DNA of 64,000 bases from an uncultured virus (IMG/VR IMGVR_UViG_3300020048_000025) (Duplodnaviria > Heunggongvirae > Uroviricota > Caudoviricetes): IMG/VR virus record IMGVR_UViG_3300020048_000025; one strand, written 5' to 3'. Below the pieces are notes generated by a model. That model saw nothing but the letters and a program-made list of their open reading frames with translations, did no database searches and was not told the DNA's origin. The position numbers and the translations under genes are program-made. Below, piece by piece: positions 1-64,000 of the stretch (positions within the stretch are counted from its first letter, which is position 1; each line of letters starts with the position of its first letter).

Positions 1-27
1 CAAGCATAAATTTAAAAAATAAAGGTT

Positions 28-247
28 ATGGCAAAATTAGATATAAAGGAAAACCAACGACGAGCAGTAAATGCATCGTTAGATAGTGTCCTCAGTAAAC
101 CAGGTGATTTTATTGAGGTAACTGAATGGAGTAATGGTGAGGGATATGATGTAACACTTGCAACATCAGATAAACAAGAATCATTTTCATTACATTTTAT
201 TGAGTGGAAAATATTAAAGAAATTAATTAAACATTTAGATGAAGGAT
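28..247 (+). CDS. hypothetical early protein (3' end lost in N gap)
   Basis: ATG follows AAAAATAAAGGTTATG leader; 73 codons open up to the N run. Confidence 0.7.
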
Positions 248-406
248 NNNNNNNNNNNNNNNNNNNNNNNNNNNNNNNNNNNNNNNNNNNNNNNNNNNNN
301 NNNNNNNNNNNNNNNNNNNNNNNNNNNNNNNNNNNNNNNNNNNNNNNNNNNNNNNNNNNNNNNNNNNNNNNNNNNNNNNNNNNNNNNNNNNNNNNNNNNN
401 NNNNNN
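248..406. other. assembly gap (N run)
   Basis: run of N. Confidence 1.
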
Positions 407-407
407 A

Positions 408-539
408 GAAATTGAACAAGCCAAAGAAATGGAATTGGAAATGATCCATAAAGCGTATATGGCAGGAGCTAAAGATGTTCAAGAATTAATCCAAAAACAA
501 GCAATTGAGGAAATAGGTAGACTTAATAGTGAGGGATAA
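408..539 (+). CDS. 3' part of small phage protein (EQAKEME..I..AY..G type)
   Basis: frame reads EIEQAKEMELEMIHKAYMAGAKD...NSEG-stop; a different frame from the ORF-track call 28..444. Confidence 0.55.
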   Translation, partial: EIEQAKEMELEMIHKAYMAGAKDVQELIQKQAIEEIGRLNSEG

Positions 540-594
540 AAATAATATAAAGCAAATTCGTATATTTCAGCATAAAATTAATAAAATAAAGGTT

Positions 595-654
595 ATGAAA
601 AATTTTATTATTACTTCAAAAGTACAATCAACTAAAACATTTAAATCAGAATAA
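595..654 (+). CDS. 19-aa micro-ORF ending TFKSE
   Basis: follows promoter element and AAAATAAAGGTTATG; may be a remnant. Confidence 0.35.
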   Translation: MKNFIITSKVQSTKTFKSE

Positions 655-885
655 TATGGGATATAGTGAAAAAGGGGCATCAACTTCTACTTTATGGGCA
701 ATAGTTAATGAAAAAGATGAAATTTTATTTTCAAGAGGTGGTTCAAGTTCAACCCCAAAATTATTGGTTTATACAAATGAAACATCAGCTAAAAGAGCTT
801 TAAATAATACTTTCTCAAAACAACACATAGAAAACAATAAAATAGAGGTAAAATTAATTTACAACATTTAAATCAGAATAATATG
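636..885 (+). repeat. 23-bp direct repeat AACATTTAAATCAGAATAATATG (636-658, 863-885)
   Basis: two identical copies flank ORF 656..871. Confidence 0.9.
656..871 (+). CDS. hypothetical protein
   Basis: 71-aa ORF in early array. Confidence 0.6.
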   Translation: MGYSEKGASTSTLWAIVNEKDEILFSRGGSSSTPKLLVYTNETSAKRALNNTFSKQHIENNKIEVKLIYNI

Positions 886-999
886 AAAGCGGTACTTGAA
901 AAATTTACTGATGATAATGCTGAAGAGGCATAAAATAAGTAAATTTAAATTCGTATATTTCAGCATAATAAAAAAATAACAATTTAAAAAAGCAATATT

Positions 1000-1146
1000 A
1001 TGTATTTAGCAATCAATAAACAAAATAATCAGGATGCTCATAGTTTCACTTGGACTTGCGATGATAAGTTAATTATTAACGATAATGAAGTTAATCCTAA
1101 GGATTGGGAAATTGTGGAAGTAGGCATTTTAGATTCAAGTTATTAA
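1000..1146 (+). CDS. hypothetical 48-aa protein
   Basis: MYLAINKQNNQD...; directly downstream of promoter element at 927. Confidence 0.55.
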   Translation: MYLAINKQNNQDAHSFTWTCDDKLIINDNEVNPKDWEIVEVGILDSSY

Positions 1147-1164
1147 CTAATAAAAATAAAGGTT

Positions 1165-1320
1165 ATGAAAGAATTAAGCGCAATTGAAAAATTAGAGTTT
1201 GTTAAAACAACTATGGAAGCATTAGGATTTAACTTCGGAGGAATGACAGTAGAAGAAGCATTTGAAATGTTTAAAGCAATTAAATTTAGCATTAGCCATA
1301 CATTGGCCATGCAGATGTAA
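1165..1320 (+). CDS. hypothetical 51-aa protein
   Basis: AAAAATAAAGGTTATG leader; MKELSAIEKLEFVK... Confidence 0.6.
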   Translation: MKELSAIEKLEFVKTTMEALGFNFGGMTVEEAFEMFKAIKFSISHTLAMQM

Positions 1321-1569
1321 GTAAATTAAACAGATAATATAATGCATATGAGAGAGATAAAATAGAGATAAAGACAACGAACGAGAATAAGGAATAAACC
1401 AACTAAGAAATAAATCGTATATTCCAGTATAAATAAGATTATCACCGAAATAAATCACCAAAAACATATTACCGAATAAAGTGGTAAAATAATGGTAATA
1501 AAAATATCATAAAATGCCATCAAGTGTGAACAACGAGGGAGGTAAATGTATTACAGAGAGGGTGAATAG

Positions 1570-1678
1570 GGTAAGTTAGGTAAGCAAGTGGTAAGTGAAT
1601 GACGGAGATAGGTAAGCAAGGTAAGTGAAAGAGATATAGGAATGTATGTGAGGTACATAGGGAGGTAAGCAAGGTAAG
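1570..1678 (+). repeat. GGTAAG repeats in a purine-rich tract
   Basis: GGTAAG at 1570, 1579, 1590, 1611, 1620, 1664, 1673. Confidence 0.75.
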
Positions 1679-1850
1679 TAAAGGAAACGGAGGACGGGGA
1701 GCGTGTGAGCAACGGGGGGCGGAAGGAGATGGCGGGGAGGCACGGGATCTAACACATCTCGCGCGCGGAGGCACGCCCTTTTAACACCTTCCAAAAATAT
1801 ATACTCCACGCCCTCCCACGCGCCTCTGCGCAGAGACATAAAATAAAAAA

Positions 1851-1888
1851 TTAGGAGATAAAAAAATAAATTCGTATATTAAAGCATA
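1851..1888 (+). promoter_or_regulatory. promoter-like element, short spacing class
   Basis: TTAGG then CGTATATTAAAGCATA with the CG 19 nt after the first G; no long ORF downstream. Confidence 0.6.
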
Positions 1889-2087
1889 AATGAAGATCAC
1901 CAATGACGATCACAGACGATTATTACCGATGCCTATCACAGATGAATATTAACGATATAAATGTTATTCCAGGGCAAAATGAAGCGATTTAAACGTATAC
2001 CAATTGAGGATCACCGATGGTGGCGATTAACGAGAAATAAGCACTGAATAACAACTAAAGAGACACTGCTTCATAACCAGTAATTTT

Positions 2088-2126
2088 CCTTGGATCCCCT
2101 CGCTACGAGGGGTGACAAGGTTTTTT
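2088..2126 (+). terminator. intrinsic terminator-like hairpin
   Basis: CCTTG..CCCCTCG-CTA-CGAGGGG..CAAGG followed by TTTTTT. Confidence 0.6.
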
Positions 2127-2166
2127 AGGGAACGCGACTTTGATGGGGGAGTTACATATGTATCGC

Positions 2167-2189
2167 CGCACCAGGGTGCGTTTTTCTTT
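2167..2189 (+). terminator. small terminator-like hairpin
   Basis: CGCAC-CAGG-GTGCG followed by TTTTTCTTT. Confidence 0.45.
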
Positions 2190-2406
2190 GAATTAATTAA
2201 ACAGAACAGATGCTACGGCACAGGTGATACAATCGGTTAATCCATTCCCTTTCACTATCCCAGTAATTTAATTAATTATCCCATGGAAAAATATACCGGA
2301 AGTTGCGGAGACAGGCGGGAAATAAGAGATGAAAGACCATCCGAAGCCATATCCACCACCATAGCTAAACGTAGCGAACGGGGAATTGAATTATTAGAGT
2401 AATCAG

Positions 2407-2443
2407 CATACTATGAATGACCATACTATGAATGACCATACTA
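2407..2443 (+). repeat. 15-bp tandem repeat CATACTATGAATGAC x2.5
   Basis: read directly from sequence. Confidence 0.9.
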
Positions 2444-2734
2444 GTGCACCGCAACAGGGAGGCCATAAGTTCCACTTACGATTTATGGAGACGCCAGGGA
2501 GGAAATGCAAGGGGATCTGCGAAAGGGGATTTGCGAAAGGCGAGATAAAATAATTGAAACAATTCAAGTGTAAACAGAATGTATTTTTTGTACATAGGTT
2601 AATATACTGCAAATTTAAGCTTATACAATTCGTATAGGCTACTTTAGGCTTTACTTAACTCAGGACACAAACATACGAACATAGCTTCGTATATTCAAGC
2701 ATAATTAAGAGATACAAATTAAAAAATAAAGGTT

Positions 2735-2893
2735 ATGAAAACAGATGTTAGCGAATATTGGGCAATGTATTATCATGTCTACTTATTCTTCAAATCAGGG
2801 GGCACATTAGATAAAGCAATCAAGAAATATAAACGAATGGATGTGGTTAAGTATTTCTATAATTTCAATAAATTGAATCCAATTGGGATGTAA
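2735..2893 (+). CDS. hypothetical 52-aa protein
   Basis: promoter element at 2663 plus AAAAATAAAGGTTATG. Confidence 0.6.
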   Translation: MKTDVSEYWAMYYHVYLFFKSGGTLDKAIKKYKRMDVVKYFYNFNKLNPIGM

Positions 2894-2943
2894 ATAATCA
2901 AAGCATAGTTCGTATATTCAAGTATAAATAAAAAATAAAGGTT

Positions 2944-3249
2944 ATGAAAAAGATAGTATTGATAGGGTTAATGGGAATGAGTTTAATTTCATGCAAAAAA
3001 GAAAATACAACTGTATTAAAATATGCTTACATAACTCAGGACAACATTGAATACAGTAAAGTAAATCATAAAACAATTACAACACGACTATGTTCATATG
3101 ATACATCATTATCATCAAGTGAGGTAATTGCTGAGCAAGATAGATTAAAATCATTGAATGACATGACCGGTAAAACTATTTTAGCGGATACATTAGTTGA
3201 AATTTCAGACAATGTAACTGATGTATTATTTGCTCAAGTAGGGATGTAA
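2944..3249 (+). CDS. lipoprotein
   Basis: MKKIVLIGLMGMSLISC: signal peptidase II lipobox, followed by KKE. Confidence 0.75.
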   Translation: MKKIVLIGLMGMSLISCKKENTTVLKYAYITQDNIEYSKVNHKTITTRLCSYDTSLSSSEVIAEQDRLKSLNDMTGKTILADTLVEISDNVTDVLFAQVGM

Positions 3250-3352
3250 ATAATAGATAATTAGTTCGTATATTTCAGTATAAAGCAAGTAAAACGAAAT
3301 GGTTTTACTTTTAAAGCAAGTAAATATTAATTTAATTTAAAACTTAAAGATT

Positions 3353-3547
3353 ATGAAAAACGAGAAAACATTACGCAAAGAGCAATTAGTAAAAGATTTG
3401 TACTGGATTGAAAAGAAAAATAAATTTAACAAATCATGGGACAGTAATGTTAAAATGGCGTTTGATGTAAGTGGAAGTTATTCATTTGAAGAGTTAGTAT
3501 TGAAAAACACTTCAGCAGCGGAACAATTAGTAGTATTGTTCAAGTAG
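3353..3547 (+). CDS. hypothetical protein
   Basis: downstream of promoter element at 3242. Confidence 0.65.
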   Translation: MKNEKTLRKEQLVKDLYWIEKKNKFNKSWDSNVKMAFDVSGSYSFEELVLKNTSAAEQLVVLFK

Positions 3548-3582
3548 TAGGGCGTAAATATATAAATTTAAAATTAAACGTT

Positions 3583-3807
3583 ATGAGCAATAAAACATTT
3601 AAAAAAGGCGACAGAGTATATTCCATATTAAGTGGGTGGGGAACAGTAGATAAATTTAAACATCCAGGGGATTTTCCAATGACAGTTGAATTTGATAATG
3701 GAAATAATGAGCAATATACTATTGATGGAAGGTTTTATTTCAATTCACCACCAATTCTATCGTTTACTGAGTATACTCTCTCAGGATTTTCTCAAGAAGC
3801 ATGTTAG
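3583..3807 (+). CDS. hypothetical protein (SH3-like FKKGDRV..GWGTV pattern)
   Basis: 74-aa ORF with GTTATG leader. Confidence 0.65.
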   Translation: MSNKTFKKGDRVYSILSGWGTVDKFKHPGDFPMTVEFDNGNNEQYTIDGRFYFNSPPILSFTEYTLSGFSQEAC

Positions 3808-3902
3808 AATATTTGGGTAACAGGATGTAAAGATATAAAACGTAGTTCGTATATTCAGGTATAATTAAAAAAATAAATATTAATAATTTAAAATTAAAAG
3901 TT

Positions 3903-4112
3903 ATGAAAGCAATTAAATTTTTAGGTAAAGTCATTATCGCAGTTATTGGTTTACCATTTGTAGTAGTTTATCAAATTTGTTTAAGCATTATTCAGTTAAT
4001 CACAGCAGGTTTGTTATATATCGTATTGCGCCTTAAGGCAAAGCGGATGGCAAAGGAAATGGGAGCTGATACATTCACTTCAAGTTTAAAAATTAACTGG
4101 TTTAAAAAATAA
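3903..4112 (+). CDS. small membrane protein
   Basis: long hydrophobic N-terminal stretch; behind promoter element at 3823. Confidence 0.65.
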   Translation: MKAIKFLGKVIIAVIGLPFVVVYQICLSIIQLITAGLLYIVLRLKAKRMAKEMGADTFTSSLKINWFKK

Positions 4113-4178
4113 AAAAATAGGAAGCGCTTGTAATAGAGCGCTTTCGTATATTTAAGTATAATTAAAAAAATAAATGTT

Positions 4179-4334
4179 ATGTATAGTTTAAATTGTGAAT
4201 ATTTCAATGAGGAATTCAAATCAGTAAATGATTTATTAGATCATATTTTCCAAACAGGAATGGATCCAAATTATGAAATTACTAAAAATGGTAAATCAAT
4301 TGGTGAGAAAGCAGCTGATTATATTACAATGTAA
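4179..4334 (+). CDS. hypothetical 51-aa protein
   Basis: behind promoter element at 4120; MYSLNCEYFNEEF... Confidence 0.6.
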   Translation: MYSLNCEYFNEEFKSVNDLLDHIFQTGMDPNYEITKNGKSIGEKAADYITM

Positions 4335-4406
4335 TGGACGTAAAGATATAAGATATAGTTCGTATATTTAAGTATAAATAAGTTAAACAATTTAAAAATA
4401 AAGGTT

Positions 4407-4802
4407 ATGAAAAAGCAAGCAACATTAGAAGTAGCAATTGAGAAAAAATCATTCGTAGGTATCAAAACTGGCCGCAAACCAAACCCTGAATCAAATCGTC
4501 AAAAACGTTTAGCTGAGTTAAATGCTAAAATAGAGGCAGGTGTTACAATATCTCGTGGGCGCCCTGTTTCATCAGATAGTGAGAGACAAAAGCGTATAGC
4601 TGAGTTAGAGGCGAAACGCGCTAGTGGTGAATTGAAATTGGGGAGACGTGTGAATGAATCCAGTGCTCGACAATTGAGATTAAAAGAATTAGAGGCAAGA
4701 CGTGCAAATGGTGAGTTGAAACGTGGGCGCCCAGCTAAATCAAAAGATGTGGTTGTTGATGTTAACTTGATTGATATGTTAAAAGATATGGAGGCTAAGT
4801 AG
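4407..4802 (+). CDS. basic repeat protein with AT-hook-like (R)GRP motifs, probable DNA binder
   Basis: three approx. 28-aa repeats GR[KPR]x..S.RQ.R..EL.A....G plus a final KRGRP. Confidence 0.7.
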   Translation: MKKQATLEVAIEKKSFVGIKTGRKPNPESNRQKRLAELNAKIEAGVTISRGRPVSSDSERQKRIAELEAKRASGELKLGRRVNESSARQLRLKELEARRANGELKRGRPAKSKDVVVDVNLIDMLKDMEAK

Positions 4803-4856
4803 TCTCCATTTTTATTGTAATGTAGAACATAATTTAAACACGTAAAATCAATTCAT

Positions 4857-5018
4857 ATGAGCGCATATCAATTCATCAAATTAAATAGTCAATACATTCA
4901 GAACATAGACGGTTGCTTAACTGAATCCGCAAACATAACATTACTGGATATAAATGGTAAAATGGTATTTTATTATTTTGAAGAGGGTAAGTTAATAGAT
5001 AGTAAAATGGGACGCTAA
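4857..5018 (+). CDS. hypothetical 53-aa protein
   Basis: MSAYQFIKLNSQY...; stop overlaps the next element. Confidence 0.45.
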   Translation: MSAYQFIKLNSQYIQNIDGCLTESANITLLDINGKMVFYYFEEGKLIDSKMGR

Positions 5019-5088
5019 GCAGTTAGAGCGCTTTCGTATATTCAAGCATAATAAGAGATATAAATTAATAATTTAAAAATTAAAAGTT

Positions 5089-5283
5089 ATGAAAAATTAT
5101 TTAGTAGTAGGAATAGAGGATAGTAATGATAATTATTTAGTGAATGATTTAGAGGGATTAATCAAGGAAATGTATGAATGTGAATTATTTGATAATGAAT
5201 TTGAAGTAGTTAAAGGGTGGTTTTTTGATAATTATAAAGTATTTGTTAGTGAAAGTGATATAGTTGAATTAAATGAGGTATAA
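5089..5283 (+). CDS. small acidic hypothetical protein
   Basis: behind promoter element at 5010. Confidence 0.65.
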   Translation: MKNYLVVGIEDSNDNYLVNDLEGLIKEMYECELFDNEFEVVKGWFFDNYKVFVSESDIVELNEV

Positions 5284-5335
5284 GCAAATATAAATTCAGT
5301 TCGTATATTCCAGTATAAATTTAAAATTAAAAGTT

Positions 5336-5449
5336 ATGTTAGGTTCAATTGTTTATTTAGTAGTATTAGTTGGTTTTGGTTATGGTGTAAAATTATTATG
5401 CGATAAAGCAGATAGTAAGAAATTAAGTGATGAATTCAAAGGACAATAA
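5336..5449 (+). CDS. 37-aa membrane peptide
   Basis: MLGSIVYLVVLVGFGYGV; behind element at 5277. Confidence 0.5.
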   Translation: MLGSIVYLVVLVGFGYGVKLLCDKADSKKLSDEFKGQ

Positions 5450-5514
5450 TATACAAATAGTAGTTCGTATATTCAAGTATATTTATAACAAATAACAAAT
5501 AAAAATTTAAAATT

Positions 5515-5811
5515 ATGAGTAAAGAAAATTTGAGAATGCAGATGTTAGCAGGTATAATTACTGAAAGTCAGTATAAAGCTAAATTAAATGAAAACGTAGA
5601 TATTGAATTGGTTAAAAAATACCACTCTATTCTTGAGGATATTGGTGATTGGGAATTAGCAGGTGATTTAGAAGATATAATAGAAGCAGCTAATGGATTT
5701 GATACATTCTCTGAATTCTTACAAGAAGAATTTAATACCTTAGAAGAGGAAGATCCAGAAACAGTAGAAGAAATCAAAAATGCTTTAAGAGCTAATGGGA
5801 TAAAATTTTAG
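5515..5811 (+). CDS. acidic protein with scaffold-like N-terminal leader (putative internal head protein)
   Basis: MSKENLRMQMLAGIITE..KAKLNE leader; early element plus late motif ATATTTATA at 5479. Confidence 0.7.
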   Translation: MSKENLRMQMLAGIITESQYKAKLNENVDIELVKKYHSILEDIGDWELAGDLEDIIEAANGFDTFSEFLQEEFNTLEEEDPETVEEIKNALRANGIKF

Positions 5812-5890
5812 TTGTTTTTCAATAAAGGAAGCGCTTGTAATAGAGCGCTTTCGTATATTTCAGTATAAATAATTTAAAAAATTTAAAATT

Positions 5891-6259
5891 ATGAGTAAAG
5901 AAAATTTAAGAATGCAGATGTTAGCAGGTATAATTACTGAAGGTCAGTATAAAGCTAAGTTAAATGAAAATGAAAATGAATCTGCTGAGCTTAAGCGATT
6001 AGTTGATATGCTAAAAGCAGAGTTAGGTGAAGGTGTTACTGTTGAGTATTATGAAGTATATGATGAAGATAATGAAAATACTCGTAGAAAAATTGATGTA
6101 TACGGAACAGAGGACGGTTTTGAAGGTGACGGTGTGTTTGAAGTAGATATCGAAAATGATAAATTACATGTTTATTATTTAGATGAAGACGGTGATTACT
6201 TTTTTGATAGAGATGAAAATGTAGTTGCTTTTATTAAAAAAGAATTAGCTAATTTATAG
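5891..6259 (+). CDS. acidic protein with the same leader and a different body
   Basis: first 27 aa nearly identical to 5515 ORF; remainder unrelated. Confidence 0.7.
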   Translation: MSKENLRMQMLAGIITEGQYKAKLNENENESAELKRLVDMLKAELGEGVTVEYYEVYDEDNENTRRKIDVYGTEDGFEGDGVFEVDIENDKLHVYYLDEDGDYFFDRDENVVAFIKKELANL

Positions 6260-6351
6260 ATTTAAAAATGGAAGCGCTTATATTAGAGCGCTTTCGTATA
6301 TTCAAGTATAATTAAAATAAATAATATTAATTAAATTAAAAAATAAAGGTT

Positions 6352-6666
6352 ATGAAAGTTACAGGACAAATTTTATTCGTTAATGTTCAAAATGAAATCG
6401 TTTGTGGCGATGGATCATTCAAAGCAACAGTTGAACATCAATTAGTAGTAGGTGAAAGTGGAACCGATCTAGAATTCATTGATATTGCAAATATTACTTT
6501 TATGGGGATGCCTATAGAAGGATATAAAGCATTCAAACAATTCAAAGAAAAAATGAGTGAAATGGGAGTAGATATTGATAAAATGGTAGATGATGCTTGT
6601 GTGGGATTGATTCCAGATAGTTTTATTAAGGAATTTGAAGCTAAATTTGCAAAAATAAATTCATAG
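6352..6666 (+). CDS. hypothetical protein
   Basis: behind element at 6270; AAAAATAAAGGTTATG. Confidence 0.7.
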   Translation: MKVTGQILFVNVQNEIVCGDGSFKATVEHQLVVGESGTDLEFIDIANITFMGMPIEGYKAFKQFKEKMSEMGVDIDKMVDDACVGLIPDSFIKEFEAKFAKINS

Positions 6667-6727
6667 GACATAAAACAATAAGATCCAGTTCGTATATTCA
6701 AGTATAAATAAATTAAAACATATGGTT

Positions 6728-6895
6728 ATGAAAACAAATGATGTAATGTTCAAAGGATTGTTAAGTTGTGTTTCTAAATTAATCGAAATCAAATATCTTA
6801 AAAATGTTCAAACCATAATACCTGAGGATGGGAGTGGTAAAACATTTATAGTTTTATTTGAAGGTGAAACCGAACATACATTCATCAGAATATAG
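6728..6895 (+). CDS. hypothetical 55-aa protein
   Basis: behind element at 6666; GGTTATG leader. Confidence 0.55.
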   Translation: MKTNDVMFKGLLSCVSKLIEIKYLKNVQTIIPEDGSGKTFIVLFEGETEHTFIRI

Positions 6896-6972
6896 TAACT
6901 GGATAGAGATAGTATAAATAAGAGTCGTATATTCCAGTATAAATAAAAAATATAAATTTAAAATTAAACGTT

Positions 6973-7200
6973 ATGAAATGGTTTAAAGTATTAGAAGTAA
7001 ATAATGTTATTTCAGAAGTAATGAGATTCGAAAATTGTAAATTTCGAGCTCATACTGATAGTTGTAGAGTTCAAGATATAGAAACTGGGGAGATAATTAA
7101 TGTAGATAATAATAGTACTAATAATTTAGAAGTGGAAATAATAAATAAAGTAAGTGACTTTGATTTAATAGAGGGAGATGAGTTTGGAATTAGGACATAA
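6973..7200 (+). CDS. hypothetical protein
   Basis: behind element at 6901. Confidence 0.65.
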   Translation: MKWFKVLEVNNVISEVMRFENCKFRAHTDSCRVQDIETGEIINVDNNSTNNLEVEIINKVSDFDLIEGDEFGIRT

Positions 7201-7251
7201 AACAATAAGATCCAGTTCGTATATTTCAGTATAATAAAAAATAAAACGGTT

Positions 7252-7500
7252 ATGAGAAAGCAAGACATGATTAAACAAATCCAACAAACTGAAGCGAGTA
7301 TGTTTCTACAATGCAAACAAGATGAGCATACGTTTGGTTCTGACAGTTCAATATATAAAACATCTAGAGCTCAATGGAATGGTGTTTATGAGTTAATGAA
7401 TAAGCTAGGTATTAAACCTGATTATACCCTGGATGAGAATAATCAAATTGTAGAGTTAATAAATATGAAATATAATAGTGTAGGGGCCGTAGAGATATGA
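7252..7500 (+). CDS. hypothetical protein
   Basis: behind element at 7193; last gene of the array. Confidence 0.65.
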   Translation: MRKQDMIKQIQQTEASMFLQCKQDEHTFGSDSSIYKTSRAQWNGVYELMNKLGIKPDYTLDENNQIVELINMKYNSVGAVEI

Positions 7501-8150
7501 TCCCCTTCTCTCGTACCGTATATATACTGGATGTGGGGGGCGGTATGGTATATATATGGTATCGGGTGTAGGGCCCCATGTGCGCAGGTGTCAATACGGC
7601 GCGGTGGTGTGGTGGGGCGTGAATTAGACGCCTTCACAACTCGCTTACAAAACCTTCACATCGACATCGTATATCCTTATATATCAAATAACATACCCCA
7701 AAGCATGTAACTAAATCAACCGGGAACCGTTTATCCCATTTCTAACCAACCATTTTCAAACCATTTACCCATTACCCAATTATATACCTATATCCTAAAC
7801 ATTCACTATATCTATTTCCAATCCCAGGTTAAACATACAAATAACCCCCCACAAAACCAAATAAAATTCCCAAACACCCAAATATTCCAGTATTCCATAA
7901 ATCCCAAACCTTTCCCTCTGTACCCTTTTTCCATCGTCGATCAAATATATATTCATATACTCAACCGTTATCCATATTTTCTATGTACCGGGTACATGTT
8001 CATATATTTTCCCCCTTGTTCCCATCACCCATGTCTCATACGTTCCATCCCTCATTCATCCCATGTTCCATCCAACCCTTTTCTCCTATTTTTAAACCCC
8101 AGGTTCAACATACAACGGCAAATTATAATTGCCTAGTTTTTTTTAACAAT
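7501..8150. other. non-coding block: GC/G-rich segment followed by C-rich, G-poor tract
   Basis: no credible ORF; hairpins GGCGT-GAATTAG-ACGCC and ATGTAC-CGG-GTACAT. Confidence 0.7.
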
Positions 8151-8160
8151 ATTTATAAAC

Positions 8161-8256
8161 ATGAATAAAATAATTAGAATACCCTTGTACCTCACAGTAG
8201 GATTTATGGCTTTAGTCATGTCCCCAATTTTATTAATCAAATCAATTATTCAGTAA
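8161..8256 (+). CDS. 31-aa membrane peptide
   Basis: MNKIIRIPLYLTVGFMALVMSPILLIKSIIQ; TAATG overlap with the next gene. Confidence 0.45.
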   Translation: MNKIIRIPLYLTVGFMALVMSPILLIKSIIQ

Positions 8257-8609
8257 TGGCTACATATACTTCAGAACAACTTTACGGTAGCGGAAGTTAC
8301 GCGCCAAACTTAACGAAAGACACCACATACACGTTCAGTGTCGATAACCCGGGTAATAGCGCTTATCTCGCGCTTGAAACCACATTATCTGCGCAACAAT
8401 ATGCCTATACAAGCACGTCACCCAAAAACTTATCCGGTTCATTCTCAAATTATACCAATATGGTGAACAATGTATCATTTTCAGACTATATAGCTGCTTT
8501 TGTAATCCCAACAGGCTCCTGCTCATTCACCTTCACTCCAGCCATTAATGTAACCGGAACAACATTGAAGGTAAGAGGAACTGGAAATGTATCTTTGGTA
8601 ATTACTTAA
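8256..8609 (+). CDS. S/T/G-rich beta protein, probably virion structural
   Basis: composition like the tail proteins; SGS/TGS motifs; late motif upstream. Confidence 0.6.
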   Translation: MATYTSEQLYGSGSYAPNLTKDTTYTFSVDNPGNSAYLALETTLSAQQYAYTSTSPKNLSGSFSNYTNMVNNVSFSDYIAAFVIPTGSCSFTFTPAINVTGTTLKVRGTGNVSLVIT

Positions 8610-8615
8610 AAAACA

Positions 8616-8648
8616 TTTGGTTTTAACCCAATACTTTCGTATATTAAA
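8616..8648 (+). promoter_or_regulatory. Bacteroidota-type promoter (TTTG-N20-TATATT)
   Basis: TTTGG..CGTATATTAAA; same spacing at about 9878, 36503, 40613, 42516, 56685. Confidence 0.6.
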
Positions 8649-8667
8649 CCATATTAATAAATCAAAT

Positions 8668-8904
8668 ATGGACACTAATTATAAAAAAGGAAAAACCATT
8701 ACCACATCTGACGGAACCATCATGACCACATTTGATGGTAAATTACATAATTGGGAGGGCCCCGCTGTTATCCCTCAGGGTAATGAAAAGTTATCCGAAT
8801 ATTACATTAACGGAATTAAAATGACCTACCAAGAATGGAAAAAAGCATTGCGCGGTCGAATAGGATTACCATGGTATAAAGGCGGTGCTACCGTTAGATT
8901 TTAA
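8668..8904 (+). CDS. hypothetical protein (GKLH..EGPA motif family)
   Basis: DGKLHNWEGPAVI..EYYINGI; ATG at 8668 preferred over the upstream TTG. Confidence 0.7.
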   Translation: MDTNYKKGKTITTSDGTIMTTFDGKLHNWEGPAVIPQGNEKLSEYYINGIKMTYQEWKKALRGRIGLPWYKGGATVRF

Positions 8905-8928
8905 TTAAACAATGCAAAAATAAAGGTT

Positions 8929-9378
8929 ATGAAATATATTACACTCGAACAATCATTCAAGTTTATTCCAACTAGCGAAGACGGATACACTCACTTTGAA
9001 CCACATTATTTCACCACAGTTGAAGATAATGGGTGGGACAAAGTAATTTACTTTACCAATAAACCAAAGAAAGAATTTGGTGGCGTAAATGGTGAACAGT
9101 TTGTGTATATTATGTCAAACAAATATATGCCTGATATAATTAAAATAGGTTATACATCCTTAAATCCATACGATAGGGCACAAATATTATCAAAAAACAC
9201 TGGTGTGCCCGACGAATTTGTAGTTGATTTTGCATATAGGTGCATTGATGGGAGAAAATTGGAAACAATGGTGCATGAGCATTTTAAATCATTTCGCATT
9301 AGAAAACAACGTGAGTTTTTTAAAATAGGAGCCGATGAAGCCATTGATGTAATAGTTAACATAGGCAATAGTTTGTAA
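8929..9378 (+). CDS. T5orf172/MUG113-type GIY-YIG domain protein
   Basis: FVYIMSN..PDIIKIGYT..P..RA..LS..TGVP..F...LE..VH..F...R...REFF. Confidence 0.8.
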   Translation: MKYITLEQSFKFIPTSEDGYTHFEPHYFTTVEDNGWDKVIYFTNKPKKEFGGVNGEQFVYIMSNKYMPDIIKIGYTSLNPYDRAQILSKNTGVPDEFVVDFAYRCIDGRKLETMVHEHFKSFRIRKQREFFKIGADEAIDVIVNIGNSL

Positions 9379-9452
9379 TATGTATGATTGTGCGCAAATC
9401 AATTAATTTAACGCGCGTATCAATTACTAAAATATAATATATACATAGAATT

Positions 9453-9881
9453 ATGAATTTGGAGAGGGTATTTGATTTATTTGGTTTCTTCGACAGTGAT
9501 GAAGATACTAATAAACGTTTAGAGCAAGAAGTAGATGACTACAAGTCTACACCTCATTTCAAGATTAAGATGTTTATTAAATTGATCAATAATGGAATCA
9601 TTTTCAAACGCCAGGTAATTGATTTCTTTCAACAAGCTGACCCTAACTTAGACAAAGCCGACATAAACGAAGCTGGAGATTTTGTTATGTACACTAGAGC
9701 ATGGTTTTGGATAAGCCAATGTGACTTAACAGATGAGAAATGGCAAGAGTGTTTACGATTTATACCTCATACTAAATTAAATGAATGTATTGACCCATGT
9801 ATGGAACACTATTTAGCATTTGAAGAATACGAAAAATGTGCTTTCCTAAAACAAATCCAGGATTTCATCAAAAACACTTGA
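9453..9881 (+). CDS. hypothetical protein with C-terminal UVR-like EEYEKCA motif
   Basis: motif read from translation. Confidence 0.65.
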   Translation: MNLERVFDLFGFFDSDEDTNKRLEQEVDDYKSTPHFKIKMFIKLINNGIIFKRQVIDFFQQADPNLDKADINEAGDFVMYTRAWFWISQCDLTDEKWQECLRFIPHTKLNECIDPCMEHYLAFEEYEKCAFLKQIQDFIKNT

Positions 9882-9931
9882 TATGCCCATTTTCATTTCG
9901 TATATTAGCCTATAAATATAAATAATAAGTT

Positions 9932-10720
9932 ATGAATTTATCACCTGAAGCAATCCTAGGTAACTGGGAGAGAATGTTGGGATATATCGAAACACACATC
10001 GAATCCCCACGTAAAGAAAAATTATTAGCATTTTATGAAAAGTTCGCAGATCGTATAATGATGATGCCTGCTAGTCATAAAGTGGAGTATCACAATGCGT
10101 TCCCTGGAGGGTATGTTGAGCATGTTAATCGAGTAATCGAATGTGCTTTAGATCAGCATGAAATTTGGAAGAAGCACGGTGTTGATACTTCTACATATAC
10201 AGTTGAAGAATTAGTGTTTTCGGCATTAAATCACGATTTAGGTAAAATCGGTGACGAAAATCACGAATCGTATATCCCACAAACTGATCAGTGGAGAAAA
10301 GACAAGTTGGGTGAAGATTATATGTTTAATGAATCATTGCCATTTGCTTCAGTTCCCGATAGAGGTTTATTCCTCCTCCAATTACATGGTATTCAATATT
10401 CATTCAACGAAATGATTACTATCCAGACCCACGATGGTTTATACGATGAAGGTAATAAAAAATACCTCATGTCATTTTTACCAGGTCAAAAACCACGCAC
10501 CTCATTACCATTCATTGTACATCAAGCTGATTTAATGGCTGCTAGAATTGAATTTGAGAGAGAATGGTTACCGAAATTAGGGAAAGAGAAAAAAAACGTG
10601 CCTGCCGTAAAGAAAACCAGTACATTCCACCCTACCAATTCCAAAAAAGACACAGTTCGCAACAAAGCGTTGGGATCTATCAAAAGTGATAATTTACGAA
10701 ATTTATTAGACAACCTATGA
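9932..10720 (+). CDS. HD-domain phosphohydrolase
   Basis: HNAFPGGYVEH..HDLGKIG..HDG..HQAD. Confidence 0.85.
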   Translation: MNLSPEAILGNWERMLGYIETHIESPRKEKLLAFYEKFADRIMMMPASHKVEYHNAFPGGYVEHVNRVIECALDQHEIWKKHGVDTSTYTVEELVFSALNHDLGKIGDENHESYIPQTDQWRKDKLGEDYMFNESLPFASVPDRGLFLLQLHGIQYSFNEMITIQTHDGLYDEGNKKYLMSFLPGQKPRTSLPFIVHQADLMAARIEFEREWLPKLGKEKKNVPAVKKTSTFHPTNSKKDTVRNKALGSIKSDNLRNLLDNL

Positions 10721-10995
10721 TACCAGCCATTATAATCACTCTATCCATTCTAGTTCTTATTTTAGGTTTCACCACATATAACCTATTCAGAAAACAAGAA
10801 AAATCCGAAACCATACTAATTAGTTACCTTGACTACTTAGACAAACTATCCAGGGTAATTGAAGTATCGGATAACAAAATTAAAGAATTAGACCAAATAG
10901 GTGCATTCGCTAACGATGATGAAACTGGAGTTATATTTGATGGAATTAAGCAAATACAAGAAATACTCAACGAATTCAACGTAAAGCAACAATAA
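10717..10995 (+). CDS. membrane-anchored hypothetical protein
   Basis: N-terminal transmembrane helix. Confidence 0.7.
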   Translation: MIPAIIITLSILVLILGFTTYNLFRKQEKSETILISYLDYLDKLSRVIEVSDNKIKELDQIGAFANDDETGVIFDGIKQIQEILNEFNVKQQ

Positions 10996-11003
10996 CCTAC
11001 CCC

Positions 11004-11708
11004 ATGCCTAAAATAGCTAAAGACAAAAATTATTTCACCCAAGATACCGAAGATGCTATTGTATTATATAATAACACTCCTGATCCTGAACTACGAAATT
11101 TAATTTATGAACGAAAAATCCACTACGCATTTTTCAAATTAACTCAAAATATAATTCATACATTTAAATTTTACCACACTGAGGTAGATAATTTAGAACA
11201 TCTACAACATGAGATAATTACATTCTTATTAAGTAAAATCCACCTATTCAATCCATTAAATGGTGCCAAAGCATATTCATATTTTGGTACTATTGTAAAG
11301 AGATGGTGCATTATATATAATAATAAGATGTACAAAAATAAAGTGCAAAAAGTCCCGGTAGATGAATTAAACAATGACCATAATCAAGCATATACCTTAG
11401 ATTCTACACCCGTAGATGATAAATTATCCATATTTATGGATCAATATGTAAATGAAATGACTACATTAATTCACACTATATTTTCCAAAGACCAAGACAT
11501 CAAAATAGCAGATTCAATCCTGGAGCTATTCAGGAAGCGAGATTTAATTGATGTATTCAATAAAAAAGCACTTTACATATATATCTATGAGATGGTCCCA
11601 GATATCAAAGCACCTCGAATCACTAAGGTAGCTAACGTTATGTATGGCACATTCAAGAAAAACTACACATATTACTTAGACAATAATTATATAGAATTTA
11701 CTGCATAA
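11004..11708 (+). CDS. phage late-transcription sigma factor (T4 gp55-like)
   Basis: region-2-like ..K.HLFNP..GAKAYSYFGTIVKR; NYFT N-terminus; upstream of structural genes. Confidence 0.65.
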   Translation: MPKIAKDKNYFTQDTEDAIVLYNNTPDPELRNLIYERKIHYAFFKLTQNIIHTFKFYHTEVDNLEHLQHEIITFLLSKIHLFNPLNGAKAYSYFGTIVKRWCIIYNNKMYKNKVQKVPVDELNNDHNQAYTLDSTPVDDKLSIFMDQYVNEMTTLIHTIFSKDQDIKIADSILELFRKRDLIDVFNKKALYIYIYEMVPDIKAPRITKVANVMYGTFKKNYTYYLDNNYIEFTA

Positions 11709-11727
11709 TATTTATCACTAAAATATA

Positions 11728-12066
11728 ATGAGTAATCTAGATGCAGTAATATTCGGGAAAAAGAAATTTTCCGACATGTTGCAAGAAATATACAATAATC
11801 AAAAGAAAAAAGAACAACAAATAGCAGCACTAATTAATGAATTAAAACCATTAATCAGCGACATCGGAGACGCTACTCTTATAGTACCATTGATTAAAGA
11901 ATACATGGAACTAGGATTGAAAAACGATGAGCAATTAATCAAAATGGCTACCATTGTCCAACGTTCTTTAGGTCAAAGTAAATCAGACGACGACAGTTTG
12001 GGTATGACCGAAGATGAAAAAGCACAGTTGTTGGCTGAGGTTAAAAATTTTAAACCTAAAGATTAA
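11728..12066 (+). CDS. hypothetical helical protein
   Basis: 112-aa ORF behind late motif. Confidence 0.7.
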   Translation: MSNLDAVIFGKKKFSDMLQEIYNNQKKKEQQIAALINELKPLISDIGDATLIVPLIKEYMELGLKNDEQLIKMATIVQRSLGQSKSDDDSLGMTEDEKAQLLAEVKNFKPKD

Positions 12067-13245
12067 ATGGGAGGATATGCTAATTTTGGGAATAAGAGTC
12101 AAATACGATCATCGGTAACCACTAACTCATCGTTACCTTTAAATTCAAATTTTGATTCACTTAACGCAGTTGTTAAGCAGGTTATCACTACTGATAATCC
12201 TGGCCCTATATTAGACCCCATTACTGGTGAAAAATACACCCAACTAGGAACAATACTAGCTGAATCTATATTTGCTAATACCACTGGAAGAAAATACATA
12301 GCCACCCCCAAATCATCATATGTAATAAATATACCAACCATAAACGAAATCGTTACCCTATACCCATTACCAACAAACAACAACCCAGGACGAGCATGGC
12401 AATATGGTTCCCCGATATCAACATTCGGTATATCCTCAGTAAATAACAACATATCATTCCCAACAGATATTGTTCCCCCAACCCAAACATCTGTAAAAGA
12501 TTACAGGATGGCTGAATTTGGTATACCTAAAAATACAATCCCACAAAAACAACCAAAAATATTTACAGAGCGAATTATAAGCCCATTAACCCAAAATTCA
12601 GGGGATATAACCTATATGGGTAGATATGGTCAAAGCTTACGATTCGGTAACAATAGTGGTGACCCTATCACCATAATACGAAATGGTCAATCAACTCAAG
12701 GTGGAGATCCATGGACTCCAATATCTGAGAATATATCTAAAGATCCTTCATCTTTATATTTAACTACTACCCAAAAATTACCATTTGCATTAGCGAATGA
12801 GAACTTCAATTCCTACTCCACCCCACCCATAACCCCATCAACATATACTTTACCCCAAGCGATATTAATATCAGATCGGATAGTATTAAATGCCAAAACG
12901 GATAGTATATTAATTAGTGGGCATAAATCCGTGGGTGTATCATCTAATGATAGTATTAATATAGAATCCAAACAGATAATAATTGATGGGACTGATATCA
13001 AAATTGGAAGTAAAGATGCATCCCAATCTGTATTAAAGGGTGACGATACAGTACAATTATTGCGAATATTAATTCAAGAAATTGTAAACTTATCAACAGC
13101 ACTTAAAGTATCCCAAATATACCCAGCAGGAATACCATCCCCTGACCCAATAATGAACCCAGTAGCAGATATGACTTCAGTTAACTTAAATAAATTATTA
13201 ACTCAGCTGGATGGAATTAAATCTAATTTTGTAAAAACTATTTAG
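12067..13245 (+). CDS. baseplate hub/spike protein (gp5/gpV-like)
   Basis: OB-like N-terminus (IPTINEIV), GD....GRYGQSLRFG, beta-repeat SDRIVLNAK, VLKGD. Confidence 0.6.
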   Translation: MGGYANFGNKSQIRSSVTTNSSLPLNSNFDSLNAVVKQVITTDNPGPILDPITGEKYTQLGTILAESIFANTTGRKYIATPKSSYVINIPTINEIVTLYPLPTNNNPGRAWQYGSPISTFGISSVNNNISFPTDIVPPTQTSVKDYRMAEFGIPKNTIPQKQPKIFTERIISPLTQNSGDITYMGRYGQSLRFGNNSGDPITIIRNGQSTQGGDPWTPISENISKDPSSLYLTTTQKLPFALANENFNSYSTPPITPSTYTLPQAILISDRIVLNAKTDSILISGHKSVGVSSNDSINIESKQIIIDGTDIKIGSKDASQSVLKGDDTVQLLRILIQEIVNLSTALKVSQIYPAGIPSPDPIMNPVADMTSVNLNKLLTQLDGIKSNFVKTI

Positions 13246-13246
13246 T

Positions 13247-14038
13247 ATGAAGGTATATAATTTCACCCAATTAACTAATGTTAGTTCCCCTATAGGTGGG
13301 TTTTTAAATGGATCTTATGTAGCTCTTCCCGATTTAACACCATCAGCTCGAATATTAGTTAACAACCCAAAATACGTTACTTTAATAAGAGAAACCACAA
13401 CCCCATATACCCGGGGAGGTGGTAGAACCACCGGAACTTTATGGCATAACGCTAAGGTTTTGGGTTTTACTGTTGAAGATGCTATTAGGGATTTTAAAAT
13501 CCAAGACAAAACAGCTATACCCGATACTTTAGAAGACCCCTCTAAATTTAATGGTATACCTGCAAACACATATAATATAATTTTATCTAATTACAGTGGG
13601 AATAGTTTTATACTTAGATCATTCTACAACGGTAGCGGTATGAGAATTAGTTCTAAATCTGACAATACTGGAACCTATATATATGAAACTGATGTTTATA
13701 CCCCAACCACATTTACTAATAGACCTAACAATATAGCATTTGATGGGGCTTTCATCCATCATGGTGCCTCCGAATCAGATTCATCTGGATGTATAATTTT
13801 CAGCCGAACCAGAAATGCTGATGGTACATTAATATCTGATTTACCCGGTGTTAAGGCATTAAATAAATACTTACAAGAAAGTCAAATTATAGGCAAGGGT
13901 AAAACTCAACAATTCCCAGTAATTAACGCGTGGGAATTAAGTGACCCCCCACCAAGCACTAAATTATTCGGAACCGTTGTTGCTTCAGATACAAACAAAG
14001 CTATCAATGGGGTATTTATACAAAACATGCCAAAATAA
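13247..14038 (+). CDS. DUF5675-like (L,D-transpeptidase-fold) protein
   Basis: TTGTL..FTVED..TAIP..Y..FIHHG..DSSGCI. Confidence 0.6.
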   Translation: MKVYNFTQLTNVSSPIGGFLNGSYVALPDLTPSARILVNNPKYVTLIRETTTPYTRGGGRTTGTLWHNAKVLGFTVEDAIRDFKIQDKTAIPDTLEDPSKFNGIPANTYNIILSNYSGNSFILRSFYNGSGMRISSKSDNTGTYIYETDVYTPTTFTNRPNNIAFDGAFIHHGASESDSSGCIIFSRTRNADGTLISDLPGVKALNKYLQESQIIGKGKTQQFPVINAWELSDPPPSTKLFGTVVASDTNKAINGVFIQNMPK

Positions 14039-14047
14039 ATATTCACC

Positions 14048-15076
14048 ATGAGTTCAAAAGATAATTCTCTACCATTTAATCAACCCATTGATGTTACTAA
14101 AGTATCCAAAATACTAATAAGTGCACCGGGGTATGAATCTGTAGAAAAAATTCCATATAAAGGTGATGGCACACTTAAAAGTGATTTGGGAGTAATAAAA
14201 CTCCAACCACTGCAAAAAAGCTTGGAACTCGATCAAATCGAATCTTCCCAACTTAAAACATCCCAAATAGATTCTCTATCCGCAACCAACAAAACACCAG
14301 AGTATTTCATTCAAAAACGCCTTACTGGTTTAATTGTTTCTCTTACTGGTACCATTATTCCATTACTTCTCAAACAATGTGCACAATTTGGTTTGACTAA
14401 TTTATCTAAAATGATGGTGGATGGTAAATTAAACACAGATAGTTTAAAAAATAGTGCAACGTGCCCATCTCCCCAAGAAATTAACCGCATAATAGATAGT
14501 AAAAACAAATTAACCAAACAACTGAACAATACATACAATACATTAAATGTAGTGTCTACATCTTTAGGTATAACCCAAGGAGTAATCACCGGACTCCAAT
14601 TAGCATACACCATAGGAGTAGCAATACCTACCCCATCACCATCCAGTGTAACACTATCACTCAATAAAACCAAACAAATATTAGATAAACTATCCATAGC
14701 TAATTCAGGAATATTATCACTGATAATACTAACCCAACAGATTTTATCCCAATGTTTGGAATATATGAACACCCTGGACCAACTAGTTCAAAAATGCTAT
14801 CCTGATGCTGAACAATCTGCTATATCTGATGAATTAAGATCTATTGCCCAACAAGTCCCACCTTCCCCCCAACCAAAATCTGATTCACTAAACGGATTCA
14901 CACTCAGTGTGGAAATGGAAGTGACAGAAAAACCACTCAAACGTAGACGAGCAATAGCAAAAAATCGAAGTAATGTGGTAATGTTGAAAGGAGAGTGGTC
15001 TTTCAGCTCAATTGATCAGATATTAATAGATGAGTTAGTATTTTACATACAACAAAACGACTTAAAAGCAACATAA
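14048..15076 (+). CDS. hypothetical baseplate-region protein
   Basis: 342-aa ORF in structural module. Confidence 0.7.
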   Translation: MSSKDNSLPFNQPIDVTKVSKILISAPGYESVEKIPYKGDGTLKSDLGVIKLQPLQKSLELDQIESSQLKTSQIDSLSATNKTPEYFIQKRLTGLIVSLTGTIIPLLLKQCAQFGLTNLSKMMVDGKLNTDSLKNSATCPSPQEINRIIDSKNKLTKQLNNTYNTLNVVSTSLGITQGVITGLQLAYTIGVAIPTPSPSSVTLSLNKTKQILDKLSIANSGILSLIILTQQILSQCLEYMNTLDQLVQKCYPDAEQSAISDELRSIAQQVPPSPQPKSDSLNGFTLSVEMEVTEKPLKRRRAIAKNRSNVVMLKGEWSFSSIDQILIDELVFYIQQNDLKAT

Positions 15077-15094
15077 ACCCATATTTATAACCAT

Positions 15095-15433
15095 ATGAAA
15101 ACATCAGAACTTAAACAATTAATAAAAGAAGCAGTACGTGATGCAATCCGGGATGAAATGAAAGATATATTGTTAGAGGCACTTAAAACACCTAAAACAA
15201 CTATCCGCGAAAACCACACCCCAACAACCACACCTGAATATAAACCAACATTCACTCAACCCACATTTGACGTTAAAAGACGATACGATGAAATACTAGG
15301 TGAGACAGCAATGAATTTCACTAGCGGAGATGTATCTAGATTTTCCCCATCCTCTGTTGGTGACCCAGTCAATGGTAACTTAGGTACGGGCGAATTAGGT
15401 ATGGATCAAATTATGAATTTACTTAACAAATAA
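15095..15433 (+). CDS. hypothetical protein (MK.SELKQLIKEAV leader)
   Basis: late motif upstream. Confidence 0.7.
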   Translation: MKTSELKQLIKEAVRDAIRDEMKDILLEALKTPKTTIRENHTPTTTPEYKPTFTQPTFDVKRRYDEILGETAMNFTSGDVSRFSPSSVGDPVNGNLGTGELGMDQIMNLLNK

Positions 15434-15436
15434 AAA

Positions 15437-15847
15437 ATGCCATACAGTCCTACACAAATATATCCTAGTGATTTACAAACTGATGTTGGTAATGGTATCA
15501 ATCTACCATTCAATAATGAGGCTGTATTTAGTTCAAATTACACATATAAACAGTCAGTAAAATATAATTTACTTAATTGGTTATTAACTAATCCTGGGGA
15601 GCGCATATTTGGACCTATATTTGGTTTTGGATTAAGAACATTTATATTTGAGCAAATTAATTCAAATAATTTGGATTCACTTAAAGAACGTTTATCCGAT
15701 GAAATAGCCAATATATTTTTTATGGTAGTAGTTGAAAACATAACCCTAACCGGTAATTCAGATTTGAGCAGTGTTACATTAACTTTGGAATTTTCCATAG
15801 CAAATACAAACGACCGAGAAATATTAACCGCTACCGTTAATCAATAA
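15437..15847 (+). CDS. baseplate wedge subunit (gp25/gpW-like)
   Basis: NLLNWLLTNPGERIFGP.FG.GL..FIFE. Confidence 0.85.
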   Translation: MPYSPTQIYPSDLQTDVGNGINLPFNNEAVFSSNYTYKQSVKYNLLNWLLTNPGERIFGPIFGFGLRTFIFEQINSNNLDSLKERLSDEIANIFFMVVVENITLTGNSDLSSVTLTLEFSIANTNDREILTATVNQ

Positions 15848-15856
15848 TTAAAAACA

Positions 15857-17692
15857 ATGAGTCAAGATATCAAATACTTAAACCGCGATTTCTCCAGTTT
15901 TAGACAACGGTTAATAGAATACACTAAAACATACTTCCCAAACACATATACTGACTTCAGTCCCACCTCACCTGGAATGATGGTTATGGAGCAATCAGCA
16001 TATGTTGGTGACGTGTTGAGTTTTTACCTGGATAACCAAATCCAAGAAAATTTCATTCAATACGCGCAACAAACCAACAACCTATATGAATTATCGTATA
16101 TGTTTGGATACCGCCCTAAAACAACATCAGCCGCGCAAACCACTATTGATATCTACCAACAATTACCAGCCATATCAATTGGTGGTGGTGATGTAGCACC
16201 AGATTATTCATATGCACTAACAGTAGGTGAAAACACCACCATATCAGCAAATGGACTATCATTTTTAATTCAAGACAAAGTTGATTTCTCCACATCCAGT
16301 TCGCAAGACCCAACCGAGGTATCCATATATCAAATAGCAGGTGGCGTACCACAATATTATTTATTGAAAAAGTCACGCAAAGCTATGTCAGCTGCAATTA
16401 AATCAACCACGTTCTCATTCAGTGACCCACAACAGTTTGCCACCGTGAATGTAAATGATAGTAGTATCATTAAAATATTGGACGTAATAGATTCGGATGG
16501 AAATGTATGGTACGAGGTAGATCATTTAGGTCAAGAAATGGTTATGGATTCAATCAAAAACACCAATGTAAACGATCCAAATAGCGGTAAAGATGTACCG
16601 TACTTGCTACGACTTAAAAAAGTACAACGTAGGTTTGCAACTCGATTCCTATCCCAAAACACACTCCAGCTTCAATTTGGCGCCGGTGCACCAAATGACA
16701 GCGACGAGGAAATCATCCCAAACCCAAACAATGTAGGAATTGGATTACCATTTAAACAAGACAAATTAACGTCAGCATATTCACCAACCAATTTTCTATA
16801 CACTGGAACATACGGTATAGCCCCATCAAATACAGTATTGACGGTTCGTTATTTAGTGGGTGGAGGTGTTTCATCAAACATGCCCGCAAATACATTAACA
16901 TCAATATCCACATCCAATACTAAATTTAACCAAACAAATTTAAACCCAACCACATCAAATTATATATTTGCATCACTTGCATCAAATAACTCAACTGCTG
17001 CTAGTGGGGGGAAAGGCGGCGATACAACGGAGGAAATCCGCCAGAACACGCTTATGCTGATTGCGTCACAGAATCGCTCAGTTACCGCCGATGATTACCT
17101 GATTCGCGCGTTAAGTATGCCATCTGATTTTGGTGCATTAAGTAAAATATTCATTGAACAACCCAAATTAACAGACAACCAGGTTTCCACCATTGAAACC
17201 TTAAACATGCACGTATTATCCCAAAATTCAAATGGGCAACTTGATTACCCATCGGAAACATTGAAGGAAAATCTCCGCACATATCTATCCCAATACAGAA
17301 TGATTGGCGACAATATTGAAATACGTGATGCTTATATAATCAATATAGGTGTTAATTTTGAATTAATTACAACACCAAACAGCAACAACAATGAAGTATT
17401 GTTAAGTTGCATAAACGAAATACGAAATTATTTTAATTTAGATCGTTGGCAGATTAACCAACCAATAATGATACGCGATTTATATATACTTTTAGACAAA
17501 GTAAAAGGTGTACAAACCGTTAAATCAATTAAAATCGAAAACAAAGCAGGTACATCATCCGGATACTCCCAACACGCGTATGATATTGACGGTGCTACTC
17601 AAAATCAAGTTATCTACCCATCTTTAGACCCAAGCATATTTGAGTTAAGATACCCAGACACTGATATTAAAGGTCGTATCGTTCCCCTATAG
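15857..17692 (+). CDS. baseplate wedge subunit (T4 gp6-like)
   Basis: YLNRDFSSF..L..Y...YTDF..SPG..AYVGDVLSFY; SQNRSVTADDY. Confidence 0.85.
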   Translation: MSQDIKYLNRDFSSFRQRLIEYTKTYFPNTYTDFSPTSPGMMVMEQSAYVGDVLSFYLDNQIQENFIQYAQQTNNLYELSYMFGYRPKTTSAAQTTIDIYQQLPAISIGGGDVAPDYSYALTVGENTTISANGLSFLIQDKVDFSTSSSQDPTEVSIYQIAGGVPQYYLLKKSRKAMSAAIKSTTFSFSDPQQFATVNVNDSSIIKILDVIDSDGNVWYEVDHLGQEMVMDSIKNTNVNDPNSGKDVPYLLRLKKVQRRFATRFLSQNTLQLQFGAGAPNDSDEEIIPNPNNVGIGLPFKQDKLTSAYSPTNFLYTGTYGIAPSNTVLTVRYLVGGGVSSNMPANTLTSISTSNTKFNQTNLNPTTSNYIFASLASNNSTAASGGKGGDTTEEIRQNTLMLIASQNRSVTADDYLIRALSMPSDFGALSKIFIEQPKLTDNQVSTIETLNMHVLSQNSNGQLDYPSETLKENLRTYLSQYRMIGDNIEIRDAYIINIGVNFELITTPNSNNNEVLLSCINEIRNYFNLDRWQINQPIMIRDLYILLDKVKGVQTVKSIKIENKAGTSSGYSQHAYDIDGATQNQVIYPSLDPSIFELRYPDTDIKGRIVPL

Positions 17693-17732
17693 TAGAACTA
17701 TATATCGCCATATTTATAATAAAATATATTAA

Positions 17733-18920
17733 ATGGCGATATATAAACTATTCCCCCTACAAGATACCACTTTATATTCATATTACCCTGATGAAAATTC
17801 GGGAATGGATGCTATATGTGAAATATTCAATAAACTAGACCCATCTGGTAAACCACAAGTAGCACGTTATTTATCATTATACGATACCGATGAAATAAAG
17901 GACATAATTGACAATACCATAAAAGGGGCACAATATAGCGTTTCGTTACGCAATTTTATTGCAACTGCTCAAGGTATTACCCAAAACACACCCATTGAAA
18001 TTTTACCTGTAGCCCAATCATGGGTAGCGGGTACTGGACAACATTCCGATTTACCATCAACTGAGAATGGTGCTTGTTGGAGTACACCAACATATGCCGG
18101 AACTGGCACATGGGCTGAATCTGGTAGCATAAACGGATTTACATTCACTAGTTCATACGACTCAGCATCTGCCGTACAGGGTGGGGGTAACTGGATATAC
18201 GATGAATCGGGTAGTATATATGTTTTATACAATTATGTACTACCAACATATGTATCTGTTGATCAACTTAATTCACCATCACAACATATATTTAAACCAG
18301 CCGATTTAAAAGACATCGAAGCTGATGTGACTCCAATTATTGACGCGTGGTACTACAATGCAATACCTAACTATGGTTTCATAACTAAATTATCTAGTTC
18401 ATTTGAATTCGAATCCAACCAAAACGTTCAACCAGACCTCAAATACTACAGTGTAGACACCAATACTATCTACCCACCACACATTGAATTCCAGTGGAGA
18501 GACTATTCAACCATATTAACTGGACCCGCATCATCCAGCATAGTTTCCACTAAAGATATCAAAATATCATTAGCTGAAAACCCATCCACATTCCACCCAG
18601 AAAGCATCAACCGTTTCTACCTTAACGTAAACCAGTTATACCCAACTAGGACATTCCAGACCAGTTCTTTATTCACCGGTACCCGTTACTTACCTACTTC
18701 TTCATATTTCGCTATAAAAGACTTGGATACCAATGAATATGTTTGTAACTTTAGCACAGATTATACACAGATCAGTGCCGACAGTAAAGGAAACTATTTT
18801 ACCGTGTATATGAATGGTCTAGAACCGGAGCGTTACTATTCCATAGTAATTAAAACTGAAATAAATGGATCCACAATCCTATTTGACGACAATTACTATT
18901 TTAAAGTTATTAACGGATGA
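17733..18920 (+). CDS. virion structural protein
   Basis: P.QDTTLYS..P..N.G.D..; NYGFI.K; context. Confidence 0.65.
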   Translation: MAIYKLFPLQDTTLYSYYPDENSGMDAICEIFNKLDPSGKPQVARYLSLYDTDEIKDIIDNTIKGAQYSVSLRNFIATAQGITQNTPIEILPVAQSWVAGTGQHSDLPSTENGACWSTPTYAGTGTWAESGSINGFTFTSSYDSASAVQGGGNWIYDESGSIYVLYNYVLPTYVSVDQLNSPSQHIFKPADLKDIEADVTPIIDAWYYNAIPNYGFITKLSSSFEFESNQNVQPDLKYYSVDTNTIYPPHIEFQWRDYSTILTGPASSSIVSTKDIKISLAENPSTFHPESINRFYLNVNQLYPTRTFQTSSLFTGTRYLPTSSYFAIKDLDTNEYVCNFSTDYTQISADSKGNYFTVYMNGLEPERYYSIVIKTEINGSTILFDDNYYFKVING

Positions 18921-19261
18921 GCGAGAATGTAAAGTTTGCCAAACAGGTATACAATAAAGGCTACTACACGAAAGTAATAGACACATCATTCAAGCAACTT
19001 GGTGTACAAACGGTACAACAACAAATTGACAGTAGACCTACCGTTGAAGCATTTTTCGAAATGTACAACGAATTATTCTACGACATACCTGAAACTGGAA
19101 ACAATTCACACGAATATCTAGTTACCAAAAGCAGTGAATATATCAACTTCCAACCAAACCTGGAAGAAATCACCGCACTGCAAGCTGAAATAGCACAATT
19201 GCGTATAGATTTACTTGAATCTCAAAAACAAGCAATAGAGTTACAAACAAAAACCATATAA
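18917..19261 (+). CDS. hypothetical structural protein with C-terminal coiled coil
   Basis: context and heptads. Confidence 0.65.
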   Translation: MSENVKFAKQVYNKGYYTKVIDTSFKQLGVQTVQQQIDSRPTVEAFFEMYNELFYDIPETGNNSHEYLVTKSSEYINFQPNLEEITALQAEIAQLRIDLLESQKQAIELQTKTI

Positions 19262-19265
19262 TTAA

Positions 19266-22200
19266 ATGGCTGCTGCAATTACACAATTATCAGAACCAAT
19301 TGGGCTAAATTTACCATCATACGAATCTCAAGATGTAAACTTAATCCCATCGTTTGAAACAAATACAACCCTTGTATCCAACAGTACCATTGAGTTTTTT
19401 GTATATGACAATAACCTAAACATACTCCATTCAGAATATAATTTCAAAGACTATTCGGTGTTAAATGATGGGCAATCATCATTAACAAACGAATTAGCCC
19501 AAATTACATTCGACCCTGAAAAAAACTTAACCGATTTATCGTTCATTCAAGGTGAATTCATAACTCAATATAGTTTTTACAATAAACAAGTTGGATCTGA
19601 TTTACAGAAACTATACATATCTGAAATATCTGCTGACCGCACCGAATTACGTTTAGACAGTACGGTATTAACCCCACTGGATTTAATTGAGCAAACCAAT
19701 ATATTTGTAAACGAGCGAGAAAATAGCCAGTATTTCCTTGACTTTTACCTTAACTTTGGCGAAAACAAATTAGCACTAGCAAACAACATCGTACTTGATG
19801 TAACCAATGAATCTGACCCGTCCATATTAATCAAATTATATGAGCCATTACCAGATGAATATATCATTAATTCAATGCTATGGGTGGTTACTTCATTTGA
19901 AGAACCAGTATCTTACCAGGTAAAATTTGAAGACGAGCCAATTACATTCAGCGATTCACAACCAATTAAGGGTCCGAATTACAACATCAGCATCAAAGAC
20001 CAAATCAACAATTCAACCAATGAATTAACATATGCTGATTTAATTTCAACCCAACAAACCAGCTCGTACTACCAAATCAATAGTTTACTTGAAGAGAAAG
20101 AAATCGACATAAACATCGACTACACTAATTTTAGTAATTTCATCCATTTCAGTTCAGCTAAAACGCGACTTGAAAATTTCTACTACAAGGTATCACTTAT
20201 CGAGCAATATTCATCATCTATATCATTACTCGACAACACAACATCATCACCTACAGAAATAATCAACAGTAAAACGGTATATAGCGAAAAAATCAACAAC
20301 ATTATCACCAATTTCGACGGATACGATTATTTTCTATACTATGAATCAGGTTCACAAGCATGGCCTAAAACCACATCCGTACAACCATATAAATTGGCTA
20401 AATCAAATAGCCCTGAAGTGGAAGCGTGGATTGGTAGCACTAACGAATACAGCCCACTATATGGTGGAATGGTAGTGACTGCATCATTGTTTGACAATAC
20501 CAACCCAAATAACTTAATATACTCCATACCAGAATATTTACGTGAGGATCCAAACAACGCACCATATGAATTATTCATAAACATGCTTGGCCAACACTAC
20601 GACAATATTTGGATATACTACAGCGAAGTAACGCAACGATACAACGCGGACAACCGTTTAGAGCAGGGTATGTCAAAAGACATAGTTGCCGACGCTATAC
20701 GCGACTTTGGTATTAAGTTATACCAAAACAACTACAGCAACGAGGATTTGTTCTCCGCATTTTTGGGATTGACCCCACAAGGCAGTGTATTCCCATTTCC
20801 AAACATCACTGGATCCTTGCCTACACCATCTGGCTACGAACATATAAACACATTTATATCGGCATCCAACGACAACATGCCTATGGATGATGTAAATAAA
20901 TCGTTATATAAACGTATTTACCACAACATCCCATACTTACTTAAAGCAAAAGGTACTTTACCTGGATTGCGCGCATTAATTACTTCATATGGTATCCCAG
21001 ACACCATACTGAGAATAAACGAATATGGCGGTAAGGACAAAGTAAATTCAAATGACTGGGACTACTGGCAAAACGAATTCAACTACGAATTCTCCACTAG
21101 CGGTAGTAACTTTATATCGTCATCTTGGGATCTTAACCCATCTTGGAGTTCATCAAACGATGTGCCGGAAACACTTATGTTCCGATTCAAAACATATGGT
21201 TTACCTGAGACGGGAATTCAACCATCGCAAAGTTTATGGTACGGTGATGGTGGATCTGCATTATCTATCATTTACACTGGCTCTGGATATACAAGTGGTT
21301 CATATAGTGGTTCGATCATTAACCCACAATACCAATACGCACATTTAACATTCTATCCAAACACAAACGTAAATACAGCAACCGCTAGTATATACTTACC
21401 TGTATATGATGGTGATTGGTGGTCAGTAATGGTTACCCGTAACCAAAATACATTTACACTATATGCTGGAAACCAACCAGAAGGTAGCGGCACTAATTTA
21501 ACCCGCATCAACCATTTAGCATCCAGCTCAATCACCACAACCCCATCTCGTTGGACATCCACCAATACATCATACTTCCCAGCTGCATTTGATGTGCGGG
21601 ATCCGATGGGATACGATATAGCTGTATACAATGTTAATATATACGATGAATTAGGGAACATTTCGGATTCATTCACACCATTTACTGGTTCGTACCAAGA
21701 GATACGCTACTATAGCGATGCGATAGGCGTTGACGTATTCAAAGACTACGTTATGAACCCGTATTCAATTGAAGGAAACACAACCAATTCATCACCAGAT
21801 GTACTCGCATTTAGAGCACCAGTGGGTGGTGAATTATATATGGGAACATCATCCATTCATCCACGAGTAACTGGTTCGTGGGGTACAGTTCACTCATTCA
21901 ACGGACATAGTGATTTTTATTTCGATGCAACCCCACATTTCCTACCAAACGTAGAACATATATTTATTGACCAACCTATAGTTGGTATTAAAAACGCGAT
22001 ATCGGATAAAATACGCGTGGAAGACAACGTACTTCCATCGGGCGATACACTATCGCCATTCCGAGTTTTATCGCAGCAAACCAACGCTAGCTCTAGCTAC
22101 ACACCAAACATCAACTATTTGGAGGTAGCATTCTCGCCACAAAACGAAATAAACGACGATATTGCATCTCAAATTGGCTCATTCAATATTGGCGAATATA

Positions 22201-24287
22201 TAGGCGACCCTAGACAGCGATCTAGCTCAGCCCAAACATACCCAGATTTAGATGCATTGCGACACGATTACTTCCAGAAATACACCAAAAACTACAATTT
22301 GGTTGATTTCATACGTTTAATCAAATTCTTCGACAATTCGCTATTCAAAATGATCCGTGATTTCGTTCCGGCTCGCACAAGTTTAGCATCTGGAATCGTA
22401 ATCAAACAACACATACTTGAGCGAAACAAATACGCACAACCACAAATCGAGCACAGCAACATTGAATTGTCCGGTACCGTTACACCACAATGGAACGATT
22501 TCCAAGACGGTGTTGTATATGATGTAAATGGTGGTAGCGCTGGTATGTTTAATTCATTTAACACACCAACCAATACACAACAAGTATGGACCGAATCAAT
22601 TCAAACATTGTCCGGTTCTGTAACGCGCATACATTCAACACAGGACGAATTTTACAATGGTGAATTACCTGGCACCACTTTAATCGCAACCACACAAAGT
22701 TTACACAATCCAAACAGTGGCGATGACCCAATGTTGAACAATGTAGAAGACACGAGAGTGGGTACGTTATTTATGGACGTGGATTATTCATCATTTTTAA
22801 CCGGAACCAATGCACCCGTAAATTTTGATTTAATCATGTCGGGTAGTGCATTTAAATTCCCGATTCCTGACTCAAACTACACAACTAGGCGCCACCGTGA
22901 ACCAAGATACGATGGAGTGAAAAACACATCTGACCGCACTAATGTATGGAGTACTGCATCCTATGGTACTTACGGTAAAACACCATCCGTAGATGACTTA
23001 CGCACAGCGGTTGCATATTGTGAAAGTATACCGAGTTCAGTACCTGAGAAAATGAACGCATCAACAGCGTTCGTGAAATACTTAATTAACCAAGACGGTA
23101 CTGTATCCACACCAAATGTCACACCTAATTCACTCCAATTGAATCAAGGTAATTTCCAAACCGGTGAGCGCGTATTTCTTGCCACACAAAACGAAATAGA
23201 GCAAAGCACATTCCAGGGCTCGGATTACAATACAAATTATCGTGAAGTAGTTCGTGGTGCAACACGAATTGAGCCAATATTATATAATCAGTCAGGTTCG
23301 GCTCCTGCTAGATGGATAACAGGTAGTATTGAATTTGAAAATAGATCGGCAGCTGCTGTGGGTAATTATACATTTTCATCACCCATAATTATAGGAAATT
23401 ACGAACCAACCCCCTCTACATATACCCCATCTACATTCAATAATTATTCATTTCCTGATACTGCATATCTTGAAGGTGTAAAAGTACAAATTACAGCATC
23501 TGTAACTTTAGTTAGGTTATCAGAGGGTGGGGACATTACATATGGGGATATAGGATTATATTTATATGATGCTACTACATCTACAGACATATATGATGAA
23601 TCATTCCCTAATTTCACCACAGATACCAACCCACAAACATACACCTTGCGTTTAGAACTCCTACCAGGTGATATGAATGCATTATCTAATAAAAACCTAC
23701 AAATTAAATTATGGTACCGACTAGATTCCAATACAGGTCCTGACTATCGAATGTCTGGAGGAACTCTAACTGTTAATCAATATCCATCCCCTGGAGACTT
23801 CCCATCAATATTAATCACTTCATCGATATGGGATTATGGTACTGTAAATCAAATAGCCACAACCCCCCAGGCTCAAATATTAAGTGATATATTCCGCACC
23901 AATTTAACATCATCTGACTGGTATTTCAAAGGCATACCTAATTCAGACTATAGTGACATATTAACCCCATGGAACATCCAACGCGGTGATGAATTTAGGT
24001 TCGAGAATGATCCAAACAAAGTATATTTGGTAGATTCTGTGGATATTACCACTAGTCCATTTTACATATTAATTAATTTTGCACCTGATGTAGATTTATC
24101 CACCACCAACATTAACCACTACTCCATCACCAGATACGTTGATGATGCATCCAAGATAATCATAAAAGGATTCCGACCAAACAACACAACTGGACCATAC
24201 ATTTTAAGACCAGAATTTATAGTACCTGAACTAGACAAAGGAATCGACGAATTCATCGTGGATCTTACGCAGAAAGGTTTGCTCTAG
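19266..24287 (+). CDS. large baseplate protein (gp7-like) with a LamG-like domain
   Basis: YLLKAKGT..GLRALITSYG..I.EYGG baseplate motif; YDGDWWSV; 1673 aa. Confidence 0.7.
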   Translation: MAAAITQLSEPIGLNLPSYESQDVNLIPSFETNTTLVSNSTIEFFVYDNNLNILHSEYNFKDYSVLNDGQSSLTNELAQITFDPEKNLTDLSFIQGEFITQYSFYNKQVGSDLQKLYISEISADRTELRLDSTVLTPLDLIEQTNIFVNERENSQYFLDFYLNFGENKLALANNIVLDVTNESDPSILIKLYEPLPDEYIINSMLWVVTSFEEPVSYQVKFEDEPITFSDSQPIKGPNYNISIKDQINNSTNELTYADLISTQQTSSYYQINSLLEEKEIDINIDYTNFSNFIHFSSAKTRLENFYYKVSLIEQYSSSISLLDNTTSSPTEIINSKTVYSEKINNIITNFDGYDYFLYYESGSQAWPKTTSVQPYKLAKSNSPEVEAWIGSTNEYSPLYGGMVVTASLFDNTNPNNLIYSIPEYLREDPNNAPYELFINMLGQHYDNIWIYYSEVTQRYNADNRLEQGMSKDIVADAIRDFGIKLYQNNYSNEDLFSAFLGLTPQGSVFPFPNITGSLPTPSGYEHINTFISASNDNMPMDDVNKSLYKRIYHNIPYLLKAKGTLPGLRALITSYGIPDTILRINEYGGKDKVNSNDWDYWQNEFNYEFSTSGSNFISSSWDLNPSWSSSNDVPETLMFRFKTYGLPETGIQPSQSLWYGDGGSALSIIYTGSGYTSGSYSGSIINPQYQYAHLTFYPNTNVNTATASIYLPVYDGDWWSVMVTRNQNTFTLYAGNQPEGSGTNLTRINHLASSSITTTPSRWTSTNTSYFPAAFDVRDPMGYDIAVYNVNIYDELGNISDSFTPFTGSYQEIRYYSDAIGVDVFKDYVMNPYSIEGNTTNSSPDVLAFRAPVGGELYMGTSSIHPRVTGSWGTVHSFNGHSDFYFDATPHFLPNVEHIFIDQPIVGIKNAISDKIRVEDNVLPSGDTLSPFRVLSQQTNASSSYTPNINYLEVAFSPQNEINDDIASQIGSFNIGEYIGDPRQRSSSAQTYPDLDALRHDYFQKYTKNYNLVDFIRLIKFFDNSLFKMIRDFVPARTSLASGIVIKQHILERNKYAQPQIEHSNIELSGTVTPQWNDFQDGVVYDVNGGSAGMFNSFNTPTNTQQVWTESIQTLSGSVTRIHSTQDEFYNGELPGTTLIATTQSLHNPNSGDDPMLNNVEDTRVGTLFMDVDYSSFLTGTNAPVNFDLIMSGSAFKFPIPDSNYTTRRHREPRYDGVKNTSDRTNVWSTASYGTYGKTPSVDDLRTAVAYCESIPSSVPEKMNASTAFVKYLINQDGTVSTPNVTPNSLQLNQGNFQTGERVFLATQNEIEQSTFQGSDYNTNYREVVRGATRIEPILYNQSGSAPARWITGSIEFENRSAAAVGNYTFSSPIIIGNYEPTPSTYTPSTFNNYSFPDTAYLEGVKVQITASVTLVRLSEGGDITYGDIGLYLYDATTSTDIYDESFPNFTTDTNPQTYTLRLELLPGDMNALSNKNLQIKLWYRLDSNTGPDYRMSGGTLTVNQYPSPGDFPSILITSSIWDYGTVNQIATTPQAQILSDIFRTNLTSSDWYFKGIPNSDYSDILTPWNIQRGDEFRFENDPNKVYLVDSVDITTSPFYILINFAPDVDLSTTNINHYSITRYVDDASKIIIKGFRPNNTTGPYILRPEFIVPELDKGIDEFIVDLTQKGLL

Positions 24288-24346
24288 TGATATTTATTAG
24301 TATATTCACTCAATATACATACCAATAACTCAAATATATATAACAA

Positions 24347-25003
24347 ATGGGATATTTAGATAACGGATCTATAACTATAGATGCGATTTTAACCAAAAAA
24401 GGCCGTGAATTGTTAGCCAAAAACGACGGTTCGTTCCGAATTACTCAATTCGCATTAGCAGATGACGAAATAGATTACACACTATACAACCCTACACACC
24501 CATCAGGTTCTGCATTTTACGGTGAAGCAATTGAAAACATGCCATTGCTTGAAGCGTTCCCAATCGAGACGCAAATAATGAAATACAAACTAGCAACACT
24601 ACCACGTGGAACAGCAAAGTTACCTGTGTTGGATTTAGGTTACACCGCAATATCATTGCAACAAGGTTCTGCACTTTCATTAACACCACAAACATTAAAC
24701 TACCTAGGAAACAATCAAACGTACGAAACAAGTGGCTATTCAGTTACTATTTCGGATATTCGATTAATGAACACATTCAACGGAGTGGGTATCACTAATA
24801 CATCAGCAACTACACCAACATCAACATCTACACTAGGAACCAATGTATCCCAAACAGTAACCGGTACTCAAATTAACATGAGAGCAACTACTGTAAATAC
24901 ATTATTTGGTTCAAATACTCAATTAGCGGGTACATTAACAGTAGTAGGTTTAGATAGTGGTGCACGCGTAACTATCCCTATCACTATTAATAAAACCGCA
25001 TAA
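24347..25003 (+). CDS. tail/baseplate structural protein
   Basis: IDAILTKKGRELLA..ITQFALADDEIDY. Confidence 0.7.
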   Translation: MGYLDNGSITIDAILTKKGRELLAKNDGSFRITQFALADDEIDYTLYNPTHPSGSAFYGEAIENMPLLEAFPIETQIMKYKLATLPRGTAKLPVLDLGYTAISLQQGSALSLTPQTLNYLGNNQTYETSGYSVTISDIRLMNTFNGVGITNTSATTPTSTSTLGTNVSQTVTGTQINMRATTVNTLFGSNTQLAGTLTVVGLDSGARVTIPITINKTA

Positions 25004-25015
25004 ACATAATCAAAC

Positions 25016-26041
25016 ATGGCATTTAAACGTTTAGACCCAGAAGACTTTGTAGTGAGTAGTGACACGATCACTGGCACAGTATGGTCCTCAGGTACACCAA
25101 ATTTATCCACATTTTTCACTTCATCCACTCAAACAACATCTGCAGCGGGTGAATATTACTTGGGTGTATATAATACTGCAACAACATCATCTACACAATT
25201 TGAAATTGTATATTGCGATGCATTAGGTAGTGGTAGTGCATGGTACAACAATATCGTACCTGGAAATTCACCTACCAAAACAATGTACGGGCAATACCGT
25301 TCAATGATATTGGAAGACGAAACATCCCAATTTATATTCGGTAAAGGAAACAACACATACACTAGTGACAATTTCTGGGCGTTATCAGTTGAACGCTCAT
25401 GCTACAAAGAGTCATTTTTCCCTGGATCATTGAATTTGACATTGAGTGGGTCTAGTAGCACCGGATCAATCCAATTAACAGACGATTCAAACGAGACACT
25501 AATAAACACATATTTGGGTGCAACTAGAGTATACCAGCTAATTTCTGGATCAAACGGTTCATCATGGAATGGGAATGGTGGTTATGTAGCTGGTTCTGGT
25601 TCATACGGCCTAGTATTCCCAGATTTGGGTACTATATTACTTAACCCAGCAGCCATATCTCGATCATTGAATATTGCTCCTAGCCGCTCAAGTAATTCTG
25701 ATGGTTTAAACAACCGAAAAATATTTACAGCTATATCTGGTGGTGCCGCATTGTCTGGTAGTGCTGGATTTACATTAAATTCTGAAGAAACAATTACTTC
25801 AGACTACATATTTGTACGCGCTAGAAACAGTGAATTCAATTACTCAGAAAACTCCAGTTTCATTTCCGGATCAACCGGTGAAGTAATTTACTCGAATTTT
25901 ATCAACCATCCACAGGTATATGTCACTACTGTTGGTTTATACAATGACTCAAATGAGTTATTAGCCGTAGCTAAATTATCTAAACCTATATTGAAGGATT
26001 TCACTAAAGAAATGCTACTTCGCACCAAAATCGATTTTTGA
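25016..26041 (+). CDS. tail/baseplate structural protein
   Basis: C-terminal YVTTVGLYND..ELLAVAKLSKP. Confidence 0.7.
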   Translation: MAFKRLDPEDFVVSSDTITGTVWSSGTPNLSTFFTSSTQTTSAAGEYYLGVYNTATTSSTQFEIVYCDALGSGSAWYNNIVPGNSPTKTMYGQYRSMILEDETSQFIFGKGNNTYTSDNFWALSVERSCYKESFFPGSLNLTLSGSSSTGSIQLTDDSNETLINTYLGATRVYQLISGSNGSSWNGNGGYVAGSGSYGLVFPDLGTILLNPAAISRSLNIAPSRSSNSDGLNNRKIFTAISGGAALSGSAGFTLNSEETITSDYIFVRARNSEFNYSENSSFISGSTGEVIYSNFINHPQVYVTTVGLYNDSNELLAVAKLSKPILKDFTKEMLLRTKIDF

Positions 26042-26047
26042 TTTTAT

Positions 26048-27001
26048 ATGAGTGTATTTAAACCATTTGTAACCTCCGACGTAAACGTTTCCCCGTTTGC
26101 CGTAAATAAACAATTTACAGTGAATGGAGTAACCGAATTAACCAACATCGGTATAGACCGTTACATTGGTCAAAATATCACATCATCATTTTGGGTATCT
26201 GGCTCCAACCAAACAGGAACCATTACCCAATACGACAAATATTTAGTATACAAATCCACCCAGGAACTATACTATTCGAATTTTTTAAATGGGGTGAATG
26301 GTTCACCGGTAGCAACCGCATCATTTAACAATGATGGAACCATCACAGGTGGAACATACACGCCGAGTTATTACAATTACCTAGGTTCAACACTTCCCGC
26401 AAACAGATATTTCCCCACAGCTTCAAATGCCACTGTGGGGGTAATATCTATCCCATCTAACTTATTCGGCGAATACATCGAACCAAACACATTCACCATC
26501 ACCTGCGAAAGCGGATCCGCAACCGACGATGGAAACGGTAATTTATACTACGGTATATACAAGATAGGCGACGTAATATATGAACATGGTATGGTATTAA
26601 TCACTTCTGAACCGGGCGCCGGATTAGGCGGATGGGGCGTAGGTATATTCGGAACCAGTAGTTATGGCCAAGTAAACCCACCATCCATATTAAACTGGAT
26701 TGAATCAACCAATTTAACCTGCTCATTCCAGTCACATATAACCATATACGAGACACAATACAAATGTACATTACGCCAAAACGAATTTACATTCTCGCAA
26801 AACCCATCACTCATTTCAGGTAGCTCAAACAGCGGTACTATTTCAGATTTCGCCACGGGTTCATATTTCAACCCATATATTACCACAGTTGGTTTATACA
26901 ACAACCATAAAGAATTGATAGCGGTAGCCAAATTAGCACAACCATTACCTGTATCTAGCATAACCGATACCAACATAGTCATAAACTTAGACATGTATTG
27001 A
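26048..27001 (+). CDS. tail/baseplate structural protein, paralog of the preceding gene
   Basis: C-terminal YITTVGLYNN..ELIAVAKLAQP. Confidence 0.7.
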   Translation: MSVFKPFVTSDVNVSPFAVNKQFTVNGVTELTNIGIDRYIGQNITSSFWVSGSNQTGTITQYDKYLVYKSTQELYYSNFLNGVNGSPVATASFNNDGTITGGTYTPSYYNYLGSTLPANRYFPTASNATVGVISIPSNLFGEYIEPNTFTITCESGSATDDGNGNLYYGIYKIGDVIYEHGMVLITSEPGAGLGGWGVGIFGTSSYGQVNPPSILNWIESTNLTCSFQSHITIYETQYKCTLRQNEFTFSQNPSLISGSSNSGTISDFATGSYFNPYITTVGLYNNHKELIAVAKLAQPLPVSSITDTNIVINLDMY

Positions 27002-27022
27002 TATGTATAACTAAACATTTAT

Positions 27023-27463
27023 ATGTGGTTATACAACAACACACCCATCACCTCAATTGAGGACATACCCGAAAATACATTCGGATTCATTTACATCACC
27101 ACCCATACCCCAACCGGTAAACGATATTTAGGAAAAAAATCGCTGTACCATACCACCAACCAAAAACTTGGAAAAAAGGAACTAGCCGAACAACCCGTAA
27201 CTCGCGGACGCTCTAAAACCACCAAACAGGTAGTAAAAGAATCCGATTGGCGAACGTACTATGGCTCGGAGGAATTCATCAAACAATCAATCAAAAACAA
27301 ACTCCACCACGAATTCACACGCGAAATCATCCACTTCGTACCCAACAAAAAACTACTCACGTACTACGAAACCAAATACCAATTCATGCATGGTGTGCTA
27401 GAATCCAGCGAATGGATGAATACCAACGTCCTTGGCAAGTTTTACTCAAAAGACTTTGCCTAG
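27023..27463 (+). CDS. GIY-YIG-like small nuclease
   Basis: GFIYIT..TGKRYLGKK..ESDW..YYGS. Confidence 0.7.
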   Translation: MWLYNNTPITSIEDIPENTFGFIYITTHTPTGKRYLGKKSLYHTTNQKLGKKELAEQPVTRGRSKTTKQVVKESDWRTYYGSEEFIKQSIKNKLHHEFTREIIHFVPNKKLLTYYETKYQFMHGVLESSEWMNTNVLGKFYSKDFA

Positions 27464-27490
27464 CCATATTTTGTGTGTATATTCATGATT

Positions 27491-28417
27491 ATGGTAAATG
27501 AACTATTGGTTAATTTAGTAAATTCTGTACTGGGTAGCGGTAAACGCACATCTAGAGGAAATATTGCATACCATTGTCCACTATGTAACCATCCCAAACC
27601 TAAACTGGAAATACAATTGTTGGAAAACGCCGAAGGTAAACACAGATGGGCATGTTGGGCGTGCGGTGTTAAGGGCCAAACAGTGCGCAGTTTATTTAAG
27701 CGAATTGCCGTTTCACCGGAGCATATGAGTGAATTAAGTAAACACGTTAAATCAACGTTTACTGAATCGAATCAAACATATACACCATCACTCGAATTAC
27801 CAAAAGAATACAATTCATTCATCGACAACAACACCCGTGTAGCACGAATTGCATATCGTTACCTTAAATCACGTGGTTTAACTCCACAAGACATACTCAA
27901 ATTCAATATAGGATATTGCGAGGCAGGTTTGTATGCAAATATGGTAGTAATACCATCATACGACAGTAATGGTAAACTAAACTATTTCACCGCTCGATCA
28001 TTCGAATCTGAACCATATGTCAAATACCGCAATCCAACCATATCCCGTGACATAATAGCATTTGAATCACTCATCAACTGGAATTTACCCATCATATTGT
28101 GCGAGGGACCATTCGATGCTATCGCTATTAAACGTAATGTAGTTCCATTACTCGGCAAAAACATACAGCCACAATTAATGAAAAAACTGGTGGAATCACG
28201 CGTACAGAAAGTGTATATTGCACTAGACAATGACGCAATTAAAAAGGCAATTGAGTTCTGCGAGGAATTACTCAATATAGGCAAAGAAGTATATTTGGTT
28301 GAATTAAGTGGGAAAGACCCATCCGAACTTGGTTTCGAAACATTCACCAAATTAATCCAAACCACACAACCATTAACACAATATAGATTAATGGAACAAA
28401 AATTAAATTTAATATGA
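27491..28417 (+). CDS. DNA primase
   Basis: Zn finger CPLC..H..CWAC; TOPRIM CEGPFDA..ALDND..KDP. Confidence 0.9.
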   Translation: MVNELLVNLVNSVLGSGKRTSRGNIAYHCPLCNHPKPKLEIQLLENAEGKHRWACWACGVKGQTVRSLFKRIAVSPEHMSELSKHVKSTFTESNQTYTPSLELPKEYNSFIDNNTRVARIAYRYLKSRGLTPQDILKFNIGYCEAGLYANMVVIPSYDSNGKLNYFTARSFESEPYVKYRNPTISRDIIAFESLINWNLPIILCEGPFDAIAIKRNVVPLLGKNIQPQLMKKLVESRVQKVYIALDNDAIKKAIEFCEELLNIGKEVYLVELSGKDPSELGFETFTKLIQTTQPLTQYRLMEQKLNLI

Positions 28418-29181
28418 GTAAAATTAAACGATCGTATAACCGTATATTGGAGATATCAGAAGACTCCCAACAAATCACGTTACCCGATTCTCGTTACTAC
28501 CGCCGCAATAGCGCATATTACCCAAGTATCACTTATGTACTAAACTCATATCCCAAAGGTCCTCACTTCGAAAAATGGTTGAAGCAAGTCGGATTCGCAT
28601 CGGAATATATCGTGAAAAAAGCAGCAGAAGAGGGTACGCAAGTGCACGAGATGGCCGAATCATATCTAAACGGCGAAGAATTACATTTCCTTTCACCTAC
28701 CGGACAACCATTATGTAATCCTGATGTATGGCAAATGTTATTGCGATTTGTTGATTTTTGGGAAACACATAAACCAACACTAATTGAGGCCGAAGTACAT
28801 TTATTTTCAGACGAATTAAAGGTGGCAGGTACGTGTGATTTAATTATTGAACTAAACGGTGAACGTTGGGTACTTGACTTAAAAACATCCAACCATTTAC
28901 ATACAACCTACGATTTACAAACAGCAGTATATGCTAAATGCTATACTGAATGCTTTGAAAAACCAATAGATCGTTGCGGTGTATTATGGTTAAAATCCAG
29001 TAAACGCAAACCAAACCCAGACAAATTGCAAGGCAAAGGTTGGGAAATAGTTGAATCGTCCCGCACATTTGAAGAAAATATCGACATATTCAAAAACGTA
29101 AAACGCATATTCGACATTGAAAACCCAACACATAAACCCGCATTTACCGAATTTAAAACAACAGTTAAGCGTAACCTGTAA
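28414..29181 (+). CDS. PD-(D/E)XK (Cas4-like) exonuclease
   Basis: YPSIT..GT.VH..E..AGTCD..DLKTS..QTAVY. Confidence 0.85.
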   Translation: MSKIKRSYNRILEISEDSQQITLPDSRYYRRNSAYYPSITYVLNSYPKGPHFEKWLKQVGFASEYIVKKAAEEGTQVHEMAESYLNGEELHFLSPTGQPLCNPDVWQMLLRFVDFWETHKPTLIEAEVHLFSDELKVAGTCDLIIELNGERWVLDLKTSNHLHTTYDLQTAVYAKCYTECFEKPIDRCGVLWLKSSKRKPNPDKLQGKGWEIVESSRTFEENIDIFKNVKRIFDIENPTHKPAFTEFKTTVKRNL

Positions 29182-29192
29182 TATGTATAGTC

Positions 29193-29948
29193 ATGATTAG
29201 CCTTATACAACTACTTAAAGAAATACAAAACAAACCACACGCTATATTTTTAGCTGGACCTGCAGGTAGTGGTAAGTCATACATGTCTAAACAACTGATA
29301 CCACCATCACTAACTGTAATTAACTCGGACGACACGTACGAGGAAATGTTGAAAGCTAGTGGGATCGGCTTGAAACAGAAAGATTTCACCCCTGACCAGC
29401 TATCCGCAGCAGCCAAATTGCAAGCACAAGCTCGTAAAGTCACCCAAGACAAACTAGCACAATCTATGCAAAGCATGCAAGACATAGTTATTGATGGAAC
29501 AGGAGCAACACCCAACCCAGTACTGAAGAAAAAACAGGAACTCGAGTCACTGGGGTACACCACATTAATGTTAATGATTTATGTTTCACCATTAACTTCA
29601 CTCCAACGTAATTCAGAGCGTGAACGTAGCTTGATGCCTGGTATTGTGCTTAGAACATGGCGTGATGTAAATCGCAATATAGACACATACGCGCGCGAAT
29701 TTGGCGATAACTTTATATTAATAAACAACGACCCGAAAGACGCAAACAAGGCGTTTTCTGCCGCGTTGCTTGAGCCATATTTACTTGCACAAACTGCAAC
29801 CGGTAAACCGAAAACACCGGAAGAACAAGCAAAATCCGACGCGGACAAAGCACAATTAAATCGTGATATAGAGCAAATGGTAAAAACATTGCCACAATTT
29901 GACACATTAGACACGGCCAAACAAAAAATCAACACATTTTTAGCATGA
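29193..29948 (+). CDS. zeta-toxin-like P-loop kinase
   Basis: AIFLAGPAGSGKS, INSDD, IVIDGT, RN..R.R. Confidence 0.8.
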   Translation: MISLIQLLKEIQNKPHAIFLAGPAGSGKSYMSKQLIPPSLTVINSDDTYEEMLKASGIGLKQKDFTPDQLSAAAKLQAQARKVTQDKLAQSMQSMQDIVIDGTGATPNPVLKKKQELESLGYTTLMLMIYVSPLTSLQRNSERERSLMPGIVLRTWRDVNRNIDTYAREFGDNFILINNDPKDANKAFSAALLEPYLLAQTATGKPKTPEEQAKSDADKAQLNRDIEQMVKTLPQFDTLDTAKQKINTFLA

Positions 29949-30922
29949 ACCAACTAGTACAATCCATCATTCAACCATTCACCGAAGCGCAAATGAAATC
30001 AGTTGCACTTGTTCCCGGTGGGTATAAACCACCTACATCCGGTCACTTTTATCTCGTGAACGAGATGGCCAAACGTAGTGAAATAGACGAGGTGATTGTA
30101 CTAATTGGACATAAAGTACGTGATGGTATCACCGCTGAACAAAGTTTAGCGATATGGGAGATATACAAAAAATATTTACCGTCAAACGTTACCATACAAA
30201 TGGCTGAAGCAAATTCACCCATTTTAGACATACATAAAATAATTGGCGACAACCCCCAAAACTACTATTTCCCTGTGGTTGGTATACGCAGTGAAGAAGA
30301 CGCAAAAGACATTAAACGATTCGATTCACTAGGCAAAAAATACACCAATTTCAAAACCGTCGTTCTACCTGGCAACCCAGACGTAAGTGGAACCAAAGCA
30401 CGCCAGGCGCTAATGGAGGGTAACCACGATATCCTCAAACATTACTTACCCGATACATTGAGTGATGTTGAAATGCAACAAGTAGTAGACATACTTAACC
30501 CACAAACCACCGTAACCGAAACAGAACAACCCACCGATTCACGCCAATTATTGTTAGGATATATCCAGTCATTAAATGAGTATATGGTTAGTGAGGGAAT
30601 GAACGTACAGCCATTACCGCGCCTGGAAATAATCGACAACGATACTAAAAATGCAAGCGATTTCTTTGGCAAAACTGGATATTATAATCCTAATACTATG
30701 GTCATAACTGTATATTCATTTAACCGCTCTCCTCGTGATGTATTAGCCACAATATGTCATGAATATATTCATCATATTCAAAATCTAGAGGATCGTTTAC
30801 CTCAAATTAATACAACTAATGTTCACGAAGATGAAAAATTATTAGAAATTGAGCGTGAAGCATATGAGCAGGGTGGGTTGTTGTTAAGGAAATTGAAGAA
30901 TCATTTATTACCTAATTCATAA
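29945..30922 (+). CDS. HIGH-type nucleotidyltransferase fused to HEXXH zincin domain
   Basis: PGGYKPPTSGH, VSGT.AR; C-terminal CHEYIHHIQ..E.EA. Confidence 0.75.
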   Translation: MNQLVQSIIQPFTEAQMKSVALVPGGYKPPTSGHFYLVNEMAKRSEIDEVIVLIGHKVRDGITAEQSLAIWEIYKKYLPSNVTIQMAEANSPILDIHKIIGDNPQNYYFPVVGIRSEEDAKDIKRFDSLGKKYTNFKTVVLPGNPDVSGTKARQALMEGNHDILKHYLPDTLSDVEMQQVVDILNPQTTVTETEQPTDSRQLLLGYIQSLNEYMVSEGMNVQPLPRLEIIDNDTKNASDFFGKTGYYNPNTMVITVYSFNRSPRDVLATICHEYIHHIQNLEDRLPQINTTNVHEDEKLLEIEREAYEQGGLLLRKLKNHLLPNS

Positions 30923-31728
30923 TGTTTATAACAGGTATATATAAAATAATCAACCCTAATAATAAAATATATGTTGGGAAAAGTAAAAACATCACACAAC
31001 GATTTTCTAGTTACTTAAAACTTCAACATTGTAAGCAACAGATAAAATTATATAATTCTTTAAAAAAATATGGTCCTGAAAATCACATATTTGAAATATT
31101 AGAAGAATGTGATATAAATATAATAGATGAACGAGAAATATACTGGATATCATTTTTGAAATGTATTGAATTAGGATTGAATTTAACGCATGGAGGTGAA
31201 GGTGGTAAGTTATCTCCTGAATCTGAGTTAAAAAAAAGAATAAACAATTCATATCCAATATATCAATTTGATATGGATGGTAATTTTATAAAAAAATATG
31301 ATGGAGCATCTTTTGCAGTAGAAGAGTTGGGTTTTGGATTTCCCAATAACATAAATGATTGTGCTCGGGGTAAATATAAATCTACATATGGTTACAGGTG
31401 GGTATATGAAAATGATATTCAAGATTTAAATAACATTATTTTATCTCCTATTGAATATGCTCCTAGAGGTACTAAATGGGATGAAGAAAGAAGAACCAAA
31501 ACCAAAAAATCACGTGAAGGAGAAACCCGCAACCAAGAATATAAAGATAAAATCAAACAAATTAAACAAAAACCAGTATATAGAACAGACATTTCAGGTA
31601 ATACTCATAAAATCTTCAATTCATTTTCTGAATCTGATGGTTCTAAAATCATTGGTTCTAAAAAATTAAGAAATATACTAAATAAGAACATATATTATAA
31701 AGGTTATATTTATCATTATAACATATAA
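30922..31728 (+). CDS. GIY-YIG homing endonuclease with NUMOD1-like repeats
   Basis: GIYKI..KIYVGKS..LYNS..KYG..LNLT.GGEG; PIYQFDMDGNFIK; markedly AT-rich. Confidence 0.85.
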   Translation: MFITGIYKIINPNNKIYVGKSKNITQRFSSYLKLQHCKQQIKLYNSLKKYGPENHIFEILEECDINIIDEREIYWISFLKCIELGLNLTHGGEGGKLSPESELKKRINNSYPIYQFDMDGNFIKKYDGASFAVEELGFGFPNNINDCARGKYKSTYGYRWVYENDIQDLNNIILSPIEYAPRGTKWDEERRTKTKKSREGETRNQEYKDKIKQIKQKPVYRTDISGNTHKIFNSFSESDGSKIIGSKKLRNILNKNIYYKGYIYHYNI

Positions 31729-31779
31729 ATTTCAAACAAATCCGTGCCCCACTAAAACAAAATATGTACATTCACCGTT

Positions 31780-32319
31780 ATGCCAACACTATTAGACTTA
31801 TACAATTTAATTAGAGAAGAAGCCCATCCACAATATATCATATTCTGTGATTTGGATGGTGTTTTAGTAGATTTCGACAAAGGTTACAAACAATTAACAG
31901 GTAAAAATACACACCACGCTGATGTGCAAACCAAAAAGGAATTTTGGAAAACATTCAACACATCCATATCATCAAATAACACATCCGAATTCAAATACTG
32001 GTCGGAATTAGAGTGGATGCCTGATGGGAAACAATTATGGGACTATATCAAACAATACAACCCATTCATATTAACCGCACCAACATTCAATCCAGAATCA
32101 AAAGAAGGCAAGCGCGTGTGGGTTACAAATCACCTAGACAACGTACGTAAACTGTATTTCAAATCGGCTGCTACCAAAGCTGAATATTCACGCAAAAACC
32201 GTATACTTATCGACGATAGAGCGGCTACAATCGATGATTGGAGATCAAAAGGTGGTGTAGGTATCCTTCACACTAGCGCCACAGATACAATAGAACAACT
32301 TAAACAACTCGGACTATAA
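31780..32319 (+). CDS. HAD-family 5'(3')-nucleotidase
   Basis: DLDGVLVDF, ILTAP, ILIDDR..W...GG.GILH. Confidence 0.85.
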   Translation: MPTLLDLYNLIREEAHPQYIIFCDLDGVLVDFDKGYKQLTGKNTHHADVQTKKEFWKTFNTSISSNNTSEFKYWSELEWMPDGKQLWDYIKQYNPFILTAPTFNPESKEGKRVWVTNHLDNVRKLYFKSAATKAEYSRKNRILIDDRAATIDDWRSKGGVGILHTSATDTIEQLKQLGL

Positions 32320-32900
32320 TGTCAGTACTAAAAAAACAATTCGCTGAACGTGATGTACAGCGTATCCGTAACCTAGTAAAAGGTAAAAGTGGCGAGCGTA
32401 CCACCCACGGAGTAGGTTATACTAAATCAGAAGAAGACCATATTGAAGGTGACGTGTGGGTAGAGGATGGAAAAAAATGGACCATCCGAGACGGCATCCG
32501 CGAAAACATTACCAAACTGGACAAATTCAAAAATTTAGCTGTCCCGTTATTCTGCCCATCGTGTAAACAGGTGATGGACAAACAACTGGATCCACACTAC
32601 TACAAATCGTATGGCACATGTTTAGATTGCCGTACTGTATTTGAAACCAAACATAAAATAGCAGGTACATGGGAAGACTATGTAACTGAAGCATACAACA
32701 AAGAAATCGACGGGCATATTGAAGAATACAAAGCATATATGCAAGATGCATTATCTGAAAGTAACGAAGGATACGTTACCGAAGCCGGTGATATCCAGAA
32801 ATGGGTTGGTGGAGTAGACAGAGAACGTGTGGAACAATCCATGAAAGAATCGATCGAATATTTAAACAGTTTAAAACGTAAACCAAACACTAATGAGTAA
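32319..32900 (+). CDS. hypothetical protein with two CxxC pairs
   Basis: CPSC..CLDC. Confidence 0.7.
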   Translation: MSVLKKQFAERDVQRIRNLVKGKSGERTTHGVGYTKSEEDHIEGDVWVEDGKKWTIRDGIRENITKLDKFKNLAVPLFCPSCKQVMDKQLDPHYYKSYGTCLDCRTVFETKHKIAGTWEDYVTEAYNKEIDGHIEEYKAYMQDALSESNEGYVTEAGDIQKWVGGVDRERVEQSMKESIEYLNSLKRKPNTNE

Positions 32901-33105
32901 ATTTGACGCACATAAATGGTTCAAGGCGCAATACCTAATGGAAACACCACTTGAATTAACATTACCTGAAAAAATATATGGTAGGTTGGATTCGATATTG
33001 ATGGACTTAGAGAACGTAAACGAGAGTGAGGTACCATTTGATGCACAAGCATTACGTGAACAAGTTAACCAAACACTAACAATACTTAAACAAAACATCA
33101 AATAG
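32893..33105 (+). CDS. hypothetical protein
   Basis: overlapping start; 70 aa. Confidence 0.6.
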   Translation: MSKFDAHKWFKAQYLMETPLELTLPEKIYGRLDSILMDLENVNESEVPFDAQALREQVNQTLTILKQNIK

Positions 33106-33141
33106 TATATTTCTGTACATATTTATATTAAAACACATACA

Positions 33142-33729
33142 ATGAACGATAATTTTGATTTACGTAAATTTTTAGTGGAGAGTAAGGCCATTGAAAATAT
33201 GAACCCTATTTTCCGCAAATTGAACGAAAACACGGAAAATACTACAGCGGAAACAACCGAAACAACCACTACTGAAACGTTAACCGAAAATGCATTACGC
33301 GCTAAAATTCGCGAAATGGTATTAAACGAATTGGGTGGTACTAACCAAAATTTAGGAGACGATATATTCAATAATAATAGTGAAATTGATCCTGACGGAG
33401 ATGAGATGTATTCATCATCATACTTGAAAGATTTAGAATACATGTTCCAAGACGATGAAGACGAGTTGTACGAAGCGAAAAAAGACGAAGCAGAAGACCT
33501 ACCTGCAGACGACGCTGAACTAGACCCAGACATGGCTATGGACGCAGAAATGGACGCTCCTGAAGACGAATTAACTGCTGCTGCATCTGGTGCAACTGGT
33601 GACGCTAAGGAATTAATTAACAACTTAATGACATCTTTGGATGTAGCTAAAACAATGGGTAACGAAAAATTAACTACCCAAATTTTAAACACACTTAAAT
33701 TCGCTATTGACCAATCAATGGCCCAGTAA
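33142..33729 (+). CDS. acidic putative head core/internal protein
   Basis: FDLRKFLVE leader; LNE/LTE/LYE sites; late motif. Confidence 0.6.
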   Translation: MNDNFDLRKFLVESKAIENMNPIFRKLNENTENTTAETTETTTTETLTENALRAKIREMVLNELGGTNQNLGDDIFNNNSEIDPDGDEMYSSSYLKDLEYMFQDDEDELYEAKKDEAEDLPADDAELDPDMAMDAEMDAPEDELTAAASGATGDAKELINNLMTSLDVAKTMGNEKLTTQILNTLKFAIDQSMAQ

Positions 33730-33751
33730 TAAACAACAAATAATCAAATCT

Positions 33752-33925
33752 ATGAACACAACAGAAATCCTAGACGCAATAATTGCATCAGTCGAAGTTT
33801 TGAAAAAAGAACACGCAAGTAAATTCAATGTATCTCGTCAAAGAGCACGTAGTGCTGCAAACGAAATCAAAAATTTATCAACTGAATTTAAGAAAACATC
33901 ATTGGTTGAAGACAAAACGAAATAG
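33752..33925 (+). CDS. histone H1-like Hc1-family protein
   Basis: RQRARSAANEIKNLSTEFKKTSL resembles the Hc1 pattern RARK.S.EL.KL.KEFRK.S. Confidence 0.55.
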   Translation: MNTTEILDAIIASVEVLKKEHASKFNVSRQRARSAANEIKNLSTEFKKTSLVEDKTK

Positions 33926-33927
33926 TC

Positions 33928-34599
33928 ATGCCATATAAACGAATCGGAAAAACTGTATACAAAAAGTTACCCAACGGAAAACTAGAATCCGTTGGGGTAT
34001 CTGATTCCGTTGAAAAGGCAAAAGCACATTTACGTGCACTATATGCGGCTGAAACAAATGAATCATTAACCGAAGGTCTATCACCCGAAGTATCCAAAAA
34101 AGCAGTAGCTATATTCAAATCAATGATCGCAGATAAACGCGATTCACTATTTAAACGATATGGTGCTGATGCTGAAAAGGTAGCATATGGTCACGCCATA
34201 GCAAAAGCCAAACAAATAAACGAACGAAACACCATGCAACAAACAGACAAACTCCGTGAAATGGTACGTGCGGCCCTATCCACACCAATGGAAGAAATTA
34301 ACTCAACCGAGTATATCAACGAACGTGAAACTGTAACTGAAGACGACTGGAAGCAACCAGATGACGAGAGCGACATGGCAAAATCCCAACTACACAATCT
34401 AATCAAAGACGCGCAACGTCTTGAATCCATGATTGTAGACGGAGAACAATTGGACGCATGGGTACAAGCCAAACTAACCAAAGCACAAGACTACATCAAT
34501 TCAGTACACAATTATTTGTGTGGTGAAAGAGTAGAAAAAAAACACGTGGACGTTGAACTAACTGAACGTATATTTAACCGCATTAAAAATCGAATGTAA
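33928..34599 (+). CDS. hypothetical multi-module head protein
   Basis: MAKSQL..QLDAWVQAKLTKAQDYI module; LTE/INE sites. Confidence 0.65.
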   Translation: MPYKRIGKTVYKKLPNGKLESVGVSDSVEKAKAHLRALYAAETNESLTEGLSPEVSKKAVAIFKSMIADKRDSLFKRYGADAEKVAYGHAIAKAKQINERNTMQQTDKLREMVRAALSTPMEEINSTEYINERETVTEDDWKQPDDESDMAKSQLHNLIKDAQRLESMIVDGEQLDAWVQAKLTKAQDYINSVHNYLCGERVEKKHVDVELTERIFNRIKNRM

Positions 34600-35066
34600 T
34601 GACTGCAGATGAACTAAAATCCCGCATTCGCACATTAGCAAAACAGGTATATTCTAAATCAAAAACAGATGTACTACCTGGTGTTGTAGAATACGATGAA
34701 TTAACCAAATTCCCCGAACTTAAAGCAGTGCTGGTTAATTTACTAACTCGCGAATACGACAATTTCCTTTCATCTATTGACTGGGTAGCACCTAGACCTA
34801 CCACATTCCGTATCAACTTAAAGAACGACCAAGAATTTTACCTCATTTACGGTACACGCAGTTGGATAGCACAAATCGAAGGAAAAAGATACTACCTAGC
34901 GAACCTACCAGAGGAAGAACGAGCAGCCGAATCACTAGCACGCATATTGAGATATGGCGCTAAGGAAGAAGTAAGCGAAGACAACGACGGATTCAACAAT
35001 TTCCCAGAAGAAAAACCAGCAAAAGAAGAAACACCACCAACCGAACCAGAAAAACCTGAAGCGTAA
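34599..35066 (+). CDS. hypothetical protein
   Basis: TAATG coupling on both sides. Confidence 0.7.
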   Translation: MTADELKSRIRTLAKQVYSKSKTDVLPGVVEYDELTKFPELKAVLVNLLTREYDNFLSSIDWVAPRPTTFRINLKNDQEFYLIYGTRSWIAQIEGKRYYLANLPEEERAAESLARILRYGAKEEVSEDNDGFNNFPEEKPAKEETPPTEPEKPEA

Positions 35067-36502
35067 TGGACGTTATTGAAAAATTCCTACACAGCATAGC
35101 ATATAAATTCCCAAAAGGATACATGGATATGAACCACCCAGGAGATGTTACATTATTGGAAAGTGAGTTAGGCAAATTAGGTATTAATTTAAATGAGCTG
35201 AAGATTACAGATCATTGGTCTGAACGAGTTAAAGAAAGAGGAAATATATTAGATATAGAAAATTTACCTAAAGATTACCCTTTAACTAAAGAAGAAGTAA
35301 TCCAATTGATAGAAAATGAATTAATTGATAGAACAACTCGACTAGAGAACCTTAAAGACCTCCCTTCATCTATATCCAATCAAATAGGCTATAAATTACT
35401 TCAACCTGTCATTAACCACGATGGTAAAAACATAATACTTAATTTAAAAGTAAGATATTCAACTGAGAGTGGATATAGAACAAGTTTAGGTAATTCATAT
35501 CTAGTCATAATAGATAACAATTCATTAATAACATTTATACTTTTGAATAATGATGATAGTGTTACTATAGAAAAATCTATGGCTGATCATTTAGAACGAA
35601 AAAACAAAAAACCTAAACCTATTAAAATATTCAATCCTACTAACTATAAATTTATAATTCCTCTATCAAAAACCACAGAAATTGATTCTATAACCAAAGA
35701 TGAATTACCCTATAAAGTTAGAACTGATTATAGAGTAGGAGCTAATTTTGAACATGAAAAATATGGTATTGGAAAAATTGTAGCTACTTCCTCGGGTTCT
35801 GGGGGTAAAGGGGATTCTAGGGGGTATATAGATTGGGTAGATGTAGATTTTGGTAAAACTTACGTATCAGGAGGGGTAGCAAAAACTATTAGAAGAATCC
35901 CTAATATATATACTTTAATATCAACTTTAATTCAAAAAGAAAATATTAATGAGGCTAAACAAATAGGAGATATATACCATTTTACTGACTTGGAAACTTT
36001 ATATAATATGATGAATGTCCATCAAAAAATAGAATTAGATAAAAGTTACTCTAGTCTAGCATCTAATTCATATTATTCATTTACTCGAAATCCTAATTTA
36101 TTAACCTTAGGAGACAGTAAACATCAAGTTAGAATAGAATTGAATGGAGATAAAATGTCCAATAAATATAAATTTGAACCGTATGTTGATGTAGATAGTG
36201 GGGAAGATGATTTTAATTATAGTAAGAATTCACCAAATTTTGTAGCTGAAGAAAGAATCAGTTCTAAATATGGTAATATAGATTTAACTCCTTACATAGA
36301 AAACATAACTATTATTGATGAAGAACATTTCCTTAAATATCTTGAACACAAATGGAGTAATACTAAATATTACAATGAAATGAAAAATGATTATTATAGT
36401 GTTATAGAATGGATAAAATCATTAAATATTCCTTTAAATTTTTCTAATTCCCATACATCTACCACCCATAGAGTACATAGTAAGCATAGTAATAAAATAT
36501 AA
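35066..36502 (+). CDS. chimeric protein: leader plus two AT-rich domains, the second possibly ADP-ribosyltransferase-like
   Basis: domains start after NLNE and NINE; YHFT..SFTR..AEERI. Confidence 0.55.
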   Translation: MDVIEKFLHSIAYKFPKGYMDMNHPGDVTLLESELGKLGINLNELKITDHWSERVKERGNILDIENLPKDYPLTKEEVIQLIENELIDRTTRLENLKDLPSSISNQIGYKLLQPVINHDGKNIILNLKVRYSTESGYRTSLGNSYLVIIDNNSLITFILLNNDDSVTIEKSMADHLERKNKKPKPIKIFNPTNYKFIIPLSKTTEIDSITKDELPYKVRTDYRVGANFEHEKYGIGKIVATSSGSGGKGDSRGYIDWVDVDFGKTYVSGGVAKTIRRIPNIYTLISTLIQKENINEAKQIGDIYHFTDLETLYNMMNVHQKIELDKSYSSLASNSYYSFTRNPNLLTLGDSKHQVRIELNGDKMSNKYKFEPYVDVDSGEDDFNYSKNSPNFVAEERISSKYGNIDLTPYIENITIIDEEHFLKYLEHKWSNTKYYNEMKNDYYSVIEWIKSLNIPLNFSNSHTSTTHRVHSKHSNKI

Positions 36503-36562
36503 TTTGTTTTTACTAATTCTTTTTCATATATTTAACAATATTAAATAATAAAAATAAAGGTT

Positions 36563-37438
36563 ATGAAAGAACAATTAATTATTTCCGATTTTATATCTAA
36601 TGAACATATATATGATAGTTTAATACGAAAAACATTAGATATCAAAGATGGCGAACCTATCACCCAACCAAAAGGAACATATTCATTGAAAGGTGGAACG
36701 TTCATGGAACAAGTAAACCCATCTGACAAAAACGAATTCGATAAACTATATAATGTTGCACCACCTAAAAAAGGCGAAGAAGAAGGTGAAACAAAGGGTG
36801 TGGGTAATGGTGAGGTAGCCCTATACTGGCTGTATAAATACTCAGGAAATGATGTTAAAGTAGGTAGAGAAGGTGACGATCCTGATTTATTTATCAACGG
36901 TAAAGGCGTTGAAGTTAAAGCATATAAATCACACACTGGTAAAATTGGTTTGGGGCGATTTGGCACTGACAGAGATAACCTTCAATTATTGAGTATCATA
37001 TTTGGTATTAAATCATTAAGCGAAGCATTAGGTAGTAAATCAGAAGGACCCGCAATTAACCCAACCAACTTTAAAGGTACTGACCTAATTCCCGCATTCG
37101 AACAAGTACTTGAACTTGAACGTATACCTGATTTGGATAGACTTGCATCTCAATACAATGTATTTGCCACTATTAAAGAAAATATAGATATATTAAATAA
37201 TACATTAAATAACCCTACTGAAGCAAAAGAGGGCGCTGCCGCTATGGCTGCAAAAATGATTGAATCCAAACTAAGCAGAAAACCAGGCGACGGAAATTAC
37301 CTAGCAAACGTATTGAAAAACGGTAGCATCAAATTCTTCAACATAGACTTTGAAAAACTCGAATCAAACGAAAACCTACTAGACAATTTCGCAGCAAAAC
37401 AAAGCGCAATATATCTGGATTTCGGAAAAATATTTTAA
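36563..37438 (+). CDS. putative PD-(D/E)XK nuclease-fold protein
   Basis: G.GEVA..PDLFING..VEVKA. Confidence 0.55.
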   Translation: MKEQLIISDFISNEHIYDSLIRKTLDIKDGEPITQPKGTYSLKGGTFMEQVNPSDKNEFDKLYNVAPPKKGEEEGETKGVGNGEVALYWLYKYSGNDVKVGREGDDPDLFINGKGVEVKAYKSHTGKIGLGRFGTDRDNLQLLSIIFGIKSLSEALGSKSEGPAINPTNFKGTDLIPAFEQVLELERIPDLDRLASQYNVFATIKENIDILNNTLNNPTEAKEGAAAMAAKMIESKLSRKPGDGNYLANVLKNGSIKFFNIDFEKLESNENLLDNFAAKQSAIYLDFGKIF

Positions 37439-37452
37439 AATTATACCTAGAT

Positions 37453-37974
37453 ATGAACCCATCAGATTTAGTTACTGAAGATTTAATAAATTATTGTAGG
37501 AACTTTCCAATTATTGTAGTATGTGGATATACTAAAACAGGTAAAGTCACCATAGCTAGAGAACTTTCTAAACAACTTAATAGACCCCTACTTGAATCAG
37601 ACGATTACATTGACTATCAAAACCGAAAAAATTCCTTATATCTATTTATGAATGCAGTAATTCCATATACTAACACTAACACACCTGTTATAGTTGAAGG
37701 AATATCATGTTTTCGTTTACTTCGTAAAGGCATACAATTAGGTAATTTTTTACCGGATTTAATAATTAAAACTAAATGTAATAACTACACTATTAGTTAC
37801 TTTTATGAAAATGATGGGGAATCACATAAAATAGAAAAAGCACTTTCTTTTAACAATGGTCTAAATAAAATATGGAATGAATATAGAAAATTACTACTAG
37901 AAAATCCTCACCTAAAACGCCCTCGATATATTGAATTAGAAACAACTCTCCCTGAATTTTCGTATTTCCCATAA
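37453..37974 (+). CDS. P-loop nucleotide kinase-like protein
   Basis: VVCGYTKTGKVT.A..L..ESDDY..VIVEG; AT-rich. Confidence 0.7.
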   Translation: MNPSDLVTEDLINYCRNFPIIVVCGYTKTGKVTIARELSKQLNRPLLESDDYIDYQNRKNSLYLFMNAVIPYTNTNTPVIVEGISCFRLLRKGIQLGNFLPDLIIKTKCNNYTISYFYENDGESHKIEKALSFNNGLNKIWNEYRKLLLENPHLKRPRYIELETTLPEFSYFP

Positions 37975-37993
37975 AATATAAATATTTATAACC

Positions 37994-39115
37994 ATGAACA
38001 GACTAGAGAGACTCATTCGCGAAGCACTATCCACCCCACCCAAACAAGACACATGCAATTGTGGTTGCCACGATTGTGACAATGTTGGAAATCCGGGTGT
38101 AGTTATAAACGAATCTCTAGGCACACCAATAGTAATGACGGAAAATCTGCGATATCACGTGGAAAATAAATTGCCACTCACAGAGAACACATTCCGTTAT
38201 GGCTCAAAATCGTTCCTCGATTTATGGGCAGAAGCTCGCTACCTATACCTACGCGAAGCAATTCATGTAAACGATTTAGACAAAGATATACTTACCGAAA
38301 CCAATTTAGGCGAATATGGTATGTTTGAAGGTAAACGTGTACCATTGGATATGCCTATGGGATATGAAAACCCATATGAACCAATACTAGAAGACATCCA
38401 GGTGTATGGTAAAATATACGAATCAGTAAACGTAAACAATTCATATAAACTGGACGATACCAAATCAAATGAAGCCGGCAGTGAATTCATATTCACCGAC
38501 AAACATGGAATCAAACGTAAATTGATGTTTTTGTTTGGCAGTAACGTTAAACTGTTATGGTTTAACCCATCCACTCAAGAATGGACAACCGATTCCATCC
38601 CAAGTAAATACGAGGACGAGAAAGTAATGAACACGTTTGGAATGATATTAACCAAAATGATATTGCCAAAATACGGTTCATTTAACTTACAAGCATTGAG
38701 CATGGCTCGTTACCGTTTATTTCGCGCATTGATATATAATGGGTTAGATACATCTCAATACGAAATGGACTACGATGACGATACTAGAACAATTGACGTG
38801 TATCGCATAGAGGACATCAACGAGGCAGACAAAAAAGACCCACCAATAGGCAAACCAAAACGTGGTGGAGCTGGCGGTAAAAAATACTACGTGTATGTAC
38901 GCGATCCAAAAACCAAACGCGTTAAAAAGGTGTCATTTGGTGATGCTGGTGGATTGAAATCTAAAATTAACAACCCAGAGGCACGTCGAGCATTCGCTAA
39001 ACGACATAAATGTGGTACTGGTGAACCAAAAACAAGTGCGCGTTTCTGGAGTTGTCGCTTGCCCCGTTACGCCAAAGCACTTGGTATTAACACAACATTT
39101 ACAGGATTTTGGTGA
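37994..39115 (+). CDS. multi-domain hypothetical protein with basic C-terminal domain
   Basis: LERLIREAL leader; C-terminal KKYYVYV..VSFGD..F..RH.C..A.FWSC. Confidence 0.7.
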   Translation: MNRLERLIREALSTPPKQDTCNCGCHDCDNVGNPGVVINESLGTPIVMTENLRYHVENKLPLTENTFRYGSKSFLDLWAEARYLYLREAIHVNDLDKDILTETNLGEYGMFEGKRVPLDMPMGYENPYEPILEDIQVYGKIYESVNVNNSYKLDDTKSNEAGSEFIFTDKHGIKRKLMFLFGSNVKLLWFNPSTQEWTTDSIPSKYEDEKVMNTFGMILTKMILPKYGSFNLQALSMARYRLFRALIYNGLDTSQYEMDYDDDTRTIDVYRIEDINEADKKDPPIGKPKRGGAGGKKYYVYVRDPKTKRVKKVSFGDAGGLKSKINNPEARRAFAKRHKCGTGEPKTSARFWSCRLPRYAKALGINTTFTGFW

Positions 39116-39486
39116 TGAATAAACTACAACAACTTATACAAGAAGCACTCAAAAACCATCCCGGTTTATGGGCAAACATTCATGCTAAACGTGAACGTGG
39201 AGAAAAACCGGCTCGCAAAGGCAGCAAAGCATATAAATCAGCAGTAGCCGCTGGCAGGGAAATAAACAAATTAAACGAGGAAACCACCAACCTACAATTC
39301 CCAGACGGCTTCCAACCAGCAAAATCCATTCCAAACGGAGGCGCTATGTGTGCTAATTGCGCTAAATGGAACGAGAAAACACAATTGTGCGAAGGTCAAT
39401 ACTATATTGACTGGCACGGAAACGGTGAAATACCAACCGAACCAACAGAATATGTTTGCATTTGGTGGGTAGACGAGCGAAAATAA
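39115..39486 (+). CDS. hypothetical protein with Cys-rich C-terminus
   Basis: LQQLIQEAL leader, GLWANIHAKR, CANC..C..C. Confidence 0.65.
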   Translation: MNKLQQLIQEALKNHPGLWANIHAKRERGEKPARKGSKAYKSAVAAGREINKLNEETTNLQFPDGFQPAKSIPNGGAMCANCAKWNEKTQLCEGQYYIDWHGNGEIPTEPTEYVCIWWVDERK

Positions 39487-39496
39487 TCCCATATAT

Positions 39497-39649
39497 ATGA
39501 TTAAATTAATAGACATATTGCGAGAAATAGTAACCGCTACACAAGTAATATGCGACAATTGTGGTCATTCATGGGATATTGCAGACGGCGGAGATGATTT
39601 ATATATTTGCCATGATTGTAACCACGATAATACACCCGAACTACCATAA
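39497..39649 (+). CDS. 50-aa zinc-ribbon protein
   Basis: MIKLIDILREIV..CDNC..CHDC. Confidence 0.65.
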   Translation: MIKLIDILREIVTATQVICDNCGHSWDIADGGDDLYICHDCNHDNTPELP

Positions 39650-39652
39650 AGT

Positions 39653-39922
39653 ATGACCCCATACACCGACATAGAGACAACCGATACATATATCATTCGT
39701 GAATTCAACGAAAATGTAGACCCGATTGAACTACTTTGGCATCGCGACAATGAATCCCGCACCATCGAAATACTAGAGGACACAAATTGGCATATCCAGT
39801 TAGACGATAACTTGCCTACCTCACTAAAAGAACATATATTTATACCTAAACACGCATATCACCGTTTAATTAAAGGTAACGGAACACTCAAACTCAAAAT
39901 ACATAAACATGAACAAATCTGA
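39653..39922 (+). CDS. cupin-like protein
   Basis: WHRD.E.R..FIPK..YHRLIKG. Confidence 0.65.
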   Translation: MTPYTDIETTDTYIIREFNENVDPIELLWHRDNESRTIEILEDTNWHIQLDDNLPTSLKEHIFIPKHAYHRLIKGNGTLKLKIHKHEQI

Positions 39923-40220
39923 TTTACGTAGAATCATCAAGGAAGAAATTCAAAAAACTTTAGAAGACCAATCTACAACTACCGGAGATGAAAATTTATT
40001 TGATGACCTTCCCTCTGTAGACATGCATATTGATGATAATGAATTTATGAGTATTAACATCCAATCAATGTTCCACAGCCCAGATAATGGTAAAATTTAT
40101 ATTTTATTAAAAAACCCTCAAATTAGAGATGCTGTAGTCTATGCTATTCAAAGAGGAGCACAAAAATTATTTAGAAAAACCATCCACGGTTTAGCTGGAG
40201 AACCGTTTAATTTACCTTAA
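39909..40220 (+). CDS. leader-bearing hypothetical protein
   Basis: MNKSDLRRIIKEEIQK. Confidence 0.7.
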   Translation: MNKSDLRRIIKEEIQKTLEDQSTTTGDENLFDDLPSVDMHIDDNEFMSINIQSMFHSPDNGKIYILLKNPQIRDAVVYAIQRGAQKLFRKTIHGLAGEPFNLP

Positions 40221-40232
40221 AAATACACAAAC

Positions 40233-40538
40233 ATGAACAAATCAGATTTACGTCGCATTATCAAAGAAGAAATTCAAAAAGTGGTAGCTGAAGCTACATT
40301 AACCGAATCCAACTTAAAAGACATGCTTCCGGCTGGTCCCGGCACATACAAAATTGAATTCACCACATCAAAACGTGATTCATTTGACGAGGCAACAGTT
40401 ACCGTAACACAAGAGCAAATGGACCTTGCCAAAAAATTGGAAACTAGCGGATACAATTTCTGGAGAGACGCAGCAGAGGAAGCAAACTCAATGTTCACTA
40501 GCGGCGATTCAGTATTGAACGTAACCAAAATCAACTAA
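40233..40538 (+). CDS. leader-bearing hypothetical protein
   Basis: identical 16-aa leader MNKSDLRRIIKEEIQK, unrelated body. Confidence 0.7.
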   Translation: MNKSDLRRIIKEEIQKVVAEATLTESNLKDMLPAGPGTYKIEFTTSKRDSFDEATVTVTQEQMDLAKKLETSGYNFWRDAAEEANSMFTSGDSVLNVTKIN

Positions 40539-40590
40539 TACATCCAGACAGATTCATAGCCTGTTGTCGATTAAATAAATTTATGGAAGC

Positions 40591-40633
40591 TGTGGCTCCT
40601 TACGCGAAAGCGTTTGGAGCCACACTTTATTTT
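40591..40633 (+). terminator. terminator-like hairpin with GAAA tetraloop
   Basis: TGTGGCTCC-TT-ACGC-GAAA-GCGT-TT-GGAGCCACA then CTTTATTTT. Confidence 0.65.
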
Positions 40634-40660
40634 ACGTATATTTAAGCACAAATAAAAGTT

Positions 40661-41134
40661 ATGAACATATTTTACATTGACAATGATCCAAAAAAAGCCG
40701 CGCAGCAACTCGCAGACCCTCATATCTGTAAAATGCAAATCGAAAGCGCACAAATGTGTAGTGTTGCTCACTGGGAAAATGGCTCGAGCGCGCCATACAA
40801 AAAATCGCATACTAATCACCCTTCAACAAAATGGGTACGATCCTCTATACACCATTATAGATGGACTATCCGTCATGGTTTAGAGATATGCGCTGAATTC
40901 GAAAAGCGCTATGGTAAACGCCACAAAACACAAGATGTGCTGGAGTGGTTACGTGACAATGAACCGCGTTTACCCGACGTTAAATTCGTTGATCCTCCGC
41001 AATGCATACCCGATGAGTTCAAACAACAAAACACTGTACAAGCATATCGTACATTCTATGTACAAGATAAAGTTAAAATTAAACAATTAAAATGGAACAA
41101 ACTAAACAATCAACCAACATGGATAAACGAATAG
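40661..41134 (+). CDS. pyrimidine-dimer DNA glycosylase family (endonuclease V-like)
   Basis: MNIFY.D.DP..AA..D.H..KM..ESAQM..NHP..W..Y..RYGK.H..PPQC.P..AYR.FY. Confidence 0.75.
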   Translation: MNIFYIDNDPKKAAQQLADPHICKMQIESAQMCSVAHWENGSSAPYKKSHTNHPSTKWVRSSIHHYRWTIRHGLEICAEFEKRYGKRHKTQDVLEWLRDNEPRLPDVKFVDPPQCIPDEFKQQNTVQAYRTFYVQDKVKIKQLKWNKLNNQPTWINE

Positions 41135-42429
41135 TTATTGTAGGTGGAGGTGTAGCGGGTATAAACGCTGCAACAAAATTAATTGACGGTGGACTTAACG
41201 GAAACAACATCACCATCATCGATGCCGGGAAGGACCCATACAATCGCCAACCAAGTGAGGTTATGCATGGTTTCGCGGGTGCGGGTCTCTTCTCTGATGG
41301 AAAATGGGTATATCTACATAACACTATTGGTGGGCAATTAGCAAAATATACCGGTGAAGAAAAAGCAGACCAATTGATTGACGAATCTTGGCAATATATC
41401 TTACGTTTCCACCCAGAACCAGACAAAGTAATGTTTTCCAACCCGGTAGATGAGCCAGAATTCATCAAACCATACTTCAATTTACGTATGGCTCCTACAT
41501 ACCACATTGGTACTAATTATTTACACGATATGGGTAAACGATGGTACGATTGGTTAGTGGAACAGGGTGTTAATTTCGTATGGGAAACCAAAGTAAACGA
41601 CATTGATTTCAATTCACAGGAGGTGTGGATCGACGATGACCAAAGTATCACTGGAATATCATCTATCCGATACGACAAATTAATTTACGGTACAGGTAAA
41701 TCTGGTATTGACTTAACACAACAATTAATCAACAAATACAATTTACGTAAAGAACCTAAGTCGGTGCAAATTGGTGTGCGTATGGAATTACCACAAAAAT
41801 ACATGCAACCAATAGTTGATATATCATACGATTTCAAGCTATATCAAAAACCAAATGAGCGCGTTTCATTGCGCACATTTTGCTCAAACAACAATGCAGC
41901 GTATGTAGCTGAAGAAGAAACGTACGGTATGAAATCATACAATGGTCATAGTTTCAAACAAGACGACATGATTAACAACATAACCAATTTTGGTATCATT
42001 ATGGAAATCAAGGGCATCGATAACCCATTTGAATTCCAAAAGAAACTGGTGGGTAAATGTCAAGATGGCAAGAACGGGCTATACTATTCACCTGGAAATT
42101 ACCGTAAACCATCATCCAACGCTGAAGGGCACGACATGAACATCACACAAATTGATTGGATGGGATTGCTTAATGTATCTGATGCATTTGAAGGATATTT
42201 CGAATACATAGTGGATTTCATACATGACTTAAACCAAGTATTCCAGTTCGGCAACGACTATGGTATATACATTCCTGAGGTGAAATTCTTGAGCGAGGAA
42301 GTACTTGTAAACTACGATAATTTATCATTGATAGATTACCCGAACGTTCACTTTGTAGGCGATAGCTTATCATCCAGGGGCATTGCTGTTAGTGCAGCAC
42401 ATGGGGTGTTGGTAGGGTCTGCCATTTAA
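41119..42429 (+). CDS. FAD-dependent oxidoreductase
   Basis: IVIVGGGVAG, GFAGAGLFSDGK, IGVRME, RTFC.N, FVGD..RGI. Confidence 0.85.
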   Translation: MDKRIVIVGGGVAGINAATKLIDGGLNGNNITIIDAGKDPYNRQPSEVMHGFAGAGLFSDGKWVYLHNTIGGQLAKYTGEEKADQLIDESWQYILRFHPEPDKVMFSNPVDEPEFIKPYFNLRMAPTYHIGTNYLHDMGKRWYDWLVEQGVNFVWETKVNDIDFNSQEVWIDDDQSITGISSIRYDKLIYGTGKSGIDLTQQLINKYNLRKEPKSVQIGVRMELPQKYMQPIVDISYDFKLYQKPNERVSLRTFCSNNNAAYVAEEETYGMKSYNGHSFKQDDMINNITNFGIIMEIKGIDNPFEFQKKLVGKCQDGKNGLYYSPGNYRKPSSNAEGHDMNITQIDWMGLLNVSDAFEGYFEYIVDFIHDLNQVFQFGNDYGIYIPEVKFLSEEVLVNYDNLSLIDYPNVHFVGDSLSSRGIAVSAAHGVLVGSAI

Positions 42430-42511
42430 TCATATTTATTACCATAACCACCTCAAATATATATGTTATGGAAAATGAATGGGAACAGGGCGACATCATC
42501 GAGTTCTAGAG

Positions 42512-42537
42512 AAGCTTGGCATAGCCAAGCTTTATTT
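42512..42537 (+). terminator. hairpin terminator overlapping a promoter TTG
   Basis: AAGCTTGGC-ATA-GCCAAGCTT-TATTT. Confidence 0.65.
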
Positions 42538-42568
42538 GTATATTATTTACAATCAAAATATAAGTTAT

Positions 42569-43111
42569 ATGGCTAAAGTTGGATTTACTGGCACAACAAG
42601 CGTAGGCAAAACTACACTAGTAAACGCACTCAAACAATTACCTGAATTTGACGGGTATGTATTTGCTACTGAGCGTTCAAAATATTTACGTGATTTGGGT
42701 ATACCATTAAACACAGATTCAACCATCAAGGGACAAATAGTGTTCATGGCTGAACGATCTTCAGAATTACTCCACCCATCCATAATCACTGATCGAACAA
42801 TAATTGACGTGATCGCATTCACTGAATTATCCAAATCTATACCATTCTATCAAAAAGTAGATTTCCGTAATCTAGCATATAATTTAATTTCGGAATACGA
42901 CTATATATTCTATATATCTCCTGATGGAGTAGATATCGAAGACAATGGGGTACGAACAATAGATCCAGTATATAGAATGGCTATCGACAATGAAATTCGA
43001 AACATATGTCGTAAACATTCAACACAAATGAAAAACTACGCAGAATTAACGGGGTCCGTCGATGAGAGGGTGCAGAAAGTTAAACAGACATTATTCCCCA
43101 CATATTTATAA
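42569..43111 (+). CDS. AAA_28/NadR-like P-loop kinase (possible dNMP kinase)
   Basis: GFTGTTSVGKTTL, ITDRTIID, YDYIFY..EDNGVR. Confidence 0.8.
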   Translation: MAKVGFTGTTSVGKTTLVNALKQLPEFDGYVFATERSKYLRDLGIPLNTDSTIKGQIVFMAERSSELLHPSIITDRTIIDVIAFTELSKSIPFYQKVDFRNLAYNLISEYDYIFYISPDGVDIEDNGVRTIDPVYRMAIDNEIRNICRKHSTQMKNYAELTGSVDERVQKVKQTLFPTYL

Positions 43112-43127
43112 TTAAAATCATATTCAA

Positions 43128-44123
43128 ATGAAGAAAAATTACTTAATGGAAATCATCCGCGAGGAAATATCTAGTTACTTAGGTGAAAACGAACCAATGT
43201 ACGCATCACCACAAGATCAACAACGTGAAATGAATGGCATGTTGGATCAAGTAGAAAACTTGAAAAAATTGCGTGATGACTTAGATGCACAAATTGCACA
43301 ATTAGAAGCAATTGCAAACACGTTTAATGTAAACGAAGCTGGATTGTTTGGTTTGAAAGACCCTAAAAACGCATCCAAAGGATTTGCAGCAACTCTCGAC
43401 CCAGATGATGCTACTGAAAAATCACCAGAATTTCAAAGTAAATACAAAAAATTATCCGAAGAAGAAGAGCAATTGGATGAAATGGCTAAAATAACAGAAC
43501 CTATCCAAGCTGCTATTACTATTGCCACTAATAGACTCAAATCACAATTCCCAGAAATTACCGCAGACCAAATAAAAAATATCATCACAAGTAAGAAAAA
43601 ATCACCTGAATACGCACCTGAATTAGTGAAAGCGTTAGAGGATGATGAAAAAATGTATGGTGGTGGTCAAAAATATACTATTGGAATAGGTGGACCTCAA
43701 ACACTACGCGCAGTAAAAAAAGCCTTAGGCGAATATGAACCAGGACCACGTGGTCCTAAAGCAGGTGAACCTAAAGCAGCAGCTGAACCGAAAGCAAAAT
43801 CATCATCAACTGAAAAACCTGCAGCTGCACCTAAAGCAGAAAAACCTGCATCAACAAAACCGGCACCTGCAAAAGCTGAACCGAAAGCGAAAATGGAACC
43901 AGAAGACAAAGCAGATGCAGCAGCAATGAAAGCGGCATCAAAATCAAAAGGTGGTACTACACGCGCTGAAAAATACGGTATGTTGAGAAATGAACTGGAA
44001 AGAGTTACAGCAGAACTTAAATCATTAGCTGGTTCACCAGACATGGATACACGTAAAAAATTGACAGCAGATAAAATGCGCATTGAAATGGAAATGGACA
44101 AATTAAAACAAATTGCAATATAA
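43128..44123 (+). CDS. putative internal head protein with Ala/Pro/Lys-rich linker
   Basis: LMEIIREEI leader; VNE/LSE/LDE sites; late motif. Confidence 0.6.
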   Translation: MKKNYLMEIIREEISSYLGENEPMYASPQDQQREMNGMLDQVENLKKLRDDLDAQIAQLEAIANTFNVNEAGLFGLKDPKNASKGFAATLDPDDATEKSPEFQSKYKKLSEEEEQLDEMAKITEPIQAAITIATNRLKSQFPEITADQIKNIITSKKKSPEYAPELVKALEDDEKMYGGGQKYTIGIGGPQTLRAVKKALGEYEPGPRGPKAGEPKAAAEPKAKSSSTEKPAAAPKAEKPASTKPAPAKAEPKAKMEPEDKADAAAMKAASKSKGGTTRAEKYGMLRNELERVTAELKSLAGSPDMDTRKKLTADKMRIEMEMDKLKQIAI

Positions 44124-44129
44124 TTATTC

Positions 44130-44483
44130 ATGAACGACAGGGTAATACAAATCAATCTATCAACGGTAATACTATTATGTATTACCCTTGTTGTCTCATT
44201 CCTATATTTGAAATCATGTAAACATGAACCACTTGATTTCACTCAACAAAAACAACAACTCGACAGCATATCAAAAGTCATACAACACCTACAATCCCAA
44301 CAACACAAACTGGATGGTGTATTAGTGAATCATTCACATTCAATAGACTCCATTAACTTGGTTATTGATAAAACACAACAAAACATAATCAACATACGCT
44401 CGTATTATGATGGTAAAATTAAGAATATTAACAGTTATACTTCTACTCAACTGTACAGTTTTTTCACAAACCGATACAAATAA
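44130..44483 (+). CDS. i-spanin-like membrane coiled-coil protein
   Basis: N-terminal TM helix plus periplasmic coiled coil; overlaps the next gene. Confidence 0.5.
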   Translation: MNDRVIQINLSTVILLCITLVVSFLYLKSCKHEPLDFTQQKQQLDSISKVIQHLQSQQHKLDGVLVNHSHSIDSINLVIDKTQQNIINIRSYYDGKIKNINSYTSTQLYSFFTNRYK

Positions 44484-44835
44484 AATTTGCTTGCCATACA
44501 AAACGGCACAAAACGTAGCAAAAGATTTGATTCAATGTGACGCTATCCGAGCAGAACTAAACGAAACCAATCACTTGGTATCCAACCAGCGCTCACTCAT
44601 ATTATTGAAGGACAGTGTGATATCAACATACCGTGAAAAAACAATCAACTACCAAAATCAAATATCGTCATATTCCCAAAACCAACTTATCCAAAACGAC
44701 ATGATTTTCAAACTCGAAACAGAGAATGAAACGTTGGGGGAAAAGTTGTCGTTTTACCAAACAGCCACTGGTTATTTAACTGGTGGATTGGTTGCGGTGA
44801 TAGGTTTACTTACATTCATCGTAACTGCAAAATAA
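44407..44835 (+). CDS. secreted/membrane spanin-like partner
   Basis: signal peptide, coiled coil, C-terminal TM helix. Confidence 0.45.
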   Translation: MMVKLRILTVILLLNCTVFSQTDTNKICLPYKTAQNVAKDLIQCDAIRAELNETNHLVSNQRSLILLKDSVISTYREKTINYQNQISSYSQNQLIQNDMIFKLETENETLGEKLSFYQTATGYLTGGLVAVIGLLTFIVTAK

Positions 44836-46416
44836 ATGGAAGAAAGCAAGAAGAGTCTTCGCGAAATAATCAAGGACGAGTATATCAAGTGTGCAACATC
44901 ACCAAGCTACTTCATGAAAAAATATTGCTACATCCAGCATCCAAAACGCGGACGTATCCAATTTAACCTATACCCATTCCAGGAGAAAGTACTCACCCTA
45001 TTCCAAGAAAACCCGTACTCCATCGTACTCAAATCTAGACAGTTAGGTATATCAACCCTAGCTGCTGGATATTCATTGTGGATGATGTTATTCCAGCAAG
45101 ACAAAAACATACTTTGCATTGCAACCAAGCAGGATACCGCTAAAAACATGGTAACCAAGGTAAAATTCATGTACGATAATTTACCAACGTGGTTAAAAGA
45201 AAAAGACAAACCAACCGAATTCAATAAACTCACCCTCCGCTTAAACAACGGCTCGCAAATCAAAGCAACATCAGCTTCATCCGATGCCGGTAGATCTGAA
45301 GCAGTATCTTTGTTACTAATCGATGAGGCAGCGTTCATTAACAACATCGGTGAGATATGGGCATCAGCTCAACAAACATTAGCAACTGGTGGGGGCTGTA
45401 TAGCACTATCCACTCCATATGGTACCGGTAACTGGTTCCACAAGACATGGGTTGCTTCCGAGTTGGGCGAAAACAGTTTCCTTCCTATCCGCCTACCATG
45501 GCAAGTACATCCCGAACGTAACCAAGAGTGGCGCGACAGACAAGACTCCGATTTGGGTCATAGAATGGCAGAACAAGAATGTGATTGTAACTTTGCTACA
45601 TCCGGTGATACCGTATTCTACCCAGAGGATATAGCATTCTACGAGCAGTCATTTACCCGTGAACCACTAGAGAAACGCGGCATTGACCAAAACCTGTGGA
45701 TATGGGAGCCCGCTGATTATTCACGCAACTATTTAATTGCGGCCGATGTGGCTCGAGGCGACGGAAAAGATTATTCAACATTCCATATCATCGATGTTGA
45801 AAATTTCACCCAAGTTGGTGAATACCGTGGACAACTAGGCACGAAAGAATTTGGCTATTTGCTAGTGGGTATTGCCACTGAATATAACAACGCATTATTA
45901 GCAATTGAGAACTCATCCATTGGTTGGTCTACAGTACAAACTGTAATTGAACGTGGTTACCAAAACCTATACCATACACCTCGTGGTAGCATAGCAAACT
46001 CATTCTTTGACCCATTCATGGATACCAACAAAATGACTGCTGGATTTTCATTAACCCAGGCAACACGACCTATTGCCATAGGAAAGTTCCAAGAGGCTGT
46101 GGTAGACAAAAGTGCTATCGTATATTCCGCTAGATTGCTTGAAGAAATGAAAGTATTCATATGGAAAAACGGTAGACCGGAAGCACAAACTGGATACAAC
46201 GATGATTTAATCATGGCATTTGCTGTGGCCTGTTATTTACGTGAGACGTCATTTAAAATGAGGCAACAAGGAATGGACATGTCTCGTAGTATGCTTAACA
46301 GTATGTCAACATCTACCAACCCATATTCTGGAGGTTATTCAACAAACAACAATCCAAACCCATACAATATCCAAAACCCATATGGTGGGAGTGAGGATAT
46401 CTCGTGGTTACTTTGA
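44836..46416 (+). CDS. terminase large subunit (T4 gp17-like)
   Basis: LYPFQ, KSRQLGIS, LLLIDEAAF, STP.G, DVARGDGKDYS, DDLIMA. Confidence 0.95.
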   Translation: MEESKKSLREIIKDEYIKCATSPSYFMKKYCYIQHPKRGRIQFNLYPFQEKVLTLFQENPYSIVLKSRQLGISTLAAGYSLWMMLFQQDKNILCIATKQDTAKNMVTKVKFMYDNLPTWLKEKDKPTEFNKLTLRLNNGSQIKATSASSDAGRSEAVSLLLIDEAAFINNIGEIWASAQQTLATGGGCIALSTPYGTGNWFHKTWVASELGENSFLPIRLPWQVHPERNQEWRDRQDSDLGHRMAEQECDCNFATSGDTVFYPEDIAFYEQSFTREPLEKRGIDQNLWIWEPADYSRNYLIAADVARGDGKDYSTFHIIDVENFTQVGEYRGQLGTKEFGYLLVGIATEYNNALLAIENSSIGWSTVQTVIERGYQNLYHTPRGSIANSFFDPFMDTNKMTAGFSLTQATRPIAIGKFQEAVVDKSAIVYSARLLEEMKVFIWKNGRPEAQTGYNDDLIMAFAVACYLRETSFKMRQQGMDMSRSMLNSMSTSTNPYSGGYSTNNNPNPYNIQNPYGGSEDISWLL

Positions 46417-46441
46417 TTTTTATATTTAAACAAAACAAAAC

Positions 46442-48340
46442 ATGGCAGAAGTTAATTTACTTTCCCGACTAAAACGGTTATTTTCAACAGATGTAATCAT
46501 ACGCAATGAAGGTGGCGGTTTGAAAGTTATGGACATCAATAAAATCCAGCAATCTGGTAAGTACGAAACCAATTCATTGGTAGACCGATTTAGTAGAATA
46601 TGGACAAACACACACACATCCATATATGGTTATCAAAGTAGCTTCAATTACCAAACACTACGCCCCACATTGTATTCAGAATACGATGCAATGGACACTG
46701 ACGCAATTGTAGCATCCGCACTGGATATTATCGCTGATGAAAGTACATTGAAAAACGACATGGGCGAAATACTTCAAATCCGCAGCTCGGACGAGGAAAT
46801 ACAGCAAATACTATACAATTTATTCTACGATGTATTGAATGTTGAATTCAATTTATGGCCATGGGTTAGAGGTATGTGCAAATATGGTGATTTTTTCCTT
46901 AAACTGGAAATATCTGAAAAATTTGGTGTATATAATGTAATCCCATTCAACGCATTCCATATTGAAAGACAAGACGGATATGACCGCGATAACCCATCAT
47001 CTGCTAGATTCAAATTCCAGCCAGATGGTGTATCATCACCTTCAAACTATGGCTACTACAATGTACCTAATTCAGCAAATCAAGCAAACGATGTATATTT
47101 CGACAATTACGAAATGGCACATTTCCGCCTATTAACCGACACCAACTTTTTACCATATGGTAGATCGTATTTGGAACCGGGCCGTAAATTGTTCAAGCAA
47201 TATACAATGATGGAGGATGCTATGTTGATTCACAGAATTGTACGTGCACCTGAAAAACGCATATTCTATATTAACGTAGGAAATATAGCGCCAAATGAAG
47301 TGGAAAACTTCATGCAAAAAACAATCAGCAAAATGAAACGTACCCCGTACATTGATCAACAAACGGGTGACTACAACTTAAAATACAACATGCAAAACTT
47401 ACTGGAAGATTTCTATATTCCGGTACGTGGAAACGACAACAACGCAACTAAAATCGATAATTTAGGTGGTTTACAATACGATGGAATCAAGGATGTAGAA
47501 TACTTACGCGACAAATTATTTGCAGCACTTAAAGTACCTAAAGCATTCATGGGTTACGAAAAAGACTTAACCGGTAAATCAACGTTAGCGGCTGAAGATA
47601 TTCGTTTTGCGCGCACTATATCTCGTATCCAAAGCATCATGGTATCCGAATTAACCAAAATTGCATTGGTGCATTTATATTCACAAGGCTACACTGACGA
47701 AAATTTAACCAATTTCGAATTGACATTAACTAATCCGTCAATTATATTCGAACAAGAGAAAGTAGCATTGTTGAAAGAGAAAGTGGAATTAGCCACATCA
47801 ATGATCGACAACAAAATATTCCCAACCGATTTCGTATACGAACATTTATTCCAGCTTAGCGAGGACAAATTCGATGAATATAGAGACTTGATCCTACAAG
47901 ATGCTAAGCGTAAGTTTAGAGTAAATCAAGTAGAGAACGAAGGAAACGACCCACTCGAAACTGGTAAGTCATATGGTACACCACATGATTTAGCATCGCT
48001 ATATGGGCGCGGTAGATACGAGGAAGGTGAGGTGCCTGAAGGATACGACGAGAAAAAACCACTTGGTCGCCCTGAAGAAAAAGTAACTGACCGCAACACA
48101 CAAGACCACCCATTCGGCAAAGATTTACTAGGTGTGATGGGTATGAAAAAAGACAACGACGAATCAGATTCAATCAAACCACAATACAAAGGCGGTTCCC
48201 CGTTAGCGCTTGAATCAAAAAAGAACAACAAACGCAATACTGAATTGTTCAATCAAATCAACAAAAGCAAGAAACGCATTATCTTTGAATCAGACATCCA
48301 GGGAAATTCGCTATTAGATGAATCACAGATACGAGAGTAA
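46442..48340 (+). CDS. portal protein (T4 gp20-like)
   Basis: MEDAMLIHRIVRAPEKRIFYINVGN, EDFYIPVR, LFAALKVPK. Confidence 0.95.
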   Translation: MAEVNLLSRLKRLFSTDVIIRNEGGGLKVMDINKIQQSGKYETNSLVDRFSRIWTNTHTSIYGYQSSFNYQTLRPTLYSEYDAMDTDAIVASALDIIADESTLKNDMGEILQIRSSDEEIQQILYNLFYDVLNVEFNLWPWVRGMCKYGDFFLKLEISEKFGVYNVIPFNAFHIERQDGYDRDNPSSARFKFQPDGVSSPSNYGYYNVPNSANQANDVYFDNYEMAHFRLLTDTNFLPYGRSYLEPGRKLFKQYTMMEDAMLIHRIVRAPEKRIFYINVGNIAPNEVENFMQKTISKMKRTPYIDQQTGDYNLKYNMQNLLEDFYIPVRGNDNNATKIDNLGGLQYDGIKDVEYLRDKLFAALKVPKAFMGYEKDLTGKSTLAAEDIRFARTISRIQSIMVSELTKIALVHLYSQGYTDENLTNFELTLTNPSIIFEQEKVALLKEKVELATSMIDNKIFPTDFVYEHLFQLSEDKFDEYRDLILQDAKRKFRVNQVENEGNDPLETGKSYGTPHDLASLYGRGRYEEGEVPEGYDEKKPLGRPEEKVTDRNTQDHPFGKDLLGVMGMKKDNDESDSIKPQYKGGSPLALESKKNNKRNTELFNQINKSKKRIIFESDIQGNSLLDESQIRE

Positions 48341-48380
48341 TACCTCTCCATATATTTATAATTAAATTAAACTATACAGA

Positions 48381-49244
48381 ATGAATCTTATAAAACATTC
48401 GAAGATAAAAAATACAGGCATTCTATTTGAATTGCTGGTTCGCCAAATTACTGCGGACACGTTAGATGGAAAAGATTCACCAGTAAAGGATTTACTGAAA
48501 AAATATTTTGTGAAAACTGAATTGGGGCGTGAATATAAATTGTACGAAACATTATTGAAAAAAACCACCCTCACCGAAACCAAAGCAAACATAATCGTCA
48601 ATACATTAATTGAGTCATCAAAAATACTCAACCGCGGTACGATTAAACGTCAAAAATACAATTTGATTAAAGAAATCAAAGACCACTACAACATAGAGCA
48701 ATTCTTCAACCACAAATTACCCAACTACAAGGTATATGCGGCATTTTACACATTGCTCGAAACATATAACTACCCACAAATCGCAATTAACCCGGAGCAA
48801 ATAATCAACAATAAAATCACAATACTTGAACATTTAACTGCCGCACCAATCACTGAAAAGAAAGTGGCAGATGATGTTATGGACGCATTTATAAACGAAG
48901 ACAAAGATGTGCGTTTATTGTCGTATAAAATATCCATGGAGAAATTCAACACAAAATACAACAATTTCACTCCGGAACAAAAAGCAATACTAAAAGAATA
49001 CATGAATTCAGTAGACAACACAACACGACTAAAAGAATTCTACACAAACAAGACCACTGAAATCAAAAACCAATTACAACTACTCAACACCAACACACAT
49101 AACCCAGTAACCCAAATCAAAATAAACGAAATTATTTCATTGATAGGCACACCTGGAAAAAACCAACGAATCAAAGACCACAACGTAATTGATTTATTGC
49201 AATATTATGATTTAATTAAAGAATTGGAACATGCCAACGGATAG
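48381..49244 (+). CDS. prohead core-associated protein
   Basis: between portal and protease; KHSKIKNTGILFELL. Confidence 0.6.
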   Translation: MNLIKHSKIKNTGILFELLVRQITADTLDGKDSPVKDLLKKYFVKTELGREYKLYETLLKKTTLTETKANIIVNTLIESSKILNRGTIKRQKYNLIKEIKDHYNIEQFFNHKLPNYKVYAAFYTLLETYNYPQIAINPEQIINNKITILEHLTAAPITEKKVADDVMDAFINEDKDVRLLSYKISMEKFNTKYNNFTPEQKAILKEYMNSVDNTTRLKEFYTNKTTEIKNQLQLLNTNTHNPVTQIKINEIISLIGTPGKNQRIKDHNVIDLLQYYDLIKELEHANG

Positions 49245-49692
49245 AATACGCAAAATAATCCAGTCCGTATTAAAGGAAACAAGCGCTACCTCACAAGGTG
49301 GTGCATCGTTTTCACCTGGCGCTGGTGAACAATATGCTACACCTAGGGCATTCAACAAAAACAAAAACGCAAAGGGCGCTGCAACAAAATACTACTACAA
49401 ATTGGGATACAAACCTGTACCAAACAAAATTAAAGGATCTGATTTAGAAGTAAAACAGTTATTTGAAGTGGAACCCGTTAATGAAATGAATAATTTCCAG
49501 CAAGAACGCATAGCCGCGTTCGATGACATAGAAACGCGTTTAAACGCAATATATCCACTTGTTTCCAACGCAAAAAATGAGACAGTAGAATACTACAATG
49601 AACATCCTGGTTCATACGATATATTTAAATCAACCGAGATGATTTTAGATTACCTCAAAAACATCGAAACACTACTAACCGCAACAAAATGA
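49231..49692 (+). CDS. hypothetical head-module protein
   Basis: IRKIIQSVLKE leader; context. Confidence 0.65.
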   Translation: MPTDRIRKIIQSVLKETSATSQGGASFSPGAGEQYATPRAFNKNKNAKGAATKYYYKLGYKPVPNKIKGSDLEVKQLFEVEPVNEMNNFQQERIAAFDDIETRLNAIYPLVSNAKNETVEYYNEHPGSYDIFKSTEMILDYLKNIETLLTATK

Positions 49693-51044
49693 AAAAAACA
49701 CTACAAGACCAATATCTATTAATCAAAGAAGGAAAAGGACACAAAGGTGTATTTTTGACTGAAGCTAAAAGACAATTCCCGAATTTAATTCCAATTAACG
49801 CTGATGTTGAATTGACTGCAAAAATATTAAAAGACAAAAATGTCATTAACGAAAATATCGTTGGTTTGCAAGCAATTAATCAAATGATCCCAACACAAAA
49901 ACAACCATATGAAATTGCATATGCTAATTTTTTGAAGGAAGCAAAGAAAAAGGAAGAAACAGACAAAGCGGAAGCAAAAACGGTATCTAAATCGGTTGAA
50001 AAAAAGCAAGAACACGCGCACGACAACACAGACGAGAAAAACATCGACAACGTTATATTCGATCAAGTAATGATGGGCTATTACGCGGAAATGAAAGACC
50101 CGAAAAACGCTGACAAAACGATGGAGGAATTGAAAGAAATCGTATTGAAAAACTTATCAAAAGATCCTATCCACTACACAAAAGAAGGACAATTCGGCAT
50201 CAAAGGACTTGGCTACTCAGATGAACATCCAGGTTTAGGTAAAACTAAAGAAGTAAAAGGAAAATATGCTTCATCTGGAATGGAACCAGTTAAATTAAAT
50301 GAAAGTAAAGTAGGAAGAAATTACCCAAACCGAATTACCGGAGAATATGAAGGAAAACCAACAGTATTTTCAGGAGATGAATTATATGACTTATTACAAA
50401 GTGGGTTAAATGCATCCCCAACTGTAGAATCATTTATCAAATACATTACCTACGGTGTCACAGATGAAACCAGCTCATTATCAACTGAAGATCAGGAAAA
50501 ATTAAAAACTTGGTATAATAAAAATAAACAAACAAAAAACATGCCAACCAACGAATCAAAGTTACGCAATATTATTCGCTCAATCATCGCTGAAGAAATG
50601 AGCAAAACACCATTAAACGAAAATATCCACAAACGTTTAAAAGAAATTGACGGTGAGGTAGCAAATGAGGTAACACAATCCAAACTTAACAAAGTACAGG
50701 AAGAAATCGAAAAACGTCAAGCACAATTAAACATGATTGACGAGAACGAAGACTTGAAAGACTTGACAGACGGGAAGAAAATTAAAGCACTTCAAAAAGA
50801 AATCAAGTTGCTAGAAAGAGCAAAAGCAAAATTGGAAAAATCCATCAAAGGCAAGAAAAAAGAAGTACTTGACGAAACTGCAAACGTAGACGAAGCATCA
50901 CCAGAATATATGGCTGCTAAACAAGACGCAGAATCTCGTTACAACGAAGGAGAAGACATCGACAAAATCACAGCTGACTATCCACAATTCAAACGCGAAT
51001 TATACAATGATATAATTGGTGGATTTGAAGGAATGGATTACTAA
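49689..51044 (+). CDS. hypothetical head-module protein
   Basis: many (I/L)xE sites; internal KLRNIIRSIIAEE. Confidence 0.65.
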   Translation: MKKTLQDQYLLIKEGKGHKGVFLTEAKRQFPNLIPINADVELTAKILKDKNVINENIVGLQAINQMIPTQKQPYEIAYANFLKEAKKKEETDKAEAKTVSKSVEKKQEHAHDNTDEKNIDNVIFDQVMMGYYAEMKDPKNADKTMEELKEIVLKNLSKDPIHYTKEGQFGIKGLGYSDEHPGLGKTKEVKGKYASSGMEPVKLNESKVGRNYPNRITGEYEGKPTVFSGDELYDLLQSGLNASPTVESFIKYITYGVTDETSSLSTEDQEKLKTWYNKNKQTKNMPTNESKLRNIIRSIIAEEMSKTPLNENIHKRLKEIDGEVANEVTQSKLNKVQEEIEKRQAQLNMIDENEDLKDLTDGKKIKALQKEIKLLERAKAKLEKSIKGKKKEVLDETANVDEASPEYMAAKQDAESRYNEGEDIDKITADYPQFKRELYNDIIGGFEGMDY

Positions 51045-51061
51045 AATACATATTTGTATCC

Positions 51062-51697
51062 ATGAACAAACAACTACTAATTGAAACAAGATACTTTAAC
51101 CCATCCCCTGTTCGTCTCCTAGAAGGACAGGGAAACGGTGGGAATGTATTTGTGGAGGGTATATTGGCAACTGTTGAAGTAAAAAACGGAAACGGTCGTT
51201 ATTACCCACGCGAGTTATGGGAACGTGAAATCGATATCTTTCAACAACATATCCAGAAAAAAACCACCGAAGTCTGCGGCGAACTCGACCACCCAGATTC
51301 ACAGATCATCAACCTAAAAAACGTATCTCATGCTATTCGCAAAATATGGTGGGACGGAGATAAAATCATGGGTGTGATTGAAGTATTTTCCGATATGGGA
51401 GAAAAAGGAACATCTTCGGGTCGCATAGCTGGAGCATTGATTAAGAATGGGTTGAACATTGGTATGTCGTCCCGAGGTTTGGGTTCACTTAAGCAAGTAG
51501 GTGAAATCATGGAGGTGCAGGATGATTTCACTTTACTCTGTTTTGATCTAGTTAGTAATCCATCAAACCCCAATTCATGGTTCTCTCAATCAGGTCAACT
51601 AAACGAATCAAGAACTACTCAATTAGATCCATACAATAAAGTCAACTCAATAGTTACCGAAATACTGTGTACTAAAGGTACATGCCCTATATTTTAA
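51062..51697 (+). CDS. prohead core protease (T4 gp21-like)
   Basis: KNGNGRYYP, GELDHP, VSH, GMSSRGLGS, FDLVSNPS. Confidence 0.95.
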   Translation: MNKQLLIETRYFNPSPVRLLEGQGNGGNVFVEGILATVEVKNGNGRYYPRELWEREIDIFQQHIQKKTTEVCGELDHPDSQIINLKNVSHAIRKIWWDGDKIMGVIEVFSDMGEKGTSSGRIAGALIKNGLNIGMSSRGLGSLKQVGEIMEVQDDFTLLCFDLVSNPSNPNSWFSQSGQLNESRTTQLDPYNKVNSIVTEILCTKGTCPIF

Positions 51698-51727
51698 ACA
51701 TTTAAGATTGCAAACCGGTGAAAAATC

Positions 51728-51751
51728 GCTCCCACTTTGGGGGCTTTTTTT
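51728..51751 (+). terminator. intrinsic terminator
   Basis: GCTCCCA-CTT-TGGGGGC plus T7. Confidence 0.7.
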
Positions 51752-51894
51752 GTCTTCCCGCGACTTTACCTATCTCCATACATACGTATACTCCGAATAT
51801 GCCATCCCCTCACACATATATGGCATCCAATTAATTTATATTCTATTACGTTTCCAATAAACGTACTTTCCCAACAAAACATAATTTAGGAAAA

Positions 51895-53115
51895 ATGGCA
51901 ACAAACAGAGAAATGCTTGCAGAAGCAATTGCTGACGCTAAAACCTTGAAGGAAATGGCAATAGCAAACGCTAAAGCAGCCCTGGAAGAAACCTTCACAC
52001 CTCAATTGAAAAATTTGCTATCATTGAAACTTCAGGAAATGTCTGACGACATAAACGAAGAAGAAGACCTTGACGAAGCAGGTTTTGGACCAATGATCAA
52101 TGTAAAAGGTCACGGTAATATCGAGGACGAATCATCGTTATATGAAACGGATGATGAAAACATGAATGAAATTGACTTAGAAGAGTTACTTGCAGAAATT
52201 GAAAACGAAGAAATCGACGAAACACTAAACGAAGCTGAAGAAGCTGAAGAATCTGAAGAAGAGGAAGCAGGTGAAAAAGCAGAGGAGGAAGAAGAGCCAA
52301 TGAAATTAGAGGACATTAACTTGACTGACGAAGATTTAAAAGAAATGATCGAAGACGTAATCGCGGATATGGTTAAAGCTGGAGAATTAGAAGCAGGACA
52401 TGGTGAAGAAGGTGAAGAGGAAGAAGGCGACGAAGAAATCGAGTTAGACCTGGACAACGAAGAAGATGTTGATTTAGCTGAATTGTTACGCGAAATTGAA
52501 GGCGAAGACGTATCTATAGAAAGTTTAGCATCAACATTACGTAGAGAATTCCCAAATTCATCAATTAAAGTTCAAAGCATAGAAGGTACAGACGACGAAG
52601 ATATGGAAATCGTTATTAATGATGATATTTTTATCTCAGGTGGTGCTTATAATGAATGGGACGCAATGATAGATGGTGAAGAAGAAAGTTTCCAAAGCGA
52701 CGCTGAATTAATTAGTTATTTAAAAAGTAATATGTTGTCAGAAACAACAAGTAAATTAGCAGCTGAACTTAAAGAAGCACATGCTACAATCAACACATTA
52801 CGTTCAGATTTAAACGAGGTTAATTTGTTAAACGCTAAATTGCTTTACACTAACAAAATCTTCAAAGCAAAAACATTGAACGAAAGTCAAAAAGTAAAAG
52901 TGTTGAGTTCATTTGACAAAGCAACTACAGTAAAAGAAGTAAAATTGGTTTATTCAACTTTAAACGAGGGTCTTAAAGTAAAAACAAACCCAATCCGTGA
53001 AAATTTAGGTAGAGCTTCAAAAGCAACAAATACACCAGTTGTAAACACAAAACAACCAATAGTTGAGTCAAACGAAGTATTCAATAGAATGCGTAAATTG
53101 GCTGGGCTAATTTAA
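51895..53115 (+). CDS. prohead scaffolding protein (T4 gp22-like)
   Basis: very acidic, coiled-coil, between protease and capsid; ends RMRKLAGLI. Confidence 0.8.
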   Translation: MATNREMLAEAIADAKTLKEMAIANAKAALEETFTPQLKNLLSLKLQEMSDDINEEEDLDEAGFGPMINVKGHGNIEDESSLYETDDENMNEIDLEELLAEIENEEIDETLNEAEEAEESEEEEAGEKAEEEEEPMKLEDINLTDEDLKEMIEDVIADMVKAGELEAGHGEEGEEEEGDEEIELDLDNEEDVDLAELLREIEGEDVSIESLASTLRREFPNSSIKVQSIEGTDDEDMEIVINDDIFISGGAYNEWDAMIDGEEESFQSDAELISYLKSNMLSETTSKLAAELKEAHATINTLRSDLNEVNLLNAKLLYTNKIFKAKTLNESQKVKVLSSFDKATTVKEVKLVYSTLNEGLKVKTNPIRENLGRASKATNTPVVNTKQPIVESNEVFNRMRKLAGLI

Positions 53116-53144
53116 TTTTAAACTTAAAAACACAAAACACACAG

Positions 53145-54821
53145 ATGTCAACAATTAATTCATTATTAGAAAGTTCAGCAAATGGCTGGAAAAACTTACA
53201 AAGCGATGCTGCTAGAATGGCTGCAAAGTGGGGTAAGACAGGTTTACTAGAAGGTATCGGAACTGAAGTAGACAAAAACAACATGGCAATGATTCTTGAA
53301 AACCAAGCTAAACAGCTGGTTATGGAGTCCAATTCAACTAACCAAGGTGGTGGTACTTTCAGTGCTGGTAATGGATCAGGTGGTGAGCAATGGGCAGGAG
53401 TAGCTTTACCATTAGTACGTAAAGTATTCGGTTCTTTATCAACTAAAGAATTCATGTCAGTTCAACCAATGAACTTACCTTCAGGTCTAGTTTTCTTCTT
53501 AGATTTCGCATATGGTCAAACTAAAAAATTGAACTTCGGACCAGCAGGAGATATCTACGGAACAGGTTCATTATATGGTGTAACTAACCCAGGTGCTGCA
53601 AACGATCCAAACGGAGGTTTATATGGTGCTGGAAGATTCGGATACACAATCAACCAATTCTCAGCTTCAGCTACAACTACAGTTGCTACTGCATCTTGGG
53701 CAGACGTTAACTATGCTGCTGAATTATCAGCTTCTGTTGCTGCTGGTGCTTATACAAAAGTATCTGTTGCTGCATCTGCATTAACTCGTCCTGACTTGAA
53801 AGGTGTTAGAGCATTTACATTAGCTTCTGGTTCAACATTAACTCCAAATACAAACGCTAAAGTATTACCTCAATATACTAAAACTGACGGAACAAACATC
53901 TCATTTATCTATGTAGGTGCTGTAGCTGCTGCTGACGTTCCTGCTGCAGGTGCTGGAAACGTTGTATGGTACAACCAACAACCAGTTGACAATAACAGAG
54001 GTGATTTCGAAGATGCATCAGGTGCTGGATACGCAAACGCTGGATCTACATCAGCTGACGCATTAGCTATTCCATCAATTGATATCAAATTGAAATCAGA
54101 AGCTATTGTTGCCAAAACACGTAAATTGAAAGCACAATGGACTCCAGAGTTCGCACAAGATTTGAACGCTTACCAATCATTGGATGCTGAAGCAGAATTA
54201 ACTTCAATCATGTCTGAATATATCGCATTAGAAATCGATTTAGAAAACTTAGACATGTTGATTCAAGACGCTTCTGCAGCAGATGAGTACTGGTCAGCAA
54301 TTAACAACAGATCATTAAACTCAGGTAAAACTGGATTCGATAATTTAGGTTTCTACAACACACAAGGACAATGGTTCCAAACATTAGGTACTAAATTCCA
54401 AAAAGTGTCAAACAAAATTCACCAAAAGACATTGAGAGGTGGTGCTAACTTCATGGTATGTTCTCCAGCTGTAGCAACAATTCTTGAGTCAATCCCAGGA
54501 TTTGCTTCATCTTCTGACGGTGATGTAACTAAATCAAATTATGCATTTGGTATCCAAAAATCAGGTAACTTGAACAACCGTTACACTGTATACAAAAATC
54601 CATATATGACTGAAAACGTTATCTTGATGGGTTACAGAGGTGCTCAATTCTTAGAAACAGGAGCTGTATTCGCGCCTTATGTTCCTTTGATCATGACACC
54701 ACTTGTATACGATCCTGAAACATTTACACCAAGAAAAGGTCTATTGACTCGCTACGCGAAGAAAATGATTAGACCTGAATTCTTCGGTAGAGTATTCGTT
54801 TCTGACTTAGCAAGCATCTAA
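53145..54821 (+). CDS. major capsid protein (T4 gp23-like)
   Basis: ILENQ, VQPMNLPSGLVF, TRKLKAQWTPEFAQDL, APYVPL, F.P.KG..TRY. Confidence 0.97.
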   Translation: MSTINSLLESSANGWKNLQSDAARMAAKWGKTGLLEGIGTEVDKNNMAMILENQAKQLVMESNSTNQGGGTFSAGNGSGGEQWAGVALPLVRKVFGSLSTKEFMSVQPMNLPSGLVFFLDFAYGQTKKLNFGPAGDIYGTGSLYGVTNPGAANDPNGGLYGAGRFGYTINQFSASATTTVATASWADVNYAAELSASVAAGAYTKVSVAASALTRPDLKGVRAFTLASGSTLTPNTNAKVLPQYTKTDGTNISFIYVGAVAAADVPAAGAGNVVWYNQQPVDNNRGDFEDASGAGYANAGSTSADALAIPSIDIKLKSEAIVAKTRKLKAQWTPEFAQDLNAYQSLDAEAELTSIMSEYIALEIDLENLDMLIQDASAADEYWSAINNRSLNSGKTGFDNLGFYNTQGQWFQTLGTKFQKVSNKIHQKTLRGGANFMVCSPAVATILESIPGFASSSDGDVTKSNYAFGIQKSGNLNNRYTVYKNPYMTENVILMGYRGAQFLETGAVFAPYVPLIMTPLVYDPETFTPRKGLLTRYAKKMIRPEFFGRVFVSDLASI

Positions 54822-54853
54822 TCGCGCGTAAAAACGCAGATTTTCCACGTAAG

Positions 54854-54884
54854 ATGGGCGCCTTTTGGCGCCCATTTTTATTTT
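54854..54884 (+). terminator. intrinsic terminator after capsid gene
   Basis: ATGGGCGCC-TTTT-GGCGCCCAT-TTTTATTTT. Confidence 0.85.
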
Positions 54885-54985
54885 CACCCACCTCACCCTC
54901 CCATCTCTCCCCCTATATTCCGCTCTTTCCGTGCCAACCAAAAATATATTCACTATATTTATAGCGGAACATAAGGTACACTCAC

Positions 54986-56683
54986 ATGAAAAAAATAGGC
55001 ATATATAAAATCACATCACCATCCAACAAAACATACATTGGACAATCAACAGACATTGACAAACGTTGGTACCACTACAACAGATTACACTGCAAAGGCC
55101 AACCACAACTATACAACTCATTCATCCATCATGGACTAAACAACCATACATTTGAGATACTCGAGATATGCAATCCAGAGCAACTAGATGAACGCGAATC
55201 ATTCTACAAGCAACAACACATAGAGCAACATGGATGGGATTCAGTTATGTTCACCATGCTAAATGATGGAAAGGGCGGAAACAAATCAACCTCCACTAAA
55301 CAGAGGATGTCGCTATCATCAACAAAAAACCAGCACAAAATAAACGCATATACACTAGATGGTACATTTGTAGCCACATTCAACTCCACATCCGAGGTAA
55401 AAAACATATTGCTAGCGAATACCAAAGAAAACACTGGCGGTATATTGAGCTCGTGCCGCAGAGACAAACAGAAAACATGCCGCGGCTATATATTCCAGTT
55501 CGCAGATGATGACCAAATAGAGCATGTACTGGAGGAACTCAAGCAAAACGTGAAAATCAAACAGCAAACCGTACTGCAATATGATTTAAACGGTACATTC
55601 ATTCGCGAATACACCAATAGCTACCAAGTAGAAAAGGAATTTGCACTGAATGGCATTCGCATTAACTCAACCGACATTCGTGCATGTTGCAATGGCAAGC
55701 AGAAAACATGCAATGGATATAGGTGGGAATATGGCACATCATTCATTGAAAACAATACACATACAATTGATACCACCTATATCGAAACAAAAAAAACGGA
55801 ACTATCCACACTGCAAACCGATATACACCCATTAAACCAAACCATACTTGAGTTTATTCGTGGAATATACCATGGCGAAATCCACACCAACCACAACAAC
55901 CAAATAGACATATACATTCCAGAACACTCACTAGCGATAAACATAGTACATTTGGAACATGCATCATATAAACCAAACCAATACTACCGTAATTTATTTC
56001 GTGAATGTAATCAAAACAACATCAAACTAATCAACATATTTTCAGACGAGATACTCACCAAAAAACACATTGTATTGTCCCGTATCCAAAACGAACTGAA
56101 ACTCAACACAACCACCATATACGCGCGTAAATGTACCATAAAAGAAATACCGGCAGACATTAAAAACCAATTCCTCGACATGAATCACATACAGGGTATG
56201 GACAGATCGCAATATAAATTTGGCCTGTACCACCAAGATGAGTTGGTGTCGGTAATGACATTCAGAAAACCGAGACAATCCATCGGACAAACCAAAACAC
56301 AAATTGCCGATTCGTGGGAGCTTATTCGATTTTGCAACAAAACAAACACCAATGTAGTTGGCTCGGCATCCAGATTACTCAAGCATTTTATCAAAACATA
56401 TTCACCATTACATATATTCTCATTTGCAGACAACCGTTGGTCATCACCCGTGAAAAACGTTTATTTAACGTGCGGATTTACGCATACCACTACATCTCAA
56501 CATGGTTACTGGTATACACAGGATTTCATCAGCAGATTGCACCGATTCAATTTCAACAAGGGTCGACTTAAGCAAATGGGTTTGGATACTGAAAACCATA
56601 CTGAATATCAACTTATGCAACAACTGGGATATCACCGCATATGGGATTGTGGTGTAACTAGATTTGAAATGACATTAAAATAA
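54986..56683 (+). CDS. GIY-YIG + NUMOD1 + Hef-like homing endonuclease fusion
   Basis: GIYKIT..YIGQS; two NUMOD1-like repeats; IYARKC..NHIQG..WELIRFC..RIWDCG. Confidence 0.8.
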   Translation: MKKIGIYKITSPSNKTYIGQSTDIDKRWYHYNRLHCKGQPQLYNSFIHHGLNNHTFEILEICNPEQLDERESFYKQQHIEQHGWDSVMFTMLNDGKGGNKSTSTKQRMSLSSTKNQHKINAYTLDGTFVATFNSTSEVKNILLANTKENTGGILSSCRRDKQKTCRGYIFQFADDDQIEHVLEELKQNVKIKQQTVLQYDLNGTFIREYTNSYQVEKEFALNGIRINSTDIRACCNGKQKTCNGYRWEYGTSFIENNTHTIDTTYIETKKTELSTLQTDIHPLNQTILEFIRGIYHGEIHTNHNNQIDIYIPEHSLAINIVHLEHASYKPNQYYRNLFRECNQNNIKLINIFSDEILTKKHIVLSRIQNELKLNTTTIYARKCTIKEIPADIKNQFLDMNHIQGMDRSQYKFGLYHQDELVSVMTFRKPRQSIGQTKTQIADSWELIRFCNKTNTNVVGSASRLLKHFIKTYSPLHIFSFADNRWSSPVKNVYLTCGFTHTTTSQHGYWYTQDFISRLHRFNFNKGRLKQMGLDTENHTEYQLMQQLGYHRIWDCGVTRFEMTLK

Positions 56684-56741
56684 ATTTGGTATTTATCTAA
56701 TTTAGTCATATATTTATATTTGAAACCATAAAACCAGTTAT

Positions 56742-57437
56742 ATGACTGACTACAATCGTACTCCTGAAGCACAAGATGCATTCAAGGAGAAACGTAAACC
56801 GAAAGGGCCAATCAAATTCAAATTATCGCTCAACGAAGAGCAAAAAGAAGCAAAAGACACAATCCTGAACACACCAGTTACGTTAATCAAAGGTATGGCT
56901 GGATCAGGAAAGACCTTACTCGCTTGTCAGATAGCACTTGATTTAGTATTCCGTAAAGAAATGGAGAAACTAATCATCACCCGACCCACCGTAGCAAAAG
57001 AGGATATCGGATTCCTTCCTGGAGACCTAAAAGAAAAAATGGACCCATGGTTGGCACCTATATATGCCAATTTACATATGCTGTACGATAAAGAAAAAAT
57101 CGACAAACTAGTACAAGACAACATAATTGAAATTGTACCATTCGCATTCATGCGCGGCCGTACATTTCCCAATTCATTTGTAATTGTAGACGAATGCCAA
57201 AACATCACACACTCCCAAACCGAAATGATTTTGGGCCGCTTAGGCAAGGGAGGGAAAATAGTATTTTGCGGCGACATATCCCAGGTGGATTTACGTTCCA
57301 AAAAAGATTCCGGTATATCATTCTTTACCCGCCTCGAAGAACGCACAACATCAGTTAAGGTAGTCACGTTGAAGAAAAACCACCGCCATGAGGCAGTAGA
57401 GGACATACTTAAAATATACGAAGAATTTCGTGACTAA
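56742..57437 (+). CDS. phoH: PhoH-like ATPase
   Basis: GMAGSGKT, GFLPGDLKEK, FMRGRTF, DECQN, GDISQVD. Confidence 0.95.
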   Translation: MTDYNRTPEAQDAFKEKRKPKGPIKFKLSLNEEQKEAKDTILNTPVTLIKGMAGSGKTLLACQIALDLVFRKEMEKLIITRPTVAKEDIGFLPGDLKEKMDPWLAPIYANLHMLYDKEKIDKLVQDNIIEIVPFAFMRGRTFPNSFVIVDECQNITHSQTEMILGRLGKGGKIVFCGDISQVDLRSKKDSGISFFTRLEERTTSVKVVTLKKNHRHEAVEDILKIYEEFRD

Positions 57438-57443
57438 ACATTC

Positions 57444-57483
57444 ATGGGCTCTTAACTGAGCCCATTTTTTTTCATATGTATAT
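57444..57483 (+). terminator. terminator plus late motif, copy 1
   Basis: ATGGGCTC-TTAACT-GAGCCCAT-T run-CATATGTAT. Confidence 0.85.
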
Positions 57484-57500
57484 TAAAATACATTTACCAT

Positions 57501-58793
57501 ATGGCAAACCTAACCCTTCGAAAGATTAAAAACGAACACCTGACATACAACGAACTAGACGGCAACTTCGAGTATTTTACAGGTTCAATTGAAACTATCC
57601 ATTCATCAATGTCATTATTCGTGACTAGCGATGATACTGGCTCGTTTTTAACCAGTGAAGACACTGGCTCGTTCCTTACCTCAGCGCAGACCGCATCATT
57701 GAATATATCAGATACCAAATACACAGTTAATACTGCGTTAAGCGCAAGTACAACTTCATCTGCAACCACATCTATATGTTCATATAGTGTAAACGTATTT
57801 GAATACGTTACACCAACCAATTATGCTACAAAACTCCCTCAACCAGTTACTGGCAAGAGCGTACGCATTGTAAATAATAGTACTTCATTTTTATACGTGT
57901 ACCCATCAAATGTTGGAGGTAAAATCAACAATTACCCAGTAGATACACCTGCGATATTACCCCCAGACGGAAATCTATATGAGTTTATATGTATTGAAAA
58001 TCCATTACCAGGAGCATGGACGTTTTCATCACCAGCAACTGGGCAATTCGATAGTGGCGAGATAGAGGTATCTGTAACCTCTGGAACACTTAGTGGTGGA
58101 TTTAATCCCGTTGTTAGAGCATATAGTGCAATTCAATACAATACCGGTTCATTTGATGCATCAAACTTTGCAGTTAATGGCAAAAACAAAACCTCTGTAA
58201 TTATTGGTTCTTTGGGAGAAATAGCATTTAGACCAGACAGTGCGTGGAAAGGTATTAGCAAAATTAAAGTATATACCAATTTAATAGGCGCTGGAGTACA
58301 GGATACACAAGTTAGAATATATGCCAGTGGTGCATATGGTTATTACAGTTTATTTGATGACTCATTTTTAAATGGAACATTAGGAAGTGCAGGAATGACT
58401 ATATTTGATTTTACTCTAAACAAAACAGTCCCTGGCACAGCAGTAACCGGGAGTACTTCACGTACATCCACAAATATAGGTGATGCTGGAACACGTTGGA
58501 TGGAAAAAGTTGCATTTGAGGATGCTGATTCAGATGTTAATTTAGGTAATAACAGTAATGGTACCCTTATAGGTAATTTTGATTTTGGAAATGCACCATT
58601 CCCATATGACAAATTCGGTATACCCGGGAACCCTACAACAGATGCTAGCGGCAACGACATATATAAAGGGGACCCAGTAAATAAATACTATTCATCTTAT
58701 ATATCATTCCAAATATTACCCGTAAACAGCATAACCAATTACGGTACTCTCCCAGACTTCAAATTCCGATTCATAATTGAATATTACCAATAA
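57501..58793 (+). CDS. fibre/decoration-like structural protein, paralog A
   Basis: LTLR..LT..ELDGNF N-terminus; S/T/G-rich; ends PDFKFRFIIEYYQ. Confidence 0.65.
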   Translation: MANLTLRKIKNEHLTYNELDGNFEYFTGSIETIHSSMSLFVTSDDTGSFLTSEDTGSFLTSAQTASLNISDTKYTVNTALSASTTSSATTSICSYSVNVFEYVTPTNYATKLPQPVTGKSVRIVNNSTSFLYVYPSNVGGKINNYPVDTPAILPPDGNLYEFICIENPLPGAWTFSSPATGQFDSGEIEVSVTSGTLSGGFNPVVRAYSAIQYNTGSFDASNFAVNGKNKTSVIIGSLGEIAFRPDSAWKGISKIKVYTNLIGAGVQDTQVRIYASGAYGYYSLFDDSFLNGTLGSAGMTIFDFTLNKTVPGTAVTGSTSRTSTNIGDAGTRWMEKVAFEDADSDVNLGNNSNGTLIGNFDFGNAPFPYDKFGIPGNPTTDASGNDIYKGDPVNKYYSSYISFQILPVNSITNYGTLPDFKFRFIIEYYQ

Positions 58794-58802
58794 AACTAAA
58801 CT

Positions 58803-60089
58803 ATGGCAAACCTAACCCTTCGCTCCAATTTGAGCCGCTCACTCACCCATGCTGAGTTAGATGGCAACTTTGAATATTTCACCGGCTCTATCGACGCGAT
58901 AAACGATGCAACTGGCTCGTTTTTAACTAGCGCAGATACCGGTTCATTCCTCACCGCAGCACAAACAGCGTCGCTGAACATTTCAAATACATTATATACT
59001 GTTAATTCCGCGTTGAGCGCGAGTACAACATCATCTGCAACTACATCTATATGTTCATATAGTGTAAACGTATTTGAATACGTTACACCAACTAATTTTG
59101 CTACAAAATTACCAGAAATACCAACAACAGGTAAAAGTGTACGCATTATCAATAATGGTAGTACATTATTATCGGTTTTCCCATCAAATGTTGGTGGCCG
59201 TGTTAACAACTACCCCGTAAATACACCGGCAATTATACCACCGGATGGAAATTTATATGAGTTCATTTGTATTGAAAACCCACTACCAGGTGAATGGACA
59301 TGGTCTGCACCAGCAACTGGGCAATATGATAGTGGTGAGTTAAGTAGCTCAATCAGTGCATTAACAATAGATGGAGCATACAACCCAGTTATATCTGCGT
59401 ATAACTCAACACGTATTTATACTACATATCAATTTAATAGTGCAAACTGGGGACAAAATGGAAAAAACCAATCCAATTTAGTAGTTAACAACTTTGGTGG
59501 TGGAAAATATTCAGTAGCATTCAGACCGGATACAGCATGGAAAGGTATTAGCAAAATCAAAGTATATACCAATTTAATCAATGGTACTAGAACTAGAGCA
59601 ACTGTGGCTAGAATAGCTGCTGGGGGGCAAGCCGACCATTACTCATTAGCTGAAGGGAAATTTATATCAACAAACAGTACATACCAGGGCGACAACAATG
59701 AGTTATTTAGAGTATCTTTAACCAAACCAATTACCGGAACTGCAGTAACTGGTAGCACTCAATACACATCAGCAAATATAGGCGACCCCGGTACATTATG
59801 GGCTGAGAAAGTAGCATATTCAGACCAATATGATTCAGATGTTAGCTTGGGTGCAAATGTGGGTACTACAATTGGTAACAAATCATTAAACAATGCTTTC
59901 CCTTACCCATACGCTACGGGTAGTTACGAAGATGCAAATGGTGATTACACAGAAATATATCAAGGTAACCCATGCGAATTATTTTATTCATCTTACATAT
60001 CATTCCAGATTCAACCATTTGCATATGACTTCGACTACGGTGCTATCCCAGATTTCAAATTCAGATTCATAATCGAATATTACCAATAA
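58803..60089 (+). CDS. fibre/decoration-like structural protein, paralog B
   Basis: same N- and C-termini as paralog A, divergent middle. Confidence 0.65.
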   Translation: MANLTLRSNLSRSLTHAELDGNFEYFTGSIDAINDATGSFLTSADTGSFLTAAQTASLNISNTLYTVNSALSASTTSSATTSICSYSVNVFEYVTPTNFATKLPEIPTTGKSVRIINNGSTLLSVFPSNVGGRVNNYPVNTPAIIPPDGNLYEFICIENPLPGEWTWSAPATGQYDSGELSSSISALTIDGAYNPVISAYNSTRIYTTYQFNSANWGQNGKNQSNLVVNNFGGGKYSVAFRPDTAWKGISKIKVYTNLINGTRTRATVARIAAGGQADHYSLAEGKFISTNSTYQGDNNELFRVSLTKPITGTAVTGSTQYTSANIGDPGTLWAEKVAYSDQYDSDVSLGANVGTTIGNKSLNNAFPYPYATGSYEDANGDYTEIYQGNPCELFYSSYISFQIQPFAYDFDYGAIPDFKFRFIIEYYQ

Positions 60090-60092
60090 AAT

Positions 60093-60131
60093 ATGGGCTC
60101 TTAACTGAGCCCATTTTTTTTCATATGTATA
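60093..60131 (+). terminator. terminator plus late motif, copy 2
   Basis: same sequence as the copy at 57444. Confidence 0.85.
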
Positions 60132-60146
60132 CCCAAATACAACCCT

Positions 60147-61301
60147 ATGGCAAACATCCCCATATACCCAGGCTCATCGTCATTTTCCCCAGGGCGTACC
60201 CCGTTTGGATTCTACGATGCAGATACACAATTCCAAGGCGACTCAGACAAATTCACTACATTTGCTTCGCGTCGACTAGGTTATCCATTAGTGGAAATCG
60301 AATTGCAAGATTTGAACTTCTACGCTGCTTTCGAAGAAGCCATAACCACATATGGTAATGAGTTATATGCATACCAGGTAGCTGAAAATTTATTGACATA
60401 TCAGGGTGCACCTACAACCATTAACCCAGGAAACAATGAATTGGTACAAGATAATTTCGCTTCTATTGTTCGTATGTCAAACCAGTATGGAACAGAGGCC
60501 GGTGTTGGTGGAACTATTGAATATCATACGGGTTCGATTGTACTTAGTCCGGGTCAGCAAACGTACGACTTAAACGAGTGGGCAACATCTCAAAGTATTT
60601 CGGGCTCCATTGAAATCAAACGCGTATTTTACGAGGCGTCACCTGCCATCACACGATACTTTGACCCATACGCGGGTACAGGTACTGGAATGATGCAAAT
60701 GATGGACAGTTTTGGATGGGGTGGGTATTCACCAGCAATCAACTTTTTGTTGATGCCTATGAATTACGATTTGCAGAAAATTCAAGCAATTGAATTGAAT
60801 GACCAAATCCGTAAATCGCAATACACATTTGAATTAGTGAACAACAAATTGAAATTGTTTCCCATTCCTAAAACATCATCCATTCAAATATTGTATTTCC
60901 ACTACATGTTAACGTCTGATCGAAATCAACCATATGTTGATCGAAACGGTGTTAGCATTATCACCAATGTATCCAACGTTCCATTCACTAACCCATCATA
61001 TACTCAAATCAATTCAATTGGTAGACAATGGATATTCGAATATGGGTTAGCGATAGTGAAAGAGATACTCGGATACGTTAGAGGAAAATACACCACCATA
61101 CCAATCCCAGGCTCCGAAGTTACATTAAACCAGAGCGATTTAATCACCGCAGCAACAACTGAAAAAAACGCATTAATTGAACGCCTCCGAGTATATTTAG
61201 ACTCAACATCACGTACCAGTTTAATGGAGAAAAAAGCAAACGAATCAAAATACCAAAACGACACAATAGGTCAGGTACCAATGACCATATTCGTAGGTTA
61301 A
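60147..61301 (+). CDS. neck protein (T4 gp13-like)
   Basis: RRLGYPLVEIEL..; WI.EY.LA..KE.LG.VRGKY..P..VTLN. Confidence 0.8.
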   Translation: MANIPIYPGSSSFSPGRTPFGFYDADTQFQGDSDKFTTFASRRLGYPLVEIELQDLNFYAAFEEAITTYGNELYAYQVAENLLTYQGAPTTINPGNNELVQDNFASIVRMSNQYGTEAGVGGTIEYHTGSIVLSPGQQTYDLNEWATSQSISGSIEIKRVFYEASPAITRYFDPYAGTGTGMMQMMDSFGWGGYSPAINFLLMPMNYDLQKIQAIELNDQIRKSQYTFELVNNKLKLFPIPKTSSIQILYFHYMLTSDRNQPYVDRNGVSIITNVSNVPFTNPSYTQINSIGRQWIFEYGLAIVKEILGYVRGKYTTIPIPGSEVTLNQSDLITAATTEKNALIERLRVYLDSTSRTSLMEKKANESKYQNDTIGQVPMTIFVG

Positions 61302-61318
61302 TTTAAAATAATATACAC

Positions 61319-61825
61319 ATGGCTCTTTTTGGATCTCAACGCGATGTTTCGCTATTCAGACATATTAACCGCGAATTACTGTGGGACGTTATCACTCAAC
61401 AGTGTGCCGTGTATAAACTTAAACTAGACCAAACTAAAGTAAACATATATGGTGAAGCATCCGGCGAGCGATTCTATTTTGACCCGGTGCTCATCAACGT
61501 ACTAATTCAACGTGGCGACAAAACACAATCATCTAGTGATATGGGTGTGGACGCATCCCGTGAAATGGAATTCCGTTTCTTGCGCGACGATTTAGTACTA
61601 TTTAATCTAGTACCCGAAGTTGGCGACATCATTCTATACCAAGAAAGCTATTTCGAGGTAGACAACGTAAACGACAATCAATTATTCGTTGGAAAAGACC
61701 CGGACTACCCATACAATCAAAACCCATTAAATCCAGGACTGGAAGAATTCGGTACTAACATGTCAATCATAGTCAAAGCACATCTTACACCAGCGGATCG
61801 CGTACAAATAACCAGAGAACGTTAA
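61319..61825 (+). CDS. head-closure/neck protein (T4 gp14-like)
   Basis: NIYGEA..F; PEVGDII..YFEV; follows the gp13-like gene. Confidence 0.7.
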   Translation: MALFGSQRDVSLFRHINRELLWDVITQQCAVYKLKLDQTKVNIYGEASGERFYFDPVLINVLIQRGDKTQSSSDMGVDASREMEFRFLRDDLVLFNLVPEVGDIILYQESYFEVDNVNDNQLFVGKDPDYPYNQNPLNPGLEEFGTNMSIIVKAHLTPADRVQITRER

Positions 61826-61831
61826 ACATAT

Positions 61832-62620
61832 ATGGCAGAAACACCATCATCCAGACCATCGAAACGACTAAACCAATTCCGTAATGCTGCAATCACTATC
61901 ACATACACTGACAGTGTAGTGAACGCTGCCGCAACCGCTATTAATACCACCACTACCGCACTGGGTAATACAATTAATACCAATTTCACGGCATTGTCCC
62001 AATCAATGGAAATAGCCAAGTCATCCACATCTGAGTCAATGGCGCGTGTTACAACATCGTTATCTCAATCAATCGATGGATTCACATTAACCATGGCTAG
62101 CCAATCCATAGCATTGGAAACCGTGAGAGATTTAGCGTTATCCAACACGAAATCAACCAATATACACGTAAACAAAGAGATTCCCATTGGCTCTATCAAC
62201 GGAACAAATTCAACGTTTACTTTGCGCAATATTCCCGTAAACGGAAGCGAGCACATATATTTGAATGGTTTGTTGATTGAGGAAGGATCCCAAACCGACT
62301 ACACCATTTCCGGTTCAACCATCACATTTAGTGAGCCATTGTGGGAAGGAGCAAAACTCCATTGCACATACTACTATGCAACCGAAACCACAGTACGCCT
62401 ATTCGCAGACAAAGAACAACCATATGGCTCCATCAATAGCACAAACACCACATTCCAGTTAGCACACGAACCAGTACTAGGTAGCGAGCACATATATTTA
62501 AATGGTTTGCTACAAGAGGGCAGTGGAAACGACTATACAATCACTGGAAACACAATAGTATTTGAAATGGCGCCGCAAACCGATACCAGATTGCGCTGTA
62601 CTTACTACTACGAAGTGTAA
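61832..62620 (+). CDS. structural protein with two tandem beta domains
   Basis: duplicated KE.P.GSIN.TN.TF.L...PV.GSEHIYLNGLL..G...DYTI. Confidence 0.7.
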   Translation: MAETPSSRPSKRLNQFRNAAITITYTDSVVNAAATAINTTTTALGNTINTNFTALSQSMEIAKSSTSESMARVTTSLSQSIDGFTLTMASQSIALETVRDLALSNTKSTNIHVNKEIPIGSINGTNSTFTLRNIPVNGSEHIYLNGLLIEEGSQTDYTISGSTITFSEPLWEGAKLHCTYYYATETTVRLFADKEQPYGSINSTNTTFQLAHEPVLGSEHIYLNGLLQEGSGNDYTITGNTIVFEMAPQTDTRLRCTYYYEV

Positions 62621-62700
62621 TTAATAGAAATATACACAATGTTTCAAATCTCCTATTTTTTCCCCGGAGTGCGTTATATGTATAATTAAAATACCTTTAG

Positions 62701-62934
62701 ATGAACTTGGAAAATTTATACACAACCTCAGATTTATATTTAACAGCCTACCTTAAAATTAAGGGGCACCGTTTCACAGTGGAAAAATCTGCAAAGAAAT
62801 CCACATTCATGTTTAACCAAACGCCCGATTTACTATCACATGTAGATGAATATTTAACGGAAACGGGTTCGTGCGAACCTTTAGCATTTACCAATGCTAT
62901 AAAGAACTTGAAGAACTTGCTATTCAATAGGTAG
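62701..62934 (+). CDS. small DUF5659-like protein
   Basis: YTTSDLYLTAYL..G..F.F. Confidence 0.55.
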   Translation: MNLENLYTTSDLYLTAYLKIKGHRFTVEKSAKKSTFMFNQTPDLLSHVDEYLTETGSCEPLAFTNAIKNLKNLLFNR

Positions 62935-62994
62935 TAATTTCTCGAATAGTTCAACTAGTTAACTATTTAATTAATTTCTTTAAATCTACAAAGA

Positions 62995-64000
62995 ATGAGT
63001 AAAATTACTAAAATTGTATTGGACAAACAGTCCGACTTGATCTTAACTAACGCTACGTTGACAACACCACAAGGTCTTGTTAAAAGTGACGTTTCAGGGT
63101 TAGTTACAGATTTAGCGAACTTAGTGACTGCTGACTCAACTGAAGCTGCTGCCCGCATTGCTGGTGATACTGCTTTATCTGAGTCTTTAGCTGCTGAGGT
63201 TGCTGCCCGCATTGCTGACGTTAATACGGAAGAGTCAAGAGCATTGGCTGCTGAAGCTACATTGTCTGCATCTATCGCTACTGAAATCGCAGCTAGAATT
63301 GCTGACGTTGACGCTGAGGAAACTCGCGCATTGGCTGCTGAAGCTGCATTGAGCGCTTCATTGGCTGCTGAAACTGCTAACCGTATCACAGATGTTAACG
63401 CTGAGGAAACTCGTGCATTAGCTGCTGAAGCTACATTGTCTGCATCTGTTGCAACAGAGGTTGCTGCACGTGAATTAGCTGTATCTAACGAAGTTACTGC
63501 ACGTATCTCAGGTGATACTGCATTGTCTGCTTCTTTAGCTGCTGAAATAACTGCACGTTTAGCTGCTGACGCTGCTGAAGTTGCTGATCGTATTGCTGGT
63601 GATACTACATTGCAAGCAAACATCAACGCTGAAGCAACAACACGTACTAATTCAGACATCGCTTTACAAGCAAACATCAACACTGAAGTAACACGTTCAC
63701 AAGCTGCTGAAGCTGCAATCGCTGCTGACTTAGCTACAGAAATTGCTAACCGTATCTCAGATGTAAACGCTGAAGAAACAAGAGCATTAGCTGCTGAAGC
63801 AATTTTGTCTAGCTCTATTTCAACTGAAGCAACTAGAGCAATCGCTGCTGAATTAGTATTGCAAGGTAACATCAACACTGAAACAGCTCGTATCAACGCA
63901 ATCTTGTCTGCATCAAACGCTGACTACGATCAATTCGTAGAAATCGTTAATTTGATCAACTCTGTTGACACTGCAAACGACGAGGCATTTGCTGGATATG
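62995..64000 (+). CDS. long coiled-coil fibre protein (runs off window; not in ORF track)
   Basis: MSKITKIVLDKQ..; repeats of EETRALAAEATLSAS.A.E...RI.DV.A; no stop before the window end. Confidence 0.85.
   Translation, partial: MSKITKIVLDKQSDLILTNATLTTPQGLVKSDVSGLVTDLANLVTADSTEAAARIAGDTALSESLAAEVAARIADVNTEESRALAAEATLSASIATEIAARIADVDAEETRALAAEAALSASLAAETANRITDVNAEETRALAAEATLSASVATEVAARELAVSNEVTARISGDTALSASLAAEITARLAADAAEVADRIAGDTTLQANINAEATTRTNSDIALQANINTEVTRSQAAEAAIAADLATEIANRISDVNAEETRALAAEAILSSSISTEATRAIAAELVLQGNINTETARINAILSASNADYDQFVEIVNLINSVDTANDEAFAGY

Follow-up and report, generated by a model that had tools for sequence, protein, structure and literature searches.

A candidate detachable prohead-targeting leader, resembling the scaffold C-terminal tail, on acidic proteins of a T4-like phage

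Why would two neighbouring phage genes start with almost the same 27 codons and then encode unrelated proteins? The genes in question lie in a 64,000-nt stretch of DNA from an uncultured virus (hereafter, the window), which is part of a T4-like phage genome, and they belong to an array of small plus-strand genes that spans about 550 to 9900 of the window. An earlier note, made from the letters alone, had suggested that their common N-terminus copies the C-terminal peptide of the phage scaffold and acts as a swappable, protease-removable tag by which proteins are loaded into the capsid.

The closest named relative of this phage is Flavobacterium phage vB_FspM_immuto, and Microcystis phage Mel-JY01 is more distant. 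The features on which the analysis rests, including those of the head module, are collected in Table 1; downstream of the capsid gene lie baseplate genes and replication genes. For the capsid protein, 8000 metagenomic candidates were scored and every one of them reached E <= 1e-20, with about 78-99% identity among the 120 relatives listed. Scans of the window for tRNAs and Rfam families found none, and neither the locus nor ORF 5891 had a match in a phage collection (blastn, tblastn).

Table 1. Positions of the features discussed, numbered from the first letter of the window
Feature	Position	Strand	Remark
Promoter-like element: early-type CGTATATT (5466), then directly ATATTTATA (5479-5487)	5466..5487	+	Upstream of ORF 5515
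Leader of ORF 5515, 27 codons, begins MSKENLRMQMLAGIITESQYKAKLNEN	5515..5595	+	
Body of ORF 5515 with stop codon, 71 aa, pI 4.05, net charge -16	5596..5811	+	Without family match
Inverted repeat GGAAGCGCT...AGAGCGCTTTC overlapping early-type TTCGTATATT (5850) and TATAAATA (5864)	5827..5871	+	Upstream of ORF 5891
Leader of ORF 5891, 27 codons, G18 for S18	5891..5971	+	
Body of ORF 5891 with stop codon, 95 aa, pI 4.06, net charge -19	5972..6259	+	Without family match
Large terminase	44836-46416		
Portal	46442-48340		Three ORFs without assigned function between portal and protease
Prohead protease, Peptidase_S77 (T4 gp21 family)	51062-51697	+	Pfam E 9.8e-26; phrog_207 E 4.9e-49
Scaffold-position protein, 406 aa, acidic	51895-53115	+	Position between protease and capsid gene; homologues
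Scaffold internal motif LAELLREIEGED, residues 194-205	52474..52509	+	Resembles N-terminus of second leader class (MKLTDILREIEGEE...)
Scaffold residues 204-280	52504..52734	+	Homologous to P0106 body
I-V-E, scaffold residues 389-391, candidate protease site	53059..53067	+	Just N-terminal to tail
Scaffold C-terminal tail RMRKLAGLI with stop codon	53086..53115	+	
Major capsid protein, Gp23 family	53145-54821	+	Pfam E 9.4e-71

ORF 5515-5811 (98 aa) and ORF 5891-6259 (122 aa) have a common N-terminal leader of 27 residues, MSKENLRMQMLAGIITE[S/G]QYKAKLNEN, in which the sole residue change is S/G at position 18. Past the leader, the two bodies are unrelated to each other (BLASTP E = 0.17) and both are strongly acidic (Table 1), which confirms the earlier description of the pair. 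The two triplets singled out in that description as candidate cut sites are likewise present, with ITE at residues 15-17 and LNE at residues 24-26. Pfam and PHROG searches assigned neither body to a family, and look-alikes of both in the ESM Atlas belonged to unnamed clusters only. A single-sequence AF2 model of ORF 5891, which is of low confidence (pLDDT 62), places helices at residues 3-11 and 17-26 and a break at residues 27-30. Rather than being hydrophobic, the leader is amphipathic and carries charge.

The supposed model for this leader is the protein encoded between the protease and capsid genes. It has the flanking genes expected of a scaffold, is acidic and helical, and has homologues at the same place in immuto, Mel-JY01 and three IMG/VR contigs. 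It matched no annotated scaffold family in Pfam or PHROG, so that the name "scaffold" is used here in a positional sense. Its GenBank relatives carry the label "DNA polymerase phi-like" or are called hypothetical. The protein ends in NRMRKLAGLI and a stop codon, and it was to this end, 47 kb away, that the leader core RMQMLAGII had been likened. The likeness is indeed the best non-self match in the window, though it extends to 6/10 residues. When LRMQMLAGII was scanned without gaps (BLOSUM62), the top non-self match among 18,760 ORF 10-mers was the final ten residues of the scaffold, with a score of 27 against 22 for the next, and 3 of the 72,222 six-frame 10-mers reached 27. The pattern R[MLFIV].[KMRQ][LIM]AG[ILVM], applied to six frames of the 64 kb, occurs in three places only, which are the two leaders and the scaffold tail. 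A full-length leader HMM run against six-frame window ORFs recovered the two leaders only and missed the scaffold tail, and the resemblance within the window alone is therefore a short one.

The relatives extend this comparison. The scaffold-position protein ends in SRWQKLAGIIK in immuto, in ERMKKLAGIVK in Mel-JY01, and in FLRMQKLAGII, ARFQKLAGII and FLRMQKLAGLL in the three IMG/VR contigs of 95-131 kb; the identity between leader core and tail rises to 9/10 residues in one relative. Thus, a LAG-type tail ends the protein in all six phages read, and in all six an [LIV]-x-E triplet stands a few to about a dozen residues before the tail. The leaders read LRMQMLAGII in phages whose scaffold tails differ, so the leader is more conserved than the tails and does not co-vary tightly with them.

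The leader is not peculiar to this genome. With residues 1-40 of ORF 5891 as the query, 649 proteins of 67-214 residues were retrieved at E <= 0.1. Among the 120 matches listed, all 120 have the motif, which starts at residue 1 in 98, is internal in one, and in 21 is preceded by 1-21 additional residues that are probably over-extended starts. A search among longer proteins added 55 leader proteins of 215-378 residues. A leader profile of 32 columns (alignment A2), compared with 1.84 billion cluster representatives (50% identity clusters), matched 1022 of them at E <= 1e-3 and 508 at E <= 1e-10; in the 136 matches newly listed, the leader lies within the first 10 residues in 120, within 40 in 15 and internally in one. 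One profile-matched protein has two leaders. From L6 to E26 the columns of the alignment have an entropy near zero, and three residues past E26 the value is above 3 bits, which indicates that the conserved unit stops at L-N-E. In keeping with such a boundary, position 24 is L, I or M in 99 of 102 distinct leaders and position 26 is E in 88. Genomes carry 2-5 leader genes each, with different sets in different phages, and the cultured phage immuto has two. In Mel-JY01, where the scaffold tail is present, no leader gene was found with the profile or with a degenerate DNA pattern, one extra match to the pattern being taken as chance.

Motif position and body diversity were tabulated as the earlier note had proposed. 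The bodies are diverse, and the 137 motif matches in 900 kb fall overwhelmingly at protein ends, with 113 at the N-terminus, 21 at most two residues from the stop codon and three internal. A census of C-termini with the pattern AG[ILVM][ILVM]?[KRN]? yielded 59 unique ORFs, of which one is the scaffold, 29 belong to a family of 77-aa proteins, 22 to a family of roughly 319 aa and two to a family of 744 aa; three are GroEL proteins, whose ending is unrelated, and two look like chance. An [LIVM]-x-E triplet lies within the 17 residues before the tag in 57 of 58 C-tagged proteins, as compared with 26% of background windows. A cut-type site therefore stands on the body side of the tag at both termini, and the order is mirrored, being tag-site-body at the N-terminus and body-site-tag at the C-terminus. 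The roughly 319-aa family begins with MKLTDILREIEGEE and also has the C-terminal tail. The two best window matches to MKLTDILREIEGEE both lie within the scaffold, one being LAELLREIEGED (Table 1; score 44) and the other LEELLAEIENEE at residues 95-106. An AF2 model of this family (pLDDT 75.5), compared with the PDB using Foldseek, gave no match at E <= 1e-3, and Pfam and PHROG searches with the tagged families, the head-module proteins of unassigned function and other leader-like ORFs returned no families.

The [LI]-x-E boundary is also where bodies have changed leaders. P0122, which reads ...KLNE followed by ELDLSS, and a protein that starts with MKKEQLKQLIKEEIRKVLNE followed by DLDIAS have bodies that are 56% identical over 154 residues (E 2e-58), and the alignment of the bodies starts at the first residue past LNE in both proteins. 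In a second swapped pair (E 9e-18), GKQVGTLYHF follows ...LNE in one protein and MIKLLDILKEITE in the other, with junctions at LNE and ITE. From these alignments, leaders appear to be exchangeable exactly at the [LI]-x-E junction. Some bodies are moreover related to proteins of the head module. The body of P0106, a metagenomic protein with a LAG leader, is 44% identical to scaffold residues 204-280 (80 columns, E 2e-17), a stretch that directly follows LAELLREIEGE in the scaffold. Another LAG-led body is 36% identical over 81 residues (E 2e-11) to a 358-aa protein of a relative. The N-terminus of this protein, MKKTLQDQYLLIKEGKGHKGVF, is matched by the N-terminus of ORF 49689-51041, which immediately precedes the protease gene. 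These homologies tie leader-borne bodies to proteins that are prohead components by position.

We hold, with slightly more confidence than doubt, that the leader is a peptide that targets proteins to the prohead and can be detached, and that it derives from the tail with which this phage's scaffold protein ends. The first helix of the leader, LRMQMLAGII, would take the place of the scaffold tail (R-[MFW]-x-K-L-A-G-[IL]-[ILV]) at the site where that tail would normally sit; the site may belong to the Gp23-type capsid protein, on its inner face or its propeptide, or may lie inside the scaffold core. Proteins with a leader would thereby be built into the prohead, where the S77 (gp21-type) protease would cut after I-T-E and/or L-N-E to release the body; the same protease would also cut the scaffold just before its tail. 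The freed bodies, which are small, mostly acidic and extremely diverse, would most likely be retained in the head and pass into the host together with the DNA. The Gp23-family capsid protein is the favoured candidate partner, with the scaffold core or the portal as alternatives. Complex prediction with the capsid protein (alignment A3) and the leader (alignment A2) gave a score of 0.00 in a run without controls, and it weighs neither way.

What the bodies are bears on a different account of the same targeting, according to which the leader does direct proteins to the prohead, but the proteins are expendable accessory parts of the core or scaffold that are degraded or expelled at maturation. 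The bodies equal the scaffold in acidity, with a median pI of 4.50 and 79% below 5, as compared with 5.79 and 31% for 667 other ORFs of 60-300 residues at the same loci (Mann-Whitney p 1.6e-28). One leader-borne body, that of P0106, is homologous to an internal scaffold domain, and the roughly 319-aa family of the relatives combines a scaffold-like N-terminal motif with the C-terminal tail. There is also a precedent in T4, where the core proteins gp67 and gp68 are described as cut to small peptides in the available text of PMC9958956. Against this account stands the extreme turnover of the bodies, since 215 distinct bodies form 79 BLAST clusters, 250 bodies of at least 60 residues form 105, and the leader profile reaches 1022 cluster representatives; moreover, 2-5 leader genes per genome in differing sets form the pattern of accessory genes in an arms race, not of assembly parts. 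As far as examined, most bodies are also without an internal series of cut-type sites. Body diversity thus favours delivered effectors, while acidity and scaffold homology keep the accessory-core account alive, and we regard the latter as unlikely.

Little else is disclosed by the bodies themselves. They range from 36 to 408 residues, some have predicted membrane segments, and 100 of the 105 body-cluster representatives had no match in Pfam; the five that matched were a P-loop kinase, TPP_enzyme_C, DUF6576 twice and DUF2207_C. Acidity is what lies behind the suggestion that bodies may act as DNA mimics or in anti-defence.

The promoter-like motifs give an indication of when the leader genes may be expressed. 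The early-type element, TTCGTATATT-NNAG-TATAAT/TATAAATA, has 18 copies, all within 557-9897 and placed before most array genes, some of which are preceded by a GC-rich inverted repeat. The motif ATATTTATA has 12 plus-strand copies in the window as compared with 1.6 expected from base composition. Nine of these lie just ahead of an ORF, with 4-28 nt between the end of the motif and the ORF start, and for the most part they are in tail, baseplate and head modules; from this gene context, ATATTTATA is inferred to be a late promoter. Both leader genes of the window sit in the early-type array and the late-type motif is found at ORF 5515 only, where it ends 28 nt before the ATG. The earlier observation that ORF 5515 is the only array gene in which the two elements are fused holds, as the other ATATTTATA of that region, at 8149, stands apart from any early element. 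Across the loci of the relatives, ATATTTATA occurs within 70 nt upstream of 39/105 leader genes and of 35/650 other small ORFs (odds ratio 10, Fisher p 2e-17), and the early-type element is not enriched at leader genes (13/105 versus 89/650).

Gene order in the relatives is the starting point of another alternative, in which the peptide docks to some other shared hub, such as the phage GroEL-type chaperonin or a hub of replication or transcription, and the scaffold tail uses that same hub so that the scaffold can be folded or recruited. Many tagged genes of the relatives lie in the replication module, where the order is PolB, two unknown genes, GroEL, the 319-aa tagged family, leader genes and a clamp-loader-like AAA protein, and the 319-aa family directly follows GroEL wherever both were seen. 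Short terminal peptides are, besides, the usual form of hub-binding motifs, and A-G-I-I bears what we take to be a loose resemblance to the mobile loops of co-chaperonins, in their hydrophobic part. However, an intrinsic terminator followed by a separate ATATTTATA lies upstream of the 319-aa family, between it and GroEL, in 14/20 cases; the two genes are thus not one operon, and their co-transcription was rejected. The scaffold is the one protein that always has the tail (6/6), the cut-type sites on the body side of the tag at both termini fit removal inside the prohead, and the bodies have homology to scaffold and head-module pieces, all of which speak against a hub elsewhere. Such a hub is, in our judgement, quite improbable.

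A conserved 5' coding stretch could in principle also be a nucleic-acid element, a recombination anchor by which cassettes are shuffled or a translational control, with the peptide itself being functionless. The two leader copies of the window differ at 4 of 81 bases, three of the changes being synonymous (77/81 identical), and they lie within a cassette array of promoters and stem-loops; having a leader in common would, in addition, make homologous exchange between bodies easier. Codon usage was compared among leader DNAs, 102 of them distinct, taken from the window and 74 IMG/VR loci. R7 is invariant and is encoded by CGT in 55, AGA in 36 and CGC in 11; five different Leu codons occur at L6 and likewise at L11, and three codons at T16. 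Residues are therefore fixed while codons vary freely, across codon families, which points to selection on the peptide and not on the DNA. A purely DNA- or RNA-level cassette is largely refuted by this variation, and the related tags at C-termini and in the scaffold argue in the same direction; we consider this reading very improbable.

A secretion, membrane-targeting or RiPP-type leader, suggested by the likeness of a conserved leader with a hypervariable remainder to RiPP precursors and polymorphic toxins, was rejected for want of supporting gene context and is hardly credible, given that the leader is amphipathic and charged, that the bodies extend to several hundred residues, that no modifying-enzyme or transporter genes were seen adjoining leader genes, and that the link to the scaffold tail would be left unexplained.

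The scaffold-derived prohead tag is thus the reading that we retain. Of the earlier idea of a swappable, protease-removable tag, the part that stands is what can be read in the sequences, namely the distribution of the leader, its boundary, selection on the peptide, the scaffold tail, swapping, body homology and motif enrichment; binding, cleavage and packaging are proposed. Some observations count against the tag: the leader HMM misses the scaffold tail of the window, both leader genes of the window lie among early-type promoters, acidic proteins are a less obviously favourable choice for packing with DNA, bodies with membrane segments or a P-loop kinase would be odd cargo, Mel-JY01 has the tail without a detectable leader gene, and leader and tail show no tight co-variation.

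The proposal has precedents among known capsids. In the scaffolds of P22, 80alpha and herpesviruses, the extreme C-terminal helix contacts the capsid protein; CpmB of SaPI1 copies the C-terminus of the 80alpha scaffold in order to reach the same site, and the herpesvirus scaffold tail is released by an adjacent protease cut. A second protein that copies the C-terminal helix of the scaffold, and a cut-type site next to the tail, are features that the present phages appear to have in common with these systems. They differ from mimicry of the CpmB type in that the copy stands at the N-terminus of numerous small, unrelated proteins, with cut-type sites after it, and in that its role would be loading and not control of capsid size, capsid binding being putative here. 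Encapsulin cargo-loading peptides are short terminal peptides that dock diverse cargo inside an HK97-fold shell; unlike the leader as proposed, they are not removed, they serve a shell without DNA, and they have no sequence relationship to the leader.

The closest comparison is with the capsid targeting sequence (CTS) of T4. According to the available text of PMC9026906 and PMC5694885, N-terminal propeptides of 10-19 residues confer affinity for the T4 core and are removed by gp21, which cuts Alt at ITE-6 and LTE-619 (PMC5694885), LIE-9 being another example of a T4 cut site (PMC5694885, PMC9026906). The CTS on IPI-IPIII and Alt is credited to Mullaney and Black 1996, as cited in the parts available of PMC9026906 and PMC9958956. 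As in T4, the present leader is an N-terminal propeptide on unrelated proteins in a phage with an S77 protease, a scaffold in the position of gp22 and a gp23-type capsid; it ends at a site of the (L/I)-x-E type, the sets of cargo vary between related phages, and the cargo genes are scattered outside the head module. Unlike the T4 CTS, it has 27 residues with two predicted helices and is related to the scaffold C-terminal tail, and its motif is also used at C-termini. Its bodies are acidic, whereas the T4 internal proteins are described as basic in the available text of PMC9026906, and its scale is far larger (1022 cluster representatives). By analogy, the leader may work like a T4 CTS, the sequence-level features of which it has; cleavage and packaging are putative.

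Head and ejection proteins of SPN3US and phiKZ have protease-removed N-terminal regions that are thought to target the prohead, as described in the available text of PMC5694885. The same text reports paralogues with diverged bodies and identical N-termini, and several cut sites per propeptide, as seen here. Those propeptides differ in that they are often longer than 100 residues and are cut by an S80 protease at A/S-x-E sites, and no scaffold counterpart of them is known from that part of PMC5694885, whereas the present tag is short and appears to be scaffold-derived. The peptide strings of the leader, and a tag derived from a scaffold tail, were not found described in the openly searchable literature.

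A broader reading, which is possible and which we advance tentatively and with more doubt than confidence, is that the scaffold of these T4-like phages, which are abundant and aquatic, serves as the template for an "address code", in which unrelated genes have acquired, at their termini, copies of the LAG tail and of at least two internal helices of the scaffold (ELLREIEGE-type and DLKEMIED-type), to be used as exchangeable tags that the protease can remove. More than 1000 fast-evolving, mostly acidic families could then enter capsids and reach the host by injection, as a first wave of effectors for host takeover or anti-defence. The mechanisms by which proteins are localised to the T4 core "remain mysterious" in the words of the available text of PMC9958956. 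For the present clade, mimicry of the scaffold tail would be a concrete and testable answer, namely competition for the tail site followed by proteolytic release, and by analogy the address code, if true, would also explain how T4 localises proteins to its core. By sequence alone, the leader singles out a very large group of proteins that may be delivered with the virion, nearly all of them uncharacterised; the phage clade in which they occur has a capsid gene that is extremely common in metagenomes. If confirmed, the tag would provide a natural peptide with which foreign proteins could be brought into the heads of Bacteroidota phages, and a route to new anti-defence proteins.

The scaffold-type tail also forms the C-terminus of two conserved protein families encoded in the IMG/VR loci of relatives of this virus. 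Both families lie in a syntenic block of genes for PolB, GroEL, the ~319-aa family, leader-bearing proteins, a AAA protein resembling clamp loaders, the 77-aa family, another leader-bearing protein and a PD-(D/E)XK nuclease. Both tagged families are absent from the window and from immuto, a cultured Flavobacterium phage relative.

Besides the LAG leader, the 27-residue N-terminal peptide of ORFs 5515 and 5891 that resembles the scaffold's C-terminal tail, the window encodes a second family of helices that look like N-terminal leaders. Two ORFs of this class have their first 16 residues in common and are divergent beyond them, and a scan of the window with MNKSDLRRIIKEEIQK placed eight of the 12 best matches at ORF residues 2-6. 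Homologous bodies in relatives carry the second leader class in place of the LAG leader. Several second-class leader genes are directly preceded by ATATTTATA, a promoter-like motif found ahead of structural genes in the window. This motif also lies ahead of a 565-aa GIY-YIG-type ORF located directly 3' of the capsid gene, one of three homing-endonuclease-like ORFs.

A different promoter-like element, TTCGTATATT-NNAG-TATAAT/TATAAATA, occurs in 18 copies ahead of small genes, with an inverted repeat (GGAAGCGCT...AGAGCGCTT) upstream of some of them. The array is similar to the cassettes of promoter and stem-loop that T4-type hyperplastic regions contain. Unusual, G+C-richer ORFs occupy both strands of one short stretch, in which tRNA and Rfam scans gave no match. 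Two adjacent paralogous ORFs are alike at both termini, and the family search found none for either. The translated first minus-strand ORF contains a run of X, and there are thus undetermined bases near the window start.

Positions of leader-related and other features (window coordinates unless a locus is named)
Feature	Location	Sequence
~319-aa tagged family	L027:9022-9978, with counterparts in other IMG/VR loci	MKLTDILREIEG...RAGIIK or KLAGL-stop
77-aa tagged family	L027:13439-13669, with counterparts in other IMG/VR loci	MNPKDTI.LDVPLFIRLLEYAR...RAGIIK-stop
Second-class leader pair	39909-40220, 40233-40538	MNKSDLRRIIKEEIQK
Further second-class places	15095, 37994, 39115, 39497, 43128, 29193, 31780, 44836	
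Homing-endonuclease-like ORFs	8929-9378, 30922-31728, 54986-56683	
Early-type promoter-like array	557-9897	
G+C-richer ORFs	~7400-8250	
Paralogous ORFs	57501-58793 (430 aa), 58803-60089 (428 aa)	MANLTLR...ELDGNFEYFTGSI; ...PDFKFRFIIEYYQ
First minus-strand ORF	12-449	
Scaffold segment (residues 194-280)	52474-52734	LAELLREIEGE, then ~77-residue domain
Internal or double leaders	L035:3245-3973, L069:17610-18656	

One domain of the scaffold itself, ~77 residues long and located directly after LAELLREIEGE, shares homology with the body of the leader-bearing metagenomic protein P0106. The scaffold gene looks as if it has an embedded 'leader plus cargo' cassette. In a few proteins, namely two encoded in IMG/VR loci and the metagenomic proteins P0243 and P0375, the leader is internal or occurs twice (body-leader-body), and the candidate prohead-protease cut site [LI]-x-E appears again ahead of the internal leader (LNE, INE, LRE). 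This arrangement is consistent with a fusion of neighbouring genes, whose products could still be separable by cutting.
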